A stretch of 64,000 bases of DNA from Candidatus Uhrbacteria bacterium (GTDB taxonomy: Bacteria; Patescibacteriota; Patescibacteriia; JACPHY01), in the NCBI GenBank assembly GCA_016188355.1, contig JACPHY010000001.1, positions 38,125 through 102,124 of the forward strand, in the 5' to 3' direction. Both the position numbers and the translations under genes were made by a program. A model generated the notes under the pieces. It was not told the DNA's origin, searched no databases, and worked only from the letters and a program-made list of their open reading frames with translations. Below, piece after piece: positions 1 through 64,000 of this stretch (the first letter of the stretch is position 1; the number at the start of each line of letters is the position of its first letter).

Positions 1-61
1 TCCGCGAGCAGCGTGCCGCCATCATGCGCGGCGCGCGGAGTACCCCGGCGCAGATGCGGGA

Positions 62-1000
62 ATGGTTTTCACGTTTTTGAGTTATGCTCCGGGTATGTCC
101 GTTGCCGTTGCCACAGCAGGCGTAGTGCTGCCTCGTATGTCGACGACCACATGTTCGCCGCCCTGGGATGTGGTGGCGATCACGGTGAATTACCGCATGC
201 GCGATGAGGTGTTAGCGATGCTGCAGTCGCTCTACCGCGATTGCGCGGGGAGCGCGCTGCGCGTGCAGCCGGTGGTGGTGGACAATGCCTCGAATGATGG
301 CATTGCTCGTGCGGTGGCATCGCAGTTTCGCGGCATGCAACCAGAACCGATCGTCGTGCATGCTCCCCGGAATCTGGGGTTTGGGCGTGGAAATAATCTT
401 GCGCTGCGTCAATTTCGCGCACAGTATTACTTTCTCGTGAATCCTGATCTCCGATTTCTCGCATCGTCACCTGGAACCATTGCGCAGCTCCATGCCTTCA
501 TGGAAGCACGGTCAGAAATCGGAGCAGTGGCGCCGCGGCTCCAGCTGCCGGATGGATCCCTGCAGCCATCCTGCATGCGATTTCCGGAACTGATGGATCA
601 GCCGGTGCACCGACTGAATCTGCATCATCATTTTGCGTGGGCGCGGCGTCGCGTGGAGCGGCTCCACATGATGGATATCGATCACACGCAGACCCGCCCC
701 GTTGATTGGGCGACGGGTGCGGCGCTGCTCCTCCGCGCAGACGCTCTTCGGGATGTGGGGCACTTTGATGAGCGCTATTTCATGTATTTTGAGGATTGTG
801 ATCTCTGCCGCACCTGTTGGCATCGGGGGTGGCCGGTGTACTACAAGGGCGATATCGTGATTTCGCATGGGCATGCGCGATCCTCAGCAAAAATTCCCGG
901 ACTGCGGTCACTGCTCGTGAATCCGTTGACCCGAGCACATTTGAAGAGTTTGCTCCAATACGCCTGGAAGTGGCGCGGATCGCGGGTGGGTTGCTCGTGA
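62..1000 (+). CDS. Glycosyltransferase family 2 (rhamnosyltransferase-like). Start uncertain: ATG at 137 also possible, and the frame is open to the window edge.
   Basis: Translation shows GT2 motifs (VVAITVNY..., NPDLRFL, DWATGAALLLRADALRDVGHFDERYFMYFEDCDLCRTCWHRGWPVYY). Lies upstream of rml genes. Confidence 0.6.
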   Translation: MVFTFLSYAPGMSVAVATAGVVLPRMSTTTCSPPWDVVAITVNYRMRDEVLAMLQSLYRDCAGSALRVQPVVVDNASNDGIARAVASQFRGMQPEPIVVHAPRNLGFGRGNNLALRQFRAQYYFLVNPDLRFLASSPGTIAQLHAFMEARSEIGAVAPRLQLPDGSLQPSCMRFPELMDQPVHRLNLHHHFAWARRRVERLHMMDIDHTQTRPVDWATGAALLLRADALRDVGHFDERYFMYFEDCDLCRTCWHRGWPVYYKGDIVISHGHARSSAKIPGLRSLLVNPLTRAHLKSLLQYAWKWRGSRVGCS

Positions 1001-1029
1001 GTCAGCGATATGCGAGCATAGAGGCGCAA

Positions 1030-1063
1030 TCCCTGGCGCGAAAGCGATTTTTGCAGAGGTCTC
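1030..1063 (+). repeat. Partial copy (right-hand ~34 bp including the terminal inverted repeat) of the MITE-like element family seen full-length at 12677-12838 and 59370-59531.
   Basis: tccctggcgcgaaagcgatttttgcagaggtctc matches the right end of the 162-bp element. Ends 1 nt before ATG 1065. Confidence 0.6.
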
Positions 1064-1064
1064 T

Positions 1065-2228
1065 ATGCGAAAGGCACTCATCACTGCCGGAGGTCGTGCG
1101 ACGCGTCTCCGCCCGATCACGCACACGATGAATAAGCACCTCATCCCACTTGCGGGGAAGCCGATGATCGTGCATGTCATTGAGAAAATCGTCGAGGCGG
1201 GTATCACGGAGATCATTGTGAATGTGAATCCGGGCGATCGTGAGCTGCCCAAATTGCTCGGCGATGGGGGCCGGTGGGGCGCTTCGGTGCGGTGCGTGGA
1301 GCAAACGGGCGGCCCGCTGGGGCTTGGGCACATCCTCCGTGTAGCGGAACCGTATATCGGGGCAGAGCCGTTCCTCTTTTATTTGGGGGACAACATCATC
1401 CTCGGGAGCATTCGTCGGTTCGTGGAACGGTTCCGCGCCGAGCGGTTGGATTGTTTGCTCGCGCTTGCCCGCGTGCCCGATCCGCAGCGGTTCGGGGTAC
1501 CCGAATTACGTGACGGGCGTATTGTGCGGGTGGAGGAAAAACCGAGCGCACCGAAGAGCCCGTATGCGGTGACGGGGATCTACCTCTATCAGCCCGTGGT
1601 CTTTGATGCGGCGCGCGCGATTACGCCGTCCGCACGCGGGGAATTGGAGATTTCCGACGTGCATACGTGGCTCATTGAACGCGGCCACGCGGTTGGGTAC
1701 GAAGAGATAACGGGGTGGTGGAAGGACACGGGCAAACCGCAAGACCTCCTCGAGGGCAATCAGCTGCTCCTCGGTGAGCCATCGTTTCAATCGTCCATTG
1801 GCGACGCCAGCATTGCGGAGGGCGCCGTACTGCAGGGTCGTGTGCGGTTGGGTGCGGGAACGCGCATTGAGGGGCGATCCCTGATTCGCGGCCCCGTGGT
1901 CATTGGTGCGCGTTGCGTGATTCGTGACAGCTACATTGGGCCCTACACCACGATTGGCGATGAGGTGACGGTGATCGACACCGAAGTGGAGCACGCGATC
2001 GTTTTTGACGGCGCGCAGATTACCGCAGGGCGCCGTGTGGTCGATAGCATCATTGGCACGCAGGCATGCGCGTGCTCATCCTGGGGGGATCAGGGATGCT
2101 GGGTGGATACCTGCGCCGTGCGTTTGCCGATGCGGAGGTGCTCGCATGGGGACGGGCGGAGTGCGATGTCACGGATTGCGCTACGATCGCGCCGCTCATC
2201 GCGGCCGCACGGCCGGATGTGGTGGTAA
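1065..2228 (+). CDS. rmlA: Glucose-1-phosphate thymidylyltransferase, long form (RmlA-like nucleotidyltransferase with C-terminal left-handed beta-helix). The 3' ~160 nt overlaps rmlD in another frame and translates to low-plausibility sequence.
   Basis: N-terminus MRKALITAGGRATRLRPITHTMNKHLIPLAGKPMIVHVIEKIVEAGITEIIV... is typical of actinomycete-type long RmlA. LbH hexapeptide repeats in the C-terminal half. Confidence 0.7.
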   Translation: MRKALITAGGRATRLRPITHTMNKHLIPLAGKPMIVHVIEKIVEAGITEIIVNVNPGDRELPKLLGDGGRWGASVRCVEQTGGPLGLGHILRVAEPYIGAEPFLFYLGDNIILGSIRRFVERFRAERLDCLLALARVPDPQRFGVPELRDGRIVRVEEKPSAPKSPYAVTGIYLYQPVVFDAARAITPSARGELEISDVHTWLIERGHAVGYEEITGWWKDTGKPQDLLEGNQLLLGEPSFQSSIGDASIAEGAVLQGRVRLGAGTRIEGRSLIRGPVVIGARCVIRDSYIGPYTTIGDEVTVIDTEVEHAIVFDGAQITAGRRVVDSIIGTQACACSSWGDQGCWVDTCAVRLPMRRCSHGDGRSAMSRIALRSRRSSRPHGRMWW

Positions 2229-2956
2229 ATGCGACCGGCTATACGGCCGTAGATCGCGCAGAGGGAGATCGGCAGGGTGCGGAGCTCCTGAATGCGGTGG
2301 CCGTGGCTGCACTGGCGGAGGCGAGTGCGATGGTGGGTGCGGTATTTGTGCACTGTTCGACGGATTACGTATTCGACGGGACACGATCACAGGGATGGGG
2401 TGAGCACGATACGCCGAATCCGTTGAGTGTCTACGGGTGTTCTAAATTACGCGGAGAGGAACAGGTGCAGTCCATTGCGGAACAGTATCCGGGATGGCGA
2501 TGGTACATCGTCCGAACGTCGCGGCTCTTCGGCGATCCTGGTCGTTCGGAATCGGCGAAGCGTCCCTTTCTTGCATCGATTTTCGCGCGAGCGGAAACGC
2601 AGGATCGCATCGAAGTGATAGATGCGGATATGGCGTCGCCGACGTATGTTGACGATCTCGCGCGTGCCATTGCGGAGCTCGTGTTAGCGCGCGTCGCTTC
2701 GGGCATCTACCATCGGACGAACGACGGTGCCTGTACGTGGTATGGATTCGCGCGATCGGCATTGGCGCGGGTGGGGTGGAAGGGGGTTGTACTGCCGATT
2801 CCTCCGAGCCAATACGCACGACCCGCACCGCGTCCTGCGTATTCCGTGCTGCGTACGACGAAACTGCCGCCCCTGCGGCCCTGGGAATCCGCGTTGCAGG
2901 AATACCTCGCCATGAGTCCATCTGCCCTGCAGCTTCGGAGTCTTCAAGTCCGGTGA
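2066..2956 (+). CDS. rmlD: dTDP-4-dehydrorhamnose reductase
   Basis: MRVLILGGSGMLG...VVVNATGYTAVDRAE...HCSTDYVFDG...YGCSKLRGE matches the RmlD/RfbD Rossmann NAD(P)-binding and catalytic YxxxK pattern. Confidence 0.8.
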   Translation: MRVLILGGSGMLGGYLRRAFADAEVLAWGRAECDVTDCATIAPLIAAARPDVVVNATGYTAVDRAEGDRQGAELLNAVAVAALAEASAMVGAVFVHCSTDYVFDGTRSQGWGEHDTPNPLSVYGCSKLRGEEQVQSIAEQYPGWRWYIVRTSRLFGDPGRSESAKRPFLASIFARAETQDRIEVIDADMASPTYVDDLARAIAELVLARVASGIYHRTNDGACTWYGFARSALARVGWKGVVLPIPPSQYARPAPRPAYSVLRTTKLPPLRPWESALQEYLAMSPSALQLRSLQVR

Positions 2957-4300
2957 TCACTGGAGCGGCAAGATCCACAGCCCCGCGGTGGTACCGCGAC
3001 GACCGGAAATGAGGAGCGCGGTGCCATGGGCTTGTACGGTGATATGGTGGATCACGTCGAATGCAGCGAGCGGAATGGTGATGGGGCGATCGGGTTCGCT
3101 GGTACGGGTGGCGGCGATATCGCGTCCAGTCGCAAAGAACACGTAGGGTGCGGATGGATGCCAAATGGCGTCCACGATCGGCGTTTCTCGTCGCGCGAGG
3201 AGCGCGGGAGGATTGGGGTCGTGCGTCGCCCAGAGCTCGAATGGATTGGTCCACCAAATTTCCCCTGCATGCTCTGGATGGAGACGAGAGAGGAGATGGG
3301 GTTGTGTGCGGGAGGTGCCAGTACGGAGATCAATGGTGATGCGTTGCGCTGGACCTTCGGCGTGCAGCTCGACCGTACGATCCGTCGCCTTCGTGATGGC
3401 GGTGATACGGGTGCGGGGCGGCAATGCCGCGATCGGTTGTGGAGCATCGCCATTGAGCGGCCATGCGTGGACTGTGGCATCCGCTACGGTGTACATCGTG
3501 GTGCGGGTGGCGCCAAATGGAGTGGTGGGCGCAGGAACGGGGAGCGCGGTCGCTCGTCCGGTGGTGCGATGGATGCGATACAGGGTGCGGTTGCTCACCG
3601 CAAGAATGCCGAGGGTGTCGCCGAGTTCCCACTGGATGATCGATGGGAATGCGGGGAGGCTCGCGTGGAGCGTGACGACCCGTTGCGGGTCGGCGGGGTT
3701 GATGAGCAATGCCGTCGTTGGGGTCGTCACCAGCACGAGTGCGCCGGTGGGTGACCAGGTGGTGGTCAGTGGTGCGCGTGGGAGCTCCGGGTGCGCGGGC
3801 TGTGGAGTACGGAGCACGATGCGGCTCTCGAGGGTGCGGAGATCGAGCATCCAGAGCTCGGTGAAGCTCGGGGTATATCGGAGGAATGATGCCCAGCGTT
3901 GGTCCGCGCTCGTCGAGAGTGCCGTGACGTCCCCCGATTGGAGGAGCAGGGGTGCGGTGTCGCGGATGAGGAGCATGTCTCGAAGGAAGGATGCTCTTCC
4001 GTTCGTGACCGTGACCCGCTCCTCAATGGGGTGAAATCCTTCCCGTTCGACGCGGACGGTATAGGTGTTCGCTCCGATGCCACCAATATGGGCAGGGAGA
4101 CGTTGTGCGCGAATGGATCCATTGATGCGCACAATGGCATCAGTGGGAGTGCCATCGATCACCAGGAGGCCGGTCGTTTCGAGACGCCGCTTTCCCGGGT
4201 GATACCGGTATCCCATGCTGTAGAGTGCAAGCATGGGCGCGACAACCAAAAAGAGTACAATGAAGGCGAAATAGATGGTGCGACGAATCCAGAGTGGCAC
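2957..4300 (-). CDS. Membrane-anchored hypothetical protein with N-terminal TM helix and PEGA domain, followed by a beta-rich Thr/Pro-rich domain (GTG start).
   Basis: N-terminal hydrophobic segment IYFAFIVLFLVVAPMLALY. PEGA-like LVIDGTPTDAIVRINGSIR...TYTVRVEREGFHPIEERVTV. Confidence 0.55.
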   Translation of the reverse strand: MPLWIRRTIYFAFIVLFLVVAPMLALYSMGYRYHPGKRRLETTGLLVIDGTPTDAIVRINGSIRAQRLPAHIGGIGANTYTVRVEREGFHPIEERVTVTNGRASFLRDMLLIRDTAPLLLQSGDVTALSTSADQRWASFLRYTPSFTELWMLDLRTLESRIVLRTPQPAHPELPRAPLTTTWSPTGALVLVTTPTTALLINPADPQRVVTLHASLPAFPSIIQWELGDTLGILAVSNRTLYRIHRTTGRATALPVPAPTTPFGATRTTMYTVADATVHAWPLNGDAPQPIAALPPRTRITAITKATDRTVELHAEGPAQRITIDLRTGTSRTQPHLLSRLHPEHAGEIWWTNPFELWATHDPNPPALLARRETPIVDAIWHPSAPYVFFATGRDIAATRTSEPDRPITIPLAAFDVIHHITVQAHGTALLISGRRGTTAGLWILPLQ

Positions 4301-4306
4301 AAATGA

Positions 4307-5668
4307 ATGACGGAAGAGTGTATCTTCAGCTTACCTTACATGCGTTTTCTCATCGATGGCCCTACTACAATTCACGGTAGCATTTCGGTCGCGGGGGCGA
4401 AGAATGCGGCGCTCCCGTTTCTTGCGGCATCCATTCTCCTGGATGCGCCGTTGGAAGTGCATCGGGTACCGATGATTGAGGATGTGCACCGCATGCTCGA
4501 GATCGCGCATCGGCTTGGAATAGCGATTGATGCGGTCGCTCCTGGTGTCTATCGGCTTACTGCTGCTGGATGTACGACGAGCGAGCTTCCTGCAGACCTG
4601 ACCCCGAAGCTGCGCGCGGCAATTATTTTTACGGGACCGCTGCTCGCGCGTTGGGGATCGACGGTGCTCCCGCAGCCCGGAGGATGCACGATTGGTCAGC
4701 GTCCGATCGATCTTTTTTTAGATGGATTCCGCGCATTCGGAGTAACCGTCACCGAGGAGGCGGCAGGGACTCGATTTACGGGGAAGCCGCGATCGGCACG
4801 ATACGTATTTCCGTTGGTGAGCGTGACCGGTACCGAGACGCTGCTCTTGCTCGCCGTGCGAACGCCCGGAGTTTCGGTGCTCGAGAATGCGGCCATGGAA
4901 CCCGAGGTGACCGCACTGGCGCAATTGCTCCAATCCTGCGGCGCGCATATCGAAGGGATCGGCACGCCCACGCTGGTGATTCGCGGCGTGGAGCATCTTT
5001 CGGGTGGGGTGGTGACCTGTATTCCGGATCGCATTGAGACGGGTGCGTTCGCGGCGCTGGTCGCCGCATGCGGCGGGTCGCTCGAAATTCGTGATTGTGA
5101 TCCCACGCAAATAGCGGTTCCCCTCAAACTCCTCGAGGACATGGGGGCAACCATTGCGACCGATGCCACTGCCGGAGTCATCCGCATCAGCGCGCAACTG
5201 CCGTTGCGTGCGATTTCCATTCGGACCCATGAATACCCGGGATTGCCGACGGATCTGCAGCCGCCGTTCACGGTCGCACTCACCCAGGCGAGTGGGCTGG
5301 CGTTGGTGCATGAAACGATTTACGAGGGTCGTCTGTTCTACGTTGATAAATTGAACAAGATGGGGGCGAATATTACCTTATGCGATCCGCATCGTTGCCT
5401 CGTGGCGGGGCCTCGTCCGCTGCACGGTGCGCGTCTCGAATCGCCGGATATCCGTGCTGGTATCGCGCTCCTCATTGCTGCCGCATGCGCGACTGGTCGG
5501 AGCGTCATTGAAAACGTGTACCAAATTGATCGAGGGTTTGAGCGCATTGAGGAGCGCCTTCGGGATATCGGGGTGCGTATTCAGCGAGAAGAAGAGGGGG
5601 CACACCAGCCTAGTGCGCCCATCGCACTGCCTGATTCTCGATCGCCGCAGGGGGTGGTAGGCTACTAG
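4307..5668 (+). CDS. murA: UDP-N-acetylglucosamine 1-carboxyvinyltransferase (start possibly ATG 4340)
   Basis: MRFLIDGPTTIHGSISVAGAKNAALPFLAASILLDAPLEVHRVP... is the canonical MurA N-terminus. Full-length ~440 aa. Confidence 0.9.
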   Translation: MTEECIFSLPYMRFLIDGPTTIHGSISVAGAKNAALPFLAASILLDAPLEVHRVPMIEDVHRMLEIAHRLGIAIDAVAPGVYRLTAAGCTTSELPADLTPKLRAAIIFTGPLLARWGSTVLPQPGGCTIGQRPIDLFLDGFRAFGVTVTEEAAGTRFTGKPRSARYVFPLVSVTGTETLLLLAVRTPGVSVLENAAMEPEVTALAQLLQSCGAHIEGIGTPTLVIRGVEHLSGGVVTCIPDRIETGAFAALVAACGGSLEIRDCDPTQIAVPLKLLEDMGATIATDATAGVIRISAQLPLRAISIRTHEYPGLPTDLQPPFTVALTQASGLALVHETIYEGRLFYVDKLNKMGANITLCDPHRCLVAGPRPLHGARLESPDIRAGIALLIAAACATGRSVIENVYQIDRGFERIEERLRDIGVRIQREEEGAHQPSAPIALPDSRSPQGVVGY

Positions 5669-5680
5669 GGAGCTCCACAT

Positions 5681-6934
5681 ATGTTCGCGCGTGCGCCTCG
5701 ACGATTCCTTGCGGCTTTGGCGCTGGTTGCATTAGCAACCGGTAGCTTTGTTGCGGGATATGTCGTTCGGGAGCGCGAACAGGCGGGTGGGCGGGATCGC
5801 TCGGGCGAGATGCGGGTCGTGAACCGGGACGCGTTGCGTCCACCGCAGGTGCGGCAGCTTGATTTTCAGCTGTTTTGGGATCTCTGGACGTTGATTGATC
5901 GTGATTATCTCCGACAACCCGTGACGGATGATCGGCTGCTCTACGGCGCGCTCGCAGGCATGGTGGAGCATCTGGATGACCCCTACTCTGCATTTTTTGA
6001 TCCGGAGCACGCAAAATTATTCCGTCAGGATCTCGTGGGTCAGCTCGAGGGTATCGGGGCGGAAATTGGGATTAAGGAAAAACAATTGACGGTGATTGCT
6101 CCGCTCCCCGGCAGCCCCGCAGAACGCGCGGGTCTCCGGTCAGGAGATGTGATTCTCGCGATCGATGGTACTCCGACCACCAATTTGACGCTCGAGGAGG
6201 CGGTGGCACGGATTCGCGGATCCAAGGGATCCTCCGTGATACTCCTCATCCGTTCCCATGCGCAACGAGTGCCTCGTGAGGTGACCATCGTGCGTGATGT
6301 GGTGCACATCCAGAGCGTGGCGCATCGCACGATGACGCGGAACGGAAAAACGATTGGCGTGGTGACGATCGCGCAATTCAATGCGGATGCTGTCGAACGT
6401 CTCGACACGGCGGTACGCGAGCTGCTCGCGGCCAATGTGCACGGTATTGTTTTGGATTTGCGTAATAATCCAGGTGGATTTCTTCAGGCGTCGGTCGATA
6501 TTGCGGGCGAGTGGGTGGATCGCCGTGTTGTCGTCCGCGAACGCACGAATGATGGGAAAATCACCGAACATCGTTCCTCGGGCATTGCGCGCCTTGTCGC
6601 GATGCCGACGGTGGTATTGGTGAATCGGGGAACTGCATCGGCAGCGGAAATTCTCGCCGGAGCGCTGCAGGATTACACGCTCGCGGAAATTATCGGAGAA
6701 CGGACGTTCGGGAAGGGGACGGTACAGCACCTTGCCAATCTCCGCGATGGTTCTGCGGTGAAGCTGACGATTGCGGAATGGCTCACGCCGAGTGGTCGAT
6801 CGATCGAGCGCGATGGTGTGGTTCCGGACACCGCAGTGGCGATTCCTGACGGCACCGATCTCACGAAGCGAGACCCGCAAATGGATGCGGCGCTGACTGC
6901 GCTTGATGCCCGCATGCGTGGCGGTGATCGGTAG
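5681..6934 (+). CDS. ctpA: Carboxyl-terminal processing protease (S41 family, PDZ domain)
   Basis: N-terminal signal/TM. PDZ segment ([12 protein letters not shown]). S41 motifs LRNNPGGFL and [13 protein letters not shown]. Confidence 0.8.
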
Positions 6935-6939
6935 CGTAT

Positions 6940-7383
6940 ATGCAGGTCATTCTGCTCCGTAATGTCGCAGGTGTCGGTAGTGAGGGAGAGACGCATGATG
7001 TTGCCGAAGGATATGCGCGGAATTTTCTCTTCCCGCAACATTTAGCGGTTCCGGCAACTCCTGCGGCGCAGCAACAGGTTGCCGCGCGCGCAGCGGCAGA
7101 GCGACGTCAGGCAGAGCGGGAATTGCAGGAGCTCCAAAAGCTCGCGGCGGCGTTGGATGGATTCGAGCTCGTCATGTCCGTTCCCGCGACCGGCGCGGGA
7201 AAACTGTACGGTGGCATTGGGGCTGCTGCATTGGTGACGGCATTGGCTCGTGCGGGATTTACGGTGGATCCCGAGTGGGTGCTGCTTCCAGAGCCCATGA
7301 AAGAAGCGGGTGAGCATGTGGTCCGTTTGCATTTGCCACATGGGTTGGAGGCCGAGGTGACGGTGGTGGTGGATGGGGAGTAA
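6940..7383 (+). CDS. rplI: 50S ribosomal protein L9
   Basis: [40 protein letters not shown]... matches the L9 N-domain consensus. ~147 aa. Confidence 0.85.
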
Positions 7384-7562
7384 TGGCGGCGTGTTTCCCG
7401 AGGATCTGCGGGTGTGGACATGTGGCCAAGGATCCCTTGCTACGATGCATACAGGGTGGGATGTGTGTGGCGAGTTGTTTGCGGTATGACCTCCGGTCCC
7501 TGTGACAGCGGGCGTCTTTTTTATGTGTCCGCATCAAGAGGAGTGGGTTGGATGAGGGTGGT

Positions 7563-9233
7563 ATGACGAAATACATCTTTGTCGTTGGCGGAGTCATGTC
7601 GGGTGTGGGGAAGGGGACGGTCACGGCGTCGCTGGGAACAGTGCTCCAGGGGAAGGGATTCCGGGTGACCGCGATGAAAATCGATCCCTACGTCAATGTG
7701 GATGCGGGGACCATGAATCCCATCGAACATGGGGAAGTGTTCGTGACGGATGATGGTGATGAAACTGATCAGGACATCGGATCGTACGAGCGGTTTCTCG
7801 GACAATCGCTCGGGAAGGTGAACTACATGACGACGGGGCGCGTGTATCAAACCGTGATCGCGCGTGAGCGGAATCTCGAATACGAGGGACGGTGCGTTGA
7901 GGTCGTGCCGCACATCCCCGAGGAGGTCATTCGGCGCATTGATGCGTGCGCGGCGACGCGTGACGCGGAGATCGTGCTCATTGAAGTGGGGGGGACGGTG
8001 GGTGAATATCAGAATGTGCTGTTTTTGGAAGCGGCACGACTCCTGAAGTTGGAACGACCCAAAGATGTCGTGGTGATGCTCGTCTCCTATCTCCCGGTAC
8101 CAGGGCATATCGGTGAGATGAAAACAAAACCAACGCAACACGCGACGCATCTCCTCCAAGCGGCGGGGATTCAGCCGGATTTTATTGTGGCGCGCGGTGA
8201 GCGCGAGTTGGATGCACCGCGACGACGGAAGCTCTCCATGTTCTGTAACGTCGGGCCTGATGATGTGATCGCAGCTCCCGATGTGGCATCGACGTACGAG
8301 GTGCCGATCAATTTTGACCGGGAGGGGGTTGGTGATCGGGTGTTGCGCAAGTTGGGGCTTCGGCCGCGACAGCGGGATCTCTCGGCCTGGAAGGGACTGC
8401 TCGATCGCATCGCCACCGCAACTGATGAGGTCCATATTGCGGTTGCGGGGAAGTATTTTTCTACTGGGAATTTCGTCCTCTCCGATGTGTACCTTTCCGT
8501 GATCGAAGCGATTCGCCATGCGGCATGGGCGGAGGGGAAAAAACCGGTGCTCACGTGGTTGAATACGGAAGTGTACGAACAAGATGCGACGGCGCTTGCG
8601 GAATTGGATGCGTTCGACGGCGTCATTATTCCTGGGGGATTTGGCTCGCGTGGCGTTGATGGGAAAATTCGCGCGATCCAGTATCTTCGTGAACATCGCA
8701 TTCCGTACCTGGGATTGTGCTATGGCATGCAGCTCGCCTGTGTGGAGTTCGCGCGCAATGTGCTGCAGCTCCGCGGAGCACACACCACGGAAATTGATGC
8801 GGACACGAAGTACCCGGTGATTGCGCCCATGACCGATCAGATTGCGAAACTCAAGGCGGCGGCATTTGGCGGGACGATGCGGCTTGGTGCCTATGCGTGT
8901 CGGGTGCAACGGAAGACGATCGCGGCAAGTGCCTACGCAGGAACTCCTGTCGTGCAGCGCTCGTACGCGAATGGCGACCTGGTCATCGCGGAGCGTCATC
9001 GCCATCGGTACGAATTCAATAACGCATTTCGAAAGCAATTTGTGGCGGGCGGGCTGGTCATCGCCGGGGTCCATCCTGAGCGTGATCTTGTGGAGATCAT
9101 TGAGCTACCGAAAACGGTGCACCCATTCTTTGTGGGAGTGCAATACCATCCGGAGCTTATCAGTCGACCATTGCAGCCGCACCCACTCTTTGTCGCGTTC
9201 ATACGTGCGGCGGGTGCGCGAACCACATCGTGA
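7563..9233 (+). CDS. pyrG: CTP synthase (ORF is open from 7548; ATG at 7563 gives the canonical MTKYIF start)
   Basis: MTKYIFVVGGVMSGVGKGTVTASLGTVLQ... Glutamine amidotransferase domain with GLCYGMQ. Confidence 0.92.
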   Translation: MTKYIFVVGGVMSGVGKGTVTASLGTVLQGKGFRVTAMKIDPYVNVDAGTMNPIEHGEVFVTDDGDETDQDIGSYERFLGQSLGKVNYMTTGRVYQTVIARERNLEYEGRCVEVVPHIPEEVIRRIDACAATRDAEIVLIEVGGTVGEYQNVLFLEAARLLKLERPKDVVVMLVSYLPVPGHIGEMKTKPTQHATHLLQAAGIQPDFIVARGERELDAPRRRKLSMFCNVGPDDVIAAPDVASTYEVPINFDREGVGDRVLRKLGLRPRQRDLSAWKGLLDRIATATDEVHIAVAGKYFSTGNFVLSDVYLSVIEAIRHAAWAEGKKPVLTWLNTEVYEQDATALAELDAFDGVIIPGGFGSRGVDGKIRAIQYLREHRIPYLGLCYGMQLACVEFARNVLQLRGAHTTEIDADTKYPVIAPMTDQIAKLKAAAFGGTMRLGAYACRVQRKTIAASAYAGTPVVQRSYANGDLVIAERHRHRYEFNNAFRKQFVAGGLVIAGVHPERDLVEIIELPKTVHPFFVGVQYHPELISRPLQPHPLFVAFIRAAGARTTS

Positions 9234-9268
9234 TTTGGTGTGGTCGCACGAAGGTGATGACATCGTAC

Positions 9269-9296
9269 GCACCCGCCCTCCATGGAGGGCGGGTGC
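9269..9296. terminator. Perfect 12-bp-stem palindromic hairpin (gcacccgccctc/catg/gagggcgggtgc) between convergent pyrG and rpmA. Putative bidirectional terminator (no U-tract).
   Basis: Self-complementary sequence read directly. Sits between two convergent gene ends. Confidence 0.5.
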
Positions 9297-9321
9297 GTGA
9301 TGCTGGAGTAACGGAGTCCGC

Positions 9322-9615
9322 TTATGCGGCGCGTTCGGTTGCGGGGACGACCGAGATGATGCTGCGGAGGTTCCGGGTGCCGTTGAAACCAATTTTTGTG
9401 CGAGTCGTGAATCGGACGATGCCATCGGCTATGGCGAAGAGCGTGTCATCGCTCCCCATGGCCACGTTCGTTCCTGCGCGGAATTTGGTGCCGCGCTGGC
9501 GAATGATAATACCTCCGGCGCGAATGGATTCGCCGTCATTCACCTTCACGCCGAGGCGTTGTCCGTGTGAGTCGCGTCCAAGACTGGTAGAGCCGCCTGC
9601 CTTTTTATGTGCCAT
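9322..9615 (-). CDS. rpmA: 50S ribosomal protein L27
   Basis: [25 protein letters not shown]...[18 protein letters not shown] is the L27 consensus. Confidence 0.9.
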
Positions 9616-9834
9616 ACTATTGCGTGCGCGTCCTCCCGCTGCCGATCGGCGTTCGGGAATGTCTGGGGCCGGCGGGGGTGGAATTTGCCGGCGGTACCGC
9701 GCTCAATTGCGATGAGGGTATTGCATCATGGGATGGGATAACCGTCAAGTCATGCGGGGGACGGCGTACCCAAACACGTGACCATTGTGGTACGCTCTCC
9801 TCTGAGGTGCGTTGTCGCACCTGTTTCTGTATTA

Positions 9835-10005
9835 GACCTGTTGCCCAATAGGTTTCGTCGCGAAATCTGCAGCGTTCGAATGGGAGGGATCCCTCGGCAG
9901 TCCTCGGGATAAACTCCAGAAGAGCAGGGCTCTTTTGAGTATTTTTTTGAAGCGTTGCAGCCGAACGCTGCAGATTGCAGCAGAAAACCTATTGGGCAAC
10001 AGGTC
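9835..10005. repeat. 171-bp imperfect palindrome: 44-nt arms (21 + 14 perfectly paired, 9-nt internal bubble) around a ~83-nt loop. MITE-like or large regulatory stem-loop in the divergent rpmA / membrane-protein intergenic region.
   Basis: Left arm gacctgttgcccaataggtttcgtcgcgaaatctgcagcgttcg. Right arm cgaacgctgcagattgcagcagaaaacctattgggcaacaggtc. Confidence 0.6.
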
Positions 10006-10018
10006 TATTGGTGATCAT

Positions 10019-10456
10019 GTGGCTCATCTGACTGGACGATCGCTCCGTGAGGTATGTCGGATCCTGGGTGCGCACCCGGGAGCACGATGGCTGCTCCTGG
10101 TTGCAGTGGTTTGCACTGCGGGTACATGGATTACGGTTTTGGCAATCCCGAGGATTCCGGGTAACGACACCGTGGTGACGCATTATTCCACCACATTTGG
10201 CATTGATGCGTTGGGCGCCTGGCGGCAACTCTTCCGACTGCCGAGCATTGCCACGATTCTGTTGGGTATGAATGTGGGTATCGCCGTCGCGAGTATTCGG
10301 GCGACACGACCGGATGCGCACCCTGTGCCCCTTCTCCCGCCGGCGGCACAGACCATGCTCATTGCATCGGCACTCTTGAGTGCCGTGGCGCTCGTGGGAG
10401 CGCTCTTCTTGCTCCGGGTGAATCTTCATTATTTCGGAAGCTCGGGTGCGATATGA
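10019..10456 (+). CDS. Hypothetical polytopic membrane protein (ORF open from 9935, but that part overlaps the palindrome; GTG 10019 is a plausible start). Stop overlaps the mraY start (ATGA).
   Basis: Several hydrophobic helices (WLLLVAVVCTAGTWITVLAI, IATILLGMNVGIAVASI, MLIASALLSAVALVGALFLL). Translationally coupled to mraY. Confidence 0.45.
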   Translation: MAHLTGRSLREVCRILGAHPGARWLLLVAVVCTAGTWITVLAIPRIPGNDTVVTHYSTTFGIDALGAWRQLFRLPSIATILLGMNVGIAVASIRATRPDAHPVPLLPPAAQTMLIASALLSAVALVGALFLLRVNLHYFGSSGAI

Positions 10457-11514
10457 TCACGCCGGATCCAGTCGTGCAGGCAACCGGACGGGTGTTCCTC
10501 CTGACCGCCGCAGCATTCGTGGTCACCATGGCGTGGACGCCACTGCTGGCGCGTTTGTTGTACCGCTACAAGCTTGGCAAGAATATCCGTCTCGCTTCCG
10601 ACGCGCCGGTATATGCGAAGCTGCATGCGCATAAGGCAGGGACGCCCACCATGGGCGGCGTGCTCATCTGGGTGACGATGCTGGCATTCGCGGGTTTTTT
10701 CGCACTCGCTGCCGCATTCCACATCCCGGGATTGCGCATCCTCCATTTCGTGAATCGCGAAGAGACGCTCTTGCCGCTCGGGGTGCTCCTTGCTACCGCG
10801 GTGGTGGGCCTGGGAGATGATCTCATGAACATCTTTCGGATTGGTCCGAAAGGGGGGGGATTGCGGATGCGGCATCGGGTGGTCCTGTACGCGGCGATTG
10901 CGGCGGTGGGGGCATGGTGGTTCGTGGATAAGCTCGAATGGACGACCACGCGCATTCCGTTTGTGGGGCCGGTCGATTTGGGGTGGTGGTTTGTGCCGTT
11001 TGCGATACTGGTGCTGTTTGCGACCGCGCACTCCGTCAATTTGATTGATGGCCTCGATGGTCTCGCCGGGGGAACGGTGCTCACGGCGTACGGCGCGTAT
11101 GGGGCAATCGCGTTCGTGGAGGGACGGTACCATCTCGCCGCTTTTATTGGGGTGCTCGTGGGAAGTTTGCTTGCATTTTTGTGGTTCAATATTCCTCCAG
11201 CGCGATTCTTCATGGGAGATACCGGAGCCATGCCACTCGGTATTACGCTTGGGGTCATCGCACTGCTCACGAATGAACCCTTCCTGCTGTTTATCATTGG
11301 ATTCCCCTTTGTCCTGGAGTCGCTCTCAGTGATTGCACAGATGATGGCACGGCGTTGGTGGGGACGTCGTCTTTTCCGATCGTCGCCGCTGCATCATCAT
11401 CTTGAGGCGATGGGATGGCCAGAATCGAAAATCGTCATGCGATTTTGGGTGATTTCCGGTGTCATGGCAGTGGTGGGGCTCACGATATTTCTCCTGGATC
11501 GTAGTGCGTGGTAG
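10453..11514 (+). CDS. mraY: Phospho-N-acetylmuramoyl-pentapeptide transferase
   Basis: N-terminus and conserved DDxxN-containing loops (GLGDDLMNI..., HSVNLIDGLDGLAGG). Confidence 0.9.
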   Translation: MITPDPVVQATGRVFLLTAAAFVVTMAWTPLLARLLYRYKLGKNIRLASDAPVYAKLHAHKAGTPTMGGVLIWVTMLAFAGFFALAAAFHIPGLRILHFVNREETLLPLGVLLATAVVGLGDDLMNIFRIGPKGGGLRMRHRVVLYAAIAAVGAWWFVDKLEWTTTRIPFVGPVDLGWWFVPFAILVLFATAHSVNLIDGLDGLAGGTVLTAYGAYGAIAFVEGRYHLAAFIGVLVGSLLAFLWFNIPPARFFMGDTGAMPLGITLGVIALLTNEPFLLFIIGFPFVLESLSVIAQMMARRWWGRRLFRSSPLHHHLEAMGWPESKIVMRFWVISGVMAVVGLTIFLLDRSAW

Positions 11515-11526
11515 CGGCAGCCGCGT

Positions 11527-12675
11527 ATGCGTACGTGGAAATTGATGGAAGGGGAGCGGCAATTCATGATTGCGCTTGGGGTATTGGTGGTGCTGGGATT
11601 GTTGTTTCTCTCCTCGGCGAGTGCGCCGCTCGCGTATGAGCGGTTCGGCAATCGTTCCACATATGTGCTCCATCAGTTGACCTCCGGGATCCTCCCGGGC
11701 ATTGCGGCGTTTTTCTGCATGCGGAAGGTGCGCACCTCGTTTTTGCAGCGCGCGGCCATTCCGTTGCTCGTGGGGAGTGTAGCGTTGCTGGTGCTCATTT
11801 TCGTTCCGGGCCTCGGAGAAGCGCACCAGCGGACGCGGAGCTGGCTGTCGCTGGGTCCGCTAACGTTCCAGCCGGCAGAAATAGCAAAACTAGGACTCAT
11901 TCTGGCGCTCGCGGCATGGGCGACCGTGCGTCGGCCGGAATGGTTCGTCCTCACGTCTTGGTGGCGCGGGTTGGTGCCGTTTCTCCTCGTGTTCGGCACC
12001 GTGGCGGGTCTGGTTGCTGTGCAGCCTGACGTGGGTACCATGTCGATTCTCACCGCGATCGCGATCGGTATGGCGATTGCCTCCGGCCTGCGTTGGATGC
12101 ACCTTGGTGCATTGGTGGTTGGCGTGGTGGGGGTGATCGGAGCCCTCATCGCCGCGGCACCCTATCGGCTCGCGCGGCTGACCGTGTTTCTCCATCCCGA
12201 ACTCGATCCGCGCGGGATTGGGTATCAGGTGAATCAGGCGCTTTTGGGAATTGGATCTGGCGGAGTGTTCGGGGTGGGTTTGGGGCATTCTCGTCAGAAG
12301 TTCTCGTTCCTCCCTGAGGTGATTTCGGATTCCATTTTTGCGATTATTGCCGAGGAAATAGGATTTTTGGGGTCGTTGGCTTTTATCGCGGTGTTGGTTT
12401 GGGTGATTGCACTGGTGCTGCGCAGGGCCATGACGGCGACCGATGCATTTGAGCGTCTCGTGCTCGTCGGGATCGCAGCCTGGTGGGGATCGCAGTCAAT
12501 CGTGAATATCGGGGCGATTATTGGACTGCTCCCGCTGACCGGTTTACCGTTGCCTTTCGTGAGCTATGGGGGGACGTCCATGGTCGTGGCACTGGCTGCA
12601 GCGGGGATTGTGGCACAGGTATATGCACGCGACCGCGCCGGAGAGCGGGTGCGGGGATCATGGCGGAGGAATTAA
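11527..12675 (+). CDS. ftsW: SEDS-family peptidoglycan glycosyltransferase FtsW/RodA
   Basis: 10 TM pattern. Conserved PEVISDSIFAIIAEEIGFLG and LPLPFVSYGGTS motifs. Confidence 0.85.
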   Translation: MRTWKLMEGERQFMIALGVLVVLGLLFLSSASAPLAYERFGNRSTYVLHQLTSGILPGIAAFFCMRKVRTSFLQRAAIPLLVGSVALLVLIFVPGLGEAHQRTRSWLSLGPLTFQPAEIAKLGLILALAAWATVRRPEWFVLTSWWRGLVPFLLVFGTVAGLVAVQPDVGTMSILTAIAIGMAIASGLRWMHLGALVVGVVGVIGALIAAAPYRLARLTVFLHPELDPRGIGYQVNQALLGIGSGGVFGVGLGHSRQKFSFLPEVISDSIFAIIAEEIGFLGSLAFIAVLVWVIALVLRRAMTATDAFERLVLVGIAAWWGSQSIVNIGAIIGLLPLTGLPLPFVSYGGTSMVVALAAAGIVAQVYARDRAGERVRGSWRRN

Positions 12676-12676
12676 C

Positions 12677-12838
12677 GAGACCTCTGCAAACATCCCGATT
12701 CGCTCCAGGAACGCGCTGCTCGGCTGCGCTGCGTTCCTCGACCGTTCACGAGATCCGCTGGATATCGCTCGGGTCTGCGTCGCGCAGCTCGCTCGAGCAC
12801 CACGTCCCTGGCGCGAAAGCGATTATTGTGGAGGTCTC
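12677..12838 (+). mobile_element. Full-length 162-bp MITE-like repeat element with ~38-bp terminal inverted repeats (gagacctctgcaaa...tttgtggaggtctc). Fills the ftsW-murG intergenic space exactly: starts 2 nt after the ftsW stop and ends 6 nt before the murG ATG.
   Basis: ~93% identical to 59370-59531. Shorter or partial copies at 44884-44945 and 1030-1063. Arms are reverse-complementary. Confidence 0.75.
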
Positions 12839-12844
12839 TCGGAT

Positions 12845-13951
12845 ATGCACGTCTTGTTCGTGGGCGGAGGCACATTGGGTTCCGTTACTCCACTCCTTGC
12901 GATTGTGGAGGAGTTGCGCGACCGTGTGCACGGGGTGCGGTGTTCGTGGTGGGGCACACGATTGGGGCCGGAGCGCGCAGTTATTGCCGCCGCAGGAATA
13001 CCATTTCGTGCAATTCCATCCGGAAAGTTTCGTCGATATTGGGATCTGCAGCAGATGATAGACCCATTCCGCATCCTCGCCGCGGGCGTGGTCGCCCTGG
13101 CGCGGTTGTCGCGTGATCGCCCCGATGTGGTGGTGGGAGCTGGCGCATTTGTGCAGGTGCCGGTGATGTGGGCGGCGCGGCTCCTCCGTATTCCGGTCAT
13201 GATCCACCAACAGGACGTACGGCCTGGACTGGCGAATAAACTCGTGGCGCCCATCGCACAGATCATCACGGGAGTGTTCCCCGCACATGTGGTTGCGTTT
13301 GGGGCGCGGCCGGTGCGTATCGTGGGGAATCCCGTGCGTCGTGCAATGCGCTCCATGAGTTCGATTTCGTCTGGACAAGCCAAGCAGCTGTTGGGATTCC
13401 CACCGCATTTGCCGCTCGTGCTGGTACTGGGTGGAGGAACGGGAGCGCAGGCGCTCAATGTGCTGGCTCACGCTGCACATGGTGTATGGAAGCAGGCGAG
13501 CTTCCTTGTGGTGACTGGGCGCGGGAAGCGTGTGGTGGATCCACCGACGCCTCCACTGGGCAGTAGTAGTTCTGGGGGCGTCGTGACGTATCGGGAAGAA
13601 GAATTCCTCGACGCCGAAACGCTGGTGCTTGCCTATACGGCAGCGGATGTCGTGGTGAGTCGCGCAGGCATGGGAACGGTCACGGAATTGGGCGTGCTGG
13701 GAAAGGTGATGGTGCTCGTGCCGATGCCGGGCACGCATCAAGAGGATAACGCGGCAGCGATTGGGATGCGGCAGGCGGCGGTCGTGTGGAAGCAGCAGGA
13801 GATCACACCGGAGGAGTTCGCGCGTCAAATTCGGGCACTGCTCGCTGATCCGTCGCGAGGTGTTGCATTAGCGGCATCGGCGCAGGCACTGTTTCCTGCG
13901 CATGCCGCGACGCGGAGCACGGAGTTGTTGCTTACGTTGGTGTCGGAATGA
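12845..13951 (+). CDS. murG: Undecaprenyldiphospho-muramoylpentapeptide beta-N-acetylglucosaminyltransferase (the ORF track extends upstream to 12566 across the repeat; real start MHVLFVGGG at 12845)
   Basis: MHVLFVGGGTLGSVTPLLAI... GT28 N- and C-domains. Position after ftsW. Confidence 0.88.
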   Translation: MHVLFVGGGTLGSVTPLLAIVEELRDRVHGVRCSWWGTRLGPERAVIAAAGIPFRAIPSGKFRRYWDLQQMIDPFRILAAGVVALARLSRDRPDVVVGAGAFVQVPVMWAARLLRIPVMIHQQDVRPGLANKLVAPIAQIITGVFPAHVVAFGARPVRIVGNPVRRAMRSMSSISSGQAKQLLGFPPHLPLVLVLGGGTGAQALNVLAHAAHGVWKQASFLVVTGRGKRVVDPPTPPLGSSSSGGVVTYREEEFLDAETLVLAYTAADVVVSRAGMGTVTELGVLGKVMVLVPMPGTHQEDNAAAIGMRQAAVVWKQQEITPEEFARQIRALLADPSRGVALAASAQALFPAHAATRSTELLLTLVSE

Positions 13952-13965
13952 GTGCATCAGCAGTA

Positions 13966-14005
13966 CATCCAAACCCCGCACCGTGCTCGGTGCGGGGTTT
14001 GGATG
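13966..14005. terminator. 17-bp-stem perfect hairpin (catccaaaccccgcaccg/tgct/cggtgcggggtttggatg) between convergent murG and the small minus-strand gene
   Basis: Direct sequence complementarity. Convergent gene ends. Confidence 0.55.
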
Positions 14006-14016
14006 TGGAGTGCCGT

Positions 14017-14385
14017 TCAGTTCTGATTCGCTGGAGGCGGTTCGATGTTACTGGTGTCGGGAACAACGTCTGCGCTCGCCGTTGTTCGGCAGGAGGCGGT
14101 CAGGGTAGTTTCGAGGTTTTCGAGGCGCGCATGCAGCTGCTGGATTTCGGCGAAAATTTGAGCGCGCGATGGCTCTGCGGGGCGAGACTGTGGGGTGAGC
14201 GCAATTCCTGCCCATACATCACCGCCCGCCGCAAAACTCAGCGCGATCGACGCGGAGAGTCCCGCGACCAGCAACGCGAGAGTGGATGGTGCCTCTCCGG
14301 CGGGCTTCGCGGCGGTGATCAGTGGTGCGGGAGGAGTCGCAGTACGGGCAGTGCGTCGGTTCCGTTTCGTGACGAGTTGGTCCAT
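14017..14385 (-). CDS. Small hypothetical membrane protein (basic N-terminus, one TM helix, C-terminal coiled-coil)
   Basis: 122-aa ORF with TM LALLVAGLSASIALSFAAGG and heptad-like AQIFAEIQQLHARLENLETTL. The overlapping plus-frame ORF translates to W/C/R-rich implausible sequence. Confidence 0.4.
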   Translation of the reverse strand: MDQLVTKRNRRTARTATPPAPLITAAKPAGEAPSTLALLVAGLSASIALSFAAGGDVWAGIALTPQSRPAEPSRAQIFAEIQQLHARLENLETTLTASCRTTASADVVPDTSNIEPPPANQN

Positions 14386-14590
14386 AAAGGGCGATTACCG
14401 TGAATCAATATGCAATCGTCGTATAAAATTTACCGCGGCGCCGCTATGGACTTCGTCCGAACCCGAGCGCAGCGACCGGAGTATGTGGGGAAGAAGGGCT
14501 TTGCCCGACCCCGCATACGGAGGGAGCAAGTGACTTGGTTGGAGGGAAGGGGGCACGGGAGGGAAACCGGGAGGTTTCCCCACGATCTTT

Positions 14591-14662
14591 TGGGCCGCCT
14601 GGGAGTCGAACCCAGAACCTCTGGCTTAAAAGGCCATTGCTCTGCCATTGAGCTAGCGGCCC
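14591..14662 (-). tRNA. tRNA-Lys (anticodon UUU)
   Basis: Reverse complement GGGCCGCTAGCTCAATGGCAGAGCAATGGCCTTTTAAGCCAGAGGTTCTGGGTTCGACTCCCAGGCGGCCCA folds as a cloverleaf: 7-bp acceptor, GCTC/GAGC D-stem, anticodon loop CTTTTAA, T-arm CTGGG/TTCGACT/CCCAG. CCA not encoded. Confidence 0.85.
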
Positions 14663-14686
14663 AAGCGGCTTCCCGATGGTGTGCGG

Positions 14687-15364
14687 TTATGGGAGCGCGA
14701 TGGGCATAGTGGTGGTATTTCCTGCACGATCGGTGACATGGAGCTCCGGTGTGATCTCGGGGTCGGTGAGACGTTCGATCGCAATGGAGTGGTGCATGCG
14801 GAACGGCGCGTCGGTCGTGTTTTGGCGATTGCCCGCAATGTCCACCCAGGCATTTGCGGGTTCATTGGTGGAGAAGGTAACGCGGTAATTGTTCGGGGTG
14901 ATGGATGCAGAGGTGAAGGAGAGTACAGTGGGAGCGGTGCGATCAACGCCGGGGAGCGTGAATGGGCAATTACCCGATTGTACGGTTGCTCCGGTATCCG
15001 ATCGTGTGGAGGAAACGCGGAAATGGTAGGTGGTTCCCGGAGTGAGCATGTCCACCACGACGCGATGATCAGTCCCCGGAGTTGCGGGAACGACTCGACC
15101 GTATTGGGAATCAATGCCCAGCATGACGTGATTGACATCCGATGCAAGCGAGGTCGTCCACGAGATTGCCGCTTTGCCGCCCGTTGCAACAACGTGCGCG
15201 CACGGATGATCCGTGAGCGCGAGCGTCCGCATTGATTCAGTGGTGCTCGTTGCGGCGAGCGTGGCGAGCGCGGCGGTGGTACCGCTCGTTGCTGCGACGA
15301 GCGCAACGACCCATGTAGCAATACGAATGCGTGGAGGCGAATCCAATTCGTCAAGTGTTGCCAT
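14687..15364 (-). CDS. Membrane-anchored protein with fibronectin type III-like domain (the longer ORF to 15835 overlaps the divergent giant gene; likely start ATG 15364)
   Basis: N-terminal TM IATWVVALVAATSG. FN3-like ...AAISWTTSLASDVNHVMLGIDSQYGRVVPATPGTDHRVVVDMLTPGTTYHFRVSS. Confidence 0.5.
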   Translation of the reverse strand: MATLDELDSPPRIRIATWVVALVAATSGTTAALATLAATSTTESMRTLALTDHPCAHVVATGGKAAISWTTSLASDVNHVMLGIDSQYGRVVPATPGTDHRVVVDMLTPGTTYHFRVSSTRSDTGATVQSGNCPFTLPGVDRTAPTVLSFTSASITPNNYRVTFSTNEPANAWVDIAGNRQNTTDAPFRMHHSIAIERLTDPEITPELHVTDRAGNTTTMPIALP

Positions 15365-15524
15365 ACCACGCAGGGAGCATCGATGGGACCATACACATCT
15401 CCGTCCCCACCCCACACCTGGAGCATATCGCGAAATCCACAGCGCGACAAGAACACATGGGGGCGGGTGTGTTCGTGATATACTGCAAGGGCATTGTACG
15501 GAGGTAGACTTTGTTGTTTGGCGT

Positions 15525-18500
15525 ATGTTGCGAACCTCATCGCGCGGAGTAGCCGCGTCGTTCGTCGGCGCGAGTTTTGTGCTTTCCGCGATTTTGATCA
15601 TGGTGCGATTGGATGCTGCATCGCGTTCCTTTGTGGCGTCGTTCGCAACGACGGCTACGCGAGATGCGGTAACGACTGCCGTATGGGATACGGAGGCACG
15701 GGAAATTCGATTGCCGGCATCGGGAGCAGCATGGTCGCCATATGCGGGGCTTGCCGAACAGCGCGTTCGCGCGATTGCGTTTTCCCCAGCATTCGCCAGC
15801 GATCGAACGATGCTCGTCGGTGTGGCCGACGGCATCTATCGATCGACGGATGCGGGGGCGAGCTGGGTGCGGAGCGCAACGACCGCCAATGAAGTAGTAG
15901 ACATCGCTCTTTCCCCGGCATTTACGGGCGATGGCGCTGCATTTGCTATTACGAATGGAGATGGATTGTGGCGCAGTGGCGATGGTGGGGCAACGTGGAC
16001 GAAGGTCGATGCGGATGCGAGCGGGCTTGGCGTTGCATTTTCCCCGGCATTTGCAGCAGATCGCACCGTATTTGTTGCGGCATTCACCAGTATCCGAAAG
16101 AGCACAGATGGAGGCACGTCCTGGTCTCCAGCCAATATCGGCATTGATTCCACCGCGCTCGAGAATGGAGACATCCGTGGGATCGCGGTATCGGGATCAT
16201 ATGCAACCGATGCGACCGTGTATGTGTCCGCGCTCGGCATTGGGGTCTACCGTAGTGTGGATGGAGGTGCGAATTGGTCCCCATCGAATCCAAGCGGTGT
16301 TTCCGTCTCCTACGCGGCAGCGATTGCGACGAATGGGGGCGGGACCGTTGCGGCGGCATTCTTGGATGGCGTGTACGTGAGTACGGATCGTGGATTGGTG
16401 TGGACGAAGCGCGTGGATGGCGACATTTTCGATATTGCTTTTGCCACGGATGGATCGATGCTGGTTGCGTCGGCGACACAGCCGATGCGTGTGTTGGTAG
16501 GAACGGAATCAGCGGCGCCATTGGGGACTGGATGGCCCGGTACGGGTTCGTTTTCGATTGCGGTGGCACCGACCTATCCGGCACCTGGGAGCGTGATTGC
16601 GGGACATGCATCCGGAGCGGCGGTCATTCGGGGAGCATATGCGACGACTGCAGTTGCGGTCTCGTCGGTCGTGGATGATGTGCCTCGGAACATTCTCCGT
16701 GCAACGGTGACGCCGACTGCGGATCAACCGGCAGGGACCAGTGTGAGTTATGAATTGAGTGTTGCGGATGGCGAGCCCGCATGGGAGGGGCCGGTGACGC
16801 CGGGCGAGGTGTGGACGTTCCGGGGTTCCGGTTCCTCGCTTCGGTGGCGCGCTACACTCCAAACGACATCCGATGTCGTGACGCCGGTGCTCCGTGGTCT
16901 CACGATTGCGTATACGTCCGAAGATTCGGTGGCGCCGCCGACGATCGCCTCGGGGACGCCGACCACCACCACGATTCGGTGGTCATGGGGCGACCGTCCT
17001 GCAGATGCGACCGGGTTTGTGGTACATGCGGGGACGCACGGGAGCGCGGACGAGCGGGTGATCGGCACGGTGAACACGCGAGAGGCGGATTATCTCGTGG
17101 AGGAGGGACTGACACCGAATACCGCGTTTTGCGATCGCCACGTGCATACGCGACGCAATGATGAACTTTCTGATCCGTCCGCTGCATTCCCCTGTGTGAC
17201 GACGCTCGTATCGGTGCCGCTCCTCACGGCGGCGGAGCGTACCTCCAATAGTGTGGCGCTCCGTTTTCCTCCGGAAGATGCGCCGGTCACGTACGCCATC
17301 CATGAGCAGATTTCAAATCAATTTGTCGGCGCGGATGGGAAATTGGCGAATGGGGTGGTTTGGCAGAGGGGGGTCGGATGGGGATCGGGAGTAGTTCCCG
17401 TGCTCGGTCTCTCTCCGGACACCTCCTACGCATTTTGTCTGCGGGCGCGGAATCGCGCGGGAGCGATGTCGACGTGTGCAGCACCGGTATCCGTGACGAC
17501 GATCGCTGCAGCGCCGCTCGGCGAGATCGCGGTCGGTGCGGGTACGCGAGCATCCGGTGGACGTGTGCGCATGGAGATTGAAGTGCATTCCGTGGGAGCC
17601 GGTTCGGCCGAAGATGTGGTGGTGCGTATTCCTGTTTCCGAGGGTCTCCGTGTGGTACCTGATGCATTGCGTCTGCAGGGGAATGTGCTCACCGACACCC
17701 GAGATGGAGATGTGGGAGATGTGGATGGAGCCGGCTCCGGAGGCATCACGTTTCGACTGGGCACGTTGTCCAGCGGCGCGACGCGTGTGATGGAGTTGTC
17801 CCTGACGTCGGTATCGCCGGGCGCGGTGACCGCCACTGTGTATCCGATCGTGTCCTATCGACCAGAATCTGGCGCAGATATTCGTACCGCGTCACTCCCT
17901 GCTCCGCTGACGATTTCGATTGCACCGCCCTCGACGGACGTCCCGCCCGTGATGACGCCACCAGGAGAGGCGCCGCCCGTTTCGAATGGCGGTGCACCGG
18001 CAGTGATGAATCCGCCGGCTGTGGGGGGTGGCTGGGGATCGGTCGACGCGGCGGGTACGTTTACCATACTTGCGCCACGAGATGGAACCGCGGTCCCTGT
18101 TGGCCCGCTTTCGGTCACGGGAACTGCAACGCCGGGGAGCGTACTGGTGATTGATGTGGATGATCGCCGGATGGCGACGGTCACCACGGATTCGGAGGGA
18201 CGATTTTCGGGTGCGGTGGGGGACGGACTTCCCCTGGGTGACCACCGCATTGCAGCACAGTTGGGTAACGCGCGTTCAGAATTGCACATTGCGGTGGTTC
18301 CATCGGATGATGCCATTCGTATCACCGCGCCGGTGTCCGGAACGTATATCAATGTCGCTGCAGTAGTGGTTGCGGGAACGGCGCCACCGGGCATTACCCT
18401 CCAACTGACGCAGGATGCGGCGCCATTGGGATCGCTGACGGTGGACGAATCAGGAGCATTTACTTTCCCCATTCCTGCTGCTCCCTCGGAAGGGCCGCAT

Positions 18501-20186
18501 CTCATCACGGCGACTGCGGCATTGTCCTCGGGCATGGTATTGGAATCCTCCACATGGTTCCGGGTGGATCGAACGCCGCCTGCTCCGCCGGCTGTGGATG
18601 AGTTGCGATTGCTCCGTCGGACGCCGGCAGCCGCATCGGATGCTCCCACGGCATTTGCGGTGACTCTAGCGTTACGCGGAACTCTTACGGAGGGAGAATT
18701 CGCAACGCTGGACGCGCTCCTCGTGACCGTGGCATCGGATCCGGTGACCTTCACCTTCACCCCATCCACGCGCAACTGGTCTTACGAGACGACCGTTCCC
18801 CTGGAACCGGGATCGCACAGCGTGCGTGTTGCTGCACGGGATCGCGCGGGCAATGTATCGCCCTTACCGCAGGCGCTCACTTTTGATGTGGCTCCCGCAC
18901 AATGCGGGAATGGTATCGATGACGACGGCGATGGAACGATCGATGCGCCGAATGATCCAGACTGTCGCGATGTCCGAGATGATAAAGAAGCATCAGATGC
19001 GATGTTGGTTCGCGCGGCATCCGCAGTTCGCGATTCCGTGGTGACGACTGCAGTCGTGGTGCAACAGACGACCATCGCGGCCGCAAAATCCACCGCTGAT
19101 ACCGCAGCGGCAGTAGCGGTCCTCGTGCAGGAGCGGGTGCTCGATAACCCGGTCGTGGAGGTGGTTACGGAGCGCGCGGTTGCACCGGTGACCACGGTGG
19201 CGGTCGTGGCCAATGCGGCGACGGCGGTGGAGGGATTCCAGCTCGTGAGCTATCTCCAGTACCTCATCAGCCTCGTACTGCAGCCCGGACGGTTGCTCGC
19301 GCGTCGCAAGCGAAAGGCGTGGGGGACCGTGTACGCAAGTCTCACGAAGCGGCCGGTCGACCTTGCGACGGTGCGCCTCGTGGATACGGTCGCCGGTCGG
19401 GTGGTGCAGACCGCGGTCACCGATCATTTAGGTCGATTCACCTTCCTCGTGCAGCGGCCGGGTACCTATCGATTGGAGATCCAGCATCCAAAATTTGCGT
19501 ACCCTTCCGCGCTCCTTCGGGGACGTCCTACCGATGGCGTATTCGCCGATTGTTATTACGGTGCTCCGATTGTTGTGGATACGCAGGGAGCATTTCTCGC
19601 GATGAACGTGCCCGTGGATGCGTACGAAGAAGAGCAAACGACCAAACGGGTGCTGCGCCGGCACTATCGAGAACTGGCGGGTGCGCTCATCGCCCAGGTG
19701 AGCCTCGTGTCCTCGTTGTTCGTGCTCGCGGTGTCCCCCAGCGTACTAACCGTTGTGCTTGCGCTCGTGAATGGTGGACTCTATTTCCTCTTCCGTCGGC
19801 TTGCACGTCGCCCCCGCCTGCCGCATTCCTGGGGAGCAGTACGTGACGCGGCGAAACGTCACCCTATCGGACGGGCCATCGTGCGATTGTTTGATCAAGA
19901 ATTCAATAAACTACTGGAAACTGCAGTAACCGATCGATACGGGCGCTACCAATTCCTCGTCGGCAAGAACGCGTATTACGTGGCTGCCGAGAAGACAGGG
20001 TATGTCGCGGCGCGGTCGTCGGTGGTGGATCTCACGAAGCAAGAGAGTGTGCTCGGGGTGGATTTCCAGTTGCAGCCGAGCGTTTTGGGTGCTGATGTGT
20101 CATCTGCGGAATTGAATCGTCACGTGTCACCATCCGTGCAGATTGCGTCGACAGGGGATACGTCCCATGGTACGCTCGCTTCATAA
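15525..20186 (+). CDS. Giant (~1550 aa) cell-surface protein. N-terminal signal/TM; multiple BNR/Asp-box (S-x-D-x-G-x-T-W) repeats; Ig/FN3-like domains; two CarboxypepD_reg-like domains separated by TM helices near the C-terminus. ORF open from 15213; ATG 15525 precedes the hydrophobic leader.
   Basis: Repeated STDAGASW, SGDGGATWT, STDGGTSWS, SVDGGANWS, STDRGLVWT. C-terminal GTYRLEIQHPKFAYPS and RYGRYQFLVGKNAYYVAAEKTGY motifs. Hydrophobic segments LVSSLFVLAVSPSVLTVVLALV. Confidence 0.7.
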   Translation: MLRTSSRGVAASFVGASFVLSAILIMVRLDAASRSFVASFATTATRDAVTTAVWDTEAREIRLPASGAAWSPYAGLAEQRVRAIAFSPAFASDRTMLVGVADGIYRSTDAGASWVRSATTANEVVDIALSPAFTGDGAAFAITNGDGLWRSGDGGATWTKVDADASGLGVAFSPAFAADRTVFVAAFTSIRKSTDGGTSWSPANIGIDSTALENGDIRGIAVSGSYATDATVYVSALGIGVYRSVDGGANWSPSNPSGVSVSYAAAIATNGGGTVAAAFLDGVYVSTDRGLVWTKRVDGDIFDIAFATDGSMLVASATQPMRVLVGTESAAPLGTGWPGTGSFSIAVAPTYPAPGSVIAGHASGAAVIRGAYATTAVAVSSVVDDVPRNILRATVTPTADQPAGTSVSYELSVADGEPAWEGPVTPGEVWTFRGSGSSLRWRATLQTTSDVVTPVLRGLTIAYTSEDSVAPPTIASGTPTTTTIRWSWGDRPADATGFVVHAGTHGSADERVIGTVNTREADYLVEEGLTPNTAFCDRHVHTRRNDELSDPSAAFPCVTTLVSVPLLTAAERTSNSVALRFPPEDAPVTYAIHEQISNQFVGADGKLANGVVWQRGVGWGSGVVPVLGLSPDTSYAFCLRARNRAGAMSTCAAPVSVTTIAAAPLGEIAVGAGTRASGGRVRMEIEVHSVGAGSAEDVVVRIPVSEGLRVVPDALRLQGNVLTDTRDGDVGDVDGAGSGGITFRLGTLSSGATRVMELSLTSVSPGAVTATVYPIVSYRPESGADIRTASLPAPLTISIAPPSTDVPPVMTPPGEAPPVSNGGAPAVMNPPAVGGGWGSVDAAGTFTILAPRDGTAVPVGPLSVTGTATPGSVLVIDVDDRRMATVTTDSEGRFSGAVGDGLPLGDHRIAAQLGNARSELHIAVVPSDDAIRITAPVSGTYINVAAVVVAGTAPPGITLQLTQDAAPLGSLTVDESGAFTFPIPAAPSEGPHLITATAALSSGMVLESSTWFRVDRTPPAPPAVDELRLLRRTPAAASDAPTAFAVTLALRGTLTEGEFATLDALLVTVASDPVTFTFTPSTRNWSYETTVPLEPGSHSVRVAARDRAGNVSPLPQALTFDVAPAQCGNGIDDDGDGTIDAPNDPDCRDVRDDKEASDAMLVRAASAVRDSVVTTAVVVQQTTIAAAKSTADTAAAVAVLVQERVLDNPVVEVVTERAVAPVTTVAVVANAATAVEGFQLVSYLQYLISLVLQPGRLLARRKRKAWGTVYASLTKRPVDLATVRLVDTVAGRVVQTAVTDHLGRFTFLVQRPGTYRLEIQHPKFAYPSALLRGRPTDGVFADCYYGAPIVVDTQGAFLAMNVPVDAYEEEQTTKRVLRRHYRELAGALIAQVSLVSSLFVLAVSPSVLTVVLALVNGGLYFLFRRLARRPRLPHSWGAVRDAAKRHPIGRAIVRLFDQEFNKLLETAVTDRYGRYQFLVGKNAYYVAAEKTGYVAARSSVVDLTKQESVLGVDFQLQPSVLGADVSSAELNRHVSPSVQIASTGDTSHGTLAS

Positions 20187-20236
20187 TTGTGTACCGGCAG
20201 AGGTGTGTCCGTCGCCTCGCCATGATGATTTGTTGT

Positions 20237-21325
20237 ATGACCCACCTTCGGAGCAGCTGGCTCCGTTCACTCGGCATTGGGGCGATGGCGGTGCTCGTGC
20301 TCGGGGGAGCGGGTTGTCGGAATCCATTTCAGGAAGATGCCACAGCGGTGTTGCAGGAGGGGTATACCCGTGCCGTGCAGGCAGAGCATTCGCGGTATGA
20401 GGCGCAGGGAACGGTGCAATTTGCCGCTGCTCTGGGCAATACCGATGCACCCATCCAAGAACTCTCGGTGCAATTTGATGCGCAGGGATCGGATAGTGGG
20501 CGCGGGGCCGCGGCAACGAGTACTGCCGCACAGCGTATTGCGATTACCGTAGATACGTCGGAAGCCATTGCGCGAGCGAACGTGCAATTGGATTCCCGAT
20601 GGGTGGAAGGAAAGACGTACCTCCGTTTGGGGGATATCACGGCAAAATTAGAGCCGAAAGCAGGCACCGATGCCGTATCTGCGCCAGAGGTGAAGGAGAT
20701 GCAGATGGGGACTGATGCAGCGTTGGGTGCGGTGAAGGGAATGTTGGGCGGAAAGTGGATCGCGATTGATTTGAATGCAATTGCCGGAATGGTTGCCGCA
20801 TTGGATCCGGAGATTGTTCCGCCGAAGCTGCCGACCGGTGCAGAGCTGGATGCGCTGGATGCGCGTCTTCGCGCTGCGTTGCAGGCAAATCCGCTGCTCG
20901 TGCTGCGCACGCGCGTCGGTACAGAAAAACTGGACGGCGTCCGGACGTACCACTACACGGTCGGTTTGAATCGTTCGTCCATTCTTCCGCTCATGGAAGC
21001 GGTTGCGGCCGATCTCCAGCTGACCGCATCCGATCTCGACGAGGCGCGCACGGCACTGGCGGATCCGAAGGTGATTGCGGCGCTAGATCAGATGGTTGGC
21101 GATATTTGGATCGCGAAGAAGAGCAAGGACGTGATGCGCATGCGTATCACGGTGGATTCCGAGCAATTTGCGGATGCCGAATTCAATAAAGAGGGGCGTT
21201 TGACGGGAACGATCGATATGCGATTCCGCGACTGGGGGAAGGCGGCACCGGTAGAAGCGCCTAAGGATGCGGTCCCCATCGAGGAACTGCTCGGAGGATT
21301 ATTGGGTGGCGCTGCGATGTTCTAG
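20237..21325 (+). CDS. Hypothetical secreted/lipoprotein (signal peptide with LGGAGC, possible lipobox). ORF open from 20189.
   Basis: MTHLRSSWLRSLGIGAMAVLVLGGAGC... followed by a soluble alpha/beta domain with no recognised motif. Confidence 0.5.
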   Translation: MTHLRSSWLRSLGIGAMAVLVLGGAGCRNPFQEDATAVLQEGYTRAVQAEHSRYEAQGTVQFAAALGNTDAPIQELSVQFDAQGSDSGRGAAATSTAAQRIAITVDTSEAIARANVQLDSRWVEGKTYLRLGDITAKLEPKAGTDAVSAPEVKEMQMGTDAALGAVKGMLGGKWIAIDLNAIAGMVAALDPEIVPPKLPTGAELDALDARLRAALQANPLLVLRTRVGTEKLDGVRTYHYTVGLNRSSILPLMEAVAADLQLTASDLDEARTALADPKVIAALDQMVGDIWIAKKSKDVMRMRITVDSEQFADAEFNKEGRLTGTIDMRFRDWGKAAPVEAPKDAVPIEELLGGLLGGAAMF

Positions 21326-21377
21326 GTGGAGTTCGTCTCCTCTGGATCATGGCGGTTGATGTGCCGCATGTATTCCT

Positions 21378-23135
21378 GTGACTGCGATGACGTGGCGAAC
21401 GGCACGACGTGCATCGGGGAGACGGGGGTCTTTGGACCCTCGTCTCCTGGTGTTGGCCGTGGGCTTGGGATTGGCGGGCGTCGTGATTGTGCTTCGGTTA
21501 TTCGTCATTCAGGTGCTCGATCGTTCTTGGTACCGCGGACTTGCGCTCGGCCAGCGAGAACTCGTCGAGCGTATTGCTCCCGAGCGCGGCATGATCGTGG
21601 TACAGGATCGCAGGAGTCCCGGAGGACAGTTTCCCATTGCGACGAATGAGCGAACGTACACGATTTACGCGGTACCAAAAGACATCCGAGATCCGCAGGG
21701 CGCGGCACGAACACTTGCGCCATTGCTCCACCTGCCAGAGGATACCCTCCGGGAGCGCCTCGCGAAGCCGGGAGATCCGTATGAGCCGCTGGTGCGTCGC
21801 GCCTCCATTGCAGAGCGTGACGCGATTGCCGCGTTGCGGATTCCGGGCGTCGCAGCGGAAGCCACGCTTTCGCGATTTTATCCCGATGGATCCGCTATGG
21901 CGCATCTGACGGGATTTGTGGGCGACGGTCCTCATGGGATTTCGGGGCGATATGGAATAGAAGCGGCGTACGATCAGGTCCTCTCCGGTACTCCCGGAGT
22001 GCTCGAATCCGAACGGGATCCCCTCGGGCGGTGGATCGTGTTTGGGCAGCGGAGCGGTACGCCGGCGATCCATGGAGCGACGGTGGCATTGACGATTGAG
22101 CGCGAATTGCAGCTTGAAGCATGTCGCCGCCTGGAAGCTGCGGTGACTGCAGCGGGAGGATCGGGGGGAACGATGGTCATCCTCCATCCCATGACCGGTG
22201 CCGTGCGGGCGTTGTGCAGCGTTCCTGCTTTTGATCCGAATCGGTATGGCGCGACGACCGATCTTGCACGGTTCCATGCACCTGCCGTGACGGGGGCGTA
22301 TGAACCGGGGTCCGTGTTTAAGCCGATGACCATGGCCGCGGCCATTGATGCGGGTGTCGTGCATCCGGACACCACGTTTACCGATACTGGTCGTGTGGTT
22401 ATTGGTCGTGCGGTGATCACGAACAGCAATAATCACATTTACGGGGAATCCACCATGGCCGATGTGCTGCGGTTTTCCATTAACACGGGAACGGTGTTCG
22501 TGGCGCGGAAAATAGGCATGGACCGTTTCCGGGCTGCAGTGGAACGCTTTGGGTTTGGCGCATTGACCGACATCGAGCTTCCCGGGGAATCTGCTGGCGA
22601 TACGAGTAATCTCGCCCGGCGGGAAGAAGTGTATTTGGCGACGAGTTCGTACGGACAGGGCATCACGGTGACGCCGTTGCAGCTCGCGGTGGCCTACGCG
22701 GCTATTGCGAACGGAGGGAATCTCATGCAACCACACGTGGTGGATGCGGTGATGCTGTCGGATGGGACGCGGCGGCGTGTGGAGCCCCGCGTCATCCGTC
22801 GGGTGATGAGCGCCCGGACCGCCACACTCCTCCAGGGAATGTTGGTGTCGGTGGTTCGAGATGGATATCCGAAGCGTGCGGGGGTGCGAGGATATCTTGT
22901 GGGGGGAAAGACCGGAACCGCGCAAATTCCTTTACCCGATCGCCCGGGGTATTCGGCGGATACGATCCATACGTTCGCCGGAATCGGTGCGGTAGATCAT
23001 CCGACCTTTGCGATGGTCGTGCGTATTGATCGACCGACCGTACAGCGGTTCGCAGATTCCACTGCTGCTCCCTTGTTTGGCGAAATGGCGAAATACTTGC
23101 TCGAGTACGACGGCATTCTCCCGAAAAAAAATTAG
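21378..23135 (+). CDS. ftsI: Penicillin-binding protein 2/3 family transpeptidase (FtsI-like)
   Basis: N-terminal TM anchor and dimerisation domain. Transpeptidase motifs STFKP-like (SVFKPM), SSN-like (SINTG), KTGT (KTGTAQ). Confidence 0.85.
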   Translation: MTAMTWRTARRASGRRGSLDPRLLVLAVGLGLAGVVIVLRLFVIQVLDRSWYRGLALGQRELVERIAPERGMIVVQDRRSPGGQFPIATNERTYTIYAVPKDIRDPQGAARTLAPLLHLPEDTLRERLAKPGDPYEPLVRRASIAERDAIAALRIPGVAAEATLSRFYPDGSAMAHLTGFVGDGPHGISGRYGIEAAYDQVLSGTPGVLESERDPLGRWIVFGQRSGTPAIHGATVALTIERELQLEACRRLEAAVTAAGGSGGTMVILHPMTGAVRALCSVPAFDPNRYGATTDLARFHAPAVTGAYEPGSVFKPMTMAAAIDAGVVHPDTTFTDTGRVVIGRAVITNSNNHIYGESTMADVLRFSINTGTVFVARKIGMDRFRAAVERFGFGALTDIELPGESAGDTSNLARREEVYLATSSYGQGITVTPLQLAVAYAAIANGGNLMQPHVVDAVMLSDGTRRRVEPRVIRRVMSARTATLLQGMLVSVVRDGYPKRAGVRGYLVGGKTGTAQIPLPDRPGYSADTIHTFAGIGAVDHPTFAMVVRIDRPTVQRFADSTAAPLFGEMAKYLLEYDGILPKKN

Positions 23136-23136
23136 T

Positions 23137-23709
23137 ATGTTGCGTGTGCTCGCGATTGCCGATCGGCCACCACGTCGGCCGATTGCGGAGATTCTTGCGG
23201 AACAATCGATTGATTGTATTGTGACGTTAGGCGATTTGGGTCTTGCGGAGTTGCGAGGATTGGGGGGCGTCACCGGTATTCCGAAGTGGGGAGTGTATGG
23301 GAATCACTGTTCGGGTACTTATTTTCCGGAACTCGGAATCTCCAATCTCCATTGCCGTACGGTTTCGCTGCACGGGGTGACCTTTGGCGGATTTGAGGGA
23401 TCGGTGCGGTACAAAGAGAGTCCATATAGTAAGATGTATACCCAGGAGGAAGCGGCATCGTTGTTGGCTGATTTCCCGCGGGTGGATGTGATGTGCGTGC
23501 ATTGTCCTCCGTACGGTATCAATGACGAGCCAGACGATCTCGCGCACCAGGGATTCCGTGCATTGCGCACCTACTGCGAACAGCAGCGGCCGCGGTATCT
23601 GTTGCACGGGCACACCTATCCCACGGAGCAGCAGCTCGTGCGTCGATATCAGGACACGGAAATAGTGTACGTTTTTAGTGACCGAGTGATTGAGTTGGAT
23701 TTGGCGTAG
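23137..23709 (+). CDS. Calcineurin-like metallophosphoesterase (YfcE/MJ0936-like). Start ATG overlaps the ftsI stop.
   Basis: Motifs LGDLG, GNHC, MCVHCPPYG, GHTY are consistent with the MPP superfamily. The longer ORF from 23008 is out-of-frame read-through of the ftsI 3' end. Confidence 0.65.
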   Translation: MLRVLAIADRPPRRPIAEILAEQSIDCIVTLGDLGLAELRGLGGVTGIPKWGVYGNHCSGTYFPELGISNLHCRTVSLHGVTFGGFEGSVRYKESPYSKMYTQEEAASLLADFPRVDVMCVHCPPYGINDEPDDLAHQGFRALRTYCEQQRPRYLLHGHTYPTEQQLVRRYQDTEIVYVFSDRVIELDLA

Positions 23710-23714
23710 GAGCT

Positions 23715-24992
23715 ATGCGACATCATTTTGAACAATGGGTTGCGCGACTTGCGCGGGGGGTGATTGCGCGGCAGCGGCCGCGTATTGTGGGTGTTACGGG
23801 CAGTGTGGGGAAGACGTCCACGAAGGAGGCGATTCGTGCGGTGCTCGCACGCACGGCGCGCATACGGAGTGCGCCGAAAAATTACAATAATGAGATTGGG
23901 CTTCCGGTGACAATCATCGGCGGCATGGCTCCTGGGCGCTCGCTGTCCGAATGGATCACCCTGCTCCTGCGGGGATGGTGGTATCGACTGTTCCGTAGCG
24001 CTACCTACCCCGAGGTGCTGGTGTTGGAATACGGTGCCGATCACCCCGGGGATCTTGCGCACCTGCTGCGCATTGCCCGGCCGCACATTGGCGTCGTCAC
24101 GGCAGTGGGTCCTGCGCACACCGAATTTTTTGGTACGCTAGATCGCGTGATTGCCGAAAAACGGCGACTCATTGAAGCGCTACCGCAGGATGGCGTGGCG
24201 ATTCTCAACGCGGATGATGCCAATGTTCTCGGCATGCGGGCGCATACCCGTGCGCGGGTGTGGACGTATGGATTTGCCGAATCCGCCGATGTGCGGGGGG
24301 CAGAATACCAGATTGCGTGGCAGGATCACATGCCGACGGGCATCGCCCTGAAGATCCTTGCGGAGGGAAGCGTCGTCCCCGTGCACCTTCGCGGATGCAT
24401 TGGCATGAGTCATGCGAGCGCGGCGCTTGCCGCAGCGACGGTGGGATTGGCATCACGTCAGCATCTCGTCGCGATTTCGCATGCGCTCGAGCAGTATGTG
24501 CCGCCGCCGAGTCGCATGGCGCTCTTGCCGGGCATTAAGCGGACGATATTGATCGATGATTCGTACAATGCCTCGCCGTTGGCTGTGACACACGCACTCG
24601 AAGTGGTTCGTGCAATGCGCACGACTGGTCGGCAATTTGTGGTATTGGGCGACATGCTCGAATTGGGCGCACATACCGATGCGGAGCATGCGCGCGTGGG
24701 CGAGCAGGTGGCGGAACTGCGTCCGGATTATTTTGTGGTTGTTGGTGAAGCGATGCGGATCGCGGCGGCGCGCGCGCAGGAATCCGGACTCCCCAAGGAT
24801 CGCGTGCTGACATTCCGTACCGCAGCAGAAGCGGGTCGGTACGTGCAAGATCTCCTTACCCCTGGGGATGTGGTGCTGGTGAAGGGGTCCCAGGGCGTCC
24901 GTATGGAGCGCGTGGTGGTCGAGCTGATGGCCGAGCCATTGCGGAAAGCGGAGCTCGTGTGCCGTCAGGATTCGGCGTGGGAGCAGCGTTGA
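23715..24992 (+). CDS. murF: UDP-N-acetylmuramoyl-tripeptide--D-alanyl-D-alanine ligase
   Basis: GVTGSVGKTSTKE P-loop. KNYNNEIGLPVTII (MurF-specific NxNNxIGxP). Mur ligase middle and C domains. Confidence 0.85.
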   Translation: MRHHFEQWVARLARGVIARQRPRIVGVTGSVGKTSTKEAIRAVLARTARIRSAPKNYNNEIGLPVTIIGGMAPGRSLSEWITLLLRGWWYRLFRSATYPEVLVLEYGADHPGDLAHLLRIARPHIGVVTAVGPAHTEFFGTLDRVIAEKRRLIEALPQDGVAILNADDANVLGMRAHTRARVWTYGFAESADVRGAEYQIAWQDHMPTGIALKILAEGSVVPVHLRGCIGMSHASAALAAATVGLASRQHLVAISHALEQYVPPPSRMALLPGIKRTILIDDSYNASPLAVTHALEVVRAMRTTGRQFVVLGDMLELGAHTDAEHARVGEQVAELRPDYFVVVGEAMRIAAARAQESGLPKDRVLTFRTAAEAGRYVQDLLTPGDVVLVKGSQGVRMERVVVELMAEPLRKAELVCRQDSAWEQR

Positions 24993-25046
24993 CGAGTACG
25001 GAATCGATTGGCACAGTAGGAGCGATGCGCGAGATGCGCATCGTGC

Positions 25047-25124
25047 GCCGCCATCGTCTAGCCCGGTCTAGGACGTCGCCCTCTCACGGCGAAAACACCG
25101 GTTCAAATCCGGTTGGCGGTACCA
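25047..25124 (+). tRNA. tRNA-Glu (anticodon CUC), CCA encoded
   Basis: GCCGCCATCGTCTAGCCCGGTCTAGGACGTCGCCCTCTCACGGCGAAAACACCGGTTCAAATCCGGTTGGCGGTACCA. Close match to the tRNA-Glu scaffold (TCGTCTAG...CCCTxTCACGGCG...GGTTCxAATCC). Anticodon loop CTCTCAC. Confidence 0.85.
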
Positions 25125-25231
25125 AAAGAGTATTTGACGACCAATACCACCCACGCGAGGGTGGTATTGGTTTTGTTGCACTAGAGCATCGCCAGTGTTA
25201 TTATGTTCCTGCTTTGCGAAAGGAGAGGGCA

Positions 25232-25534
25232 ATGGATCATGGCGAAGTGTTGAGCGACCCTACGGCGTACCTCACGTACGCGCGGAATGCGGATTGCAGT
25301 GATGCCCAGCAATTCCAGCGACTCGTACGGGATGGCATGGCGATTGCGGGTTGCGAGTCAAAAGTGCTGGCGCGCGAATTCGGAACTTCGCTGCCGACCG
25401 TGGCGCGGTGGAAGCAGGGTGTCACAGCGCCGGCGCGATTTTTGCGCCCGAAGATTGTGGCATTTCTCGTGCAGTTGGTGGAACGGCGGCTGGCGCAGAC
25501 GACGGACGGAGATCGTACGCCGCCCAAGGCATGA
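25232..25534 (+). CDS. XRE-family helix-turn-helix transcriptional regulator (~100 aa)
   Basis: Strong SD aggagagg 4 nt upstream of ATG. HTH segment LAREFGTSLPTVARWKQGVTAP is typical of Cro/C1-type HTH. Confidence 0.65.
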   Translation: MDHGEVLSDPTAYLTYARNADCSDAQQFQRLVRDGMAIAGCESKVLAREFGTSLPTVARWKQGVTAPARFLRPKIVAFLVQLVERRLAQTTDGDRTPPKA

Positions 25535-25570
25535 CCTGGGGCGGCGTTCCATGTTGTAATGGGAGACGTT

Positions 25571-26914
25571 ATGCCTGACATGGACCATTTTTTGGATTTG
25601 CCGTATCAAGAGCGCCGGTGGGCGAATCTGGTGCTCACGTTGCCTCAAGCAACGGTGCTTTCCGCTGCGTACACATTTGCACGTGATGCGCACGCCACGC
25701 AGACGCGGAAGGGGAGTCCTGCGCTTCCGTATATTATTCATCCGATGCGGGTGGCGCTGGCGCTCATCGAGGAGTACCGCATTGATGATGCGGCAGTGAT
25801 TGCTGCTGCATTACTTCATGATGTGGTGGAGGATTGTGGGGTCGCGGCGGAGGTGATTCGTCGGGAGTTTGGTGGGCGTGTGGGTGATTTGGTGGCGGAG
25901 CTCACCTGGCCACGGGATCGTATGGCGATGTGGGAGCGTGCAGTGGCCTTGCCGCGCGCGTCGCATGCCGTCCGCATGGTGAAGGCCGCCGATATCATCG
26001 ATAACCTGCGTGATCTCGGATGCACCGCATCGGTTCCTCGTCCGGCAGTATTGCGGAGCGTGTACGGATACGCGCGTTGGGGGCGTGCCTTGCTTACCAC
26101 ATTGGATGCCCGTGCGCAGGAGCAATTTACGGAGGCGCTCGCGGTGGTACGTCGAGTGCATGGTGGGGATGATGGTGCACTGCCGCTGCCGCCGAATCCA
26201 GAAAAAGAATGTCGCATCGTGCTTCCGGATGGGGTATCCGTCGATCGGTATCCGGTTCGGACGCACCTCGTTCGTCCCGCGGATGAGGTACTCGCGTTGG
26301 TGCGTCAGTATGCGATTGCGCATTGCCAATGGGGCGACCTCCTTGCCATTTCTGAGCGCGTCGTTGCTATTACCCAGGGCCGTGCGTATCCCCTTGCGGA
26401 GATCCATCCATCCTGGTGGGCGAATTTCCTTGTTCGGTTTGTCCACAAATCGAAATATGGGATCGGGCTGGGATCGCCATGGACCATGGAACTTGCCATT
26501 CGGGAGGCGGGTCTCCCGCGCATGTGCGTCGCTGCTTTCGCTGCGGCGATGACGAAGCCACTGGGCATTCGTGGCGTATTTTATCGGGTGGTGGGGAAGC
26601 ACATTAATGCAATCGATGGTCCCTGCGACTACACATTGCCGATCGCGGATTCCGATACAGCGGGCAAGCCGACACAGGGAAGCGGGTATGCCAAGCTCGG
26701 TCCCAAAGATCCGGATGGCGTGGCACAGCGCATCGCACGGGAAATTGGCGTGGATGTGGCGATCATTGATGCGAATGATCTCGGGGTGAATGTGCTCGGT
26801 GCATCCGATGGGGTGGATCGCGCATTCGTTGCAGCGGCATTTCGCGACAATCCCCTCGGGCAAACGAATGAGCAGACGCCCATGGCAATCGTGCGGCGCG
26901 CGACATCGGTATGA
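25571..26914 (+). CDS. Fusion protein: N-terminal HD-domain phosphohydrolase (RelA/SpoT-type HD_4) plus C-terminal CofE-like (F420-0:gamma-glutamyl ligase family, PF01996-like) domain. ORF open from 25559.
   Basis: HPMRVALALIEEYRIDDAAVIAAALLHDVVED (HD motif). C-terminal AISERVVAITQGRAYP..., DPDGVAQRIAREIGVDVAIIDANDLG resembles the CofE NAGID/DP...VAVIIxD regions. SD gggaga upstream of ATG 25571. Confidence 0.6.
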   Translation: MPDMDHFLDLPYQERRWANLVLTLPQATVLSAAYTFARDAHATQTRKGSPALPYIIHPMRVALALIEEYRIDDAAVIAAALLHDVVEDCGVAAEVIRREFGGRVGDLVAELTWPRDRMAMWERAVALPRASHAVRMVKAADIIDNLRDLGCTASVPRPAVLRSVYGYARWGRALLTTLDARAQEQFTEALAVVRRVHGGDDGALPLPPNPEKECRIVLPDGVSVDRYPVRTHLVRPADEVLALVRQYAIAHCQWGDLLAISERVVAITQGRAYPLAEIHPSWWANFLVRFVHKSKYGIGLGSPWTMELAIREAGLPRMCVAAFAAAMTKPLGIRGVFYRVVGKHINAIDGPCDYTLPIADSDTAGKPTQGSGYAKLGPKDPDGVAQRIAREIGVDVAIIDANDLGVNVLGASDGVDRAFVAAAFRDNPLGQTNEQTPMAIVRRATSV

Positions 26915-27432
26915 CGCAGCTCGTGGTGGTGTGCGGATTGCCGGGCACCGGAAAAACTACGCTCGCGCAGGCGCTTGCGGCGCGTTGGCATTGGCCATGT
27001 TTCAGTAAAGATGCAACCTGCAAAGAGCCGCTCTACGAGTTGCTCGGCGGATCCACTCTGGAGGAGAGTCGTCGTTTGGGGAGCGTGGCGATTCAGATGC
27101 TCCTGCGTATGGTGGAGATGCAACTGCGCTATGGCGTTTCGTGCATTGTGGAGGCCCCATTTCAGTATTCGGAGGATGGTGTCCGTTTTGCGCAATGGGC
27201 GGAGGAGTATGGCGTCGCGATCACCTGCGTCGTCTGTACCGTGGATGAGGAGGAGCGGTTGCGTCGATTTCGATCACGCACGCGACATCCGGCACATCAT
27301 GATGCAGATCGGACACCACATGCGGCGCATGCGGTGCCCTATCACTCGTTTCCGGGTGAGCTAATCTGGTTGGATACCGCACAGCCCCTGGAGGACGTGA
27401 TCGGTGCGGTCGAGCGTCAGGTTTCGAGGTAA
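26911..27432 (+). CDS. P-loop kinase (AAA_33 / zeta-toxin / gluconokinase-like NTPase). Start overlaps the stop of the upstream gene (ATGA).
   Basis: Walker A VVVCGLPGTGKTTLAQAL. Walker B-like CIVEAPF. ~170 aa, typical of AAA_33 small kinases. Confidence 0.65.
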   Translation: MTQLVVVCGLPGTGKTTLAQALAARWHWPCFSKDATCKEPLYELLGGSTLEESRRLGSVAIQMLLRMVEMQLRYGVSCIVEAPFQYSEDGVRFAQWAEEYGVAITCVVCTVDEEERLRRFRSRTRHPAHHDADRTPHAAHAVPYHSFPGELIWLDTAQPLEDVIGAVERQVSR

Positions 27433-27459
27433 TTAGCAGTCGCTTGACGAGACTGCTAA
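27433..27459 (+). promoter_or_regulatory. CIRCE-like operator (HrcA binding site): TTAGCAGTC-N9-GACTGCTAA, perfect 9-bp inverted repeat, 16 nt upstream of hrcA
   Basis: Matches the CIRCE consensus TTAGCACTC-N9-GAGTGCTAA with a C/G swap in each arm. Location immediately upstream of the hrcA-grpE-dnaK-dnaJ operon. Confidence 0.75.
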
Positions 27460-27475
27460 TCTCGGTACGATAGGG

Positions 27476-28192
27476 ATGTGTATGCTGGATACCCGGAAAA
27501 CGGCCATTCTCTGGTCCGTCATCGAAACCTACGTCGTTTCTGCCGCTCCCGTCTCGTCCCAAATTGTGGTCGAGCGTGGTGGCGTGGATGCGAGTCCGGC
27601 AACCATTCGGAATGACATGGCGCTGCTCGAGGAGGAAGGGTATCTGCATCAGCCACATACATCTGCCGGTCGCGTGCCCACCGAACGGGCGTATCGCGAG
27701 TACGTCGAATATCTCCTGCAGCATCATGCGCAACTCGTTCCGCGTGCCATGCGTATCGTCCTTTCGGTGGTCGAGGATATTGATGATGACGTGCACGTTG
27801 CGGGGAAATTACTGGCGCGCACATTGGCGGATGTGACGGCAGAGGCCATTGTGGTGGGATTTCCAGAGGGAGACGCGTACGCTACGGGCCTCGCCCATCT
27901 CGTCATTCAGCCGGAGTTCCATGATCCCGAGGTGCTGCAGCGGTTTTCGGTGGCGGTGGATCGCCTCGAGGAAACGTTGCAAGTGCTCGGAGAACGCGTG
28001 GGGCGAGCGCCGACGGTGATCCTCGGTGCAGAAAATCCATTTGGACCGCAGTGCGGAACGATTGCGAGTTGTCTCGAGCTGCCGGAGGGCCAGCAGATGA
28101 CACTTGGTATTGTCGGCCCGATGCGGATGGCGTATGACCAGCACCTGGGACTTTTGCGGACAATTGATGGCCTGATTCGCCAAACGATATGA
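27476..28192 (+). CDS. hrcA: Heat-inducible transcription repressor HrcA (alternative start ATG 27482)
   Basis: MLDTRKTAILWSVIETYVVSAAPVSSQ... is the HrcA winged-helix N-terminus. Followed by grpE-dnaK-dnaJ. Confidence 0.85.
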   Translation: MCMLDTRKTAILWSVIETYVVSAAPVSSQIVVERGGVDASPATIRNDMALLEEEGYLHQPHTSAGRVPTERAYREYVEYLLQHHAQLVPRAMRIVLSVVEDIDDDVHVAGKLLARTLADVTAEAIVVGFPEGDAYATGLAHLVIQPEFHDPEVLQRFSVAVDRLEETLQVLGERVGRAPTVILGAENPFGPQCGTIASCLELPEGQQMTLGIVGPMRMAYDQHLGLLRTIDGLIRQTI

Positions 28193-28638
28193 CCGATACC
28201 CCACAGCTCGCCGATGAGGCCCCGCAAGCGGATGATGTCCATGCCGCGTGTCAGCAGCAGTTCGCGGCGATTGAGGCGAAATGGAAACGCGCTATTGCGG
28301 ACTACCAAAATCGTGAACGGGACATCGCGCGGGAGCGTGAGGAGTTCGCGAAGTACGTTGCGGCGGATGTGATTCGAGACTTTCTCCCGCTCATGGATGC
28401 GATTGTTGCGGCGCAATCCCTTCCTGCGCTCCATCAACTTGGACTGGAGATACTGAAGCGCAATGGAGTGACGCCCACGGGTTTGGTGGGCGAGCGCGTG
28501 GACTATCTCCAGCACGAGGTGGTGGCCACGAAAGCGGAATCAGGAAAGGCAGCCGGTGAAATTGTGGAGGTCGTGCAGGTGGGATATGTCATGAATGGAC
28601 GGGTTCTGCGGGTGGCGAAGGTGATCATTGCGGCATAA
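28189..28638 (+). CDS. grpE: Nucleotide exchange factor GrpE
   Basis: RAIADYQNRERDIARER...DFLPLMDAI... C-terminal beta domain (GYVMNGRVLRVAKV). Confidence 0.85.
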   Translation: MTDTPQLADEAPQADDVHAACQQQFAAIEAKWKRAIADYQNRERDIAREREEFAKYVAADVIRDFLPLMDAIVAAQSLPALHQLGLEILKRNGVTPTGLVGERVDYLQHEVVATKAESGKAAGEIVEVVQVGYVMNGRVLRVAKVIIAA

Positions 28639-28759
28639 CGAAAAGATCCCCGCGCGGCGCAGTCGATGATGGTGCCGACGGGAGTGGTTCCCGTCAGATT
28701 GCAAAGAGCTCGGGCGTGCGTCTCCATTGTCCAACGTGGCCTTTTTTGAATTTCGTCAT

Positions 28760-30622
28760 ATGGCAAAAATTATTGGTATCGATTTGGGGACCTCCAACTC
28801 TGCCGCGGCGGTCATGCAGGGTGGCTCGCCGGTCATTATTCCCGCAGCGGAGGGAACGACCATCGGCGGGAAAGCATTCCCGTCCTACGTGGCATTTGCG
28901 AAAGACGGGCAGCTCCTCGTGGGCGAGCCCGCACGGCGGCAGGCGGTCGCGAATCCGGATCGCACATTCCAGGCGTTCAAGCGAAAGATGGGAACCGCAT
29001 TCACCTATAAAGTAGACGAGAAGGAATACACACCGCAGCAGCTTTCCGCATTCATTCTCCAGAAGATTAAGAAAGATGCGGAGGCATTTCTCGGGGAGCC
29101 GGTCACGAAAGCGGTGATTACCGTACCGGCGTATTTCGATGATAATCAACGTCAAGCAACGAAAGATGCGGGCGCGATTGCGGGGCTGGAAGTGGTGCGC
29201 ATCGTCAATGAGCCGACGGCCGCCGCGCTCGCCTATGGACTCGATAAGGTGAGCGAGCAGGATCAGCATGTGTTGGTGTTCGATCTCGGTGGAGGAACGT
29301 TGGACGTTACGATCATGAGCTTCGGACACGGCGTGTTCGAGGTGGAATCCACGTCGGGAGATACGCAGCTTGGGGGCACGGACATGGACCGCGCGCTGAT
29401 TGATTTTTTGGCGGAGGAATTCCAGAAAAAGGAGGGAGTGGATTTGCGAAAAGATCCGATGGCGTTCCAGCGATTGCGTGAGGCAGCGGAAAAAGCGAAG
29501 ATCGAGCTTTCCACGGTACTCGAAACGGAGGTCAATCTTCCGTTCATTACGGCAACCGCCGATGGGCCGAAGCACCTCCTCGTCAAAGTGACGCGGGCAA
29601 AGTTTGAGGATCTCGTGCGTCCCATTATTGAGCGCTGCCGGCAACCCATGGAGCAGGCGATTCGGGATGCGGGAAAGACGCCCGGACAAATTGCGAAGGT
29701 GATCCTCGTGGGCGGTCCGACGCGCATGCCGATTGTCCAGAAGTTGATTGAGGAGTATTTGGGTCCAAAAATTGAGCGCGGCGTTGATCCCATGGAATGC
29801 GTCGCAAAGGGCGCATCCATTCAAGGGGCCATTCTTGCAGGCGAGACGAGCACGAAAGATATTCTGCTCCTCGATGTCACGCCGCTCACCCTGGGATTGG
29901 AGACCCTGGGTGGAGTTGCGACGCCCCTGATCCCTCGCAATACGACCGTGCCGACGTCGAAATCGCAGGCGTTCTCGACCGCGGCAGACAATCAGACCAC
30001 CGTGGAAATTCATGTGCTGCAGGGGGAGCGTCCGATGGCCGCGGATAATAAATCGCTCGGCAAGTTCGCATTGGACGGCGTGCCGCCAGCGCCACGCGGG
30101 ATACCGCAGATTGAGGTGACCTTTGATATCGATTCGAACGGTATTCTCACCGTTTCGGCAAAGGATAAGGCCACGAATAAGGAACAGAAGATCACGATTT
30201 CCGGTTCCGCGCGTTTGGATCAGACCGAGATTGATCGCATGCGCAAGGAGGCGGAGCAGTTTGCGGAAGCAGATCGGAAGAAGAAGGAGCTTATCGATCT
30301 TCGGAATCAGGCGGAGCAGGCCATCTACGCTGCGGAGAAATCGCTCAAGGATCTGGGGGACCAGGTGGATGCGGCGGTGAAGACGGAGGTGGAGGCGAAG
30401 CTCGGGGAGCTCAAGAAGGTGAAGGACGGAGAAGATGCGGGTGCGTTGAAGAAGGCCATGGATGATCTCCAGCCGGCACTCTCGAAAATTGGCGAGTCAA
30501 TGTACAAAAAGGCGCAGGAGGAACAGCAGAAGAGCGGCAGTGCGAACACGAAGGGTGCCGCGCAGAGTGGCGACGCGGGATCACCGCCGAAGGACGCAGA
30601 TTTTGAAGAGAAGAAGCAGTAG
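28760..30622 (+). CDS. dnaK: Molecular chaperone DnaK (Hsp70). ORF open from 28727; canonical [11 protein letters not shown] start at 28760.
   Basis: [36 protein letters not shown] signatures. C-terminal EEKKQ-like tail. Confidence 0.95.
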
Positions 30623-30648
30623 ACCAGGCGAGTGCGCGCAAGAGAAAA

Positions 30649-30670
30649 CGCCCCGTCGTATGACGGGGCG
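30649..30670. terminator. Hairpin cgccccgtc/gta/tgacggggcg between convergent dnaK and the minus-strand hypothetical gene
   Basis: 9-bp perfect stem read from the sequence. Position right after the dnaK stop. Confidence 0.5.
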
Positions 30671-30686
30671 CGGGCGCGGTGATCGG

Positions 30687-31169
30687 TTATTCGTGCGCAG
30701 ACAGGAATGCGCGCGCAAGGATCGCGCAGAGTTCGGGTAGCCGCTCGTTCGGTAGCCCGCCTTCGGCAAATCCCGCGCCCATGAGTTCGGATCTGCAGGT
30801 ACTGGGTCGATCCTCGAAGGTGAAATCCCAGCACCGTGTCGGGATGTGGTAGTAGCAATCGACGACCGGGTCCCGATGCTTGGCAGGGAAGAGTGCGAGA
30901 TTGATGTAGAGGTGGCCACCGGTATCCGCATCATCCGCCATCCAGTTGACGCTCCAGCTCAGCGTGCGGTCGCCATGCTTGGCTTGGTGATCGAACGTCA
31001 CCGATGCAACCGGCCATCCCGGCAGTTCCTGCGGCATCCAACTCCAGCTCGGTGCAGCGGTGATGCCATGGGCCGAGAAGAGCTGCTCGATGGTAGCGGT
31101 GACCTGTAGCGCGTCGGTGAATTGGGCTAAGAGCTGATGCACGGCGTTGCCTCTTTCTGTACTGCGCAT
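30687..31169 (-). CDS. Hypothetical protein (160 aa) on the opposite strand, inserted between dnaK and dnaJ
   Basis: Long ORF with balanced composition; no recognisable motif. W/H/C-containing (HxxxH, CYYH). Divergent from dnaJ. Confidence 0.4.
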
Positions 31170-31304
31170 CCGTGGGTATCACGAATCGAGCTCACTGTAT
31201 CGGTTGGGCTGCATGGTGTCAATGGAGCAGATGGGGAATGTGCGGTATTGATGCGCCGGTATGCTCGTCGGGTGATGCTCTGGTACCCTGTGAATACGGA
31301 ATGT

Positions 31305-32417
31305 ATGGCAAATGACTACTACGAGGTATTAGGGATTCCGAAGCATGCGTCTCCCGACGACATTAAACGCGCGTTTCGAAAACTCGCGCAGGAGCATCAT
31401 CCGGATAAGGGGGGGGATCCGGAAAAATTTAAAGAGGTAAATGAAGCGTATCAGGTGCTTTCCGACGCAGAGAAGCGGCAGCAGTACGATCAGTACGGCA
31501 GGACATTCGAGCAGGCGCGTGCGCAGGGCGGATTCCAGGGATTCGAGGGATTCCGGGATTTTTCCACATGGGCGGAAGCATCCGGCGTCAATTTTGAGGA
31601 TTTGTTTTCTGGGATGTTTGGGGGCGGTCTCGGGGATATGTTTGGGATGGGCGGCGGACGTCGGCGGCAGCGTCGCGGGCGAGATCTCGAAATTGCGATC
31701 GAGTTAGAATTTTCTGAAGCGGTGTTCGGTGTCACGAAGGCGGTTCCCCTCGAACGTCGCGTGCCATGCGATGTGTGCGGGGGAAGCGGTGCTGCGTCGG
31801 GTGCGAGCAAGAAGGCCTGTGCTACCTGCAAGGGGGCGGGTCGCGTGCGCACGGTGCAGCAGACGATTTTTGGTGCATTTCAGGTGGTCACGACCTGCTC
31901 GTCCTGTCAGGGCGAGGGTCAGGTGATCACGGAGCCGTGCGTTGCATGCCGCGGGCAGGGGACGCAGTTGCGTACGGATGAGGTGCAGATTGCGGTGCCT
32001 GCGGGTGTCGAAGCGGGGAACACGCTTGAGCTTACCGGCCAGGGAGAGGCGGGAGAGCGGGGTCTTCCCTCGGGGAATCTCTACGTGCACATTCGCGTGC
32101 GCCCGCACCAGTTGTTCACACGGGAAGGAACCACTATTTTCTCGCGGATCGTGATCACGCCAACACAGGCAGTGCTCGGTGATCGGGTTATTGCCGCAAC
32201 GGTTGATGGTGATGTGGAGGTGAAAATTCCTGCGGGCACACAGCCCGGCGACCAGTTGCGCTTGCGCGGGAAGGGTGTTCCTCGTTCCCACGGGTTTGGT
32301 CGAGGGGATCAGGTGGTGACTGTGATGGTCGATATTCCCCGTAAACTGAATCGCAAGCAGCGAGAACGTTGGGAAGAACTGCAGCGGGTGGAAAAAGAGG
32401 AACGAGAAAAGACGTAA
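31305..32417 (+). CDS. dnaJ: Molecular chaperone DnaJ (Hsp40, type I). ORF open from 31137; canonical J-domain start at 31305.
   Basis: [36 protein letters not shown] (J domain, HPD). G/F-rich region. Four CxxCxGxG zinc-finger repeats. C-terminal CTD. Confidence 0.92.
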
Positions 32418-32536
32418 GATGGTATACTGGTGTGGACAAGTGCACCTCCTTTTGGTTGCCGCATATATCGATGGCGGCGTTTGCGTGAGTATCCGCTCCC
32501 AACGCGTTTGGTGGGCGGGCGAGCACGTACGACGAG

Positions 32537-33562
32537 ATGAGGAGGTGCTTGCATGATCTGCATATGCCGGAGCAGCTCCCGCCATCGTCACCGACGCCCG
32601 TCGTCATTCGTACGGTGCTCGGTATTATTGCTTCGAGTGTGTTTGGCGCGTGGTTGGTGCAGGGAGCAGGGGCGGCGGTGTGGACGGAGCCGGGTGCGCA
32701 GCCGCCCACCGGAAATCCGCCGGGCTTCGTATGGACGCAGAGTCCATCTGCGTCACCGCAAGCAGGAGGTCAATTTAATATTGAAGGAGCAGGGAGGCTG
32801 GGCGGGGTATTAGAGGCGTTGGGCGGTGGTCTCTTTGGGAGTGCCACATTCGATCTCGGGAATGCCGCAGGTGGTCAGAGTGTCATTTCCGGAACGGCGC
32901 AATTCGACCGCATGCACGCGGCCGATGCGTTGTTGCTCCTGCAAACAGATGCAGGTGGAACGAGAACGGATCGTTTTCGCGTCGATCGTTCCGGTGCGGT
33001 CACCGCAAGTACGAGTGTCACGGCGCCGCAGATTTGCATTGGGAACGCATGTCGTACGGATTGGCCAACCGGTGCCATCACCGGGGTGACGGCCGGGACC
33101 AATCTCAGTGGTGGGGGCACTACAGGTTCGGTGACGCTCAACGTAGTCAATAATCCGACGTTTAGTGGGGATGTGAGTGTGGGGGGGCGGCTCAATGTGA
33201 CCGGCTGTTTTGGGCCCGTTCTGCGCGGCAAGACGAGCAGTACGGCAAATGGCAATCGTGGGGGGTATGCGCAGATCAACGTACTGTGCCCCGCCGGTCA
33301 GCACGTATGCACGACTGCGGAGGTGCTGAATTCGATCAACTGTGGAGCGATTGGGGTGGGGGGATTGGGTATCTCGAATGGAACGGATTTGTGGATCGCG
33401 AATCTTGCCCCCTCATTGCCGACGCCGACCAATGATTGCGTGGGATGGACGAAAGACACGGCGGCCTGGAAGGGCATTAAGTGGAGTTTTCATGCAACCA
33501 CCGGCGGTGCGGCATATGCGGAAGGTTGTAATGCCGCACTTTCCTTTGCTTGTTGCGGGTAA
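32537..33562 (+). CDS. Secreted or membrane-anchored repeat protein, paralogue of the downstream giant gene (tail-fibre-like repeats with Cys pairs, Cys-rich C-terminal module)
   Basis: N-terminal hydrophobic anchor. Shared motifs with the 33607-38776 gene: DALLLLQTDAGG, RFRVDRSGAV, QICIGNACRTDWP, ends ...FACCG. Confidence 0.55.
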   Translation: MRRCLHDLHMPEQLPPSSPTPVVIRTVLGIIASSVFGAWLVQGAGAAVWTEPGAQPPTGNPPGFVWTQSPSASPQAGGQFNIEGAGRLGGVLEALGGGLFGSATFDLGNAAGGQSVISGTAQFDRMHAADALLLLQTDAGGTRTDRFRVDRSGAVTASTSVTAPQICIGNACRTDWPTGAITGVTAGTNLSGGGTTGSVTLNVVNNPTFSGDVSVGGRLNVTGCFGPVLRGKTSSTANGNRGGYAQINVLCPAGQHVCTTAEVLNSINCGAIGVGGLGISNGTDLWIANLAPSLPTPTNDCVGWTKDTAAWKGIKWSFHATTGGAAYAEGCNAALSFACCG

Positions 33563-33606
33563 TAGTGCTTATGCTCCGCACGTCCGTTTCCTCCTCCCGT
33601 CGGCGA

Positions 33607-34458
33607 ATGGCGGTCACGCGCATCGGTAGTGTCGCATTGCTGGTGCTTGCCATGAGCGCGCCTTCGGTCGCATGGGGACAATCAACATGTTCAGCGGGTC
33701 AGCAATACTGTCCGTCCGGATCCTATGCGGGGACGTGTCAGGTGAATACGAGGTCATGTCCAACAGGATCGGTGAGTGCGACGGTGGATGGGTGTTCTGC
33801 GTGCGCGTGTCCTGGTGGGCAGGTGGTGTGCAGCAATGCGTGTGTTGCGACTCAGGCGGGAAACGCATGTACGACAGCAACCGGTGATTCTGGGACATAC
33901 AACGCCTGCGGTACGTCGTGCACGGCAACTCCTCCGGAATCGGTGATTATCACGCCATCTGCTGCACAGGCCACCATTCCGGCCCGGTCGTCACGTCCTG
34001 GGATTTTTCTCAATCAGACAGGAACCGGATCCATTGTGCAGCTGCAGCAATCCGGGGCGAATGTACTGACCGTGAATGGAACCGGTCTCCAGATCGGTTT
34101 GCAGGACGGAGGTCTGGGTATTGCGCTTGGGGCGGGTGATGCGGGACAAAATCTCTTGTATGGGGTCGTCGATTACGCGGCATCCAATGCGGGGGATGCG
34201 CTGCTACTGCTTCAAACTGCGGCGAATTCGGGAGGTTCGCAAGTACCCACTACGCGTTTTCGTGTGGATCGTGAAGGAAATGTGGCCGCGAGTGGTGGAG
34301 CAACGATCGCCGGCGGCATCACCGCAGGATCGGGAAGCGTCGGCATTATTGATAGCACCGGCAAAATTCCCGAACTCTCCTCGACCTACCTCGCCAATCT
34401 CTCTGGCGCGAATCTCACAAGCTTGAATGCAGCGAATCTCACGGGAGATAGCGGCTGA
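33607..34458 (+). CDS. 5' fragment of a giant secreted repeat protein (signal peptide, Cys-rich N-module), truncated by a 2-bp indel frameshift at ~34448. Likely continuous with 34427-38776.
   Basis: MAVTRIGSVALLVLAMSAPSVAWG signal peptide. The last ~150 nt are 100% identical to 35501-35650 except for the gc indel that creates TGA. Confidence 0.55.
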   Translation: MAVTRIGSVALLVLAMSAPSVAWGQSTCSAGQQYCPSGSYAGTCQVNTRSCPTGSVSATVDGCSACACPGGQVVCSNACVATQAGNACTTATGDSGTYNACGTSCTATPPESVIITPSAAQATIPARSSRPGIFLNQTGTGSIVQLQQSGANVLTVNGTGLQIGLQDGGLGIALGAGDAGQNLLYGVVDYAASNAGDALLLLQTAANSGGSQVPTTRFRVDREGNVAASGGATIAGGITAGSGSVGIIDSTGKIPELSSTYLANLSGANLTSLNAANLTGDSG

Positions 34459-36592
34459 CCAGGCGCTGTTTGGTGTATTGGTGGGATCCGCCGGAAAGTT
34501 CCTCATCGACAATGAGGGAGATGTGGTGGCGGTGGGTAGCGTGAAGGCACCATCGTTCTGTATTGGGGATGACTGCAAATCGTCGTGGGCAGCGGTGGCG
34601 ACTGGCAGTCCAGTGGTACAACTGCAATCGGCGACGCCGGGTACCGCGCAGGATGGCCATCTCAATATATCGGGAACGATTCGTGGAACGCAGCTTTGTC
34701 TCGGTGGAGAATGTAAAACGACGTGGTCGGAAATCGCGGGGACTTCGGTGTCGCTCCAAGGTTCATATCCTGGGACCGCAGATGCGGGCAATTTCCACGT
34801 GAGCGGGTCGGGTCGTGTGGGCACGGATCTCGCGGTGATCGGGACGACGACGCTAGGCGCCGCAGGGGGCAGTTCGACGGTTTTGAACGCGGTGGGATCA
34901 AATTTTTACCTGAACGGTGAAGGAAACATTCAGCTGCGGGTCGGAACTGCAGGAGCGGCTACGACGGAAAAATTTTCTCTCAATAATGGCGCGAATGCTG
35001 AAATTTTCTCCCTCGATGAGACGGGTGCCCTCGACGTTGCCGGCGGAATCGTCGCAGGAACCGGGAACGTTCAAATCGTGAATGCCACGGGAAAGATTAA
35101 CAATATTTCGTCTACGACGTTCGCTAACCTCTCCGGTTCCAACCTTACCACCTTGAACGCCACGCAATTGACCACGGGAACAGTTAATGCCGCGCGATTG
35201 CCGTCCACCATGACGCAGGCAACGACATTCACTGGAGTTCCCACAGGCACTGGGGTGCTGCAAGGATCGCTCATAGCGAATCCGGCATCTGCGACCGCGA
35301 ACTATGCATTACTTGGCGTGGCCGCCGCGGGTGATGTGGCCGCCGCCGGGCGATTGTGCATTGGATCAGACTGTCGCAGCGCATGGCCTGCCGGCATCCT
35401 GTTGCAGGATTCACTTCCGGGAACTGCACAGACAGGCAATTTCCATATTACCGGTGGGGCGGTGCTCGATGGTGCATTGAGCTCCGCAACGCTCAACGTG
35501 GCCGGCGGCATCACCGCAGGATCGGGAAGCGTCGGCATTATTGATAGCACCGGCAAAATTCCCGAACTCTCCTCGACCTACCTCGCCAATCTCTCTGGCG
35601 CGAATCTCACAAGCTTGAATGCAGCGAATCTCACGGGAGATGCAGCGGCTGACCAGGCGCTGTTTGGTGTATTGGTGGGATCCGCCGGAAAGTTCCTCAT
35701 CGACAATGAGGGAGATGTGGTGGCGGTGGGTAGCGTGAAGGCACCATCGTTGTGCATGGGGGATGATTGCAAGTCCCGTTGGTCGGACGTGACTGCGGGT
35801 ACGGTACTTCTGAGTAGTACTCGTCCTGGCTCGCAGCAGGATGGCCATATCAACATTACGGGTGATGTACGATCGGGAGCATTGATCACGACGGAGTACA
35901 TTGCATCGCTCGGTCCGATCGGATGGGGTCCGATCGGCGGACCCGCCGGATCGCTACAGTGGAATGAATCTACGGTGCAGATGGGTGCGTATTCCAACAA
36001 TGACGTACACATTATTACGGGAGGCGATCAGCCGCGCGTGCAGATTCAGCATGCGACGGGGAATGTGGGTATTGGTAGTGCCCCCAGCCCCGACTATCGA
36101 CTGAATGTGGGCGGTACTTTAAATGCGACGCGCATCTGTATTAATGGAGACTGTCAGACGGCATGGCCGGCGGGTGGTGCCGTCGGCAACTTTGTGCCGC
36201 TCCGTGCCAGCGCACCGACCACCGCCGACGCCGGCCATTTTTACATATCAGGATCTGGCCGTATTGGGGACGCGCTCCAGGTGGACAGCACCGGCGCAAC
36301 CGCCCTCGACGTTGCCGGAGGTATCGTTGCAGGAACCGGGAACATTCAGATCGTGAATGCCGCGGGAAAGATTCCTGTGTTGAGTGCCACCACTCTCGCC
36401 AATCTCACTGGCTCGAACCTCACCAACTTGAACGCTTCGCAATTGGCTGCTGGAACAGTTAATGCCGCGCGATTGCCGTCCACCATGACGCAGGCAACGA
36501 CATTCACTGGAGTTCCCACAGGCACTGGGGTGCTGCAAGGATCGCTCATAGCGAATCCGGCATCTGCGACCGCGAACTATGCATTACTTGGC
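34309..36592 (+). repeat. Intragenic long direct repeats: ~250 bp 100% identical pair (34309-34560 and 35501-35754, only difference the 2-bp frameshifting indel) and ~136 bp pair (35178-35313 and 36453-36592)
   Basis: Direct sequence comparison. The six-frame track shows duplicated antisense ORFs (34204-34824 vs 35411-35848) as a by-product. Confidence 0.8.
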
Positions 36593-38776
36593 TGTCGCAG
36601 CGCATGGCCTGCCGCAGGTGTCCCGAGCGTGGCATTGTTGGATGCACTACCGGGAACTGCACAAACAGGACATTTTAATATCTCGGGAAGTGGTGTATTC
36701 GGCAATGCGGCGAGCGCGCGCCAGATTATCGCATCGGGAACGGCAGGATTTGGTCGCTTGACCTACAACGAAACCACTGGGAAGGTCCAGCTACAGGATT
36801 CATCGTATGCAAATGATGGCAGCGACGGGCTGACACTCGATGGGAGCAATTTGCATGTGGTGGGCGCGTTGAGTGCTACCAGTCTCGACATCGCCGGCGG
36901 CATCCAGGCAGGATCTGGGAACGTCGCGATTATTGATGGCTCCGGAAAAATTCCTGGAATCTCCTCGACGTATTTTACGAGCCTCTCTGGAGCAAACCTG
37001 ACGGAGCTGAATGCGAGCAACATCTCGACGGGCGCCATTAATATTGCACGTATTCCGAACACGGTGGCTAAGCTAGCATTTCCGGCAAAGTTCACGGGAA
37101 GCGCCAGCGCGGCGTGGGATTACGCCACGCTCGTGGCAAACCCAGCATACGCGGACGAAGATGATGCGCTTATTGCTGCGGGAATGGGTACGAGTGCAAG
37201 CAGTAATGCGGTGTTCCGGGTCGACAAGGAGGGCGACGTGACTGCGGCGAGTAGTCTCTCTGCTCCGATGGTGCAGGGCACGAGGCTCTGTATTAGTGAC
37301 TCCTGTATAGATGGATGGAGTGAAATTCCTGGTGGAGGGGGAGGTGGCGGCGGCAGCTTTGTGCCGCTGCGCGCCAGCGCACCGTCCACCGCCGATACCG
37401 GTCATTTCTACATATCAGGATCTGGCAGAATCGGGAGCACGTTGCAGGTGAACAGCACCGCCGCATCCGCGCTTGACGTTGGTGGCGGCATCAATGCAGG
37501 GACCGGGAACGTCGGAATTATCGACGCATCGGGAAAGATACCCGCCATTTCTTCGACGTATTTCGCGAGCACTGCATTAAATGCGAGCGATCTCTCGAGT
37601 GGTACGGTTGCCGCTGCACGGTTGCCTTCCACGGTGATTCTGGAGGGTGAATCCGGATCCACGCTCACGAATTTGAACGCGAGCAATTTGGCGAGCGGAA
37701 CCGTTTCCGCGGCGCGACTACCCACCTCGATTACGCAGGCTACGACGTTCACTGCGTTGCCGGGTGGAGATACGTGGTCAGGATTTACACCCAGCGTCGC
37801 CATTAATCCAAGATCGGATATTACGAACTCAGGATGGCCGCTCCTTCGCGTGGGGATGAATGATGCGGCCATTTTCACGGTACTTGGATCAGGATCGGTA
37901 TCCGTTTCCGGAGGAATTTTTGCGGGTACGTCATCGGGAACGGGAGTGCAAATCGTCAATGGTTCGGGAAAAATACCCGAAATTTCCTCCACGTATTTCA
38001 GTAGTGTATCTGGAGCCAACCTCACCAACTTGAACGCGGCGAACCTCACCGGCACCATTGATGCGGCTCGATTGCCGACGCTCACGAACTTGAACGCGAG
38101 CAATTTGGCGAGCGGAACCGTTTCCGCGGCGCGACTACCCACCTCGATCACGCAGGCGACAACTTTTGCGGCGACACCGAGCGGTGCCGGTGTGTTGCAG
38201 GGTGCGTTAGCAGTGAATCCGGCGAGCGCAGGGTCGGATCGCATCCTGTTTGGTGTGGCGGTGAATGGTGTATCGAAGCTGAAAGTGGATGCAGAGGGCG
38301 ATGTGGAGGCCGCGAGTAGCCTGAAGGCACCGTCGCTATGTTTGGGGAGCGATTGTCGGACCTCCTGGCCGTCCGGTGGTTCGAGCAATGCGGTGAGTTT
38401 GCAGTCTGGCGGATTGACTGCGCAGACTGGTGGTTTATCGGTAACGGGAGAGGGACGGTTTGGGTCGATATCGGTGGACGATCTTGTGGTGTCAAATTCC
38501 TTCTCCGCGCCGACGATCGAGACTGATGGAGAATTTTTTTGGAAGGGCGGTCCATTGATTTCGGGGACGCGCGAGGTGGTGAATAGCGAACCTAGTACTA
38601 CGGGTTCTGCGATGGCTAGGTGTCAGTCGGGATACCTTTTGACGGGCGGTGGGTGTATGTGTAATGGCCCATTGAAGGCCACATGGCCATCGTCTGATGT
38701 TGCGGAGGCATGGCAATGCGTCGGGACGTGCTCTCGGATCACGGCGTATGCAATTTGCTTGAAGAAGACCCAATAA
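34427..38776 (+). CDS. 3' part (~1440 aa) of the giant secreted repeat protein. Many ~40-aa repeats of G(S/T)GNVxIVNAxGKIPxISSTxFANLSGSNLTxLNAxxLxxGTVNAARLP and recurring xLCIGxDCRxxWP Cys pairs. Real reading frame begins ~34452 after the frameshift.
   Basis: Open frame to 38776. Internal near-identical DNA repeats (34309-34560 = 35501-35754; 35178-35313 = 36453-36592). C-terminal Cys-rich module resembling that of 32537-33562. Confidence 0.6.
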   Translation: MQRISREIAADQALFGVLVGSAGKFLIDNEGDVVAVGSVKAPSFCIGDDCKSSWAAVATGSPVVQLQSATPGTAQDGHLNISGTIRGTQLCLGGECKTTWSEIAGTSVSLQGSYPGTADAGNFHVSGSGRVGTDLAVIGTTTLGAAGGSSTVLNAVGSNFYLNGEGNIQLRVGTAGAATTEKFSLNNGANAEIFSLDETGALDVAGGIVAGTGNVQIVNATGKINNISSTTFANLSGSNLTTLNATQLTTGTVNAARLPSTMTQATTFTGVPTGTGVLQGSLIANPASATANYALLGVAAAGDVAAAGRLCIGSDCRSAWPAGILLQDSLPGTAQTGNFHITGGAVLDGALSSATLNVAGGITAGSGSVGIIDSTGKIPELSSTYLANLSGANLTSLNAANLTGDAAADQALFGVLVGSAGKFLIDNEGDVVAVGSVKAPSLCMGDDCKSRWSDVTAGTVLLSSTRPGSQQDGHINITGDVRSGALITTEYIASLGPIGWGPIGGPAGSLQWNESTVQMGAYSNNDVHIITGGDQPRVQIQHATGNVGIGSAPSPDYRLNVGGTLNATRICINGDCQTAWPAGGAVGNFVPLRASAPTTADAGHFYISGSGRIGDALQVDSTGATALDVAGGIVAGTGNIQIVNAAGKIPVLSATTLANLTGSNLTNLNASQLAAGTVNAARLPSTMTQATTFTGVPTGTGVLQGSLIANPASATANYALLGCRSAWPAAGVPSVALLDALPGTAQTGHFNISGSGVFGNAASARQIIASGTAGFGRLTYNETTGKVQLQDSSYANDGSDGLTLDGSNLHVVGALSATSLDIAGGIQAGSGNVAIIDGSGKIPGISSTYFTSLSGANLTELNASNISTGAINIARIPNTVAKLAFPAKFTGSASAAWDYATLVANPAYADEDDALIAAGMGTSASSNAVFRVDKEGDVTAASSLSAPMVQGTRLCISDSCIDGWSEIPGGGGGGGGSFVPLRASAPSTADTGHFYISGSGRIGSTLQVNSTAASALDVGGGINAGTGNVGIIDASGKIPAISSTYFASTALNASDLSSGTVAAARLPSTVILEGESGSTLTNLNASNLASGTVSAARLPTSITQATTFTALPGGDTWSGFTPSVAINPRSDITNSGWPLLRVGMNDAAIFTVLGSGSVSVSGGIFAGTSSGTGVQIVNGSGKIPEISSTYFSSVSGANLTNLNAANLTGTIDAARLPTLTNLNASNLASGTVSAARLPTSITQATTFAATPSGAGVLQGALAVNPASAGSDRILFGVAVNGVSKLKVDAEGDVEAASSLKAPSLCLGSDCRTSWPSGGSSNAVSLQSGGLTAQTGGLSVTGEGRFGSISVDDLVVSNSFSAPTIETDGEFFWKGGPLISGTREVVNSEPSTTGSAMARCQSGYLLTGGGCMCNGPLKATWPSSDVAEAWQCVGTCSRITAYAICLKKTQ

Positions 38777-38815
38777 GGTGCTCCAATGAGCATTGCCCTC
38801 CATACAGCAGCACGC

Positions 38816-40261
38816 ATGCAGTTGCGCTTCCATAACAGTCTTCATCGCCGCACCGAATCATTCCGGCCCCACAAGGGCCGGACGGTGCGCATGTATACGT
38901 GTGGGCCCACGGTGTATGACTTTGCGCATGTGGGCAATCTTCGGACGTACCTGTTCGAGGATGTGTTGAAACGCGTACTCCTGCGGCAGGGATACCGCGT
39001 TCGGCACGTCATGAATATTACGGACGTTGGTCACCTGACCGACGATGCGGATCAGGGCGAGGATAAGCTCGAGCGTGCTGCGGCGCGGCAGCAAAAATCC
39101 GCAGCGCAGCTGGCGGCATTCTATACGCGAGCATTTCTCAAGGACCTGCATCGCCTCCACGTGTTGCCTGCGGACGATCTCCCGCGTGCGACTGCGTACA
39201 TTCCGCAGCAGATCGCGTTGGTGCGGCGTCTCGAGCGCCTCGGTTACACGTACGTGACGAGCGATGGGGTGTACTTCGATACCACGAAGTTTGCTCCATA
39301 CGGGACCGCGTTCGGCGGGCAGGCGCTCACGGAAAAGGAGGCGGGGGCGCGTGTGGAGGTGCGGGGCGAGAAGCGCTCTCCCCATGACTTCGCGCTCTGG
39401 AAATTGACGCCGCCGGGTGTTCGTCGGCAACAGGAGTGGGATTCCCCGTGGGGACGCGGATTCCCGGGCTGGCATCTCGAGTGTTCTGCGATGGGCCGCG
39501 CGCTCCTCGGGCAGCCGTTCGATATCCACTGCGGCGGCATTGATCATATTCCCGTCCATCACACGAATGAAATTGCCCAATCGGAGGCGGCGTATGGAAA
39601 GCCGCTCGCTCTGTGGTGGTTACATGGCGCATTCCTGACCGTGGAGGGGAAGCGCATGGGAAAATCCGAAGGCAATCTCATCACGATTGATCAGTTGGAG
39701 TCGCGTGGAGTGGATCCACTTGCGTATCGCTATTTGGTTCTGGGTGCGCATTATCGCTCCGCGCTCAACTTCACGCAGGAGGCGGTGACGGGTGCGCAAT
39801 CTGCATTGGATCGGCTGCGGGATATCGCACGGGCACTCCCGCGTATTCCGTATGCAGGGAGCGACGCGAACGGGATTGTCCGATTGCAGCGCATGATGCA
39901 ATCGGTCGACGGCCGGAAAGCGCAAGAGCATCTGGATGCGGCATTTGCGGATGATTTGGATACGCCGCAGGCACTCGCGGTGCTGTGGGACGCGGTGCAA
40001 AATGATCAGATTGCGCCATTGGAGCGTGCGGCGTTGGTTGCATCCGCGGATCAGGTGTTTGGTCTGGGGTTGGCGGAGCTCCTCGGAAAGCCGGTGCGTA
40101 TTCCGCGCGCCGTCCGGGCGCTGGCCGATGCACGGGAGGCTGCTCGTATCGCAAAGGACTGGGCACGCGCAGACGTGCTCCGTGCGCAAATTGATGCACT
40201 CGGATTTCGGGTCGAAGATACGAAACGAGGACCAGTGATCAAGAAGCAGACGAACAGTTGA
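38816..40261 (+). CDS. cysS: Cysteine--tRNA ligase (ORF open from 38786; start MQLRFHNSL at 38816)
   Basis: MYTCGPTVYDFAHVGNLRTY (HIGH region HVGN). KMSKS (KMGKSEGN). C-terminal DALRAQ domain. Confidence 0.9.
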   Translation: MQLRFHNSLHRRTESFRPHKGRTVRMYTCGPTVYDFAHVGNLRTYLFEDVLKRVLLRQGYRVRHVMNITDVGHLTDDADQGEDKLERAAARQQKSAAQLAAFYTRAFLKDLHRLHVLPADDLPRATAYIPQQIALVRRLERLGYTYVTSDGVYFDTTKFAPYGTAFGGQALTEKEAGARVEVRGEKRSPHDFALWKLTPPGVRRQQEWDSPWGRGFPGWHLECSAMGRALLGQPFDIHCGGIDHIPVHHTNEIAQSEAAYGKPLALWWLHGAFLTVEGKRMGKSEGNLITIDQLESRGVDPLAYRYLVLGAHYRSALNFTQEAVTGAQSALDRLRDIARALPRIPYAGSDANGIVRLQRMMQSVDGRKAQEHLDAAFADDLDTPQALAVLWDAVQNDQIAPLERAALVASADQVFGLGLAELLGKPVRIPRAVRALADAREAARIAKDWARADVLRAQIDALGFRVEDTKRGPVIKKQTNS

Positions 40262-40289
40262 TTCGCGGGTGCCCGCGAACTGCATACAC

Positions 40290-40319
40290 CACACCACCGG
40301 ACGATCATCCGGTGGTGTG
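40290..40319. terminator. Hairpin cacaccaccgg/acgatcat/ccggtggtgtg between convergent cysS and the corA-like gene
   Basis: 11-bp perfect stem. Convergent gene ends. Confidence 0.5.
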
Positions 40320-40324
40320 TTCGC

Positions 40325-41248
40325 CTATAGCCACCGTTTCACCCTGAAATAGCCGAGCATGCCTACGGCGACCGCGGCCATAGCGCCGGCAATGCGCCAG
40401 AATCCATTTGGGTCATCGACGAAGGGAGTGCCATCGGCGCGGATGGCGAGAATGGCAGCAATCATGGAGATGGGGAAGGTGAGCACTCCGATGACCGCGA
40501 GTGCCGTGCTCACGCGGCTGGTGTGATAGCTGACGAGCGACTGCTGTGCCGCATGAATATCGCTGATCGCGCTCGTGTAATCATCGAGGAGTACGGTGAT
40601 CTCGCGCGCGGCGTCACGGAGTCGAGCGGCCCGGTGTTGTTGCTCCGCGTCCCGTGTATTGGTCAGCGCGGTGCAGAGCCGCTCAATAGCAACGACATTG
40701 GGGAGAAACGCTCGGCGGAACGTGACGACATTTCTCCGGAGGAGTGCAATGTGGACGAGTTGCGTCGATTGGACATGGGCACGGATTTCGCGTTCCTGTT
40801 CCTCGATATCATTTTGGAGGTGCACGAGAATGGGGGAGCAGTACAGGAGGAATCGTTCGAGGAGGAGGAGCGCAAAGGTGTGTGCATTGCGTAATGCCGC
40901 GGTGGCCTCGGGGTCCTGATCGGCGATCGCGGTTTCCAGCTCCGTGAACACCGGAATTCCATTTTCGTGCACGGTAATGATCGTGCGCGGCAGGATGAAG
41001 ATGTCCACTTCTTCGCTTCGGATAGCCCGTTCCGCGCGATCATATCGCGGAAAGAGCAGGATGGAAAAGATGGAATTCGTCCGGATTTCTGTTTTCGGGC
41101 GCTGTTGCGGGGGGAGGCAGTCGCGGATGTCTCGGGGGTCGAGATGGGGAAATTGTGCGTGGAGCGCATGCAGGCGCGATACGTCTCGATCCGTGCAATG
41201 GATCCATTCGATGGTGGTACGCGATCGGCGCGTGGGAGACATATACAA
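40325..41248 (-). CDS. CorA-family divalent cation transporter-like protein (GMN motif not conserved)
   Basis: Cytoplasmic alpha/beta plus coiled-coil domain, two C-terminal TM helices, terminal ...FRVKRWL like CorA KRKNWL. The canonical YGMNF is replaced by AILAIRAD. Confidence 0.55.
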   Translation of the reverse strand: MYMSPTRRSRTTIEWIHCTDRDVSRLHALHAQFPHLDPRDIRDCLPPQQRPKTEIRTNSIFSILLFPRYDRAERAIRSEEVDIFILPRTIITVHENGIPVFTELETAIADQDPEATAALRNAHTFALLLLERFLLYCSPILVHLQNDIEEQEREIRAHVQSTQLVHIALLRRNVVTFRRAFLPNVVAIERLCTALTNTRDAEQQHRAARLRDAAREITVLLDDYTSAISDIHAAQQSLVSYHTSRVSTALAVIGVLTFPISMIAAILAIRADGTPFVDDPNGFWRIAGAMAAVAVGMLGYFRVKRWL

Positions 41249-41325
41249 GAACAGTATACCGCATCTGCGCTGTGGAGATTCGTTCTATGCTACACTGTGC
41301 ATAGGTTGTCCCGCCTTATCGCGAT

Positions 41326-41805
41326 GTGCGTATGGAAGGCCCTCTGCCGGAGCATGCCCGTGGACTCGAACGAGTGGATCATGCGCTCGATCGGCGTGAA
41401 AATCAGGCGGGACCGGTAGCGGTGGAGCGCATGGCGGACCGCGCAGCAAGTGCTGCCCCGGTTGCGCCGCCGGCCGCCCCGGTTGCGCAGGCGGCTGCTC
41501 CGCAAAAATCGCCGCTGCGTGAGGAGATTGAGCAGGCGCTCGCAGATGATCGACTCCGAAAATTGTATCTCCACCTCGCACCGGCGGTGCAGGCGAGTTT
41601 TCGTGAAGCGGCGCTGCGGCTTGCGGAGCGCATCGAGCGTATGCTCGCGAGCGGAAAACTGGATATTCATGATCTCCATGAGGGGATTACGAATTGGCTT
41701 CGCGTCATTCCGAATGTAAATCGGTGGTTTCTGCTGCAGGAAGCCAAAGTGAAGACCGACGCTATCCTCGTACTTCAAGCGAAACGCACCGCTGCTCGTG
41801 GGTGA
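41326..41805 (+). CDS. Hypothetical protein (Ala/Pro-rich N-terminus, helical C-terminus). Alternative start ATG 41431 with SD ggtggag.
   Basis: ORF immediately upstream of and co-oriented with the VirD4-like ATPase (stop 41805, next start 41814). Confidence 0.35.
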   Translation: MRMEGPLPEHARGLERVDHALDRRENQAGPVAVERMADRAASAAPVAPPAAPVAQAAAPQKSPLREEIEQALADDRLRKLYLHLAPAVQASFREAALRLAERIERMLASGKLDIHDLHEGITNWLRVIPNVNRWFLLQEAKVKTDAILVLQAKRTAARG

Positions 41806-41813
41806 GCTGTCCT

Positions 41814-44249
41814 GTGCCCATTGATTTCCTCATCGCCGCCATCGTGCTCCTCCTCGCGATCGTGTGTATCGTTGTGGTGCTGTTTATTGTTCGTGCGATT
41901 GCGCGTCGCTCCGCCATGCTGCGCGCCGCCTTCGATCTCGTGGTGCTCCAGGTGTTGGTGCCAAAGGATGCGCAGGGTGGCGACAAAGGAGATCAAAGCA
42001 TTCAAAAAATTCAAGAGGCGATCGCGAAAACGGAAGTATTTTTTACGTCGATCGGCGGGCTTCGTGCGCAGCGGGGCATGGGTTCTTGGTTTCGCGGTCG
42101 TACGGATCACATCGCATTTGAAATCGTGGCCCATGACGGCCAGGTGAAGTTTTTTGTTGCCGTCCCGAACGCCTTGCGCTCCTTTTTGGAGGAGCAATTG
42201 CATGCGCAACGATCAGACGCGTACATTGATGTCGCCAGGGATTACAACATCTTTCAACCGACCGGCGTGGTGCTGGGTACGACGCTCACCCTGAAACGGT
42301 CGGGGTATTTTCCAGTGAAATCATATAAGAAGTTGGACGCGGATCCGCTGGATGGACTCACGAATGCAATGAGCAAGGTCACGGAACTCGAGGGAGCAGC
42401 GATCCAGCTGGTGGTGCGCTCTGCGCGGAAGGAGTGGCGATCGGGAGGGGTGAGCATTGCGTCGAAGATGCAGCAGGGAAAGACGCTCGACGAGGCGATG
42501 GGCGGTGGATGGATGTCCGGACTCTGGAAGAGTGTGGGGGCGGCATCGGGAACGGCATCCAAACAACCGGAAAAAATACACCAGCTGTCGCCGATGGAGC
42601 AGGAGATCGTGAAAGGGCTCGAAGAGAAGGCGGCGAAGTTTGGGGTGGACGTGAATGTACGGGTGCTCGTGTCCGCAGAAACGAACGACCGAGCCAAAAC
42701 GCTGCTGGCCTCCATCACGCAGGCATTCGCGCAGTACAACATTCCGCAGTACGGCAACATGTTTGTGACCGGCGGCACATCCTCTGCGCCGAAACTCATC
42801 GAGCAGTTCATCTACCGGAAATTTGATGAGAAGAAGCGGTTGGTGCTCAACGTGGAGGAGATGGCGAGTGTGTGGCACTTGCCGCTGCCGACAACGGAAA
42901 CTCCGACGGTGCAATGGCTGTCCTCCCGTCGGTTGCCGCCGCCCGTGAACATGCCGCAGGAGGGTGTGATCCTTGGAGAGTCCAACTACCGAGGGAAACG
43001 GGTGCTCGTGCGTTTGAAGCGCGCGGATCGGCGTCGGCACGTGTACGCCATTGGAGGTACGGGGACAGGAAAAACGACGGTCATGGAGAACATGTGTGTG
43101 CAAGATATCCGGGCGGGGGAGGGGGTGTGCGTCATTGACCCGCACGGCGAATTTGCGGAGCACATGCTGGCGAACGTCCCGAAAGAGCGCGCGGATGACG
43201 TGATCTATTTCGATCCGTCGGATGTGGAGCGCCCTCTGGGACTCAACATGCTTGAGGCGGATACGCCAGAGGCGCAGGATTTTGCCACGCAGGAAATGGT
43301 GGCCATTTTCTATAAGCTCGTCACGGATCCCTCCATGATTGGTCCGATGTTTGAGCATTACATGCGGAATGCGATGCTCACGCTCATGTCCGATCCGAAA
43401 AATCCGAGCACCATCGTGGAGATCCCGCGCATTCTCACCGATCCAGAGTTCCAGAAGCTCAAATTAAAGAACGTTACCGACCCGATTATTCGGGCGTTCT
43501 GGGAAAAGGAATTGCCGCAGACTTCCGGTCAGACCAAGGGAGAGATGCTGCCATATTTGGTTTCGAAGATTGGGCGATTCCTCGAAAATACGATGATGCG
43601 GAATATTATCGGGCAGCAGCGCTCCGCGTTCGATTTTCGGCAGATCATGGATCAAAAGAAAATCCTGCTCTGCAACTTGAGTAAGGGAAAGATCGGTGCC
43701 ATGAACTCAGATCTCCTAGGACTCATCATCATCACGAAGCTCCAAATGGCTGCATTGGCGCGTGCGAATGTGCCGGAGGATCAGCGACCGGATTTTTTCT
43801 GCTACATGGATGAGTTCCAGAATTTTATTACGGATTCCATCGCGATCATTCTTTCCGAGGCACGGAAATACCGTCTGGACCTCATCATGGCACACCAGTA
43901 CATCGCACAGCTGGTCAAAAGCAATGATACGCGCGTGCGTGATGCGGTGTTTGGCAACGTCGGGACCATTATCTCCTATCGTATCGGTGTAGATGATTCT
44001 GAATTGATCGCGAAGCAACTGGCGCCAGTAGTGTCGGAATTCGATGTACTGAATATCGAGAAGTTCAATGCGTATGCACGCATCATGATCGACAACACTG
44101 CACAGAAAGCATTCAACATGCGGGTGTTCGCCCCTTCATTTGGCGATCAGCGGATGTTCGATGCGCTACGTCAGCTGTCTCGACTGAAGTACGGTCGCGA
44201 TCGCGCTATTGTCGAGACGGAAATTTTGGAACGATCGCAGCTCGGGTGA
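41814..44249 (+). CDS. Membrane-anchored VirD4/TraG/TraD-like (type IV coupling protein / FtsK-HerA superfamily) ATPase with a ~350-aa N-terminal extracytoplasmic/unknown domain. GTG start; ORF open from 41694.
   Basis: N-terminal TM IDFLIAAIVLLLAIVCIVVVLFIV. Walker A HVYAIGGTGTGKTT. DPHGEF (T4CP DPxGE). Walker B FFCYMDEFQNF. C-terminal helical lid. Confidence 0.6.
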   Translation: MPIDFLIAAIVLLLAIVCIVVVLFIVRAIARRSAMLRAAFDLVVLQVLVPKDAQGGDKGDQSIQKIQEAIAKTEVFFTSIGGLRAQRGMGSWFRGRTDHIAFEIVAHDGQVKFFVAVPNALRSFLEEQLHAQRSDAYIDVARDYNIFQPTGVVLGTTLTLKRSGYFPVKSYKKLDADPLDGLTNAMSKVTELEGAAIQLVVRSARKEWRSGGVSIASKMQQGKTLDEAMGGGWMSGLWKSVGAASGTASKQPEKIHQLSPMEQEIVKGLEEKAAKFGVDVNVRVLVSAETNDRAKTLLASITQAFAQYNIPQYGNMFVTGGTSSAPKLIEQFIYRKFDEKKRLVLNVEEMASVWHLPLPTTETPTVQWLSSRRLPPPVNMPQEGVILGESNYRGKRVLVRLKRADRRRHVYAIGGTGTGKTTVMENMCVQDIRAGEGVCVIDPHGEFAEHMLANVPKERADDVIYFDPSDVERPLGLNMLEADTPEAQDFATQEMVAIFYKLVTDPSMIGPMFEHYMRNAMLTLMSDPKNPSTIVEIPRILTDPEFQKLKLKNVTDPIIRAFWEKELPQTSGQTKGEMLPYLVSKIGRFLENTMMRNIIGQQRSAFDFRQIMDQKKILLCNLSKGKIGAMNSDLLGLIIITKLQMAALARANVPEDQRPDFFCYMDEFQNFITDSIAIILSEARKYRLDLIMAHQYIAQLVKSNDTRVRDAVFGNVGTIISYRIGVDDSELIAKQLAPVVSEFDVLNIEKFNAYARIMIDNTAQKAFNMRVFAPSFGDQRMFDALRQLSRLKYGRDRAIVETEILERSQLG

Positions 44250-44261
44250 GTTGCATTCAAG

Positions 44262-44840
44262 TTGATTGGTTGTATGTCGATGGCGGTCGCGATCGTGATG
44301 CTCGTTATTCTCGTCATTGTATTGGTCGCGGTGGCGGCATTTGAGGGCGTGCTCGCATGGAGCTTATTTGTGACTGAGGCTCCTTGGGTGCCACTGTCGA
44401 CGCATGGGATTGCGGCGCTCCTCGAGGGTTTGGAGCCCCTCACCTCCGGCGCGGTGGTGGTGGAGCTCGGTTCTGGAGATGGGCGCGTGTTGCGGGCGGT
44501 AGTGGATCGGTATCCGCAGGCGCGGGGCATTGGCTTGGAGCAGTCTCGGCTGCTCACCTGGTTTGCGCGGATACGAAACCGTGGGCGTGCGCTCGAATTT
44601 CGACACGTCGATTGTTTTCGGGAGTCATGGGTGGGGGCGTCGTGCGTGTTTTGTTATCTCCTTCCGCCCTCCATGTCGCTCGTGGCGAATAAAGCGTTGC
44701 GAGAACTCGCCGCCGATGCGCGTGTATTCACGCTGGGATTCCCCATTCCGGGATTGCATCCATTGCGGGTGATCGCGCATGAAAACCGAGAACCGTGTTA
44801 CGAGTACCGGGTTGGGGATATGCGAGATTCTGCGGAGTAA
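44262..44840 (+). CDS. Small class I SAM-dependent methyltransferase with N-terminal TM helix
   Basis: TM VAIVMLVILVIVLVAVAAF. Motif I VVELGSGDGRVL. Post-I acidic GLEQS. Confidence 0.55.
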   Translation: MIGCMSMAVAIVMLVILVIVLVAVAAFEGVLAWSLFVTEAPWVPLSTHGIAALLEGLEPLTSGAVVVELGSGDGRVLRAVVDRYPQARGIGLEQSRLLTWFARIRNRGRALEFRHVDCFRESWVGASCVFCYLLPPSMSLVANKALRELAADARVFTLGFPIPGLHPLRVIAHENREPCYEYRVGDMRDSAE

Positions 44841-44883
44841 GTCCGTTGCGGTATACTAGAAATAGCTTTGCGCGTCAGAGAAG

Positions 44884-44945
44884 GAGACCTCTGCGAACAT
44901 TCAGATTCGCGCCAGGAACGCGAAAGCAATTTTTGTAGAGGTCTC
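44884..44945 (+). repeat. Internally deleted 62-bp copy of the MITE-like element (both terminal inverted repeats retained, central ~100 bp missing)
   Basis: gagacctctgcgaacattcagattcgcgccaggaacgcgaaagcaatttttgtagaggtctc matches the two ends of the 162-bp copies. Confidence 0.7.
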
Positions 44946-44971
44946 TAAGGAATTTTGCGGCATCGCATTTT

Positions 44972-47470
44972 TTGGTTTTGCAAACGTTTTTGTATATGGG
45001 TACGCCTGAATTAGTTTCCTCTGCGCGTGTCGCAGTTCCTCAGGAGCGCGTCCCGGAGACGAAGATCCGGCCGGAATTGCGCGAGGAGCCTACGCGGACT
45101 GACCGTGAACGTCTCCAGCGTGCGCAGGAAGAGTTGGAAATGCTCCAGCGGGATGCAGGTCTGCCGGGTGCTGGTCCTCGGCGCCGCATGGCGGCGCTCA
45201 AGCGATTAACGGGGCGCGTGGTCGAGGATGCGGCGGAGTTGGATCGCGCATACGCGGAGGAGATTGTTCGCATGACCGCGCGTGTCCGTGCGTTGGAACG
45301 ATCACCGCTCCCGGCAATTCGTGAGGAATTGCTGCTGGAGTATCTGTCCGCTGCAGATCAGGAGGCGTTCCGGGAAGGTCGATTGCAGTCATGCGTGGAT
45401 ATCGTGGAACGGGACGCGGCATGGCTGCGGGAAGTAGATGTGGAGCGGACGTATCACGATGATGCGTACTATCGTGCAATGTTCGGTACGGAATCAGGAT
45501 TCACGTACCGTGCACATACCCAAGAGCGGCACAATCGAAAAGAACCCATTGCGGAGACGAAGCATGAGTTTATTGATCGCGTGGTTCGTGAGCGAGAGGA
45601 TCGGTTGCGCGAGACACAAGAAGCGATGCATGTGCTCGGCATGGTTCGTGGACGGGACGGTCTCATTCGTCTCCATACGTTTGATCGACCGCACGATCCC
45701 GGCGTGTTGATCGATGCGGCACTTGCGCATGCGTTCGTGCAAGAGCATCGGCGCATTGAGGAGGCTGCGCGCATGGAAGGGGCGCAGGATACATCGGAGC
45801 GTATCCATGCGGATCGTGCTCGTCTACGGGACAATGTGCAGCGGCTCTTGGGTCGTGCCCCAGAACTCACGGTCACGCCGGAGGTTCTGTTCGAGCCGGA
45901 GGTGTGGCAGGATACGGTTGCGTTGGCGCTTGTGCCGACGGAACGCGATGCAGTGCCAGCCAACGCGGATGCGCCACCGGAACGGCGGCGAGATTTGCTC
46001 CGTGTTGTTCCTGGGGGAAGCGTCGAAGAGTCGGACGATTTTGAGATTACCGAGGATACGGAGCATGGATTGCCGGAAGCACAGAAGGAGGAGCATGTTG
46101 CGCCTGTTGCGTCCCCTGCGGTAGCGGAGCGTCGCGCGACTCCTCCGGATGTGGAGCTGGGACTTCGGGTGTTTGGTGTTCTCGACCGCGCGAAGGCGGA
46201 GGGCTGGAGCGCGAATCGTGCGGAATATGCGGTGCGGGTGACGCTGCAGACCGGCACGGAGCACGTATCCGCCGCCCGATTACAGGAATTGCAGGATATC
46301 GTCGCGGAAGATCTCGCGCAAATGCGGCGCACGGAGACGGAGGGAGGGCGGGGCACTGATACTACGGAGCAGCTTCCAGAGACCGCGCTGAGCGAAAAGC
46401 AGGCTCGTGCGCTGCGACGCTCCACCCGGTTGCAGGAAGCGCGGGATGCCTTGCGGCGTATGAAGACCGAGCTGGATGCGCACCAGGCTCGTGCGCTGCA
46501 AGATTCCGCACATGAGGATGGGCGAGAACGTCCGTCACTTGCGGGGGGAGAGGGAGCTGAGGTCGATCGGGCGCCCATTGGACCGGAGGCGGTTCGGGAG
46601 GCGCGCATCGCATATGCCACCGAGCGGCAGCGGCCATCAAAGTGGGGATGGATCGCGGAGCGGGCGAAGGGCGTTCTCACGGCAGGTTTTTCGGAATTTC
46701 GTCATTTTGTGGGATACGGGCGAGCGGCGTGGCGAGGCGAGCGAGAAATCGACACCTCGTTCCGTGCGCTGCGTGCTGAGGCGGGCGCAACTCCGGAGGC
46801 ACAATCTGCCCGTATTGGACGTCTGGTGGATGAGGCGGAGTTCCATGTGATGCAGCGTCTCACCCATTACCGGGATGAGTTCGGTGACGGCGTGCTCACG
46901 GAGGATCGCATGCAGAAGTTCCGTGAACGGCTGCATCGAAAACTCCATGCGCTCCATGACCAACAGGAGCAGGCGGATCGTGGAGAATTTCGGAATCTCA
47001 TTTTACAGTCATTCGATCCATCCTGGTGGCGTCGTGGGGTGTATGGGGTGGTAGAGTTCGCGCTTGCCGCATCCGGTATCCGCCTGCTCATTGATCATGC
47101 ATTTACGGCGACGCCGATATTGGAGCAGGTGACGCAATCGCCGCTGCCAAAATTACCAGATACTCCACCCGATCTCGTGCGTACCATGCAGGGGACCGTA
47201 TGGGACACGATGCGTCAGATGTTCCCGGGTGCGAATCATACGCAGCTCACCGATGTGGTACGGAAGGTGATGGAACATAATGGCATCGTCGATCCGACGC
47301 CCGGCTCGACCGGATTTACGCATGCGAATGGCACGCCCAATCAGTGGGCAGGGGAGCACGTGCGCCATTTGGTGGAAAGTGGGCGCAATTGGGTGGATGC
47401 GACCAAAATGCCAGAAGGATTTCCGCTTCGTATGCCGAAGGAGGTGCTGCAGTTGGTGGGTTCGCTCTAG
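44972..47470 (+). CDS. Large (~830 aa) highly charged (Glu/Arg/Ala-rich) hypothetical protein. No TM, no recognised catalytic motif; start uncertain (TTG 44972 or ATG 44996).
   Basis: Single uninterrupted ORF of 2.5 kb. Compositional bias and predicted long helices. Confidence 0.45.
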   Translation: MVLQTFLYMGTPELVSSARVAVPQERVPETKIRPELREEPTRTDRERLQRAQEELEMLQRDAGLPGAGPRRRMAALKRLTGRVVEDAAELDRAYAEEIVRMTARVRALERSPLPAIREELLLEYLSAADQEAFREGRLQSCVDIVERDAAWLREVDVERTYHDDAYYRAMFGTESGFTYRAHTQERHNRKEPIAETKHEFIDRVVREREDRLRETQEAMHVLGMVRGRDGLIRLHTFDRPHDPGVLIDAALAHAFVQEHRRIEEAARMEGAQDTSERIHADRARLRDNVQRLLGRAPELTVTPEVLFEPEVWQDTVALALVPTERDAVPANADAPPERRRDLLRVVPGGSVEESDDFEITEDTEHGLPEAQKEEHVAPVASPAVAERRATPPDVELGLRVFGVLDRAKAEGWSANRAEYAVRVTLQTGTEHVSAARLQELQDIVAEDLAQMRRTETEGGRGTDTTEQLPETALSEKQARALRRSTRLQEARDALRRMKTELDAHQARALQDSAHEDGRERPSLAGGEGAEVDRAPIGPEAVREARIAYATERQRPSKWGWIAERAKGVLTAGFSEFRHFVGYGRAAWRGEREIDTSFRALRAEAGATPEAQSARIGRLVDEAEFHVMQRLTHYRDEFGDGVLTEDRMQKFRERLHRKLHALHDQQEQADRGEFRNLILQSFDPSWWRRGVYGVVEFALAASGIRLLIDHAFTATPILEQVTQSPLPKLPDTPPDLVRTMQGTVWDTMRQMFPGANHTQLTDVVRKVMEHNGIVDPTPGSTGFTHANGTPNQWAGEHVRHLVESGRNWVDATKMPEGFPLRMPKEVLQLVGSL

Positions 47471-47479
47471 TGCACATGT

Positions 47480-47812
47480 ATGACGATCCAGGAAAAAGCT
47501 CGAGAACTTGGTCAGCGCCTTGCGCATTCCACATTGCCGCAGGTGCTGAAAGATGCGATTTTGGAAGCGCTTCCTCAGAGTACGGAGCGTGAGGTAGATG
47601 CCTTGCTCCTGGCGCTACGCAACGAGGACGCACAGCTGCAGCAGCTTGAAGACGCGTCGCGCCAGTTTGTGGCTCGGACTGCGGAACAGTGGGACGCACT
47701 TGCCGCAGAGGAGCAGGCGGTTGTGGATGCGGCGGTCGAGGAATTTGTTACGGAAACTGCATCGAGTGTGCTTGCGCATGCGGTGCAGCGAGGCGCAGTG
47801 ACTCGTTCGTGA
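47480..47812 (+). CDS. Small acidic helical hypothetical protein (110 aa)
   Basis: ORF 10 nt after the preceding gene. Coiled-coil-like LLALRNEDAQLQQLEDASRQFVARTAEQWDALAAEEQAVVDAAVEEF. Confidence 0.35.
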   Translation: MTIQEKARELGQRLAHSTLPQVLKDAILEALPQSTEREVDALLLALRNEDAQLQQLEDASRQFVARTAEQWDALAAEEQAVVDAAVEEFVTETASSVLAHAVQRGAVTRS

Positions 47813-47858
47813 TGCAGTCGTGCGCGTGGAATTGACGTAGATAGGCAAGGGAGACGAA

Positions 47859-47890
47859 GAATCCCGTACCGATGATTCGGTACGGGATTC
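47859..47890. terminator. Perfect 13-bp-stem hairpin gaatcccgtaccg/atgatt/cggtacgggattc between convergent genes
   Basis: Direct complementarity. Between the 47480-47812 (+) and 47925-48785 (-) gene ends. Confidence 0.55.
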
Positions 47891-47924
47891 GGGTGGTCAT
47901 CGCTGCAGCTGTGGTGTCGGGGTG

Positions 47925-48785
47925 CTATGGGAGCCGTCCCCAGAACAGCTTCAGTGCTGCTTGTGCGGCGCGATGTTCCCGTGCGTCTTCTATGGGTGAC
48001 GATGTGCAGCGCACGTCGCTGAATTTGGCGTGCGCGGCGCGTCGATCGTGGTGCGCAAATGCGACTGCTCCTGCCACGATCAGGTCATGGAGCGGGTTCG
48101 AGGAATGGCGTTCCTGGTCCGCGAGAAAGTAGAGCGTTTCCGAGACCAAGTTTCTGATGTTGGTGTTGTCGCGCACCTCTGTTTCGGCGAGTGCGTCGAT
48201 GTAGTGGACGAGTGCCTCATTGGGGCGCCTCAGGACGTCGAGGACGCGCGCAAGTTGAAAGTGTACGGCGGGATCATGGCGGTCGTGCCGGAGTGCCTCA
48301 CGGAGCACGACCTTTGCCGCATTGGGATCGCGTAATTCACGGAGCGCAATGCCCAGCGCTGCATTCAATGCGGCCAGTCCTCGAGTGAACTGTCCTTGTT
48401 CCCATGTGGTGGAGGTGCGGTGATCACGCCGTCCCATGGTTGCTGATTTGATCGCATGTCCTGCGACGCGTTTTGCCTCCTCGTGCCGACCGAGGTCAAT
48501 GAGGAGGTGTGCGCGTTTGAGCGGCAGGCAGATGGATTGGGGATAGCGGTCCATCTGCTCTTCGGTCACGGTGAGTGCTTCGTGGAGTCTCTGTTCCTGC
48601 TCCAAGGACTCGATACGTTTGAGCGCGGTGTCGACCGCAACTTCCCAGTGCGTGCAAAGCAGGTCGAGCGCAGCATTGGATGCGGGCATGGCCACCATTG
48701 ACGGGTCTCCTTTGGGTTGGAAATGGACGTGGGCACGAGATCCTCTACGCAGCGCAACTATATCCCGAGATATTTTTGTTGTCAA
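47925..48785 (-). CDS. TPR-like helical repeat hypothetical protein
   Basis: Repeated helix-turn-helix pairs (RVLDVLRRPNEALVHYIDALAE, LALNAALGIALRELRDPNAAKVVLREALRHD). Confidence 0.4.
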   Translation of the reverse strand: MTTKISRDIVALRRGSRAHVHFQPKGDPSMVAMPASNAALDLLCTHWEVAVDTALKRIESLEQEQRLHEALTVTEEQMDRYPQSICLPLKRAHLLIDLGRHEEAKRVAGHAIKSATMGRRDHRTSTTWEQGQFTRGLAALNAALGIALRELRDPNAAKVVLREALRHDRHDPAVHFQLARVLDVLRRPNEALVHYIDALAETEVRDNTNIRNLVSETLYFLADQERHSSNPLHDLIVAGAVAFAHHDRRAAHAKFSDVRCTSSPIEDAREHRAAQAALKLFWGRLP

Positions 48786-48824
48786 GGTCGCGACAATTGT
48801 ATCGCATAAGGTTGTTATGGTGCG

Positions 48825-49745
48825 GTGGGTAAGCGGGAAAGAAAATGCGAAAATAAGCGCAGGAATACGTTATGGGACGGTAGACGGATGCACGTTGACG
48901 CGATGGGAGCTGCCCCGTACGATGGAAGAGTGACTTCTTGTCTTTTCGCTATGGAAAATCAATACCCACCCCCGTTTCCGTTTGATGCGATGGACGGCGC
49001 ACTCGGCGCAGCGGATGATCTCGGCGTCCCTGATCTTTTTCCCATTGTGGCGTCCGCGTCCCCGAGCGATCGTTCCACGGTATTGCATGAGGTTCGTCGA
49101 AAATTAGAGGACGTGCACGCACAGATTCGCGCACTCATTGGCAGCATCGACCGCGAGTTGGAAGGAAATCCGCTCCCGCGTACGGCCATGCCCGATGCGC
49201 ATTACCCCTCGTCGCTTTCGCATGAGGTGCCACGTCCTTCTATGTCGAATCAACGTCCTGTGGATCCGCTCCCCGGCGGTCTCCAACGAGAGGATGAAGA
49301 TGCCCTCCGGGTGATCGAGGGTGTGTTCGATGGGCAGAACATGGTGGGTCCTGATGGGAAGCAATACAGCGTTCCTGCGAATTACGCATCGAAATCGAAG
49401 CTCGTGGAAGGGGATATTCTCAAGCTGCGTATCACCTCACGGGGTGCGTTTGTGTACAAGCAAATTGGTCCCATTGCGCGGGATCGGCGTATCGGCGCAC
49501 TCGAGCGCGATGATGTGACCGGAGAGTATGTTGTATTGGTTCCCGATGTGGAAGGGGATTTGAGCGCATTGACCCGCGCGATTGTGGCGAAGGGCGACCT
49601 GCCGCCGGTTTCCTATAAACGATATCGAACGCTTCGCGCATCCGTTTCTTTCTACCGCGGCGCACCAGGAGATGAGGTGGTGATTTTGGTTCCGAAAGAC
49701 GCACCATCGACGTGGGCGGCAGTGGAGAATGTTATTAAGCGATGA
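48825..49745 (+). CDS. Hypothetical protein upstream of dnaX (alternative start MENQYPPPF at 48951) with an internally duplicated C-terminal beta module
   Basis: GDILKLRITSRGAFVYKQIG and GDEVVILVPKDAPSTWAAV look like a duplicated small barrel. Confidence 0.4.
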   Translation: MGKRERKCENKRRNTLWDGRRMHVDAMGAAPYDGRVTSCLFAMENQYPPPFPFDAMDGALGAADDLGVPDLFPIVASASPSDRSTVLHEVRRKLEDVHAQIRALIGSIDRELEGNPLPRTAMPDAHYPSSLSHEVPRPSMSNQRPVDPLPGGLQREDEDALRVIEGVFDGQNMVGPDGKQYSVPANYASKSKLVEGDILKLRITSRGAFVYKQIGPIARDRRIGALERDDVTGEYVVLVPDVEGDLSALTRAIVAKGDLPPVSYKRYRTLRASVSFYRGAPGDEVVILVPKDAPSTWAAVENVIKR

Positions 49746-49864
49746 GCGGGATTTGGGGTGATCGCCTCCTGTGCGCTCCGCCGGATGCGGGAGCGTCGGT
49801 TGTCGTTTGCGGAGCGGGATGTCCAGCGTTTGGTGGTGTGGTACGGTGAAGAATCGGCATTGCT

Positions 49865-51481
49865 ATGTCCGTCCTCTATCGAAAATACCGGCCACAGAAA
49901 TTTTCCGACGTGGTAGGACAGGCGCATATCACCACGACGTTGATTGCGGCGCTTGCGCGCGATCGGATTGCGCATGCATATCTTTTTTCTGGTCCGCGCG
50001 GCGTAGGGAAAACAACAACAGCGCGACTGCTCGCAAAGGCCGTCAACTGCGCGTCGCGCGGGTCGGAGACGCGCACCGATTCGGATTCGGGGTCGTGGGA
50101 CGGAGAGCCATGCAATACGTGCGTATGTTGTCGGGAGATTGTGGAGGGTCGATGTCTGGATGTAATTGAAATCGATGCGGCATCGCATACGGGCGTGGAT
50201 CATGTCCGAGAACAGGTGATCGATCATGCGCGCATTGCCCCGGTTCGTGCCCCGCGGAAGGTGTTCATTATTGATGAGGTGCACATGCTTTCGGCGAGCG
50301 CGTTCAATGCGCTCCTGAAAACACTGGAGGAGCCGCCGTCACAGGTGCTCTTTATTTTAGCCACGACCGAGTTGCATCGCCTACCGGAGACCATCCGTTC
50401 GCGCTGTCAGCAGTTCATGTTTCGGCGCGTTGCGCCGGAGGTGTTGACGGAACGGCTGCGGGAGCTGGCACATGCGGAGGGCGTGGCGGTAGATCCGGAG
50501 GTATTCCCGTTGGTCGTGCGTGCGGCAGATGGATCGGTTCGAGATGCGGAGAGCTGTTTTGGGCAACTACTTTCGCTCGGTGGGGAGCGGGTGACCGTGG
50601 CGGATGCGATGCTTGTCGTGCCTCGATCCAATGCGGCGTCCGCGCAAGCGCTGGTGGATGTGGCGATTGCGGGAGATTGCGCGCGTCTCCTTGCGGAGTT
50701 GGATCGTGCGGAGTCCGAGGGGGTAGATCCGGAGGCGTACGTCCGCGATTGCATCCTGTCGCTTCGTGATCGCTCGCGTGACGCCGTTCATGCTGCGGAT
50801 CGTGGTTGCGCGGCAATGGTGACGAAGCTCCTGCGTGCTGGTCTTGCGCTCGTGGATAGCGTGGGACGGGTGGATCGCGCTTTTTTCCTGATAGAGTCAG
50901 CGTTTCTGGAGGTGATGTTGAGTACATCGAGCGCGCCGTCGTTGCCGGCAGCACCGCGGTTGGTTACTCCTTCGGTTCCGGTATCGCCACCTTCTCCTCC
51001 AGCACCGGAACCTCCGATCGCGCCTGCGGTATCGGCGCCGGAGACCGAAATGGCGGTGGTATCGCAGGAGCCGGATGTTCCTGCGTCTGCGGGGGTATCT
51101 CCTGTTGCTCCGGTTTTGGCCGTTCCGATCGATACGCTCGATCGGATTCGTGTGGGATGGTCTGCACTACTGGCGCAGCTTGCGGAGGTGAATCGTGCGC
51201 TGCCGTACCTCCTGGAGGGCGGTCGACCGCAGCGGATGGAGGGAGATACGTTGACGGTCGGTTTTCGCTATCGTCTCCATGCGGAGAAGGCGCGACAGCC
51301 TGCAGCGCTTGATGCGATTACCCAGGCGATCCATGGCATGATTGGGGCTCCGGTCCGCGTGCAAATGGCAGTGGTGAGCGCGGAGGAGTTTGCGGTGCTC
51401 GAATCGAGTACTCGTCCTGCCACGGGAGATGCGGTGGCGGATGCGGCACTTGAAGTATTTGGTGGACGCGTCGTAGAATAA
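49865..51481 (+). CDS. dnaX: DNA polymerase III subunit gamma/tau
   Basis: YRPQKFSDVVGQAHI, FSGPRGVGKTTTARLLAKAVNC, Zn-module CxxC...C, IIDEVHMLS, SRCQQF. Pro/Ala-rich linker. Confidence 0.9.
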   Translation: MSVLYRKYRPQKFSDVVGQAHITTTLIAALARDRIAHAYLFSGPRGVGKTTTARLLAKAVNCASRGSETRTDSDSGSWDGEPCNTCVCCREIVEGRCLDVIEIDAASHTGVDHVREQVIDHARIAPVRAPRKVFIIDEVHMLSASAFNALLKTLEEPPSQVLFILATTELHRLPETIRSRCQQFMFRRVAPEVLTERLRELAHAEGVAVDPEVFPLVVRAADGSVRDAESCFGQLLSLGGERVTVADAMLVVPRSNAASAQALVDVAIAGDCARLLAELDRAESEGVDPEAYVRDCILSLRDRSRDAVHAADRGCAAMVTKLLRAGLALVDSVGRVDRAFFLIESAFLEVMLSTSSAPSLPAAPRLVTPSVPVSPPSPPAPEPPIAPAVSAPETEMAVVSQEPDVPASAGVSPVAPVLAVPIDTLDRIRVGWSALLAQLAEVNRALPYLLEGGRPQRMEGDTLTVGFRYRLHAEKARQPAALDAITQAIHGMIGAPVRVQMAVVSAEEFAVLESSTRPATGDAVADAALEVFGGRVVE

Positions 51482-51521
51482 CCACGTTCCGGGTAGGGGA
51501 ACGGTGTGTTCCGCGCAGTGC

Positions 51522-51595
51522 TGCGGGGTCGGCTAACGGTAGGCCGCGACGCTCTGGACGTCGTTATCCTGGTTCGAATCCAGGCCCCGCAGCAT
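51522..51595 (+). tRNA. tRNA-Gln (anticodon CUG), U1-A72, discriminator G. CCA not encoded; 3' end approximate.
   Basis: TGCGGGGTCGGCTAACGGTAGGCCGCGACGCTCTGGACGTCGTTATCCTGGTTCGAATCCAGGCCCCGCAG. Cloverleaf with anticodon stem CGACG/CGTCG and loop CTCTGGA. Confidence 0.75.
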
Positions 51596-51615
51596 TGCAC
51601 AGAACGCCATGACGT

Positions 51616-52254
51616 ATGACTTCTGATGTATCCATGGCCCCGGATCGTCTGACTGCGCTCACCGACTTCATCTACGAGGTGGGCATTTTGAGTAAGACGC
51701 CGCGATCGGGATTGTGGTTTCTTGGTACGGGTCAACAGAGCGTCGCAGAGCACCTCCTGCGTACTGCGTATATTGGATATGTGTTGAGCCACCTCACGCC
51801 GGAAGCGGATCGTGCTCGGGTGCTGCTCATGTGTCTCCTCCACGATTTGGGAGAGGGCCGGACTTCCGATTTGAATTACGTGCATCAGCGATACGGGCGT
51901 CTTGCAGAGGCGCAGGCAGTTGCTGACATCGCCGCGCGCACGCCATTTGGAGCAGAAATTGAAGAGCTGTATCGAGAAGAATCCGCGCGCGCTACGCTGG
52001 AGGCGAAGTTGGTCAAAGATGCGGATCAGCTCGAATGGATCGCGACGCTGCGCGAGGAAGAAGTGAAGGGGAATCAAAAGGCGGCTTCTTGGCTGAAGAG
52101 CAGCATCCAACGGCTGAAGACGCCGGCAGGGCAGCAGATCGGCCAAATGCTCCTCACGACCCACCCCGATCATTGGTGGTACGACGAGGCGGACGCGTGG
52201 TTCGTGGATCGAAAGGAGGAGCATCGGAAGCGCGCCGTGGAGAGGTCTCTGTAG
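51616..52254 (+). CDS. HD-domain phosphohydrolase (YfbR-like 5'-deoxynucleotidase family)
   Basis: HxxxH...HD pattern: SVAEHLLRTAY...LLHDLGEGRTSD...DADQLE. Confidence 0.7.
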   Translation: MTSDVSMAPDRLTALTDFIYEVGILSKTPRSGLWFLGTGQQSVAEHLLRTAYIGYVLSHLTPEADRARVLLMCLLHDLGEGRTSDLNYVHQRYGRLAEAQAVADIAARTPFGAEIEELYREESARATLEAKLVKDADQLEWIATLREEEVKGNQKAASWLKSSIQRLKTPAGQQIGQMLLTTHPDHWWYDEADAWFVDRKEEHRKRAVERSL

Positions 52255-52306
52255 CATTTTGAGCAAATACCACCAAATCCCATAAACGGTGCAGACGCGA
52301 AAAATG

Positions 52307-52327
52307 GCGCTCCTCTGCGGAGGAGCG
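52307..52327 (+). terminator. Hairpin gcgctcctc/tgc/ggaggagcg downstream of the HD gene (no U-tract)
   Basis: 9-bp perfect stem. Confidence 0.3.
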
Positions 52328-52392
52328 GGGTGCTTGCGTCTCAGGAGAAGTTGTGGTAGGATCGAGGTGCTTTCAACGGCGGCACATCCGCT

Positions 52393-52713
52393 ATGGAGAT
52401 GACCTACAGCTTCAAGAAGGTGGGCGAATTCGATCAGCATTTTTGTCGCCAGTACCTCGAAAAGAAGGCGGAGGCAATTGTACGTGCTCTCCCGAAGCTC
52501 GGCCCCGAAGCCGTAGCATTGCTCGCATTTCGCGCAGAGCGATTCGCGAAAAAAAAGGCATTCAAGGTGTCGCTGCACCTGCGCGCCGGCGCGCAGGAGT
52601 GGAATGCGGAGGAGGATGATCACACGCTCCGAGAGGCGATCGACCTCGCCAAGGATAAGCTCGTTCTGCAAATGCGGAAACACCATCGCCTGCAGGGAAC
52701 GGTGCAGGGATAA
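52393..52713 (+). CDS. hpf: Ribosome hibernation-promoting factor / RaiA (YfiA) family
   Basis: ~106 aa, beta-alpha-beta-beta-beta-alpha pattern. ...REAIDLAKDKLVLQMRKHHRL matches the HPF C-terminal helix consensus. Confidence 0.6.
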   Translation: MEMTYSFKKVGEFDQHFCRQYLEKKAEAIVRALPKLGPEAVALLAFRAERFAKKKAFKVSLHLRAGAQEWNAEEDDHTLREAIDLAKDKLVLQMRKHHRLQGTVQG

Positions 52714-52810
52714 GGGAGTTTCGGGCAAAAACGGCGCATTCGGAATCCCCGGATGCGCCGTTGATGCGGTACACTGAACCTATTCATGAGTTCGGACTGA
52801 GACTCCTGTA

Positions 52811-54493
52811 GTGGTCTCGCCATGGTTTTGCATGTCTTCTCCTGATTCTGTCGTGCCTCCCCACTCCGTCGTGCACGCGGTCCCTCGTCCGGTGCGGGGA
52901 ACTTCTGGTGCATCCGCGGTGGTTGCATCTGCTGCGCTCATTGCGCTGCTCTCGTTGGCGAGCCGCGTGCTCGGTCTCGTGCGCGATCGGGTGCTCGCGT
53001 CGCTGTATGGCGCGGGCGCAACGCTGGATGCGTACTACGCGGCATTTCGCATTCCGGACTTCGTGTTCAACCTCATTGGGTTGGGCGCGTTGTCTGCGGC
53101 GTTCTTGCCCGTCTTTGTACGGCTTCGACAGGAGTCGCGTGAGCAGTCGTTCCGTTTTGCGGCGCGGCTTTCAAGCGATGCGGTGGTGGTGCTCGCCGTG
53201 CTCTGCGGCGCGGGGGTGGTGTTCGCGGGATTTTTGGTGCGCATCATTGCGCCTGGATTTACCGATGCGCAACTTGCGTTGACGACGCAGATGAGTCGGC
53301 TGTTATTCGCGGCGACGTTTTTGCTCGGCGTTTCCACAGTGGCGGGCGGCGTACTCCAGGCGGAGCAGCGGTTCGTGGCGTTTGCGGCGGCACCGTTGCT
53401 CTACAACGTCGGCATTATCGCTGGTGCGGTTGGTATTGCGCCATTTTTCGGTCCGATGGGACTCGCCTGGGGCGTCGTGGGTGGAGCGCTGCTCCACGCT
53501 GCCGTGCAGGTGATCGCGGCCTGGCGCCTCGGATTTCGATGGTCATGGTTGCCCACCTGGAAGGATCGCGATGTGCGTGCCACGGCGCGATTACTGCTGC
53601 CGCGCATGTTTGGGCTTGCGTCGCAGCAGATACAGCTCATGGTGCTTTCGGCGATTGCCTCAACCCTTGCGGTGGGCTCGCTTGCGGTATTTACGTTTGC
53701 AAACAATATCCAGCATGTGCCGCTCTCATTGATCGGCATTTCGTATGCGATCGCCGTATTTCCGCAACTGGCGGCGACCGCATCGCGTGATCGCACGGTA
53801 TTCGCGGAGCGTCTGGGATCGACGATCCGGCAGATTCTCCTTTTCGCGATTCCGGCGACCGTGTTCCTGCTTACGCTCAAAGCGCAGATCGTTCGCGTGT
53901 TCCTCGGTGCGGGCGCGTTTGATTGGCAGGATACGCGGCGGACATTGGAGGTGGTGGAGGCGATGGGTCTGGGGCTGACCCCAGCCATGCTCATTCCGTC
54001 GCTGGCGCGGGCGTACTACGCATTGGAGGATACGCGAACGCCCTTTATGATTGGCGTGAGCATCGATGTGGCGGGCATTGTGCTTGCGGGTTTTTTGGGG
54101 TATCGCATGGGACCGCGGGGGCTCGCGCTTGGACTGTCGATCGCGGCAGCTGTGCATATGGCCGTGCTCCTCGCAGTGCTGCGGTTGCGTATATCATCGT
54201 TGGATGGGCGTGCACTCATGGTTGCGGCGGGGAAATACGGCATCGCGGGGTTTATCATGGGACTTGCGATTCAGCAGATGAAGGCGGTGGTAGCGGTATT
54301 TTTTGGTACCGATACATTCTGGGGCATTGCCGTGCAGGGAGCGCTTGCGGGCGGTGTGGGCGGCATGGTGTATCTCGGGATCGGCATACTGCTCCGTTCC
54401 CCAGAAATGATCGACATCATGCGCGCACTGCGGCGTCGCGTGCTGCGCACCATTCGATTGCCGGCGGGTGGTGTGGAGGAGGTGCGGGGATGA
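52811..54493 (+). CDS. murJ: Lipid II flippase MurJ (MviN)
   Basis: LASRVLGLVRDRVLASLYGAGATLDAYYAAFRIPDFVFNL is the MurJ N-terminal signature. 14 TM pattern. Confidence 0.88.
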   Translation: MVSPWFCMSSPDSVVPPHSVVHAVPRPVRGTSGASAVVASAALIALLSLASRVLGLVRDRVLASLYGAGATLDAYYAAFRIPDFVFNLIGLGALSAAFLPVFVRLRQESREQSFRFAARLSSDAVVVLAVLCGAGVVFAGFLVRIIAPGFTDAQLALTTQMSRLLFAATFLLGVSTVAGGVLQAEQRFVAFAAAPLLYNVGIIAGAVGIAPFFGPMGLAWGVVGGALLHAAVQVIAAWRLGFRWSWLPTWKDRDVRATARLLLPRMFGLASQQIQLMVLSAIASTLAVGSLAVFTFANNIQHVPLSLIGISYAIAVFPQLAATASRDRTVFAERLGSTIRQILLFAIPATVFLLTLKAQIVRVFLGAGAFDWQDTRRTLEVVEAMGLGLTPAMLIPSLARAYYALEDTRTPFMIGVSIDVAGIVLAGFLGYRMGPRGLALGLSIAAAVHMAVLLAVLRLRISSLDGRALMVAAGKYGIAGFIMGLAIQQMKAVVAVFFGTDTFWGIAVQGALAGGVGGMVYLGIGILLRSPEMIDIMRALRRRVLRTIRLPAGGVEEVRG

Positions 54494-54513
54494 TGCTACC
54501 ATGACGCAATAAT

Positions 54514-56349
54514 ATGGATGGAGCCCCGATTCGTAATTTCTGCATCATTGCGCATATTGATCACGGGAAATCGACCCTCGCGGATCGCATGCTCGAGTAC
54601 ACCGGAACGATCGCGCGGCGCGAGTTGCGGGAGCAGACGCTCGATCAGATGGATCTCGAACGTGAGCGGGGGATTACCATCAAACTTGCTCCCGTGCGCA
54701 TGCGATGGCGCGATCACGTGCTCCATTTGATCGATACGCCGGGACATGTCGATTTTACGTACGAAGTATCGCGATCCCTCGCTGCGGTGGAGGGAGCAAT
54801 TTTGTTGGTGGACGCGACGCAGGGCGTGCAGGCGCAGACCATTGCGAATTTGTACCTCGCGTTGGGGCAGGACTGCACGATTATTCCGGTCGTCAATAAA
54901 GTGGATCTGCCGAACGCGGACGTGGATCGCACGATTCAGGAATTGGTTGCGCTTTTGGGATGCGCTCCGAGTGCGGTGCTTCGGGTGTCCGGGAAAACTG
55001 GGCAAGGTGTCCCCGAGTTACTGGATGCCGTGTTGGCACGCGTGCCGCCTCCGCGCGCCATGACGATGCCGGTGGCACCGCGCGCATCAGCGCTTCCCTT
55101 GCGTGCGTTGATTTTTGATTCGATCTACGACGACTATCGCGGTGTCGTCGCGTACGTACGCGTCATGGATGGGGAGGCGCGACGTGGGGATCGGTTGCAG
55201 CTCATGGCGACGCGAGCGGCGATCGAGGCGTTGGAGGTGGGAACGTTTTCGCCAAAATTGGTTCCCGTGGCGGAGTTGACGGTAGGCACCATCGGATACA
55301 TTGTGACCGGACTCAAGGATATCCGTTTGGTGCGCGTCGGTGACACGATTACGAGCGCCGCGCGCCCGGCGGAGCAACCGGTTGCGGGGTATGCCGAAGT
55401 GATGCCCATGGTGTATGCGGGAGTATTCCCGAAACGAGCAGATGACACTGCTGCGTTGCGTGAGGGTATTGAGCGGTTGCAGTTGAATGATGCGGCGTTG
55501 ACGTTTGAGCCGGAGCGCTCCTCTGCGCTCGGCGTTGGTTTCCGCTGCGGATTTTTGGGTTTGCTGCACCTCGACGTCGTGCGAGAACGCATTCTCCGGG
55601 AGGCGCGCATCGAAACGATTATCACCGTGCCGAGTGTCGCGTATGTGGTGTATCGAACCACCGCAGCACAATCGATCGTTATCCGTGCGCCGCAGGAGCT
55701 TCCAGATCCTTCCCAGATTCTCCGCATCGAGGAGCCATGGGTGCGGATGGATATCGTGACGCCCGAAGCGTTTGTGGGGGGGCTGATGCAGCTCTGCCAA
55801 GAGCGTCGCGGGGTGTATCAAACCACGGAGTATCTCGGTGCATCTGGAGCGCAGGGAGCAACGGACGGACGGCGGGTAATCCTCCAGTATGAGCTTCCCC
55901 TTGCCGCTATTCTGGTCGATTTTTATGATCGGCTGAAGAGTATTTCACAGGGATACGCTTCCATGAACTACGAGCGTATTGGATATCGTCCCGCAACGGT
56001 CCGTCGGCTCGATATCCTGGTGGCGGGCGAGCAGGTGGAGGCATTGAGTAGTATTGTGTATGAGGATGAGGCGGCAGTCGTGGGGCGCCGCATGACCGAG
56101 CGATTACGGGATTCCATCCCGCGTCAGCAGTTCGAGATACGTATTCAGGCGGCATTGGGGGGGAAGGTGGTCGCGGCGGAGCGGATTGCGCCGCTGCGGA
56201 AAGATGTGCTTGCGAAGATGTCCGGTGGCGACGTGACGCGTAAAATGAAGCTCCTCCAGAAGCAGCGCAAAGGGAAACAGCAGATGCGGTCGGGTGGCCA
56301 CGTCGATCTTCCGCCGGAAGCCTATCTCGCGGTGTTGAAGCGTGCGTAG
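54514..56349 (+). CDS. lepA: Elongation factor 4 (LepA)
   Basis: NFCIIAHIDHGKSTLADR, DTPGHVDF, NKVDLP. LepA-specific C-terminal domain. Confidence 0.93.
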   Translation: MDGAPIRNFCIIAHIDHGKSTLADRMLEYTGTIARRELREQTLDQMDLERERGITIKLAPVRMRWRDHVLHLIDTPGHVDFTYEVSRSLAAVEGAILLVDATQGVQAQTIANLYLALGQDCTIIPVVNKVDLPNADVDRTIQELVALLGCAPSAVLRVSGKTGQGVPELLDAVLARVPPPRAMTMPVAPRASALPLRALIFDSIYDDYRGVVAYVRVMDGEARRGDRLQLMATRAAIEALEVGTFSPKLVPVAELTVGTIGYIVTGLKDIRLVRVGDTITSAARPAEQPVAGYAEVMPMVYAGVFPKRADDTAALREGIERLQLNDAALTFEPERSSALGVGFRCGFLGLLHLDVVRERILREARIETIITVPSVAYVVYRTTAAQSIVIRAPQELPDPSQILRIEEPWVRMDIVTPEAFVGGLMQLCQERRGVYQTTEYLGASGAQGATDGRRVILQYELPLAAILVDFYDRLKSISQGYASMNYERIGYRPATVRRLDILVAGEQVEALSSIVYEDEAAVVGRRMTERLRDSIPRQQFEIRIQAALGGKVVAAERIAPLRKDVLAKMSGGDVTRKMKLLQKQRKGKQQMRSGGHVDLPPEAYLAVLKRA

Positions 56350-56380
56350 GGGGTAACGTGATATCCTGGAAGCAGAGCTT

Positions 56381-56479
56381 ATGCAGCGAGCGCGTACGAT
56401 ACGAGTATTGTGGGCAATGCTCAGCATGATCGTGATTCTGAGCATGCTTGCGTTCACGTTGGGCTTGGGGTTGGGGTAA
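56381..56479 (+). CDS. Possible 32-aa single-TM micro-protein (MQRARTIRVLWAMLSMIVILSMLAFTLGLGLG)
   Basis: ATG-initiated ORF entirely in the lepA / surface-protein intergenic region; basic N-terminus plus one hydrophobic helix. No homology evidence available. Confidence 0.25.
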   Translation: MQRARTIRVLWAMLSMIVILSMLAFTLGLGLG

Positions 56480-56497
56480 CGAGTGCGGACTATTGAT

Positions 56498-57565
56498 ATG
56501 TTGCGTCCGTGGATGCGGGGGGCGCTCGTGGGGATGGTGCTCGTCATGCTTCCGGTATCCGTCCATGCGGCGACGTACGACGTCGCCATCCTGCCGTCCG
56601 ATGTCATATTGGATCCGGCGGTCTTTTTTGTGGGGGACGCGGTGCGGGTGTATGCGCGGGTGAAGAATGTGGGCGATCGGGATGTGCAGGGTAATGTCTT
56701 TTTTTCCGAAAATGGTACAGGGATCGGTACGCCGCCGTTTTCTGTTCGTGCGCACGGCGCGGAAGAGGAGGTGTGGGTTGATTGGCAGCCGGCGACGGTG
56801 GGGGATCGGCAAATATTTTTACGGGTGGTCACGGCACCCGAGACGCGCGATGGTGACCTTTCGAATAACGAGATGATTGTCCCGGTATTCGTGGACCGCG
56901 ATACTGATGGGGATCGGAGCGGTGATCGCGTGGATGCGGACGATGATAATGACGGTCTGCCGGATGATTGGGAAACGGCGCATGGTCTCAATCCCCGCGA
57001 TGCGGCAGATGCGAAGCAGGATCCGGATGCCGACGGTACGGTCACGGTGGAGGAGTATCGTGCGGGCACAGATCCATTCAAGGCGCCTCCCCCTCCTCCG
57101 GTGCCCGCCGCAGCGCCTCGTGCGCCGGTTCCTGCTCCAGCGTCGAGTCCTGCGCCGTCTCCTGTGGCATTGCCCGCTCGGGAGCAGCGTCCCGCGCCAG
57201 TATCTCCGCAGCGTCCCGCTCCTCCTGCATCGCAGCCAGTGAAGCGAGCGGGAGTGTCATCCGGTGCGCCTAAAGCCCCGCTCCGTGCGCCGTCACCCGC
57301 AGCGGATGTCGTCCCTCCGTCTGCGGTGCCAGCTCCGGATGCTGCATCCTCGGCGGTGTCTCCGTCCATTCCTCCGAGTGCCATCGCCTCACCGGAGACC
57401 CGCGATGCCATCGAAATGGTACGCGCGCCGATCGCGGCGCAATTGGAGTCGTTGTTGGGGAAACCGATGCGGGTGCGGAATATATTCCCCATAGCCATGG
57501 GCGGGGTGTCTTTAGCGGCATTGGTGAGCGCAATTTGGGTGTTTCGTCGTGCGCGTCGATCGTAA
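56498..57565 (+). CDS. Surface protein: signal peptide, CARDB-like N-domain, thrombospondin type-3-like Asp-rich repeats (DxDxDGxxDxxD), Pro/Ala-rich linker, C-terminal TM anchor. GTG 56483 is an alternative start.
   Basis: DRDTDGDRSGDRVDADDDNDGLPDDWE...DPDADGTVTVEEY. C-terminal IFPIAMGGVSLAALVSAIWVFRRARRS. Confidence 0.55.
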   Translation: MLRPWMRGALVGMVLVMLPVSVHAATYDVAILPSDVILDPAVFFVGDAVRVYARVKNVGDRDVQGNVFFSENGTGIGTPPFSVRAHGAEEEVWVDWQPATVGDRQIFLRVVTAPETRDGDLSNNEMIVPVFVDRDTDGDRSGDRVDADDDNDGLPDDWETAHGLNPRDAADAKQDPDADGTVTVEEYRAGTDPFKAPPPPPVPAAAPRAPVPAPASSPAPSPVALPAREQRPAPVSPQRPAPPASQPVKRAGVSSGAPKAPLRAPSPAADVVPPSAVPAPDAASSAVSPSIPPSAIASPETRDAIEMVRAPIAAQLESLLGKPMRVRNIFPIAMGGVSLAALVSAIWVFRRARRS

Positions 57566-57577
57566 GGATGACGTGGT

Positions 57578-59371
57578 ATGCCGTTGCCGGAAATCAATAC
57601 AACCGTGACCACTTCCGCTCGCCTGTGCGAGCGGAAGTGGCGGTTTGCAGAAGAGGCGCCTCCGGAATTTCTCGCGACGGCACAGGGGATGCCGGCCCCC
57701 CTCGCGCATCTTTGCTATCAGCGCGGATTGCGCACATGGGAATCGGTGCAAGAGTTTCTCCATCCTGACTACGCGACGCATCTCCATGACCCGTGGAGCT
57801 TCCGTCACATGGAGCGTGTGGTGGATCGTATTTGGTTTGCTCGGGAACGCGGGGAGCATATCTTGGTACACGGAGATTATGATGCGGACGGGGTGAGTGG
57901 TGCGGCGATGCTCTCCGAGACGCTCGAGGCGCTGGGATGTACCACGGACGTGTTCATTCCGCATCGCGAGCGTGACGGCTACGGGTTTACCGCTGCCGCG
58001 CTCGCCTATGCTCGGGAACGAGATATCCGCGTGATCGTCACCTGCGATTGCGGGATTGCTAATGCGGCGACGATCGCAACGGCGCAGGAACGTGGCATCG
58101 ACGTGGTGGTGACGGATCATCACTGCATACCTACCGATGCTACCGGTGCAGCGGTACTCCCGCCGGCATACGCCATCCTGCATCCCGGAGTTCCCGGAGA
58201 AACATATCCATTCCCCCATCTCACCGGCGGCGGTGTCGCATTTAAGCTCTGCGTGGCGCTCGTCCAGCGCGACCGCGCATCGGCTGCGCCTCGTCTGCCG
58301 CGCGGGTTTGAAAAATGGCTGCTCGATTGCGTCGCGATTGCTACGGTGGCGGATCTCGGAGTGCTGATGGGTGAAAATCGAGTACTCGTGCGATATGGAC
58401 TGACCGTGCTCGAGAAAACGCGGCGTCCCGGTCTGCGCGCGCTCTACGATCTCGCGCGCATCACGCCGGAGCGCATCACGCCAACGACCATTGGCTTCCA
58501 GATCGCACCGCGCATGAATGCGGCGGGACGTCTCGCCCATGCGCGTACCGCGTGGGAGCTGTTGCGCGCGACGGAGGCACCGCATGCGCGTGTGTTGGCG
58601 GAGCAGTTGGAGACGTGGAATACGGAGCGCCAACGGCTGGTGGAAGATGCGGCGCGGGAAGCCATTGCGCAGGTCGGTGATCGCGGCGCGCGTCGATCGG
58701 TGGTGGCGGTGGGTGCGGAGTGGTCTCCCGGTATTGTGGGCCTGGTGGCGACGCGTTTGCGGGAACAGTACGCGTGTCCTGCGTTTGCGCTCACCACAGC
58801 GGGGGAGAAGATTGTGGGATCCGGTCGGAGCGTGGAGGGATTTGATATTGTGGAAGCGCTGCGAGCGGCGTCCGATACGCTGGCGGCGTTTGGTGGCCAT
58901 CCGCAAGCATGCGGATTCACGGTCAAGAGCGCAGCGGACATCGCGGTATTCACGGAACGTGTGGATGCATATGCACAACTGCATTGTACGGAAGAGCAGT
59001 TGGTGCCGACGCTGCGGGTAGATCTCGTGCTCGAGTTTGCTGCGCTTTCGTGGGAGTTTGCGGAGCAATTAGCGCAGCTCGGGCCGTTTGGCGTTGGCCA
59101 CCCGGCACCGCTCTTTTGTTTTCGTGCGGTGCGCATCGAGGCGGTTCGGGCGATGGGTGCTTCCGGGCGGCATGCGCGCCTCGGTATGCGCGAGGTACGG
59201 TCCGGCATGGTGCGATCGGTAGTGGTATTCTCGTATATGGATCGTTTCCCGCATCTCGTTCCGGGCATGGTTGTGGATCTTGTGGCTGAAGTGGAGCCGC
59301 GCGAATGGAATGGCCAGCGTGAGGTACAGGTACGCGCCGTGGACATGCGAGTCACGGCAGAACATATATGA
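57578..59371 (+). CDS. recJ: Single-stranded-DNA-specific exonuclease RecJ
   Basis: DHH motifs HGDYDADGVSG, DCGI, TDHH. DHHA1 domain GGHPQACG. OB-fold C-terminus. Confidence 0.88.
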   Translation: MPLPEINTTVTTSARLCERKWRFAEEAPPEFLATAQGMPAPLAHLCYQRGLRTWESVQEFLHPDYATHLHDPWSFRHMERVVDRIWFARERGEHILVHGDYDADGVSGAAMLSETLEALGCTTDVFIPHRERDGYGFTAAALAYARERDIRVIVTCDCGIANAATIATAQERGIDVVVTDHHCIPTDATGAAVLPPAYAILHPGVPGETYPFPHLTGGGVAFKLCVALVQRDRASAAPRLPRGFEKWLLDCVAIATVADLGVLMGENRVLVRYGLTVLEKTRRPGLRALYDLARITPERITPTTIGFQIAPRMNAAGRLAHARTAWELLRATEAPHARVLAEQLETWNTERQRLVEDAAREAIAQVGDRGARRSVVAVGAEWSPGIVGLVATRLREQYACPAFALTTAGEKIVGSGRSVEGFDIVEALRAASDTLAAFGGHPQACGFTVKSAADIAVFTERVDAYAQLHCTEEQLVPTLRVDLVLEFAALSWEFAEQLAQLGPFGVGHPAPLFCFRAVRIEAVRAMGASGRHARLGMREVRSGMVRSVVVFSYMDRFPHLVPGMVVDLVAEVEPREWNGQREVQVRAVDMRVTAEHI

Positions 59372-59531
59372 GACCTCTGCAAAAATCCAGATTCGCGCCA
59401 GGAACGCGCTGTTCGGCTGCGCTGCGTTCCTCGACCGCTCACGAGATCCGCTGGATATCGCTCGGGTCTGCGTCGCGCAGCTCGCTCGCACATCACGTCC
59501 CTGGCGCGAAAGCGATTTTTGTAGAGGTCTC
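59370..59531 (+). mobile_element. Second full-length 162-bp MITE-like element. Left end overlaps the recJ stop codon (TGA); right end stops 2 nt before the rnhA ATG and provides its SD.
   Basis: ~93% identity to 12677-12838, with the same terminal inverted repeats. Confidence 0.75.
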
Positions 59532-59533
59532 CT

Positions 59534-59989
59534 ATGAAACTTCAGGTGTCGACGGATGGTGGGGCGCGCGGTAATCCCGGACCTGCGGCATTGGGATTCG
59601 TGATCCGTGATGCCGCTGGGCGCACGATTGAAGCGGTGGGGGAGTACCTCGGGGAAATGACGAATAATCAGGCCGAGTATCGGGCAATGGTCGCTGCGCT
59701 CACCCGTGCGCGAGAATTGGGGGCGACCGACGTGGAAGCGCTGGCGGATTCGGAGCTGCTCGTGAAACAGCTCAATCGGCAATATCGGGTCAAAAATGCG
59801 GGGCTTGCGCCCCTGTTTCTTGCGGTGTGGAATTTGGCACAATCGTTTCGATCCTGCACCTTTCGGCATATTCGTCGAGAGCAGAATCGCGCGGCAGATC
59901 GTATGGTGAATCTTGCCATTGATCAACGGGGTGTCGTGCGAGAACGGTCGACGGATGCGCAGGACGCTTCCGGTGATGTGTTGCACTGA
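59534..59989 (+). CDS. rnhA: Ribonuclease HI
   Basis: VSTDGGARGNPGPAALGFVI...TNNQAEYRAMVAAL...EALADSELLVKQL... (DEDD residues in RNase H fold order). Confidence 0.8.
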   Translation: MKLQVSTDGGARGNPGPAALGFVIRDAAGRTIEAVGEYLGEMTNNQAEYRAMVAALTRARELGATDVEALADSELLVKQLNRQYRVKNAGLAPLFLAVWNLAQSFRSCTFRHIRREQNRAADRMVNLAIDQRGVVRERSTDAQDASGDVLH

Positions 59990-60061
59990 CGGGTGTGGCG
60001 ACGCGGTGATGGTTTTCCCCCGAAGCCCTTCGAGATTCGTGGTACATTGGAGAAAACCGTT

Positions 60062-62197
60062 ATGCGGCTACGGGTTCGGGTGGTCGTGGGCGCGTGCATG
60101 ATGACGGCAGTGGCGGTGCTCCTGCCGCGTTTTGTATTTGCGGGAGCCCAAGAGAATGCAACGGGATGGGCGTGGAGTGCGGCGGCGGGATGGATTTCCA
60201 TGAACTCCACGAACTGCACGACACTCAACGCACAGCAGGCGAGCGACCCTCCCTGTGGTGCCGGATACTCGTATGGCGTCCATGTGTCGGATACCGGGTA
60301 TCTCACGGGACATGCGTGGTCGCGGACCTTGGGATGGATTTGTGTGGGTGCTTCGTGTACGGGGACCGCAGGAGCGGTGCCGGCGGGAGGATGGCGCGCT
60401 CGTGCGAATGCGCTGACCGGTGAGGTGGTGGGGTGGGCAAAGATATTGTCCTCCGGGGATTCCGGGTGGATTTCGTTTTCTTGTGAAAATACGCGCACCT
60501 GTGGGACGGTGGCCTATCGGACGACGCTCGATGTCGCTATGGGACAGTTCTCTGGTCACGCGTGGAATGGAGCGCGTTCGACCACAGGAACGGAGTTGCC
60601 AGCGATTGGATGGATTGCGTGGCGGCCATCGTACGGTGGAGTATCGACCACATGGCATCCAGAACCGCGATGCTCGGAAACGGGACGTGCGTGCCGCACG
60701 AATTTCGAGTGTGAATTGCCGGGCGAGTTGTGCTGTTTGGGTGGTGCGCCCTGCGGCAGGTGTGGTGGTGCGGGAGCGGAATGTGGTTTGAGCGCAACCT
60801 GTAATGCGGGAACCATCTGCTGTTTACCGGGGATTGCGTGCGGGCGTTGCGTGGCCGACGGAAACACGTGTGGGAACAACGCGGAATGCACAGGTGGTGG
60901 ACGAGATTCCTGCTGTCCGCCGGGCGCGCTATGCACGCGCGACATCGACGCTCGTGGCGGAGGCGCGTCGGGTGGTGGCGTTCCGCTGTCTGCGGTGGGG
61001 TTCTGTTCCGGGACTGGAACGGGGTGCGTGGATGATGCGCAGTGTCCCGCGGGGGTGGCGTGCGTATTTGACCGGGGTATGTGTACCCAGCAGGAAGCGA
61101 GTCAGTGCACGTTGGGATCCGCGTGTGCTGGCGAGGGATCTTCCTGTGATGCCGATATTGGACTTTGCGATCGGAACGATGCGAACGGAAATACGATTCC
61201 TTGTTTGAGTGATGGGTGGTGCGCGTCTATGGTGGGCGCAGGTGCAGAATGTCGGAAAATCGTCGGGAAGTGCACCAATGGAGAGGAGCGGCTCTGTGTG
61301 GATGATCGGAACTGTACGCGCGAGAGCAGTCGTTGTGGTCAGCTGTACCTTCCGTGGGTGCAGACGCAATTCGGAACGGTATACAGCGCGGGTCGAGTGG
61401 GGAGCGTACGGACGCCGCCGCCGCCCGCGGGGCAGTACAATGCGACCTACTGTGTGCTTTCCGGTGGTACGATCGTGAATTTTTTGAGCGCGGAGGGGTG
61501 TGGCGCAGCGTCACAATCGTCCTACGGGCAACTTGCATTGCCGAAGCATCCCGATTATGTGGGTACGCTCGCGCGTTTGGATGTGGACGGCATTCGATCT
61601 GGTCGGTATGGCGCCCCACAGGAGTTGCCGGTGACGCATTCGGGACAGCAGCTATCGCCGTGGACTGGTACGGTGACACTGCGAGGAGCGGTGTATCTCG
61701 TCGAAGGTCGGGATGTGGAAATCGGTGATCAGGGGCTGGTGATGCAGAATGCGGTGGGGGATCAGAGTGGCGCGGGAACCGTGATCATCCGCGGCGGAAA
61801 TCTCCGCGTGCATGGGAATATCTCCTACCCTGTTGCCGATCGTGCACCCACCAACATCCGCCATCTTGCATCTCCGGGTTGGTTGGTGCTGCGCGATGCG
61901 AATGGTCGTGGCGGCGACATCATTATCGATCCCCCCGTCTCCCAATTGGTGGGCGCATTTTATGCGGAAGGAGAGATACGTACGGGATCTACCGGTCGCG
62001 CAGCGACCGATGTGCCGCTTGCGGTTCGGGGTGTGCTGATTGCTCGGCGATTGCTTTTCGAGCGACTGCGATCACGCGGTGGACAGCCCGCTGAACAGGT
62101 GACTGCAGATGGCCGTGTGCTCGCAAATCCGCCACCGGGATTCGGTGACCTCGCGCGTTCGTTGCCGCAGGTACGTGTGGTCGCACCAAATCCGTGA
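60062..62197 (+). CDS. Secreted Cys-rich protein: signal peptide, four GxAWSxxxGWI(x)F-type repeats, a ~230-aa Cys-rich (35+ Cys) central region, and a C-terminal beta-helix-like domain. ORF open from 59993.
   Basis: MRLRVRVVVGACMMTAVAVLLPRFVFA signal. Repeats GWAWSAAAGWISMNS, GHAWSRTLGWICVG, GWAKILSSGDSGWISFSC, GHAWNGAR...GWIAWRPS. Immediately upstream of pilM. Confidence 0.55.
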   Translation: MRLRVRVVVGACMMTAVAVLLPRFVFAGAQENATGWAWSAAAGWISMNSTNCTTLNAQQASDPPCGAGYSYGVHVSDTGYLTGHAWSRTLGWICVGASCTGTAGAVPAGGWRARANALTGEVVGWAKILSSGDSGWISFSCENTRTCGTVAYRTTLDVAMGQFSGHAWNGARSTTGTELPAIGWIAWRPSYGGVSTTWHPEPRCSETGRACRTNFECELPGELCCLGGAPCGRCGGAGAECGLSATCNAGTICCLPGIACGRCVADGNTCGNNAECTGGGRDSCCPPGALCTRDIDARGGGASGGGVPLSAVGFCSGTGTGCVDDAQCPAGVACVFDRGMCTQQEASQCTLGSACAGEGSSCDADIGLCDRNDANGNTIPCLSDGWCASMVGAGAECRKIVGKCTNGEERLCVDDRNCTRESSRCGQLYLPWVQTQFGTVYSAGRVGSVRTPPPPAGQYNATYCVLSGGTIVNFLSAEGCGAASQSSYGQLALPKHPDYVGTLARLDVDGIRSGRYGAPQELPVTHSGQQLSPWTGTVTLRGAVYLVEGRDVEIGDQGLVMQNAVGDQSGAGTVIIRGGNLRVHGNISYPVADRAPTNIRHLASPGWLVLRDANGRGGDIIIDPPVSQLVGAFYAEGEIRTGSTGRAATDVPLAVRGVLIARRLLFERLRSRGGQPAEQVTADGRVLANPPPGFGDLARSLPQVRVVAPNP

Positions 62198-62287
62198 GGC
62201 GGTGCTTGTTCGTGCGAGGGAATTTTGTCCGTCCATGGTACGATGGATGTGGATAATGATCCGCCACAAATCGAGTGAGGCTTCTGT

Positions 62288-63364
62288 ATGGGTTTTTTTT
62301 CACGAAAACCGGAGAACTATCTTGGGGTCGATATTGGCGCAGGGGGCATCAAGGTGGTGGAGCTGCGCAGTGATAAACACCGCGCGCGATTATCGACGTA
62401 CGGTTTTGCGGATGTGGTGACGGCCACGGAGAATCCCGCATCTAATTTGAGCGGAGATTTGGGGGAGACGTCCGCCATTCTCCGGGAGATTCACGCGCGT
62501 GCACATGGGGAGGCGACCCGAGCGGTGGCAAGTCTCCCGATTGCGGCAGTATTCAGTTCGATCATTTCGCTGCCGCGCATGGGTAAAAAAGAGCTGCCCG
62601 CAGCGGTTGCTTGGGAGGCAAAGAAGATCGTGCCACTACCGATCGAGGACATGATTTTGGATTGGAAGTTGCTCACGCCGGAGTCCGAGCTGACGAAGAA
62701 AGACGGTGCGAGTACTATCCGCGTCCTGCTCACTGGTGCCGCGAAATCGCTCGTCGGACAATACCTGACCGTATTCAAGCAAGCGAAATTGGAGCTCGTG
62801 AGTCTCGAGACCGAGGCATTCGCATTGATTCGATCTCTCGTGGGTGATGATCCCTCCGTAGTATTAATTTTGGATATTGGCGCTGCACGAACCTCCATGG
62901 TGGTGGTGGATGATGGGGTGCCGGTGCTGAGTCGAGGAGTGGATGTGGGCGGGAACCACATCACGGCAGCTATCGCGAATGCGCTCGGAACGAGCGCGGA
63001 TGATGCGGAGCAGGTCAAGCTCGATCTCGCGGTAGCGGCTATCGGAAATCCCGCGGCGGCGGCGCTTCCCGCCATCCTCGCGAATGCCGTTGCCCCGGTG
63101 GTGCAGGAGGTGCGGTACGGCATGAATCTCTACCTTTCCCAGGAGAGCGCTCGAGGTCGGGTGGTGGAAAAAATCATCCTTGCGGGGGGAAGCGCGCTGC
63201 TCCCGGGCATCACGGAGATTTTTGCGCAAGCGCTTGATCTCCGGGTGTTTGTGGGGGATCCTTGGGCACGCGTGATTTATCCGGTGGATCTCCGCCCCAC
63301 GCTGGATGCGATTGGTCCGCGATTTGCGGTGTCGGTGGGTCTTGCGATGCGGGAGATCCATTGA
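62288..63364 (+). CDS. pilM: Type IV pilus assembly ATPase-like protein PilM
   Basis: LGVDIGAGGIKVVEL (actin-like phosphate-1). ILDIGAARTS. IILAGGSALLPGI. Typical ~355 aa. Confidence 0.8.
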   Translation: MGFFSRKPENYLGVDIGAGGIKVVELRSDKHRARLSTYGFADVVTATENPASNLSGDLGETSAILREIHARAHGEATRAVASLPIAAVFSSIISLPRMGKKELPAAVAWEAKKIVPLPIEDMILDWKLLTPESELTKKDGASTIRVLLTGAAKSLVGQYLTVFKQAKLELVSLETEAFALIRSLVGDDPSVVLILDIGAARTSMVVVDDGVPVLSRGVDVGGNHITAAIANALGTSADDAEQVKLDLAVAAIGNPAAAALPAILANAVAPVVQEVRYGMNLYLSQESARGRVVEKIILAGGSALLPGITEIFAQALDLRVFVGDPWARVIYPVDLRPTLDAIGPRFAVSVGLAMREIH

Positions 63365-63384
63365 TGGTCTTTCTGGATACCGCA

Positions 63385-64000
63385 TGACGCGTATGTCACG
63401 TACTCCGTCCTTCATTCCAGAAGAGGTGCGTCGTACACCGAAACGAGCAGCTACCGCTTCGGCGGGCGACAAGGATGCGTTTTATATTCCCGCACGATCG
63501 GATAAGAAGGTCGCGGCAACACCGATAGCTGATCCTCCCATTGCGGAATCCACTGCGGAACCGGCGGTAGTACCGCATTCGGTATCACCGCCTGCGGTAT
63601 CGTCGTCTACGCCCCAGCCGACGGAAGTCGGCATCAATACCGACCTGCACATTCCTGCGGCATCCACTATGCGGGGAGAAGGGGGTGGTATCACGCTCAT
63701 TCCGGAGGAACTTCGTGCTACTGCGACTGCGCCGCCGTGGTGGCCGATGTGGGTGGGTGGAATTGCGACTGCCCTTGCGGTTTTGTTGATTGGCGGCACT
63801 TGGTTCACGCTATCGCGGCTCATTGCGCGCGAGTGGGAGGTGGTCGGCGCATTGGAGACCCGGCGGGATGGCCTTCGGAAGCAGTTGGCTGAATCCGAGC
63901 GCGCACTTGAACCGCTCCGTGCGACGGCGCGTCGTGCGACGGCGGTCACGAAATTACTCCCATCGCATCGACGTTGGGGGCCGGTGTTTGCGCTCATTGA
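63385..64000 (+). CDS. PilN/PilO-like pilus assembly protein, partial (runs off the right edge of the window): Pro/Ala/Ser-rich cytoplasmic N-terminus, one TM, then coiled-coil
   Basis: Open frame from ATG 63385 to the window end. TM PMWVGGIATALAVLLIGGTWF followed by REWEVVGALETRRDGLRKQLAESERALEPL. Position right after pilM. Confidence 0.45.

Follow-up and report, generated by a model that had tools for sequence, protein, structure and literature searches.

Quinonero-Coronel et al. (PMC12102498) have described orphan VirD4-like coupling protein (T4CP) homologues in Patescibacteria, and the passages of their paper that bear on these proteins give 5,713 of them in 2,918 genomes, only 148 of which lie near virB4. 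Three further kinds of ATPase are close to what is reported here. TrwB, VirD4 and TraD are membrane-anchored P-loop motors of the FtsK/HerA superfamily with a short two-TM anchor; VirB4/TrwK, the ATPase of the R388 T4SS, pairs an N-terminal domain with a C-terminal RecA-like ATPase, each of ~400 aa; and FtsK/SpoIIIE combine a motor of the same superfamily with a membrane anchor and a housekeeping chromosomal context.

We analysed a window of 64,000 nt (the whole stretch of DNA under study) from a chromosome of Candidatus Uhrbacteria (Patescibacteria/CPR), in which a sequence-only reading had singled out a block at 41326-47812. In the ORF list a divergent CorA gene is followed by five ORFs that all run on the + strand, and every feature that reading had described was recovered at its position. 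The block is a mosaic of three unrelated units lying side by side, and not one system: unit A (small159 and the ATPase), unit B (a methyltransferase, MTase) and unit C (big832 and acid110). This mosaic, with the ATPase as a membrane-docked translocase, is probably the best explanation of the locus as a whole. The features are as follows.

38786..40261, + strand: cysS (cysteinyl-tRNA synthetase), upstream syntenic anchor (Pfam tRNA-synt_1e in called genes)
40325..41248, - strand: corA-like Mg2+/Co2+ channel, divergent from the block (Pfam CorA, 9.2e-36)
41326..41805, + strand: small159, a disordered Ala/Pro-rich N-terminus, then a conserved C-terminal region of ~90 aa
41694-44249, + strand: ATPase ORF, annotated product 811 aa from GTG 41814
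41814..41903, + strand: ATPase residues 1-30, single N-terminal TM helix, then an Arg-rich stretch (hydropathy)
41904..43028, + strand: ATPase residues 31-405, DUF8128, modelled as a VirB4 N-terminal-domain-like fold
43029..44249, + strand: ATPase residues 406-811, T4CP-like P-loop motor (Pfam, PDB matches, motifs)
44262..44840, + strand: membrane-anchored class I SAM methyltransferase of the aKMT type (archaeal protein-lysine MTase)
44884..44946, no strand: internally deleted MITE copy between MTase and big832, terminal repeats GAGACCTCTGC / ...GTAGAGGTCTC
44906..44934, + strand: terminator-like hairpin and T-run inside the MITE remnant (consensus scan: TTCGCGCCAGGAACGCGAA then AGCAATTTTT)
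44972..47470, + strand: big832, first gene of a two-gene cassette, 832 aa from TTG 44972 or 824 aa from the annotated ATG 44996
47480..47812, + strand: acid110, acidic protein (net charge -9), constant partner of the big832 family
47860..47891, no strand: inverted repeat with perfect 13-bp arms, lying between acid110 and the convergent TPR gene
47925..48785, - strand: TPR-repeat protein, clade-specific insertion (Pfam TPR_19, 3.9e-9)
48951..49745, + strand: p306, annotated at 264 aa, a conserved neighbour on the downstream side of the ATPase, beyond the block
49865..51481, + strand: dnaX (DNA polymerase III gamma/tau), downstream syntenic anchor (Pfam DNA_pol3_delta2 in called genes)

The earlier assignment of the ATPase as a T4CP-like motor was borne out. 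Three T4CP-type Pfam families exceeded their gathering thresholds, namely TrwB_AAD_bind (41.4 vs 20.5; 1.1e-10), T4SS-DNA_transf (40.2 vs 20.1; 2.5e-10) and TraG-D_C, DUF87 was also matched, and the best PDB sequence matches of the motor were TrwB (2e-6) and DotL (2.6e-4). The strings GGTGTGKTT, DPHGEF and YMDEFQNF, from which the assignment had been made, all lie in the ATPase ORF. The motor carries Walker A (GGTGTGKT), Walker B (YMDEFQNF), EARKYRL and AHQY, and across 20 homologues no variation was seen in Walker A, Walker B, EARKY or AHQY; judged from the sequence, the catalytic motifs of the motor are all intact. As had been proposed, there is an N-terminal TM segment, a single hydrophobic helix (hydropathy maximum 3.65, residues 1-36) followed by RAIARRSAMLR, and the protein beyond this helix is probably cytoplasmic. 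The region of ~350 aa that the sequence-only reading called an unknown domain is Pfam DUF8128, and its structural model (~370 aa, pLDDT 86) matches the N-terminal domain of VirB4, so that its fold is predicted to be like that of the VirB4/TrwK N-terminal domain. A database protein 100% identical to the window ATPase (P0001, named Candidatus Uhrbacteria) carries PF26449, PF10412, PF02534 and PF12696.

With the orphan T4CPs of Patescibacteria the window ATPase shares protein family, NCBI name and Pfam architecture, and both are chromosomal, far from virB4, without a relaxase and widespread in the phylum; as far as the passages of that paper go, there is no essential difference between them. The two-part layout resembles that of VirB4/TrwK, but a sequence-level VirB4 match is lacking (only NCBIfam VirB4_plasma, 21.7 bits vs a cut-off of 590), the motor scores as a T4CP, the protein brings a TM helix of its own at the N-terminus, and no VirB3/6/8 family was matched among the scanned neighbours. 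TrwB, VirD4 and TraD are likewise membrane-anchored P-loop motors, whereas the window ATPase has one TM helix plus a VirB4-like domain of ~370 aa in place of their anchor, has no relaxase or T4SS neighbours, and is a core chromosomal rather than a mobile-element gene; it also falls far below the cut-offs of the NCBIfam TraD, CD1115 and TrbC equivalogs (e.g. 45.9 vs 366). In phages, phrog_5156 gives a full-length match to the ATPase (5.9e-73, residues 69-808), and Bacillus phage G gp156 and hypothetical proteins of SPO1-like phages align with residues ~178-760, which take in the motor and the latter half of the N-domain; the identity to these phage proteins, which are unannotated, is only ~20%.

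A total of 3,451 relatives of the ATPase were found. Among the matches listed, those outside the immediate Uhrbacteria clade, from genomes named Kuenenbacteria, Parcubacteria group and Patescibacteria group, are 52-58% identical, and the ATPases of two sister genomes are 91% identical. To examine gene order, neighbours were counted over 80 genome loci related to the window ATPase. The gene cysS lies upstream of the ATPase in 27 of the 80 and corA occupies the same position in 12. A homologue of small159 stands directly 5' of the ATPase on the same strand in 38/80 loci, usually overlapping the ATPase start or separated from it by 4-7 nt. The Ala/Pro-rich character of this small protein, already noted from the sequence, agrees with its composition (Ala 18.9%, Pro 6.9%); it had no family or PDB match, and in more distant classes the small gene 5' of the ATPase belongs to a different family, with no similarity detectable by hhalign. 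Downstream, p306 is present in 35/80 loci and dnaX, at strong E-values, in 39/80, a 40th dnaX match (L062, 9.5e-11) being upstream of the ATPase; in ~9 loci dnaX directly follows the ATPase without p306. Reciprocal look-ups starting from p306 returned the same arrangement in 3/3 cases. In p306 a disordered linker joins a long N-terminal helix to a C-terminal beta-barrel domain that is OB/cold-shock-like and has an OB-type fold. The TPR gene occurs in L083, L084 and L086 and is absent from the 80 genome loci. The housekeeping gene order is cysS-(corA)-small-ATPase-(MTase)-p306-dnaX, and the true conserved neighbours of the ATPase are small159 within the block and p306 and dnaX outside it. Small159 plus the ATPase, the only widely conserved unit of the block, is a vertically inherited, phylum-wide operon, and the ATPase itself looks like a phylum-wide core gene in housekeeping synteny.

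Such a stable gene order alongside dnaX, cysS and further housekeeping genes, together with the conservation across other candidate phyla, would also be expected if the ATPase were a housekeeping translocase for chromosome handling, either in FtsK-like segregation or coupled to replication, and its position near dnaX would then reflect its role. The protein is moreover a member of the FtsK/HerA superfamily, with DUF87 and HerA matches. We nevertheless regard this explanation as unlikely. No Pfam match to FtsK_SpoIIIE, FtsK alpha or FtsK gamma was found in the ATPase, in sequence and in fold it comes closest to T4SS ATPases, not to FtsK, and S. epibionticum already possesses a canonical, essential FtsK (SEML1_0096, with 4TM, alpha and gamma domains) besides two T4CP-like proteins.

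The same gene order bears on the idea that the locus is a decayed integrative conjugative element of which only the coupling protein is left. The T4CP-type motor and the MITE remnant close by would fit such an element, but many genomes named as different candidate phyla have the ATPase at one and the same chromosomal site, T4CPs of mobile elements are not typically so highly conserved, and G+C is 0.55-0.60 across the block region against 0.57-0.63 in the rest of the window. No integrase was matched among the scanned window ORFs, and the absence of relaxase and VirB genes nearby, as noted from the sequence, was upheld: neither had a match among the Pfam-scanned large ORFs of ~10-63 kb of the window, which encode cell-wall, chaperone, replication and translation functions. 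A decayed element is contradicted by the conserved synteny and is almost certainly not the explanation.

The MTase of unit B is 192 aa long from a TTG start (181 aa in the Logan gene call), and its description as a TM-anchored class I enzyme is corroborated by an N-terminal hydrophobic helix and motif I (ELGSGDGRV). Residues 36-176 align with the crenarchaeal protein-lysine methyltransferase aKMT (5fa8, 4e-6; 5jwj, 7.3e-6) with motif I conserved; the window protein differs in being bacterial (CPR), in its N-terminal membrane helix and in its score against NCBIfam prot_lys_mtase_Arch, which at 31.1 (2.2e-7) is below the cut-off of 200. The motif IV position reads LLPPS/LTPxAM, and no conserved (D/N)PPY is present. 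The pairing with the ATPase, pointed out from the sequence, recurs: an MTase lies directly 3' of the ATPase in 8 genome loci (the window, L083, L003, L004, L006, L007, L024 and L171) and in 4 metagenome contigs, which are 4 of the 5 closest homologues in the metagenome scan, and this order is found in at least four separate lineages. The MTase is an optional gene that recurs behind the ATPase.

An ATPase next to a methyltransferase had also led the sequence-only reading to mention defence, and a methylation-based anti-phage module, MADS-like or a novel ATPase and methyltransferase system, was considered. PADLOC matched the ATPase to mad8 (4.5e-12) and the MTase to mad2 (5.8e-8), with weak HerA matches, but only these two generic domain-level matches stand behind the defence reading. 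The MADS operon has eight genes, includes an N6-adenine DNA methyltransferase and needs mad2-4 and mad6-8 (bioRxiv 10.1101/2023.03.30.534895), which contradicts membership of the window genes. The window MTase, in addition, is aKMT-type and only ~190 aa, without the (D/N)PPY signature; the ATPase belongs to the core genes of the phylum and keeps a fixed place among housekeeping genes, unlike the setting of a defence island; and no nuclease or other effector is adjacent. Defence is thus a highly improbable function for this locus.

The Glu/Arg/Ala-rich nature of big832 was confirmed (R 12.5%, A 11.4%, E 11.2%; 31.8% charged; net charge -24), as was the acidity of the 110-aa protein. That big832 has no detectable domain holds for curated families, with no match in Pfam, NCBIfam, PADLOC or PHROGs, but not beyond them: it has a conserved N block (~105-308) and a C-terminal module (~530-829, including a moderately hydrophobic helix) which is found in 70 representative protein clusters. 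The word index returned only 2 homologues. Over the two conserved blocks big832 is 35% identical to a 739-aa protein of L084, where acid110 is 49% identical to a 108-aa protein, and a profile comparison by hhalign matched acid110 to the genes of ~100 aa found after the relatives of big832 in L087, L088 and L089 (probability 97.7%, E 1.5e-12). Neither gene is present in any of the 80 ATPase loci; their relatives occur together, without the ATPase, within a ribosomal-protein operon, after groEL and beside a PemK toxin gene. Big832 and acid110 form an independent, fast-evolving two-gene cassette that occupies unrelated sites in other CPR genomes.

These distributions decide on the model first proposed, in which all five genes make up one ATP-driven translocation module with the 832-aa protein as its substrate or nucleic-acid-binding partner. 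The genes are co-oriented and tightly spaced, with only 8-12 nt at the small159/ATPase/MTase and big832/acid110 junctions, and the order is preserved in the sister genome L083 and, minus the MTase, in L084. Against this, the big832-acid110 pair is missing from all 80 related loci and from L086, whose ATPase is 65% identical, and it is found at unrelated positions on its own. Because big832 is only 55% identical between the sister genomes whose ATPases are 91% identical, and thus diverges far faster, it is not credible as a dedicated substrate of the ATPase. Within the block, small159 is a conserved partner and the MTase pairing recurs, while big832 and acid110 are not conserved with the ATPase. 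The sequence-only reading had stated that grouping with FtsK and unconserved neighbours would speak against it; the ATPase, which has no Pfam FtsK_SpoIIIE match, does not group with FtsK, but it is a core gene among housekeeping neighbours, and the greater part of the partners suggested for it have not been kept alongside it. We consider a single module very improbable.

The gap between MTase and big832 also separates the two sides physically, since it contains the MITE remnant with its hairpin and T-run. The truncated MITE reported before the 832-aa gene is real: 44884-44946 aligned with the 162-nt elements at 12677-12838 and 59370-59531, has the same terminal inverted repeats and is an internally deleted version of them. 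Its hairpin may mark the end of a small159-ATPase-MTase transcript, which is suggestive only, as matches of the scan were not enriched over shuffled sequence. The 13-bp hairpin said to close the block is indeed perfect, with arms GAATCCCGTACCG / CGGTACGGGATTC at 47860-47872 / 47879-47891 and a folding energy of -33.9 kcal/mol (z = -6.7; 0/200 shuffles fold as well); it is without a T-run, and the terminator scan therefore does not call it.

Our best inference is that the ATPase is a membrane-docked translocase for nucleic acid or coupled to a T4SS. It would act as a ring at the membrane, like VirB4 and the T4CPs, and would spend ATP to drive a polymer to or through the membrane, most likely single-stranded nucleic acid and less likely unfolded protein. 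The VirB4-like N-domain may dock it on a membrane complex, most plausibly the Patescibacteria chromosomal T4SS encoded elsewhere. Small159 might serve as adaptor or regulator, the OB-fold protein p306 could handle nucleic acid on the cytoplasmic side, and the MTase, where present, might methylate a component at the membrane. Two observations on the neighbourhood speak against this inference. Family searches recognised no T4SS component among the neighbours examined in the window and the inspected loci, where the recurring clusters were housekeeping or unannotated genes, and the order of p306 and dnaX beside the ATPase may have been inherited with no bearing on function. In S. epibionticum, the cited paper and its Tn-seq table, in the parts that concern these genes, give a t4cp homologue as dispensable in co-culture and the T4SS as essential, which argues against an obligatory T4SS role of the ATPase. 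The table lists two T4CP-like genes, each a candidate orthologue of the window ATPase, one essential and one non-essential, and the essential one is preceded by an essential 139-aa gene.

This dispensability and the rarity of T4CP homologues near virB4, both as given in those passages, are also what a stand-alone device would lead one to expect, in which the ATPase works with its small partner and the OB-fold neighbour to import or export nucleic acid independently of the T4SS, for DNA/RNA scavenging or as a competence-like route. Single strands would pass through the ATPase ring and be handed to the OB-fold protein. The motor is of the DNA-translocating TrwB/TraD type, and p306 and dnaX are conserved neighbours. 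However, no channel protein (ComEC, VirB6) is adjacent in any inspected locus, VirB4-like N-domains are known from T4SS inner-membrane complexes, and the link to p306 may be synteny only, as it is missing beside the ATPase in the ~9 loci that keep dnaX. A stand-alone device is possible but doubtful, and we retain the membrane-docked translocase, either for nucleic acid or T4SS-coupled, as the preferred reading.

Small159 and the ATPase are of the already reported orphan coupling protein kind, found across Patescibacteria. To what the keyword-matched passages of Quinonero-Coronel et al. contain, the present analysis adds the predicted VirB4-like fold of the N-domain, a conserved small upstream partner, the synteny with an OB-fold protein and dnaX, and an optional methyltransferase.

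Five open reading frames follow the corA gene of the window, and the ORF list places all of them on the plus strand, as described in the sequence-only reading, which had treated them as one block (41326-47812) and proposed a translocation or defence module:

40325-41248, minus strand: corA (Pfam CorA, 9.2e-36), divergent from the five following plus-strand ORFs
41326-41805, plus strand: small159, a small Ala/Pro-rich protein (Ala 18.9%, Pro 6.9%)
41694-44249, plus strand: ORF of the T4CP-like membrane ATPase; annotated product 811 aa, GTG start at 41814
44262-44840, plus strand: MTase, a 192-aa membrane methyltransferase with an N-terminal hydrophobic helix
44972-47470, plus strand: big832, an 832-aa charged protein; annotated as 824 aa, ATG start at 44996
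47480-47812, plus strand: acid110, a 110-aa acidic protein (net charge -9)

The compositions claimed for the small, 832-aa and 110-aa proteins (Ala/Pro-rich, Glu/Arg/Ala-rich and acidic) agreed with those observed, big832 containing 12.5% R, 11.4% A and 11.2% E, with 31.8% charged residues and a net charge of -24. The three motifs reported for the ATPase (GGTGTGKTT, DPHGEF and YMDEFQNF) were all read in its ORF, and a strongly hydrophobic helix opens both the ATPase and the MTase, each of which had been said to carry a TM segment. In the ORF list, a small159/ATPase/MTase unit and a big832/acid110 unit have internal junctions of just 8-12 nt, and the 131-nt gap on the upstream side of big832 contains a MITE remnant bearing a hairpin and a T-run. 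The truncated MITE noted at this position is a copy (44884-44946) that retains the two ends of a 162-nt element and is missing ~100 internal bases. The perfect 13-bp hairpin described as closing the block was also recovered, as an inverted repeat (47860-47872 / 47879-47891; folding energy -33.9 kcal/mol, z = -6.7) between acid110 and the convergent TPR gene.

The MITE-like element, whose terminal inverted repeats are GAGACCTCTGC / ...GTAGAGGTCTC, is represented in the window by two full copies, the copy with the internal deletion and one fragment of the 3' part (~1037-1063). The full copies (12677-12838 and 59370-59531) are 162 nt each and 94% identical to each other, and each has its left end at the stop of the gene upstream (ftsW, 11527-12675; recJ, 57578-59371). 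The G+C content was 0.55-0.60 across the block region vs 0.57-0.63 elsewhere in the window. The block is flanked by cysS, corA and dnaX, and the large ORFs scanned with Pfam across ~10-63 kb of the window are housekeeping genes; the window encodes cell-wall proteins (mraY, ftsW, murG, a PBP, a Mur ligase and murJ), chaperones (dnaK and dnaJ), an HD hydrolase, lepA and recJ, with pilM at the far end. The VirB4, VirB6, relaxase and integrase families had no match among the window ORFs scanned, which upholds the earlier statement that relaxase and VirB genes are missing nearby, and a search for a second ATPase copy within the window found none. Two ORFs look like the giant surface proteins typical of CPR: one of 1449 aa directly 5' of cysS (34427-38776), which contains internal direct repeats of ~0.7-1.3 kb and has no match in Pfam, and one of 1657 aa (15213-20186), with Big, fn3, BNR and CarboxypepD_reg domains. 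A 46-nt inverted repeat (9833-9878 / 9962-10007; arms 87% complementary, 83 nt apart) lies just 3' of ORF 9230-9715, and its second arm overlaps the start of ORF 9935-10456. At the window end, pilM, a type IV pilus assembly gene (62288-63364; Pfam PilM_2, 2.2e-38), is preceded by a 734-aa ORF (59993-62197) without a Pfam match.

The T4CP-like motor ascribed to the ATPase was confirmed. The protein scored above the gathering thresholds of three T4CP-type Pfam families, TrwB_AAD_bind (41.4 bits, cut-off 20.5), T4SS-DNA_transf (40.2, cut-off 20.1) and TraG-D_C (25.8, cut-off 22), and also above that of DUF87. Its best PDB sequence match was TrwB (2e-6), followed by DotL (2.6e-4) and then HerA; neither VirB4 chains (up to E = 10) nor FtsK appeared among these matches. 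The ATPase shares 100% identity with a Candidatus Uhrbacteria database protein (P0001), and a word-index search returned 3,451 relatives, those from other candidate phyla being 52-58% identical among the matches listed. According to precomputed annotation, PF26449 (DUF8128) covers the N-terminal part in 120/120 homologues listed, with the same Pfam architecture in all. In a 20-sequence alignment with a mean column identity of 63%, the Walker A residues G414, G417, G419 and K420, the Walker B residues D666 and E667, and the segments EARKY (682-686) and AHQY (693-696) were invariant. The window ATPase combines PF26449 with a T4CP-type NBD, shows high identity to CPR members and lies in a chromosomal housekeeping context; it is a member of the Patescibacteria DUF8128 orphan T4CP-like ATPase family. 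A literature search under 'DUF8128' found no papers. A phage family of unknown function (phrog_5156) also matches the ATPase over its full length (5.9e-73), and ~20%-identical, unannotated relatives spanning the second half of the VirB4-like domain and the motor occur in Bacillus jumbo phage G (gp156; JN638751.1 91252-93072) and in SPO1-like phages (L173 3533-6256).

The ATPase begins with one hydrophobic helix, followed by a ~370-aa folded domain and then by Walker A at residue ~414. The domain had been described as a ~350-aa unknown domain; it corresponds to Pfam DUF8128 and has a VirB4-like model. This model, built for residues 31-405 from a 60-sequence alignment (pLDDT 86.3, pTM 0.83), had TrwK/VirB4 chains as all of its top 13 Foldseek matches (E 1.5e-6 to 1.4e-4, probability 1.00). 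Because VirB4 was the sole P-loop protein among the matches, which were printed without target ranges, we infer that the similarity lies in the VirB4 N-terminal domain. The predicted architecture of the ATPase is a TM helix, a VirB4-N-domain-like module and a coupling-protein-like motor.

To describe the neighbourhood of the ATPase, we scanned species-representative genomes with a sequence pattern, which yielded at least 597 relatives; 80 loci were kept, together with as much as 10 kb of flanking sequence on either side, and the window neighbours were searched in their six-frame ORFs.

Window neighbours in the 80 ATPase loci.
small159 homologue: 38/80; directly upstream on the same strand, in most cases overlapping the ATPase start or 4-7 nt away
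p306 (OB-fold protein) homologue: 35/80; downstream
dnaX: 39/80; downstream, plus one weak upstream match (L062)
cysS: 27/80; upstream
corA: 12/80; upstream
MTase: 5/80; directly downstream
big832, acid110 and TPR gene: 0/80 (iterated HMM searches)

When only loci with enough flank were counted, small159 was present in 34/69 and p306 in 34/67. The synteny of the window is common to 35-40 loci, and the loci bearing small159 or p306 have an ATPase at least ~42% identical to that of the window and come from Uhr-, Magasanik-, Buchanan-, Komeili- and Doudnabacteria. Neighbour clusters that recur across the 80 loci comprise cysS, corA, small159, p306, dnaX, aspS, secY and similar genes. In the reciprocal look-up from p306, all three long contigs (3/3) carried the order small gene, DUF8128 ATPase, p306 and dnaX. 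These counts and look-ups therefore define the conserved core as small–ATPase–(p306)–dnaX, half of which falls outside 41326-47812. The absence of big832 and acid110 from all 80 loci contradicts the view of the five genes as one module. Conservation of the neighbourhood held for small159, p306 and dnaX, but the MTase is optional and big832/acid110 are not conserved with the ATPase. The region is a mosaic, in which the ATPase has a family identity, conserved partners and an optional MTase.

The proteins small159, big832, acid110 and p306 had no match in Pfam, NCBIfam, PADLOC or PHROGs; profiles of p306 and small159 found nothing significant among PDB sequences, and 19 small159 homologues gave only noise against Pfam. 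For p306 (48951-49745, plus strand), at least 7,999 homologues were found, none with a Pfam domain. In its model, residues 38-71 make up a long N-terminal helix, and a disordered linker connects it to a beta-rich domain at the C-terminus (pLDDT > 90). The invariant aromatic (F126, Y139, Y145, F167) and basic residues (K137, K148, K150, K158, K170, R177, R179) would fit nucleic-acid binding. In the window clade, p306 has a ~23-residue insertion (P0123 residues ~196-218, including helix 201-212), and this insertion is missing from homologues outside the clade. At the position of small159, 17 more distant loci (L049-L080; Moran-, Staskawicz-, Saccharibacteria and others) carry a different ~150-aa gene, smallB, whose product is disordered at the N-terminus and carries a conserved C-terminal motif resembling GVIxAVxVAKKMNDPYILDxLHD. 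The two small proteins had no detectable similarity (hhalign probability 0.2%), and smallB as a relative of small159 was set aside as rejected or undetectable.

The MTase, a class I SAM methyltransferase, aligned over residues 36-176 with the crenarchaeal protein-lysine methyltransferase aKMT (PDB 5fa8, 4e-6; 5jwj, 7e-6), with which it shares homology and a SAM-binding Rossmann core with motif I (E/D-x-G-x-G-x-G), here ELGSGDGRV and conserved in 7 homologues; the equivalog level, which would imply a protein-lysine substrate, was not reached (NCBIfam prot_lys_mtase_Arch, 31.1 bits, cut-off 200). In genomes, the gene lies directly 3' of the ATPase in the window, in the sister genome (L083) and in L003, L004, L006, L007, L024 and L171, the L171 protein being 35% identical (E 2e-23). 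A rough NJ tree of the ATPase, used only to view the spread of MTase presence, placed the MTase-bearing loci in several separate clades, and the close ATPase relatives L084, L086 and L015 have no MTase. A metagenome scan from the MTase side returned 80 loci, of which just 4 have the ATPase upstream (L092, L097, L098 and L112); these hold four of the five best-scoring MTases. The family is widespread, and its other, more distant members sit elsewhere. These placements indicate that the ATPase–MTase pairing is real but optional, and the combination pointed out in the sequence-only reading does recur, in 8 genome loci and 4 metagenome loci.

The word-index search with big832 returned only the protein itself and one 55%-identical homologue in the sister genome, where the ATPase is 91% identical. 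In L084 (ATPase 77% identical), a 739-aa protein is 35-37% identical to big832 over query blocks 105-308 and 530-829, and its gene is followed 3' by one for a 108-aa protein 49% identical to acid110; in L086 (ATPase 65% identical), the pair is absent and the TPR gene alone is present. An exhaustive profile search retrieved 70 representative clusters, 24 of them at E <= 1e-10, that share the C-terminal module of big832, which includes a motif resembling WGWIKERAKG, the segment LAKYRDEFG and a helix of moderate hydrophobicity. Thus, the earlier description of a protein with no detectable domain holds for curated libraries, but not for this module. Related cassettes were found within a ribosomal-protein operon of a CPR contig, between the L5 and S8 genes (L087 5250-7482), beside a gene for a PemK toxin, with AbiEii encoded farther along (L088 113-2427), and after groES/groEL (L089 6001-8910). 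In all three (3/3), an acid110 homologue of 99-106 aa (hhalign probability 97.7%, E 1.5e-12) is encoded 3' of the big832 relative, and the ATPase gene is missing from the vicinity. Because they recur at unrelated sites without the ATPase, big832 and acid110 form an autonomous two-gene cassette, independent of the ATPase, that happens to sit here. The 832-aa protein, suggested earlier as a substrate or partner, is an unrelated neighbour and should not be used to infer ATPase function. The insertion sites of the cassette seem to be housekeeping operons with high expression.

We compared the ATPase with known systems. Curated family models show that it shares a T4CP-type P-loop NBD with the T4CPs (VirD4/TraG/TrwB/TraD). 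However, in T4CPs a short N-terminal TM anchor leads directly to the NBD, whereas here a ~370-aa domain intervenes, and T4CPs are linked to a relaxase and/or a T4SS cluster, a linkage absent from the window ORFs scanned and from the recurring neighbour clusters of the 80 loci. Equivalog-level membership in the named T4CP families also failed (NCBIfam TraD, CD1115 and TrbC; score/cut-off 45.9/366, 36.8/250, 32.5/647 and 24.1/800), and the scores for the CedD and VirB4 equivalogs were far under their cut-offs. The ATPase would resemble VirB4 in having, according to the model, a VirB4-type N-terminal domain ahead of the ATPase domain, but it has no sequence-level match to that family (no Pfam VirB4-type match; NCBIfam VirB4_plasma, 21.7 bits vs 590), and the VirB3/VirB6/VirB8-like neighbours of VirB4 were not recognised in the window or in the recurring neighbour clusters. 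Since small159 has no hydrophobic segment, it is not VirB3-like. The position of the ATPase is conserved across lineages, which rules out a decayed conjugative element.

FtsK/SpoIIIE proteins have an FtsK_SpoIIIE motor, alpha and gamma domains and a 4-TM anchor, whereas the ATPase has a single hydrophobic helix and no Pfam match to the motor, alpha or gamma domains at E <= 0.01. Grouping with FtsK had been proposed as a test of the sequence-only reading; the lack of an FtsK_SpoIIIE match favours that reading, whereas the lack of conservation of big832/acid110 with the ATPase counts against it. A role for the ATPase as an FtsK replacement was rejected, since a canonical essential FtsK, SEML1_0096, is present in S. 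epibionticum (PMC10633639 supplementary tables). As for defence, PADLOC matched the ATPase to mad8 (4.5e-12, profile positions 26-254 of 314) and the MTase to mad2 (5.8e-8, positions 270-394 of 492), and the mad models had no match to the other five proteins scanned. By definition, a MADS operon comprises eight genes, mad1-8, including one for an N6-adenine DNA methyltransferase (bioRxiv 10.1101/2023.03.30.534895). Only two partial, generic matches occur here, so a MADS-like interpretation is contradicted; nothing else stood behind the defence module proposed earlier.

Quinonero-Coronel et al. (PMC12102498) report that 2,918 Patescibacteria genomes contain 5,713 VirD4-like T4CP homologues, of which only 148 lie near virB4, and that relaxases are rare; they also state that in S. 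epibionticum ML1 the t4cp homologue is not essential and the T4SS is essential. Wang et al. (PMC10633639) described this essential T4SS without recognisable coupling and relaxase proteins, and their supplementary tables contain two T4CP-like genes: SEML1_0142 (1019 aa, essential, with an essential 139-aa hypothetical gene 13 nt upstream) and SEML1_0293 (921 aa, non-essential). The PF10412 spans of SEML1_0293 and the window ATPase are very close (402-719 vs 405-723), and name and Pfam coordinates favour SEML1_0293 as the counterpart. The small gene upstream of the window ATPase resembles the SEML1_0141/SEML1_0142 arrangement; the smallB–ATPase arrangement also resembles this essential pair. No mention of the SEML1_0142 or SEML1_0293 locus tags was found in later papers.

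The mechanism that we favour is that the ATPase would form a membrane-docked ring moving a polymer, with the VirB4-like domain docking it to a membrane complex, most plausibly a chromosomal T4SS encoded elsewhere, and small159 acting as an adaptor. The OB-fold p306 and the synteny with dnaX are hints that the substrate is a nucleic acid. Rival explanations are that the ATPase is a T4SS-independent nucleic-acid translocase or that it has a chromosome-handling role. A bolder proposal, which we regard as improbable, is that the DUF8128 ATPase would be a third, Patescibacteria-centred VirB4/VirD4 branch, with a VirB4-type docking domain and a coupling-protein-type motor, forming with its small partner and OB-fold neighbour a self-contained T4SS-independent nucleic-acid translocation machine, and the membrane MTase would be a lineage-specific regulator.

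The window ATPase is an ordinary, typical member of a known Patescibacteria family, beside unrelated lineage-specific genes, and the structural and neighbourhood details amount to incremental leads, not to a novel type of system. Among Patescibacteria proteins of unknown function, the orphan T4CP-like ATPase is one of the better conserved (52-58% identity in other candidate phyla, among the matches listed), and the literature, as far as its accessible text goes, records its existence, not its role. The leads added here are an N-domain model matching VirB4, a small gene almost always immediately upstream and often overlapping the ATPase start, p306 and dnaX as stable downstream neighbours, and the membrane aKMT-like MTase as a recurrent add-on; they could guide work in genetically tractable Saccharibacteria. 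If the third-branch proposal were true, it could explain how DNA or RNA moves across the membrane of these nucleotide-auxotrophic, ultra-small bacteria.
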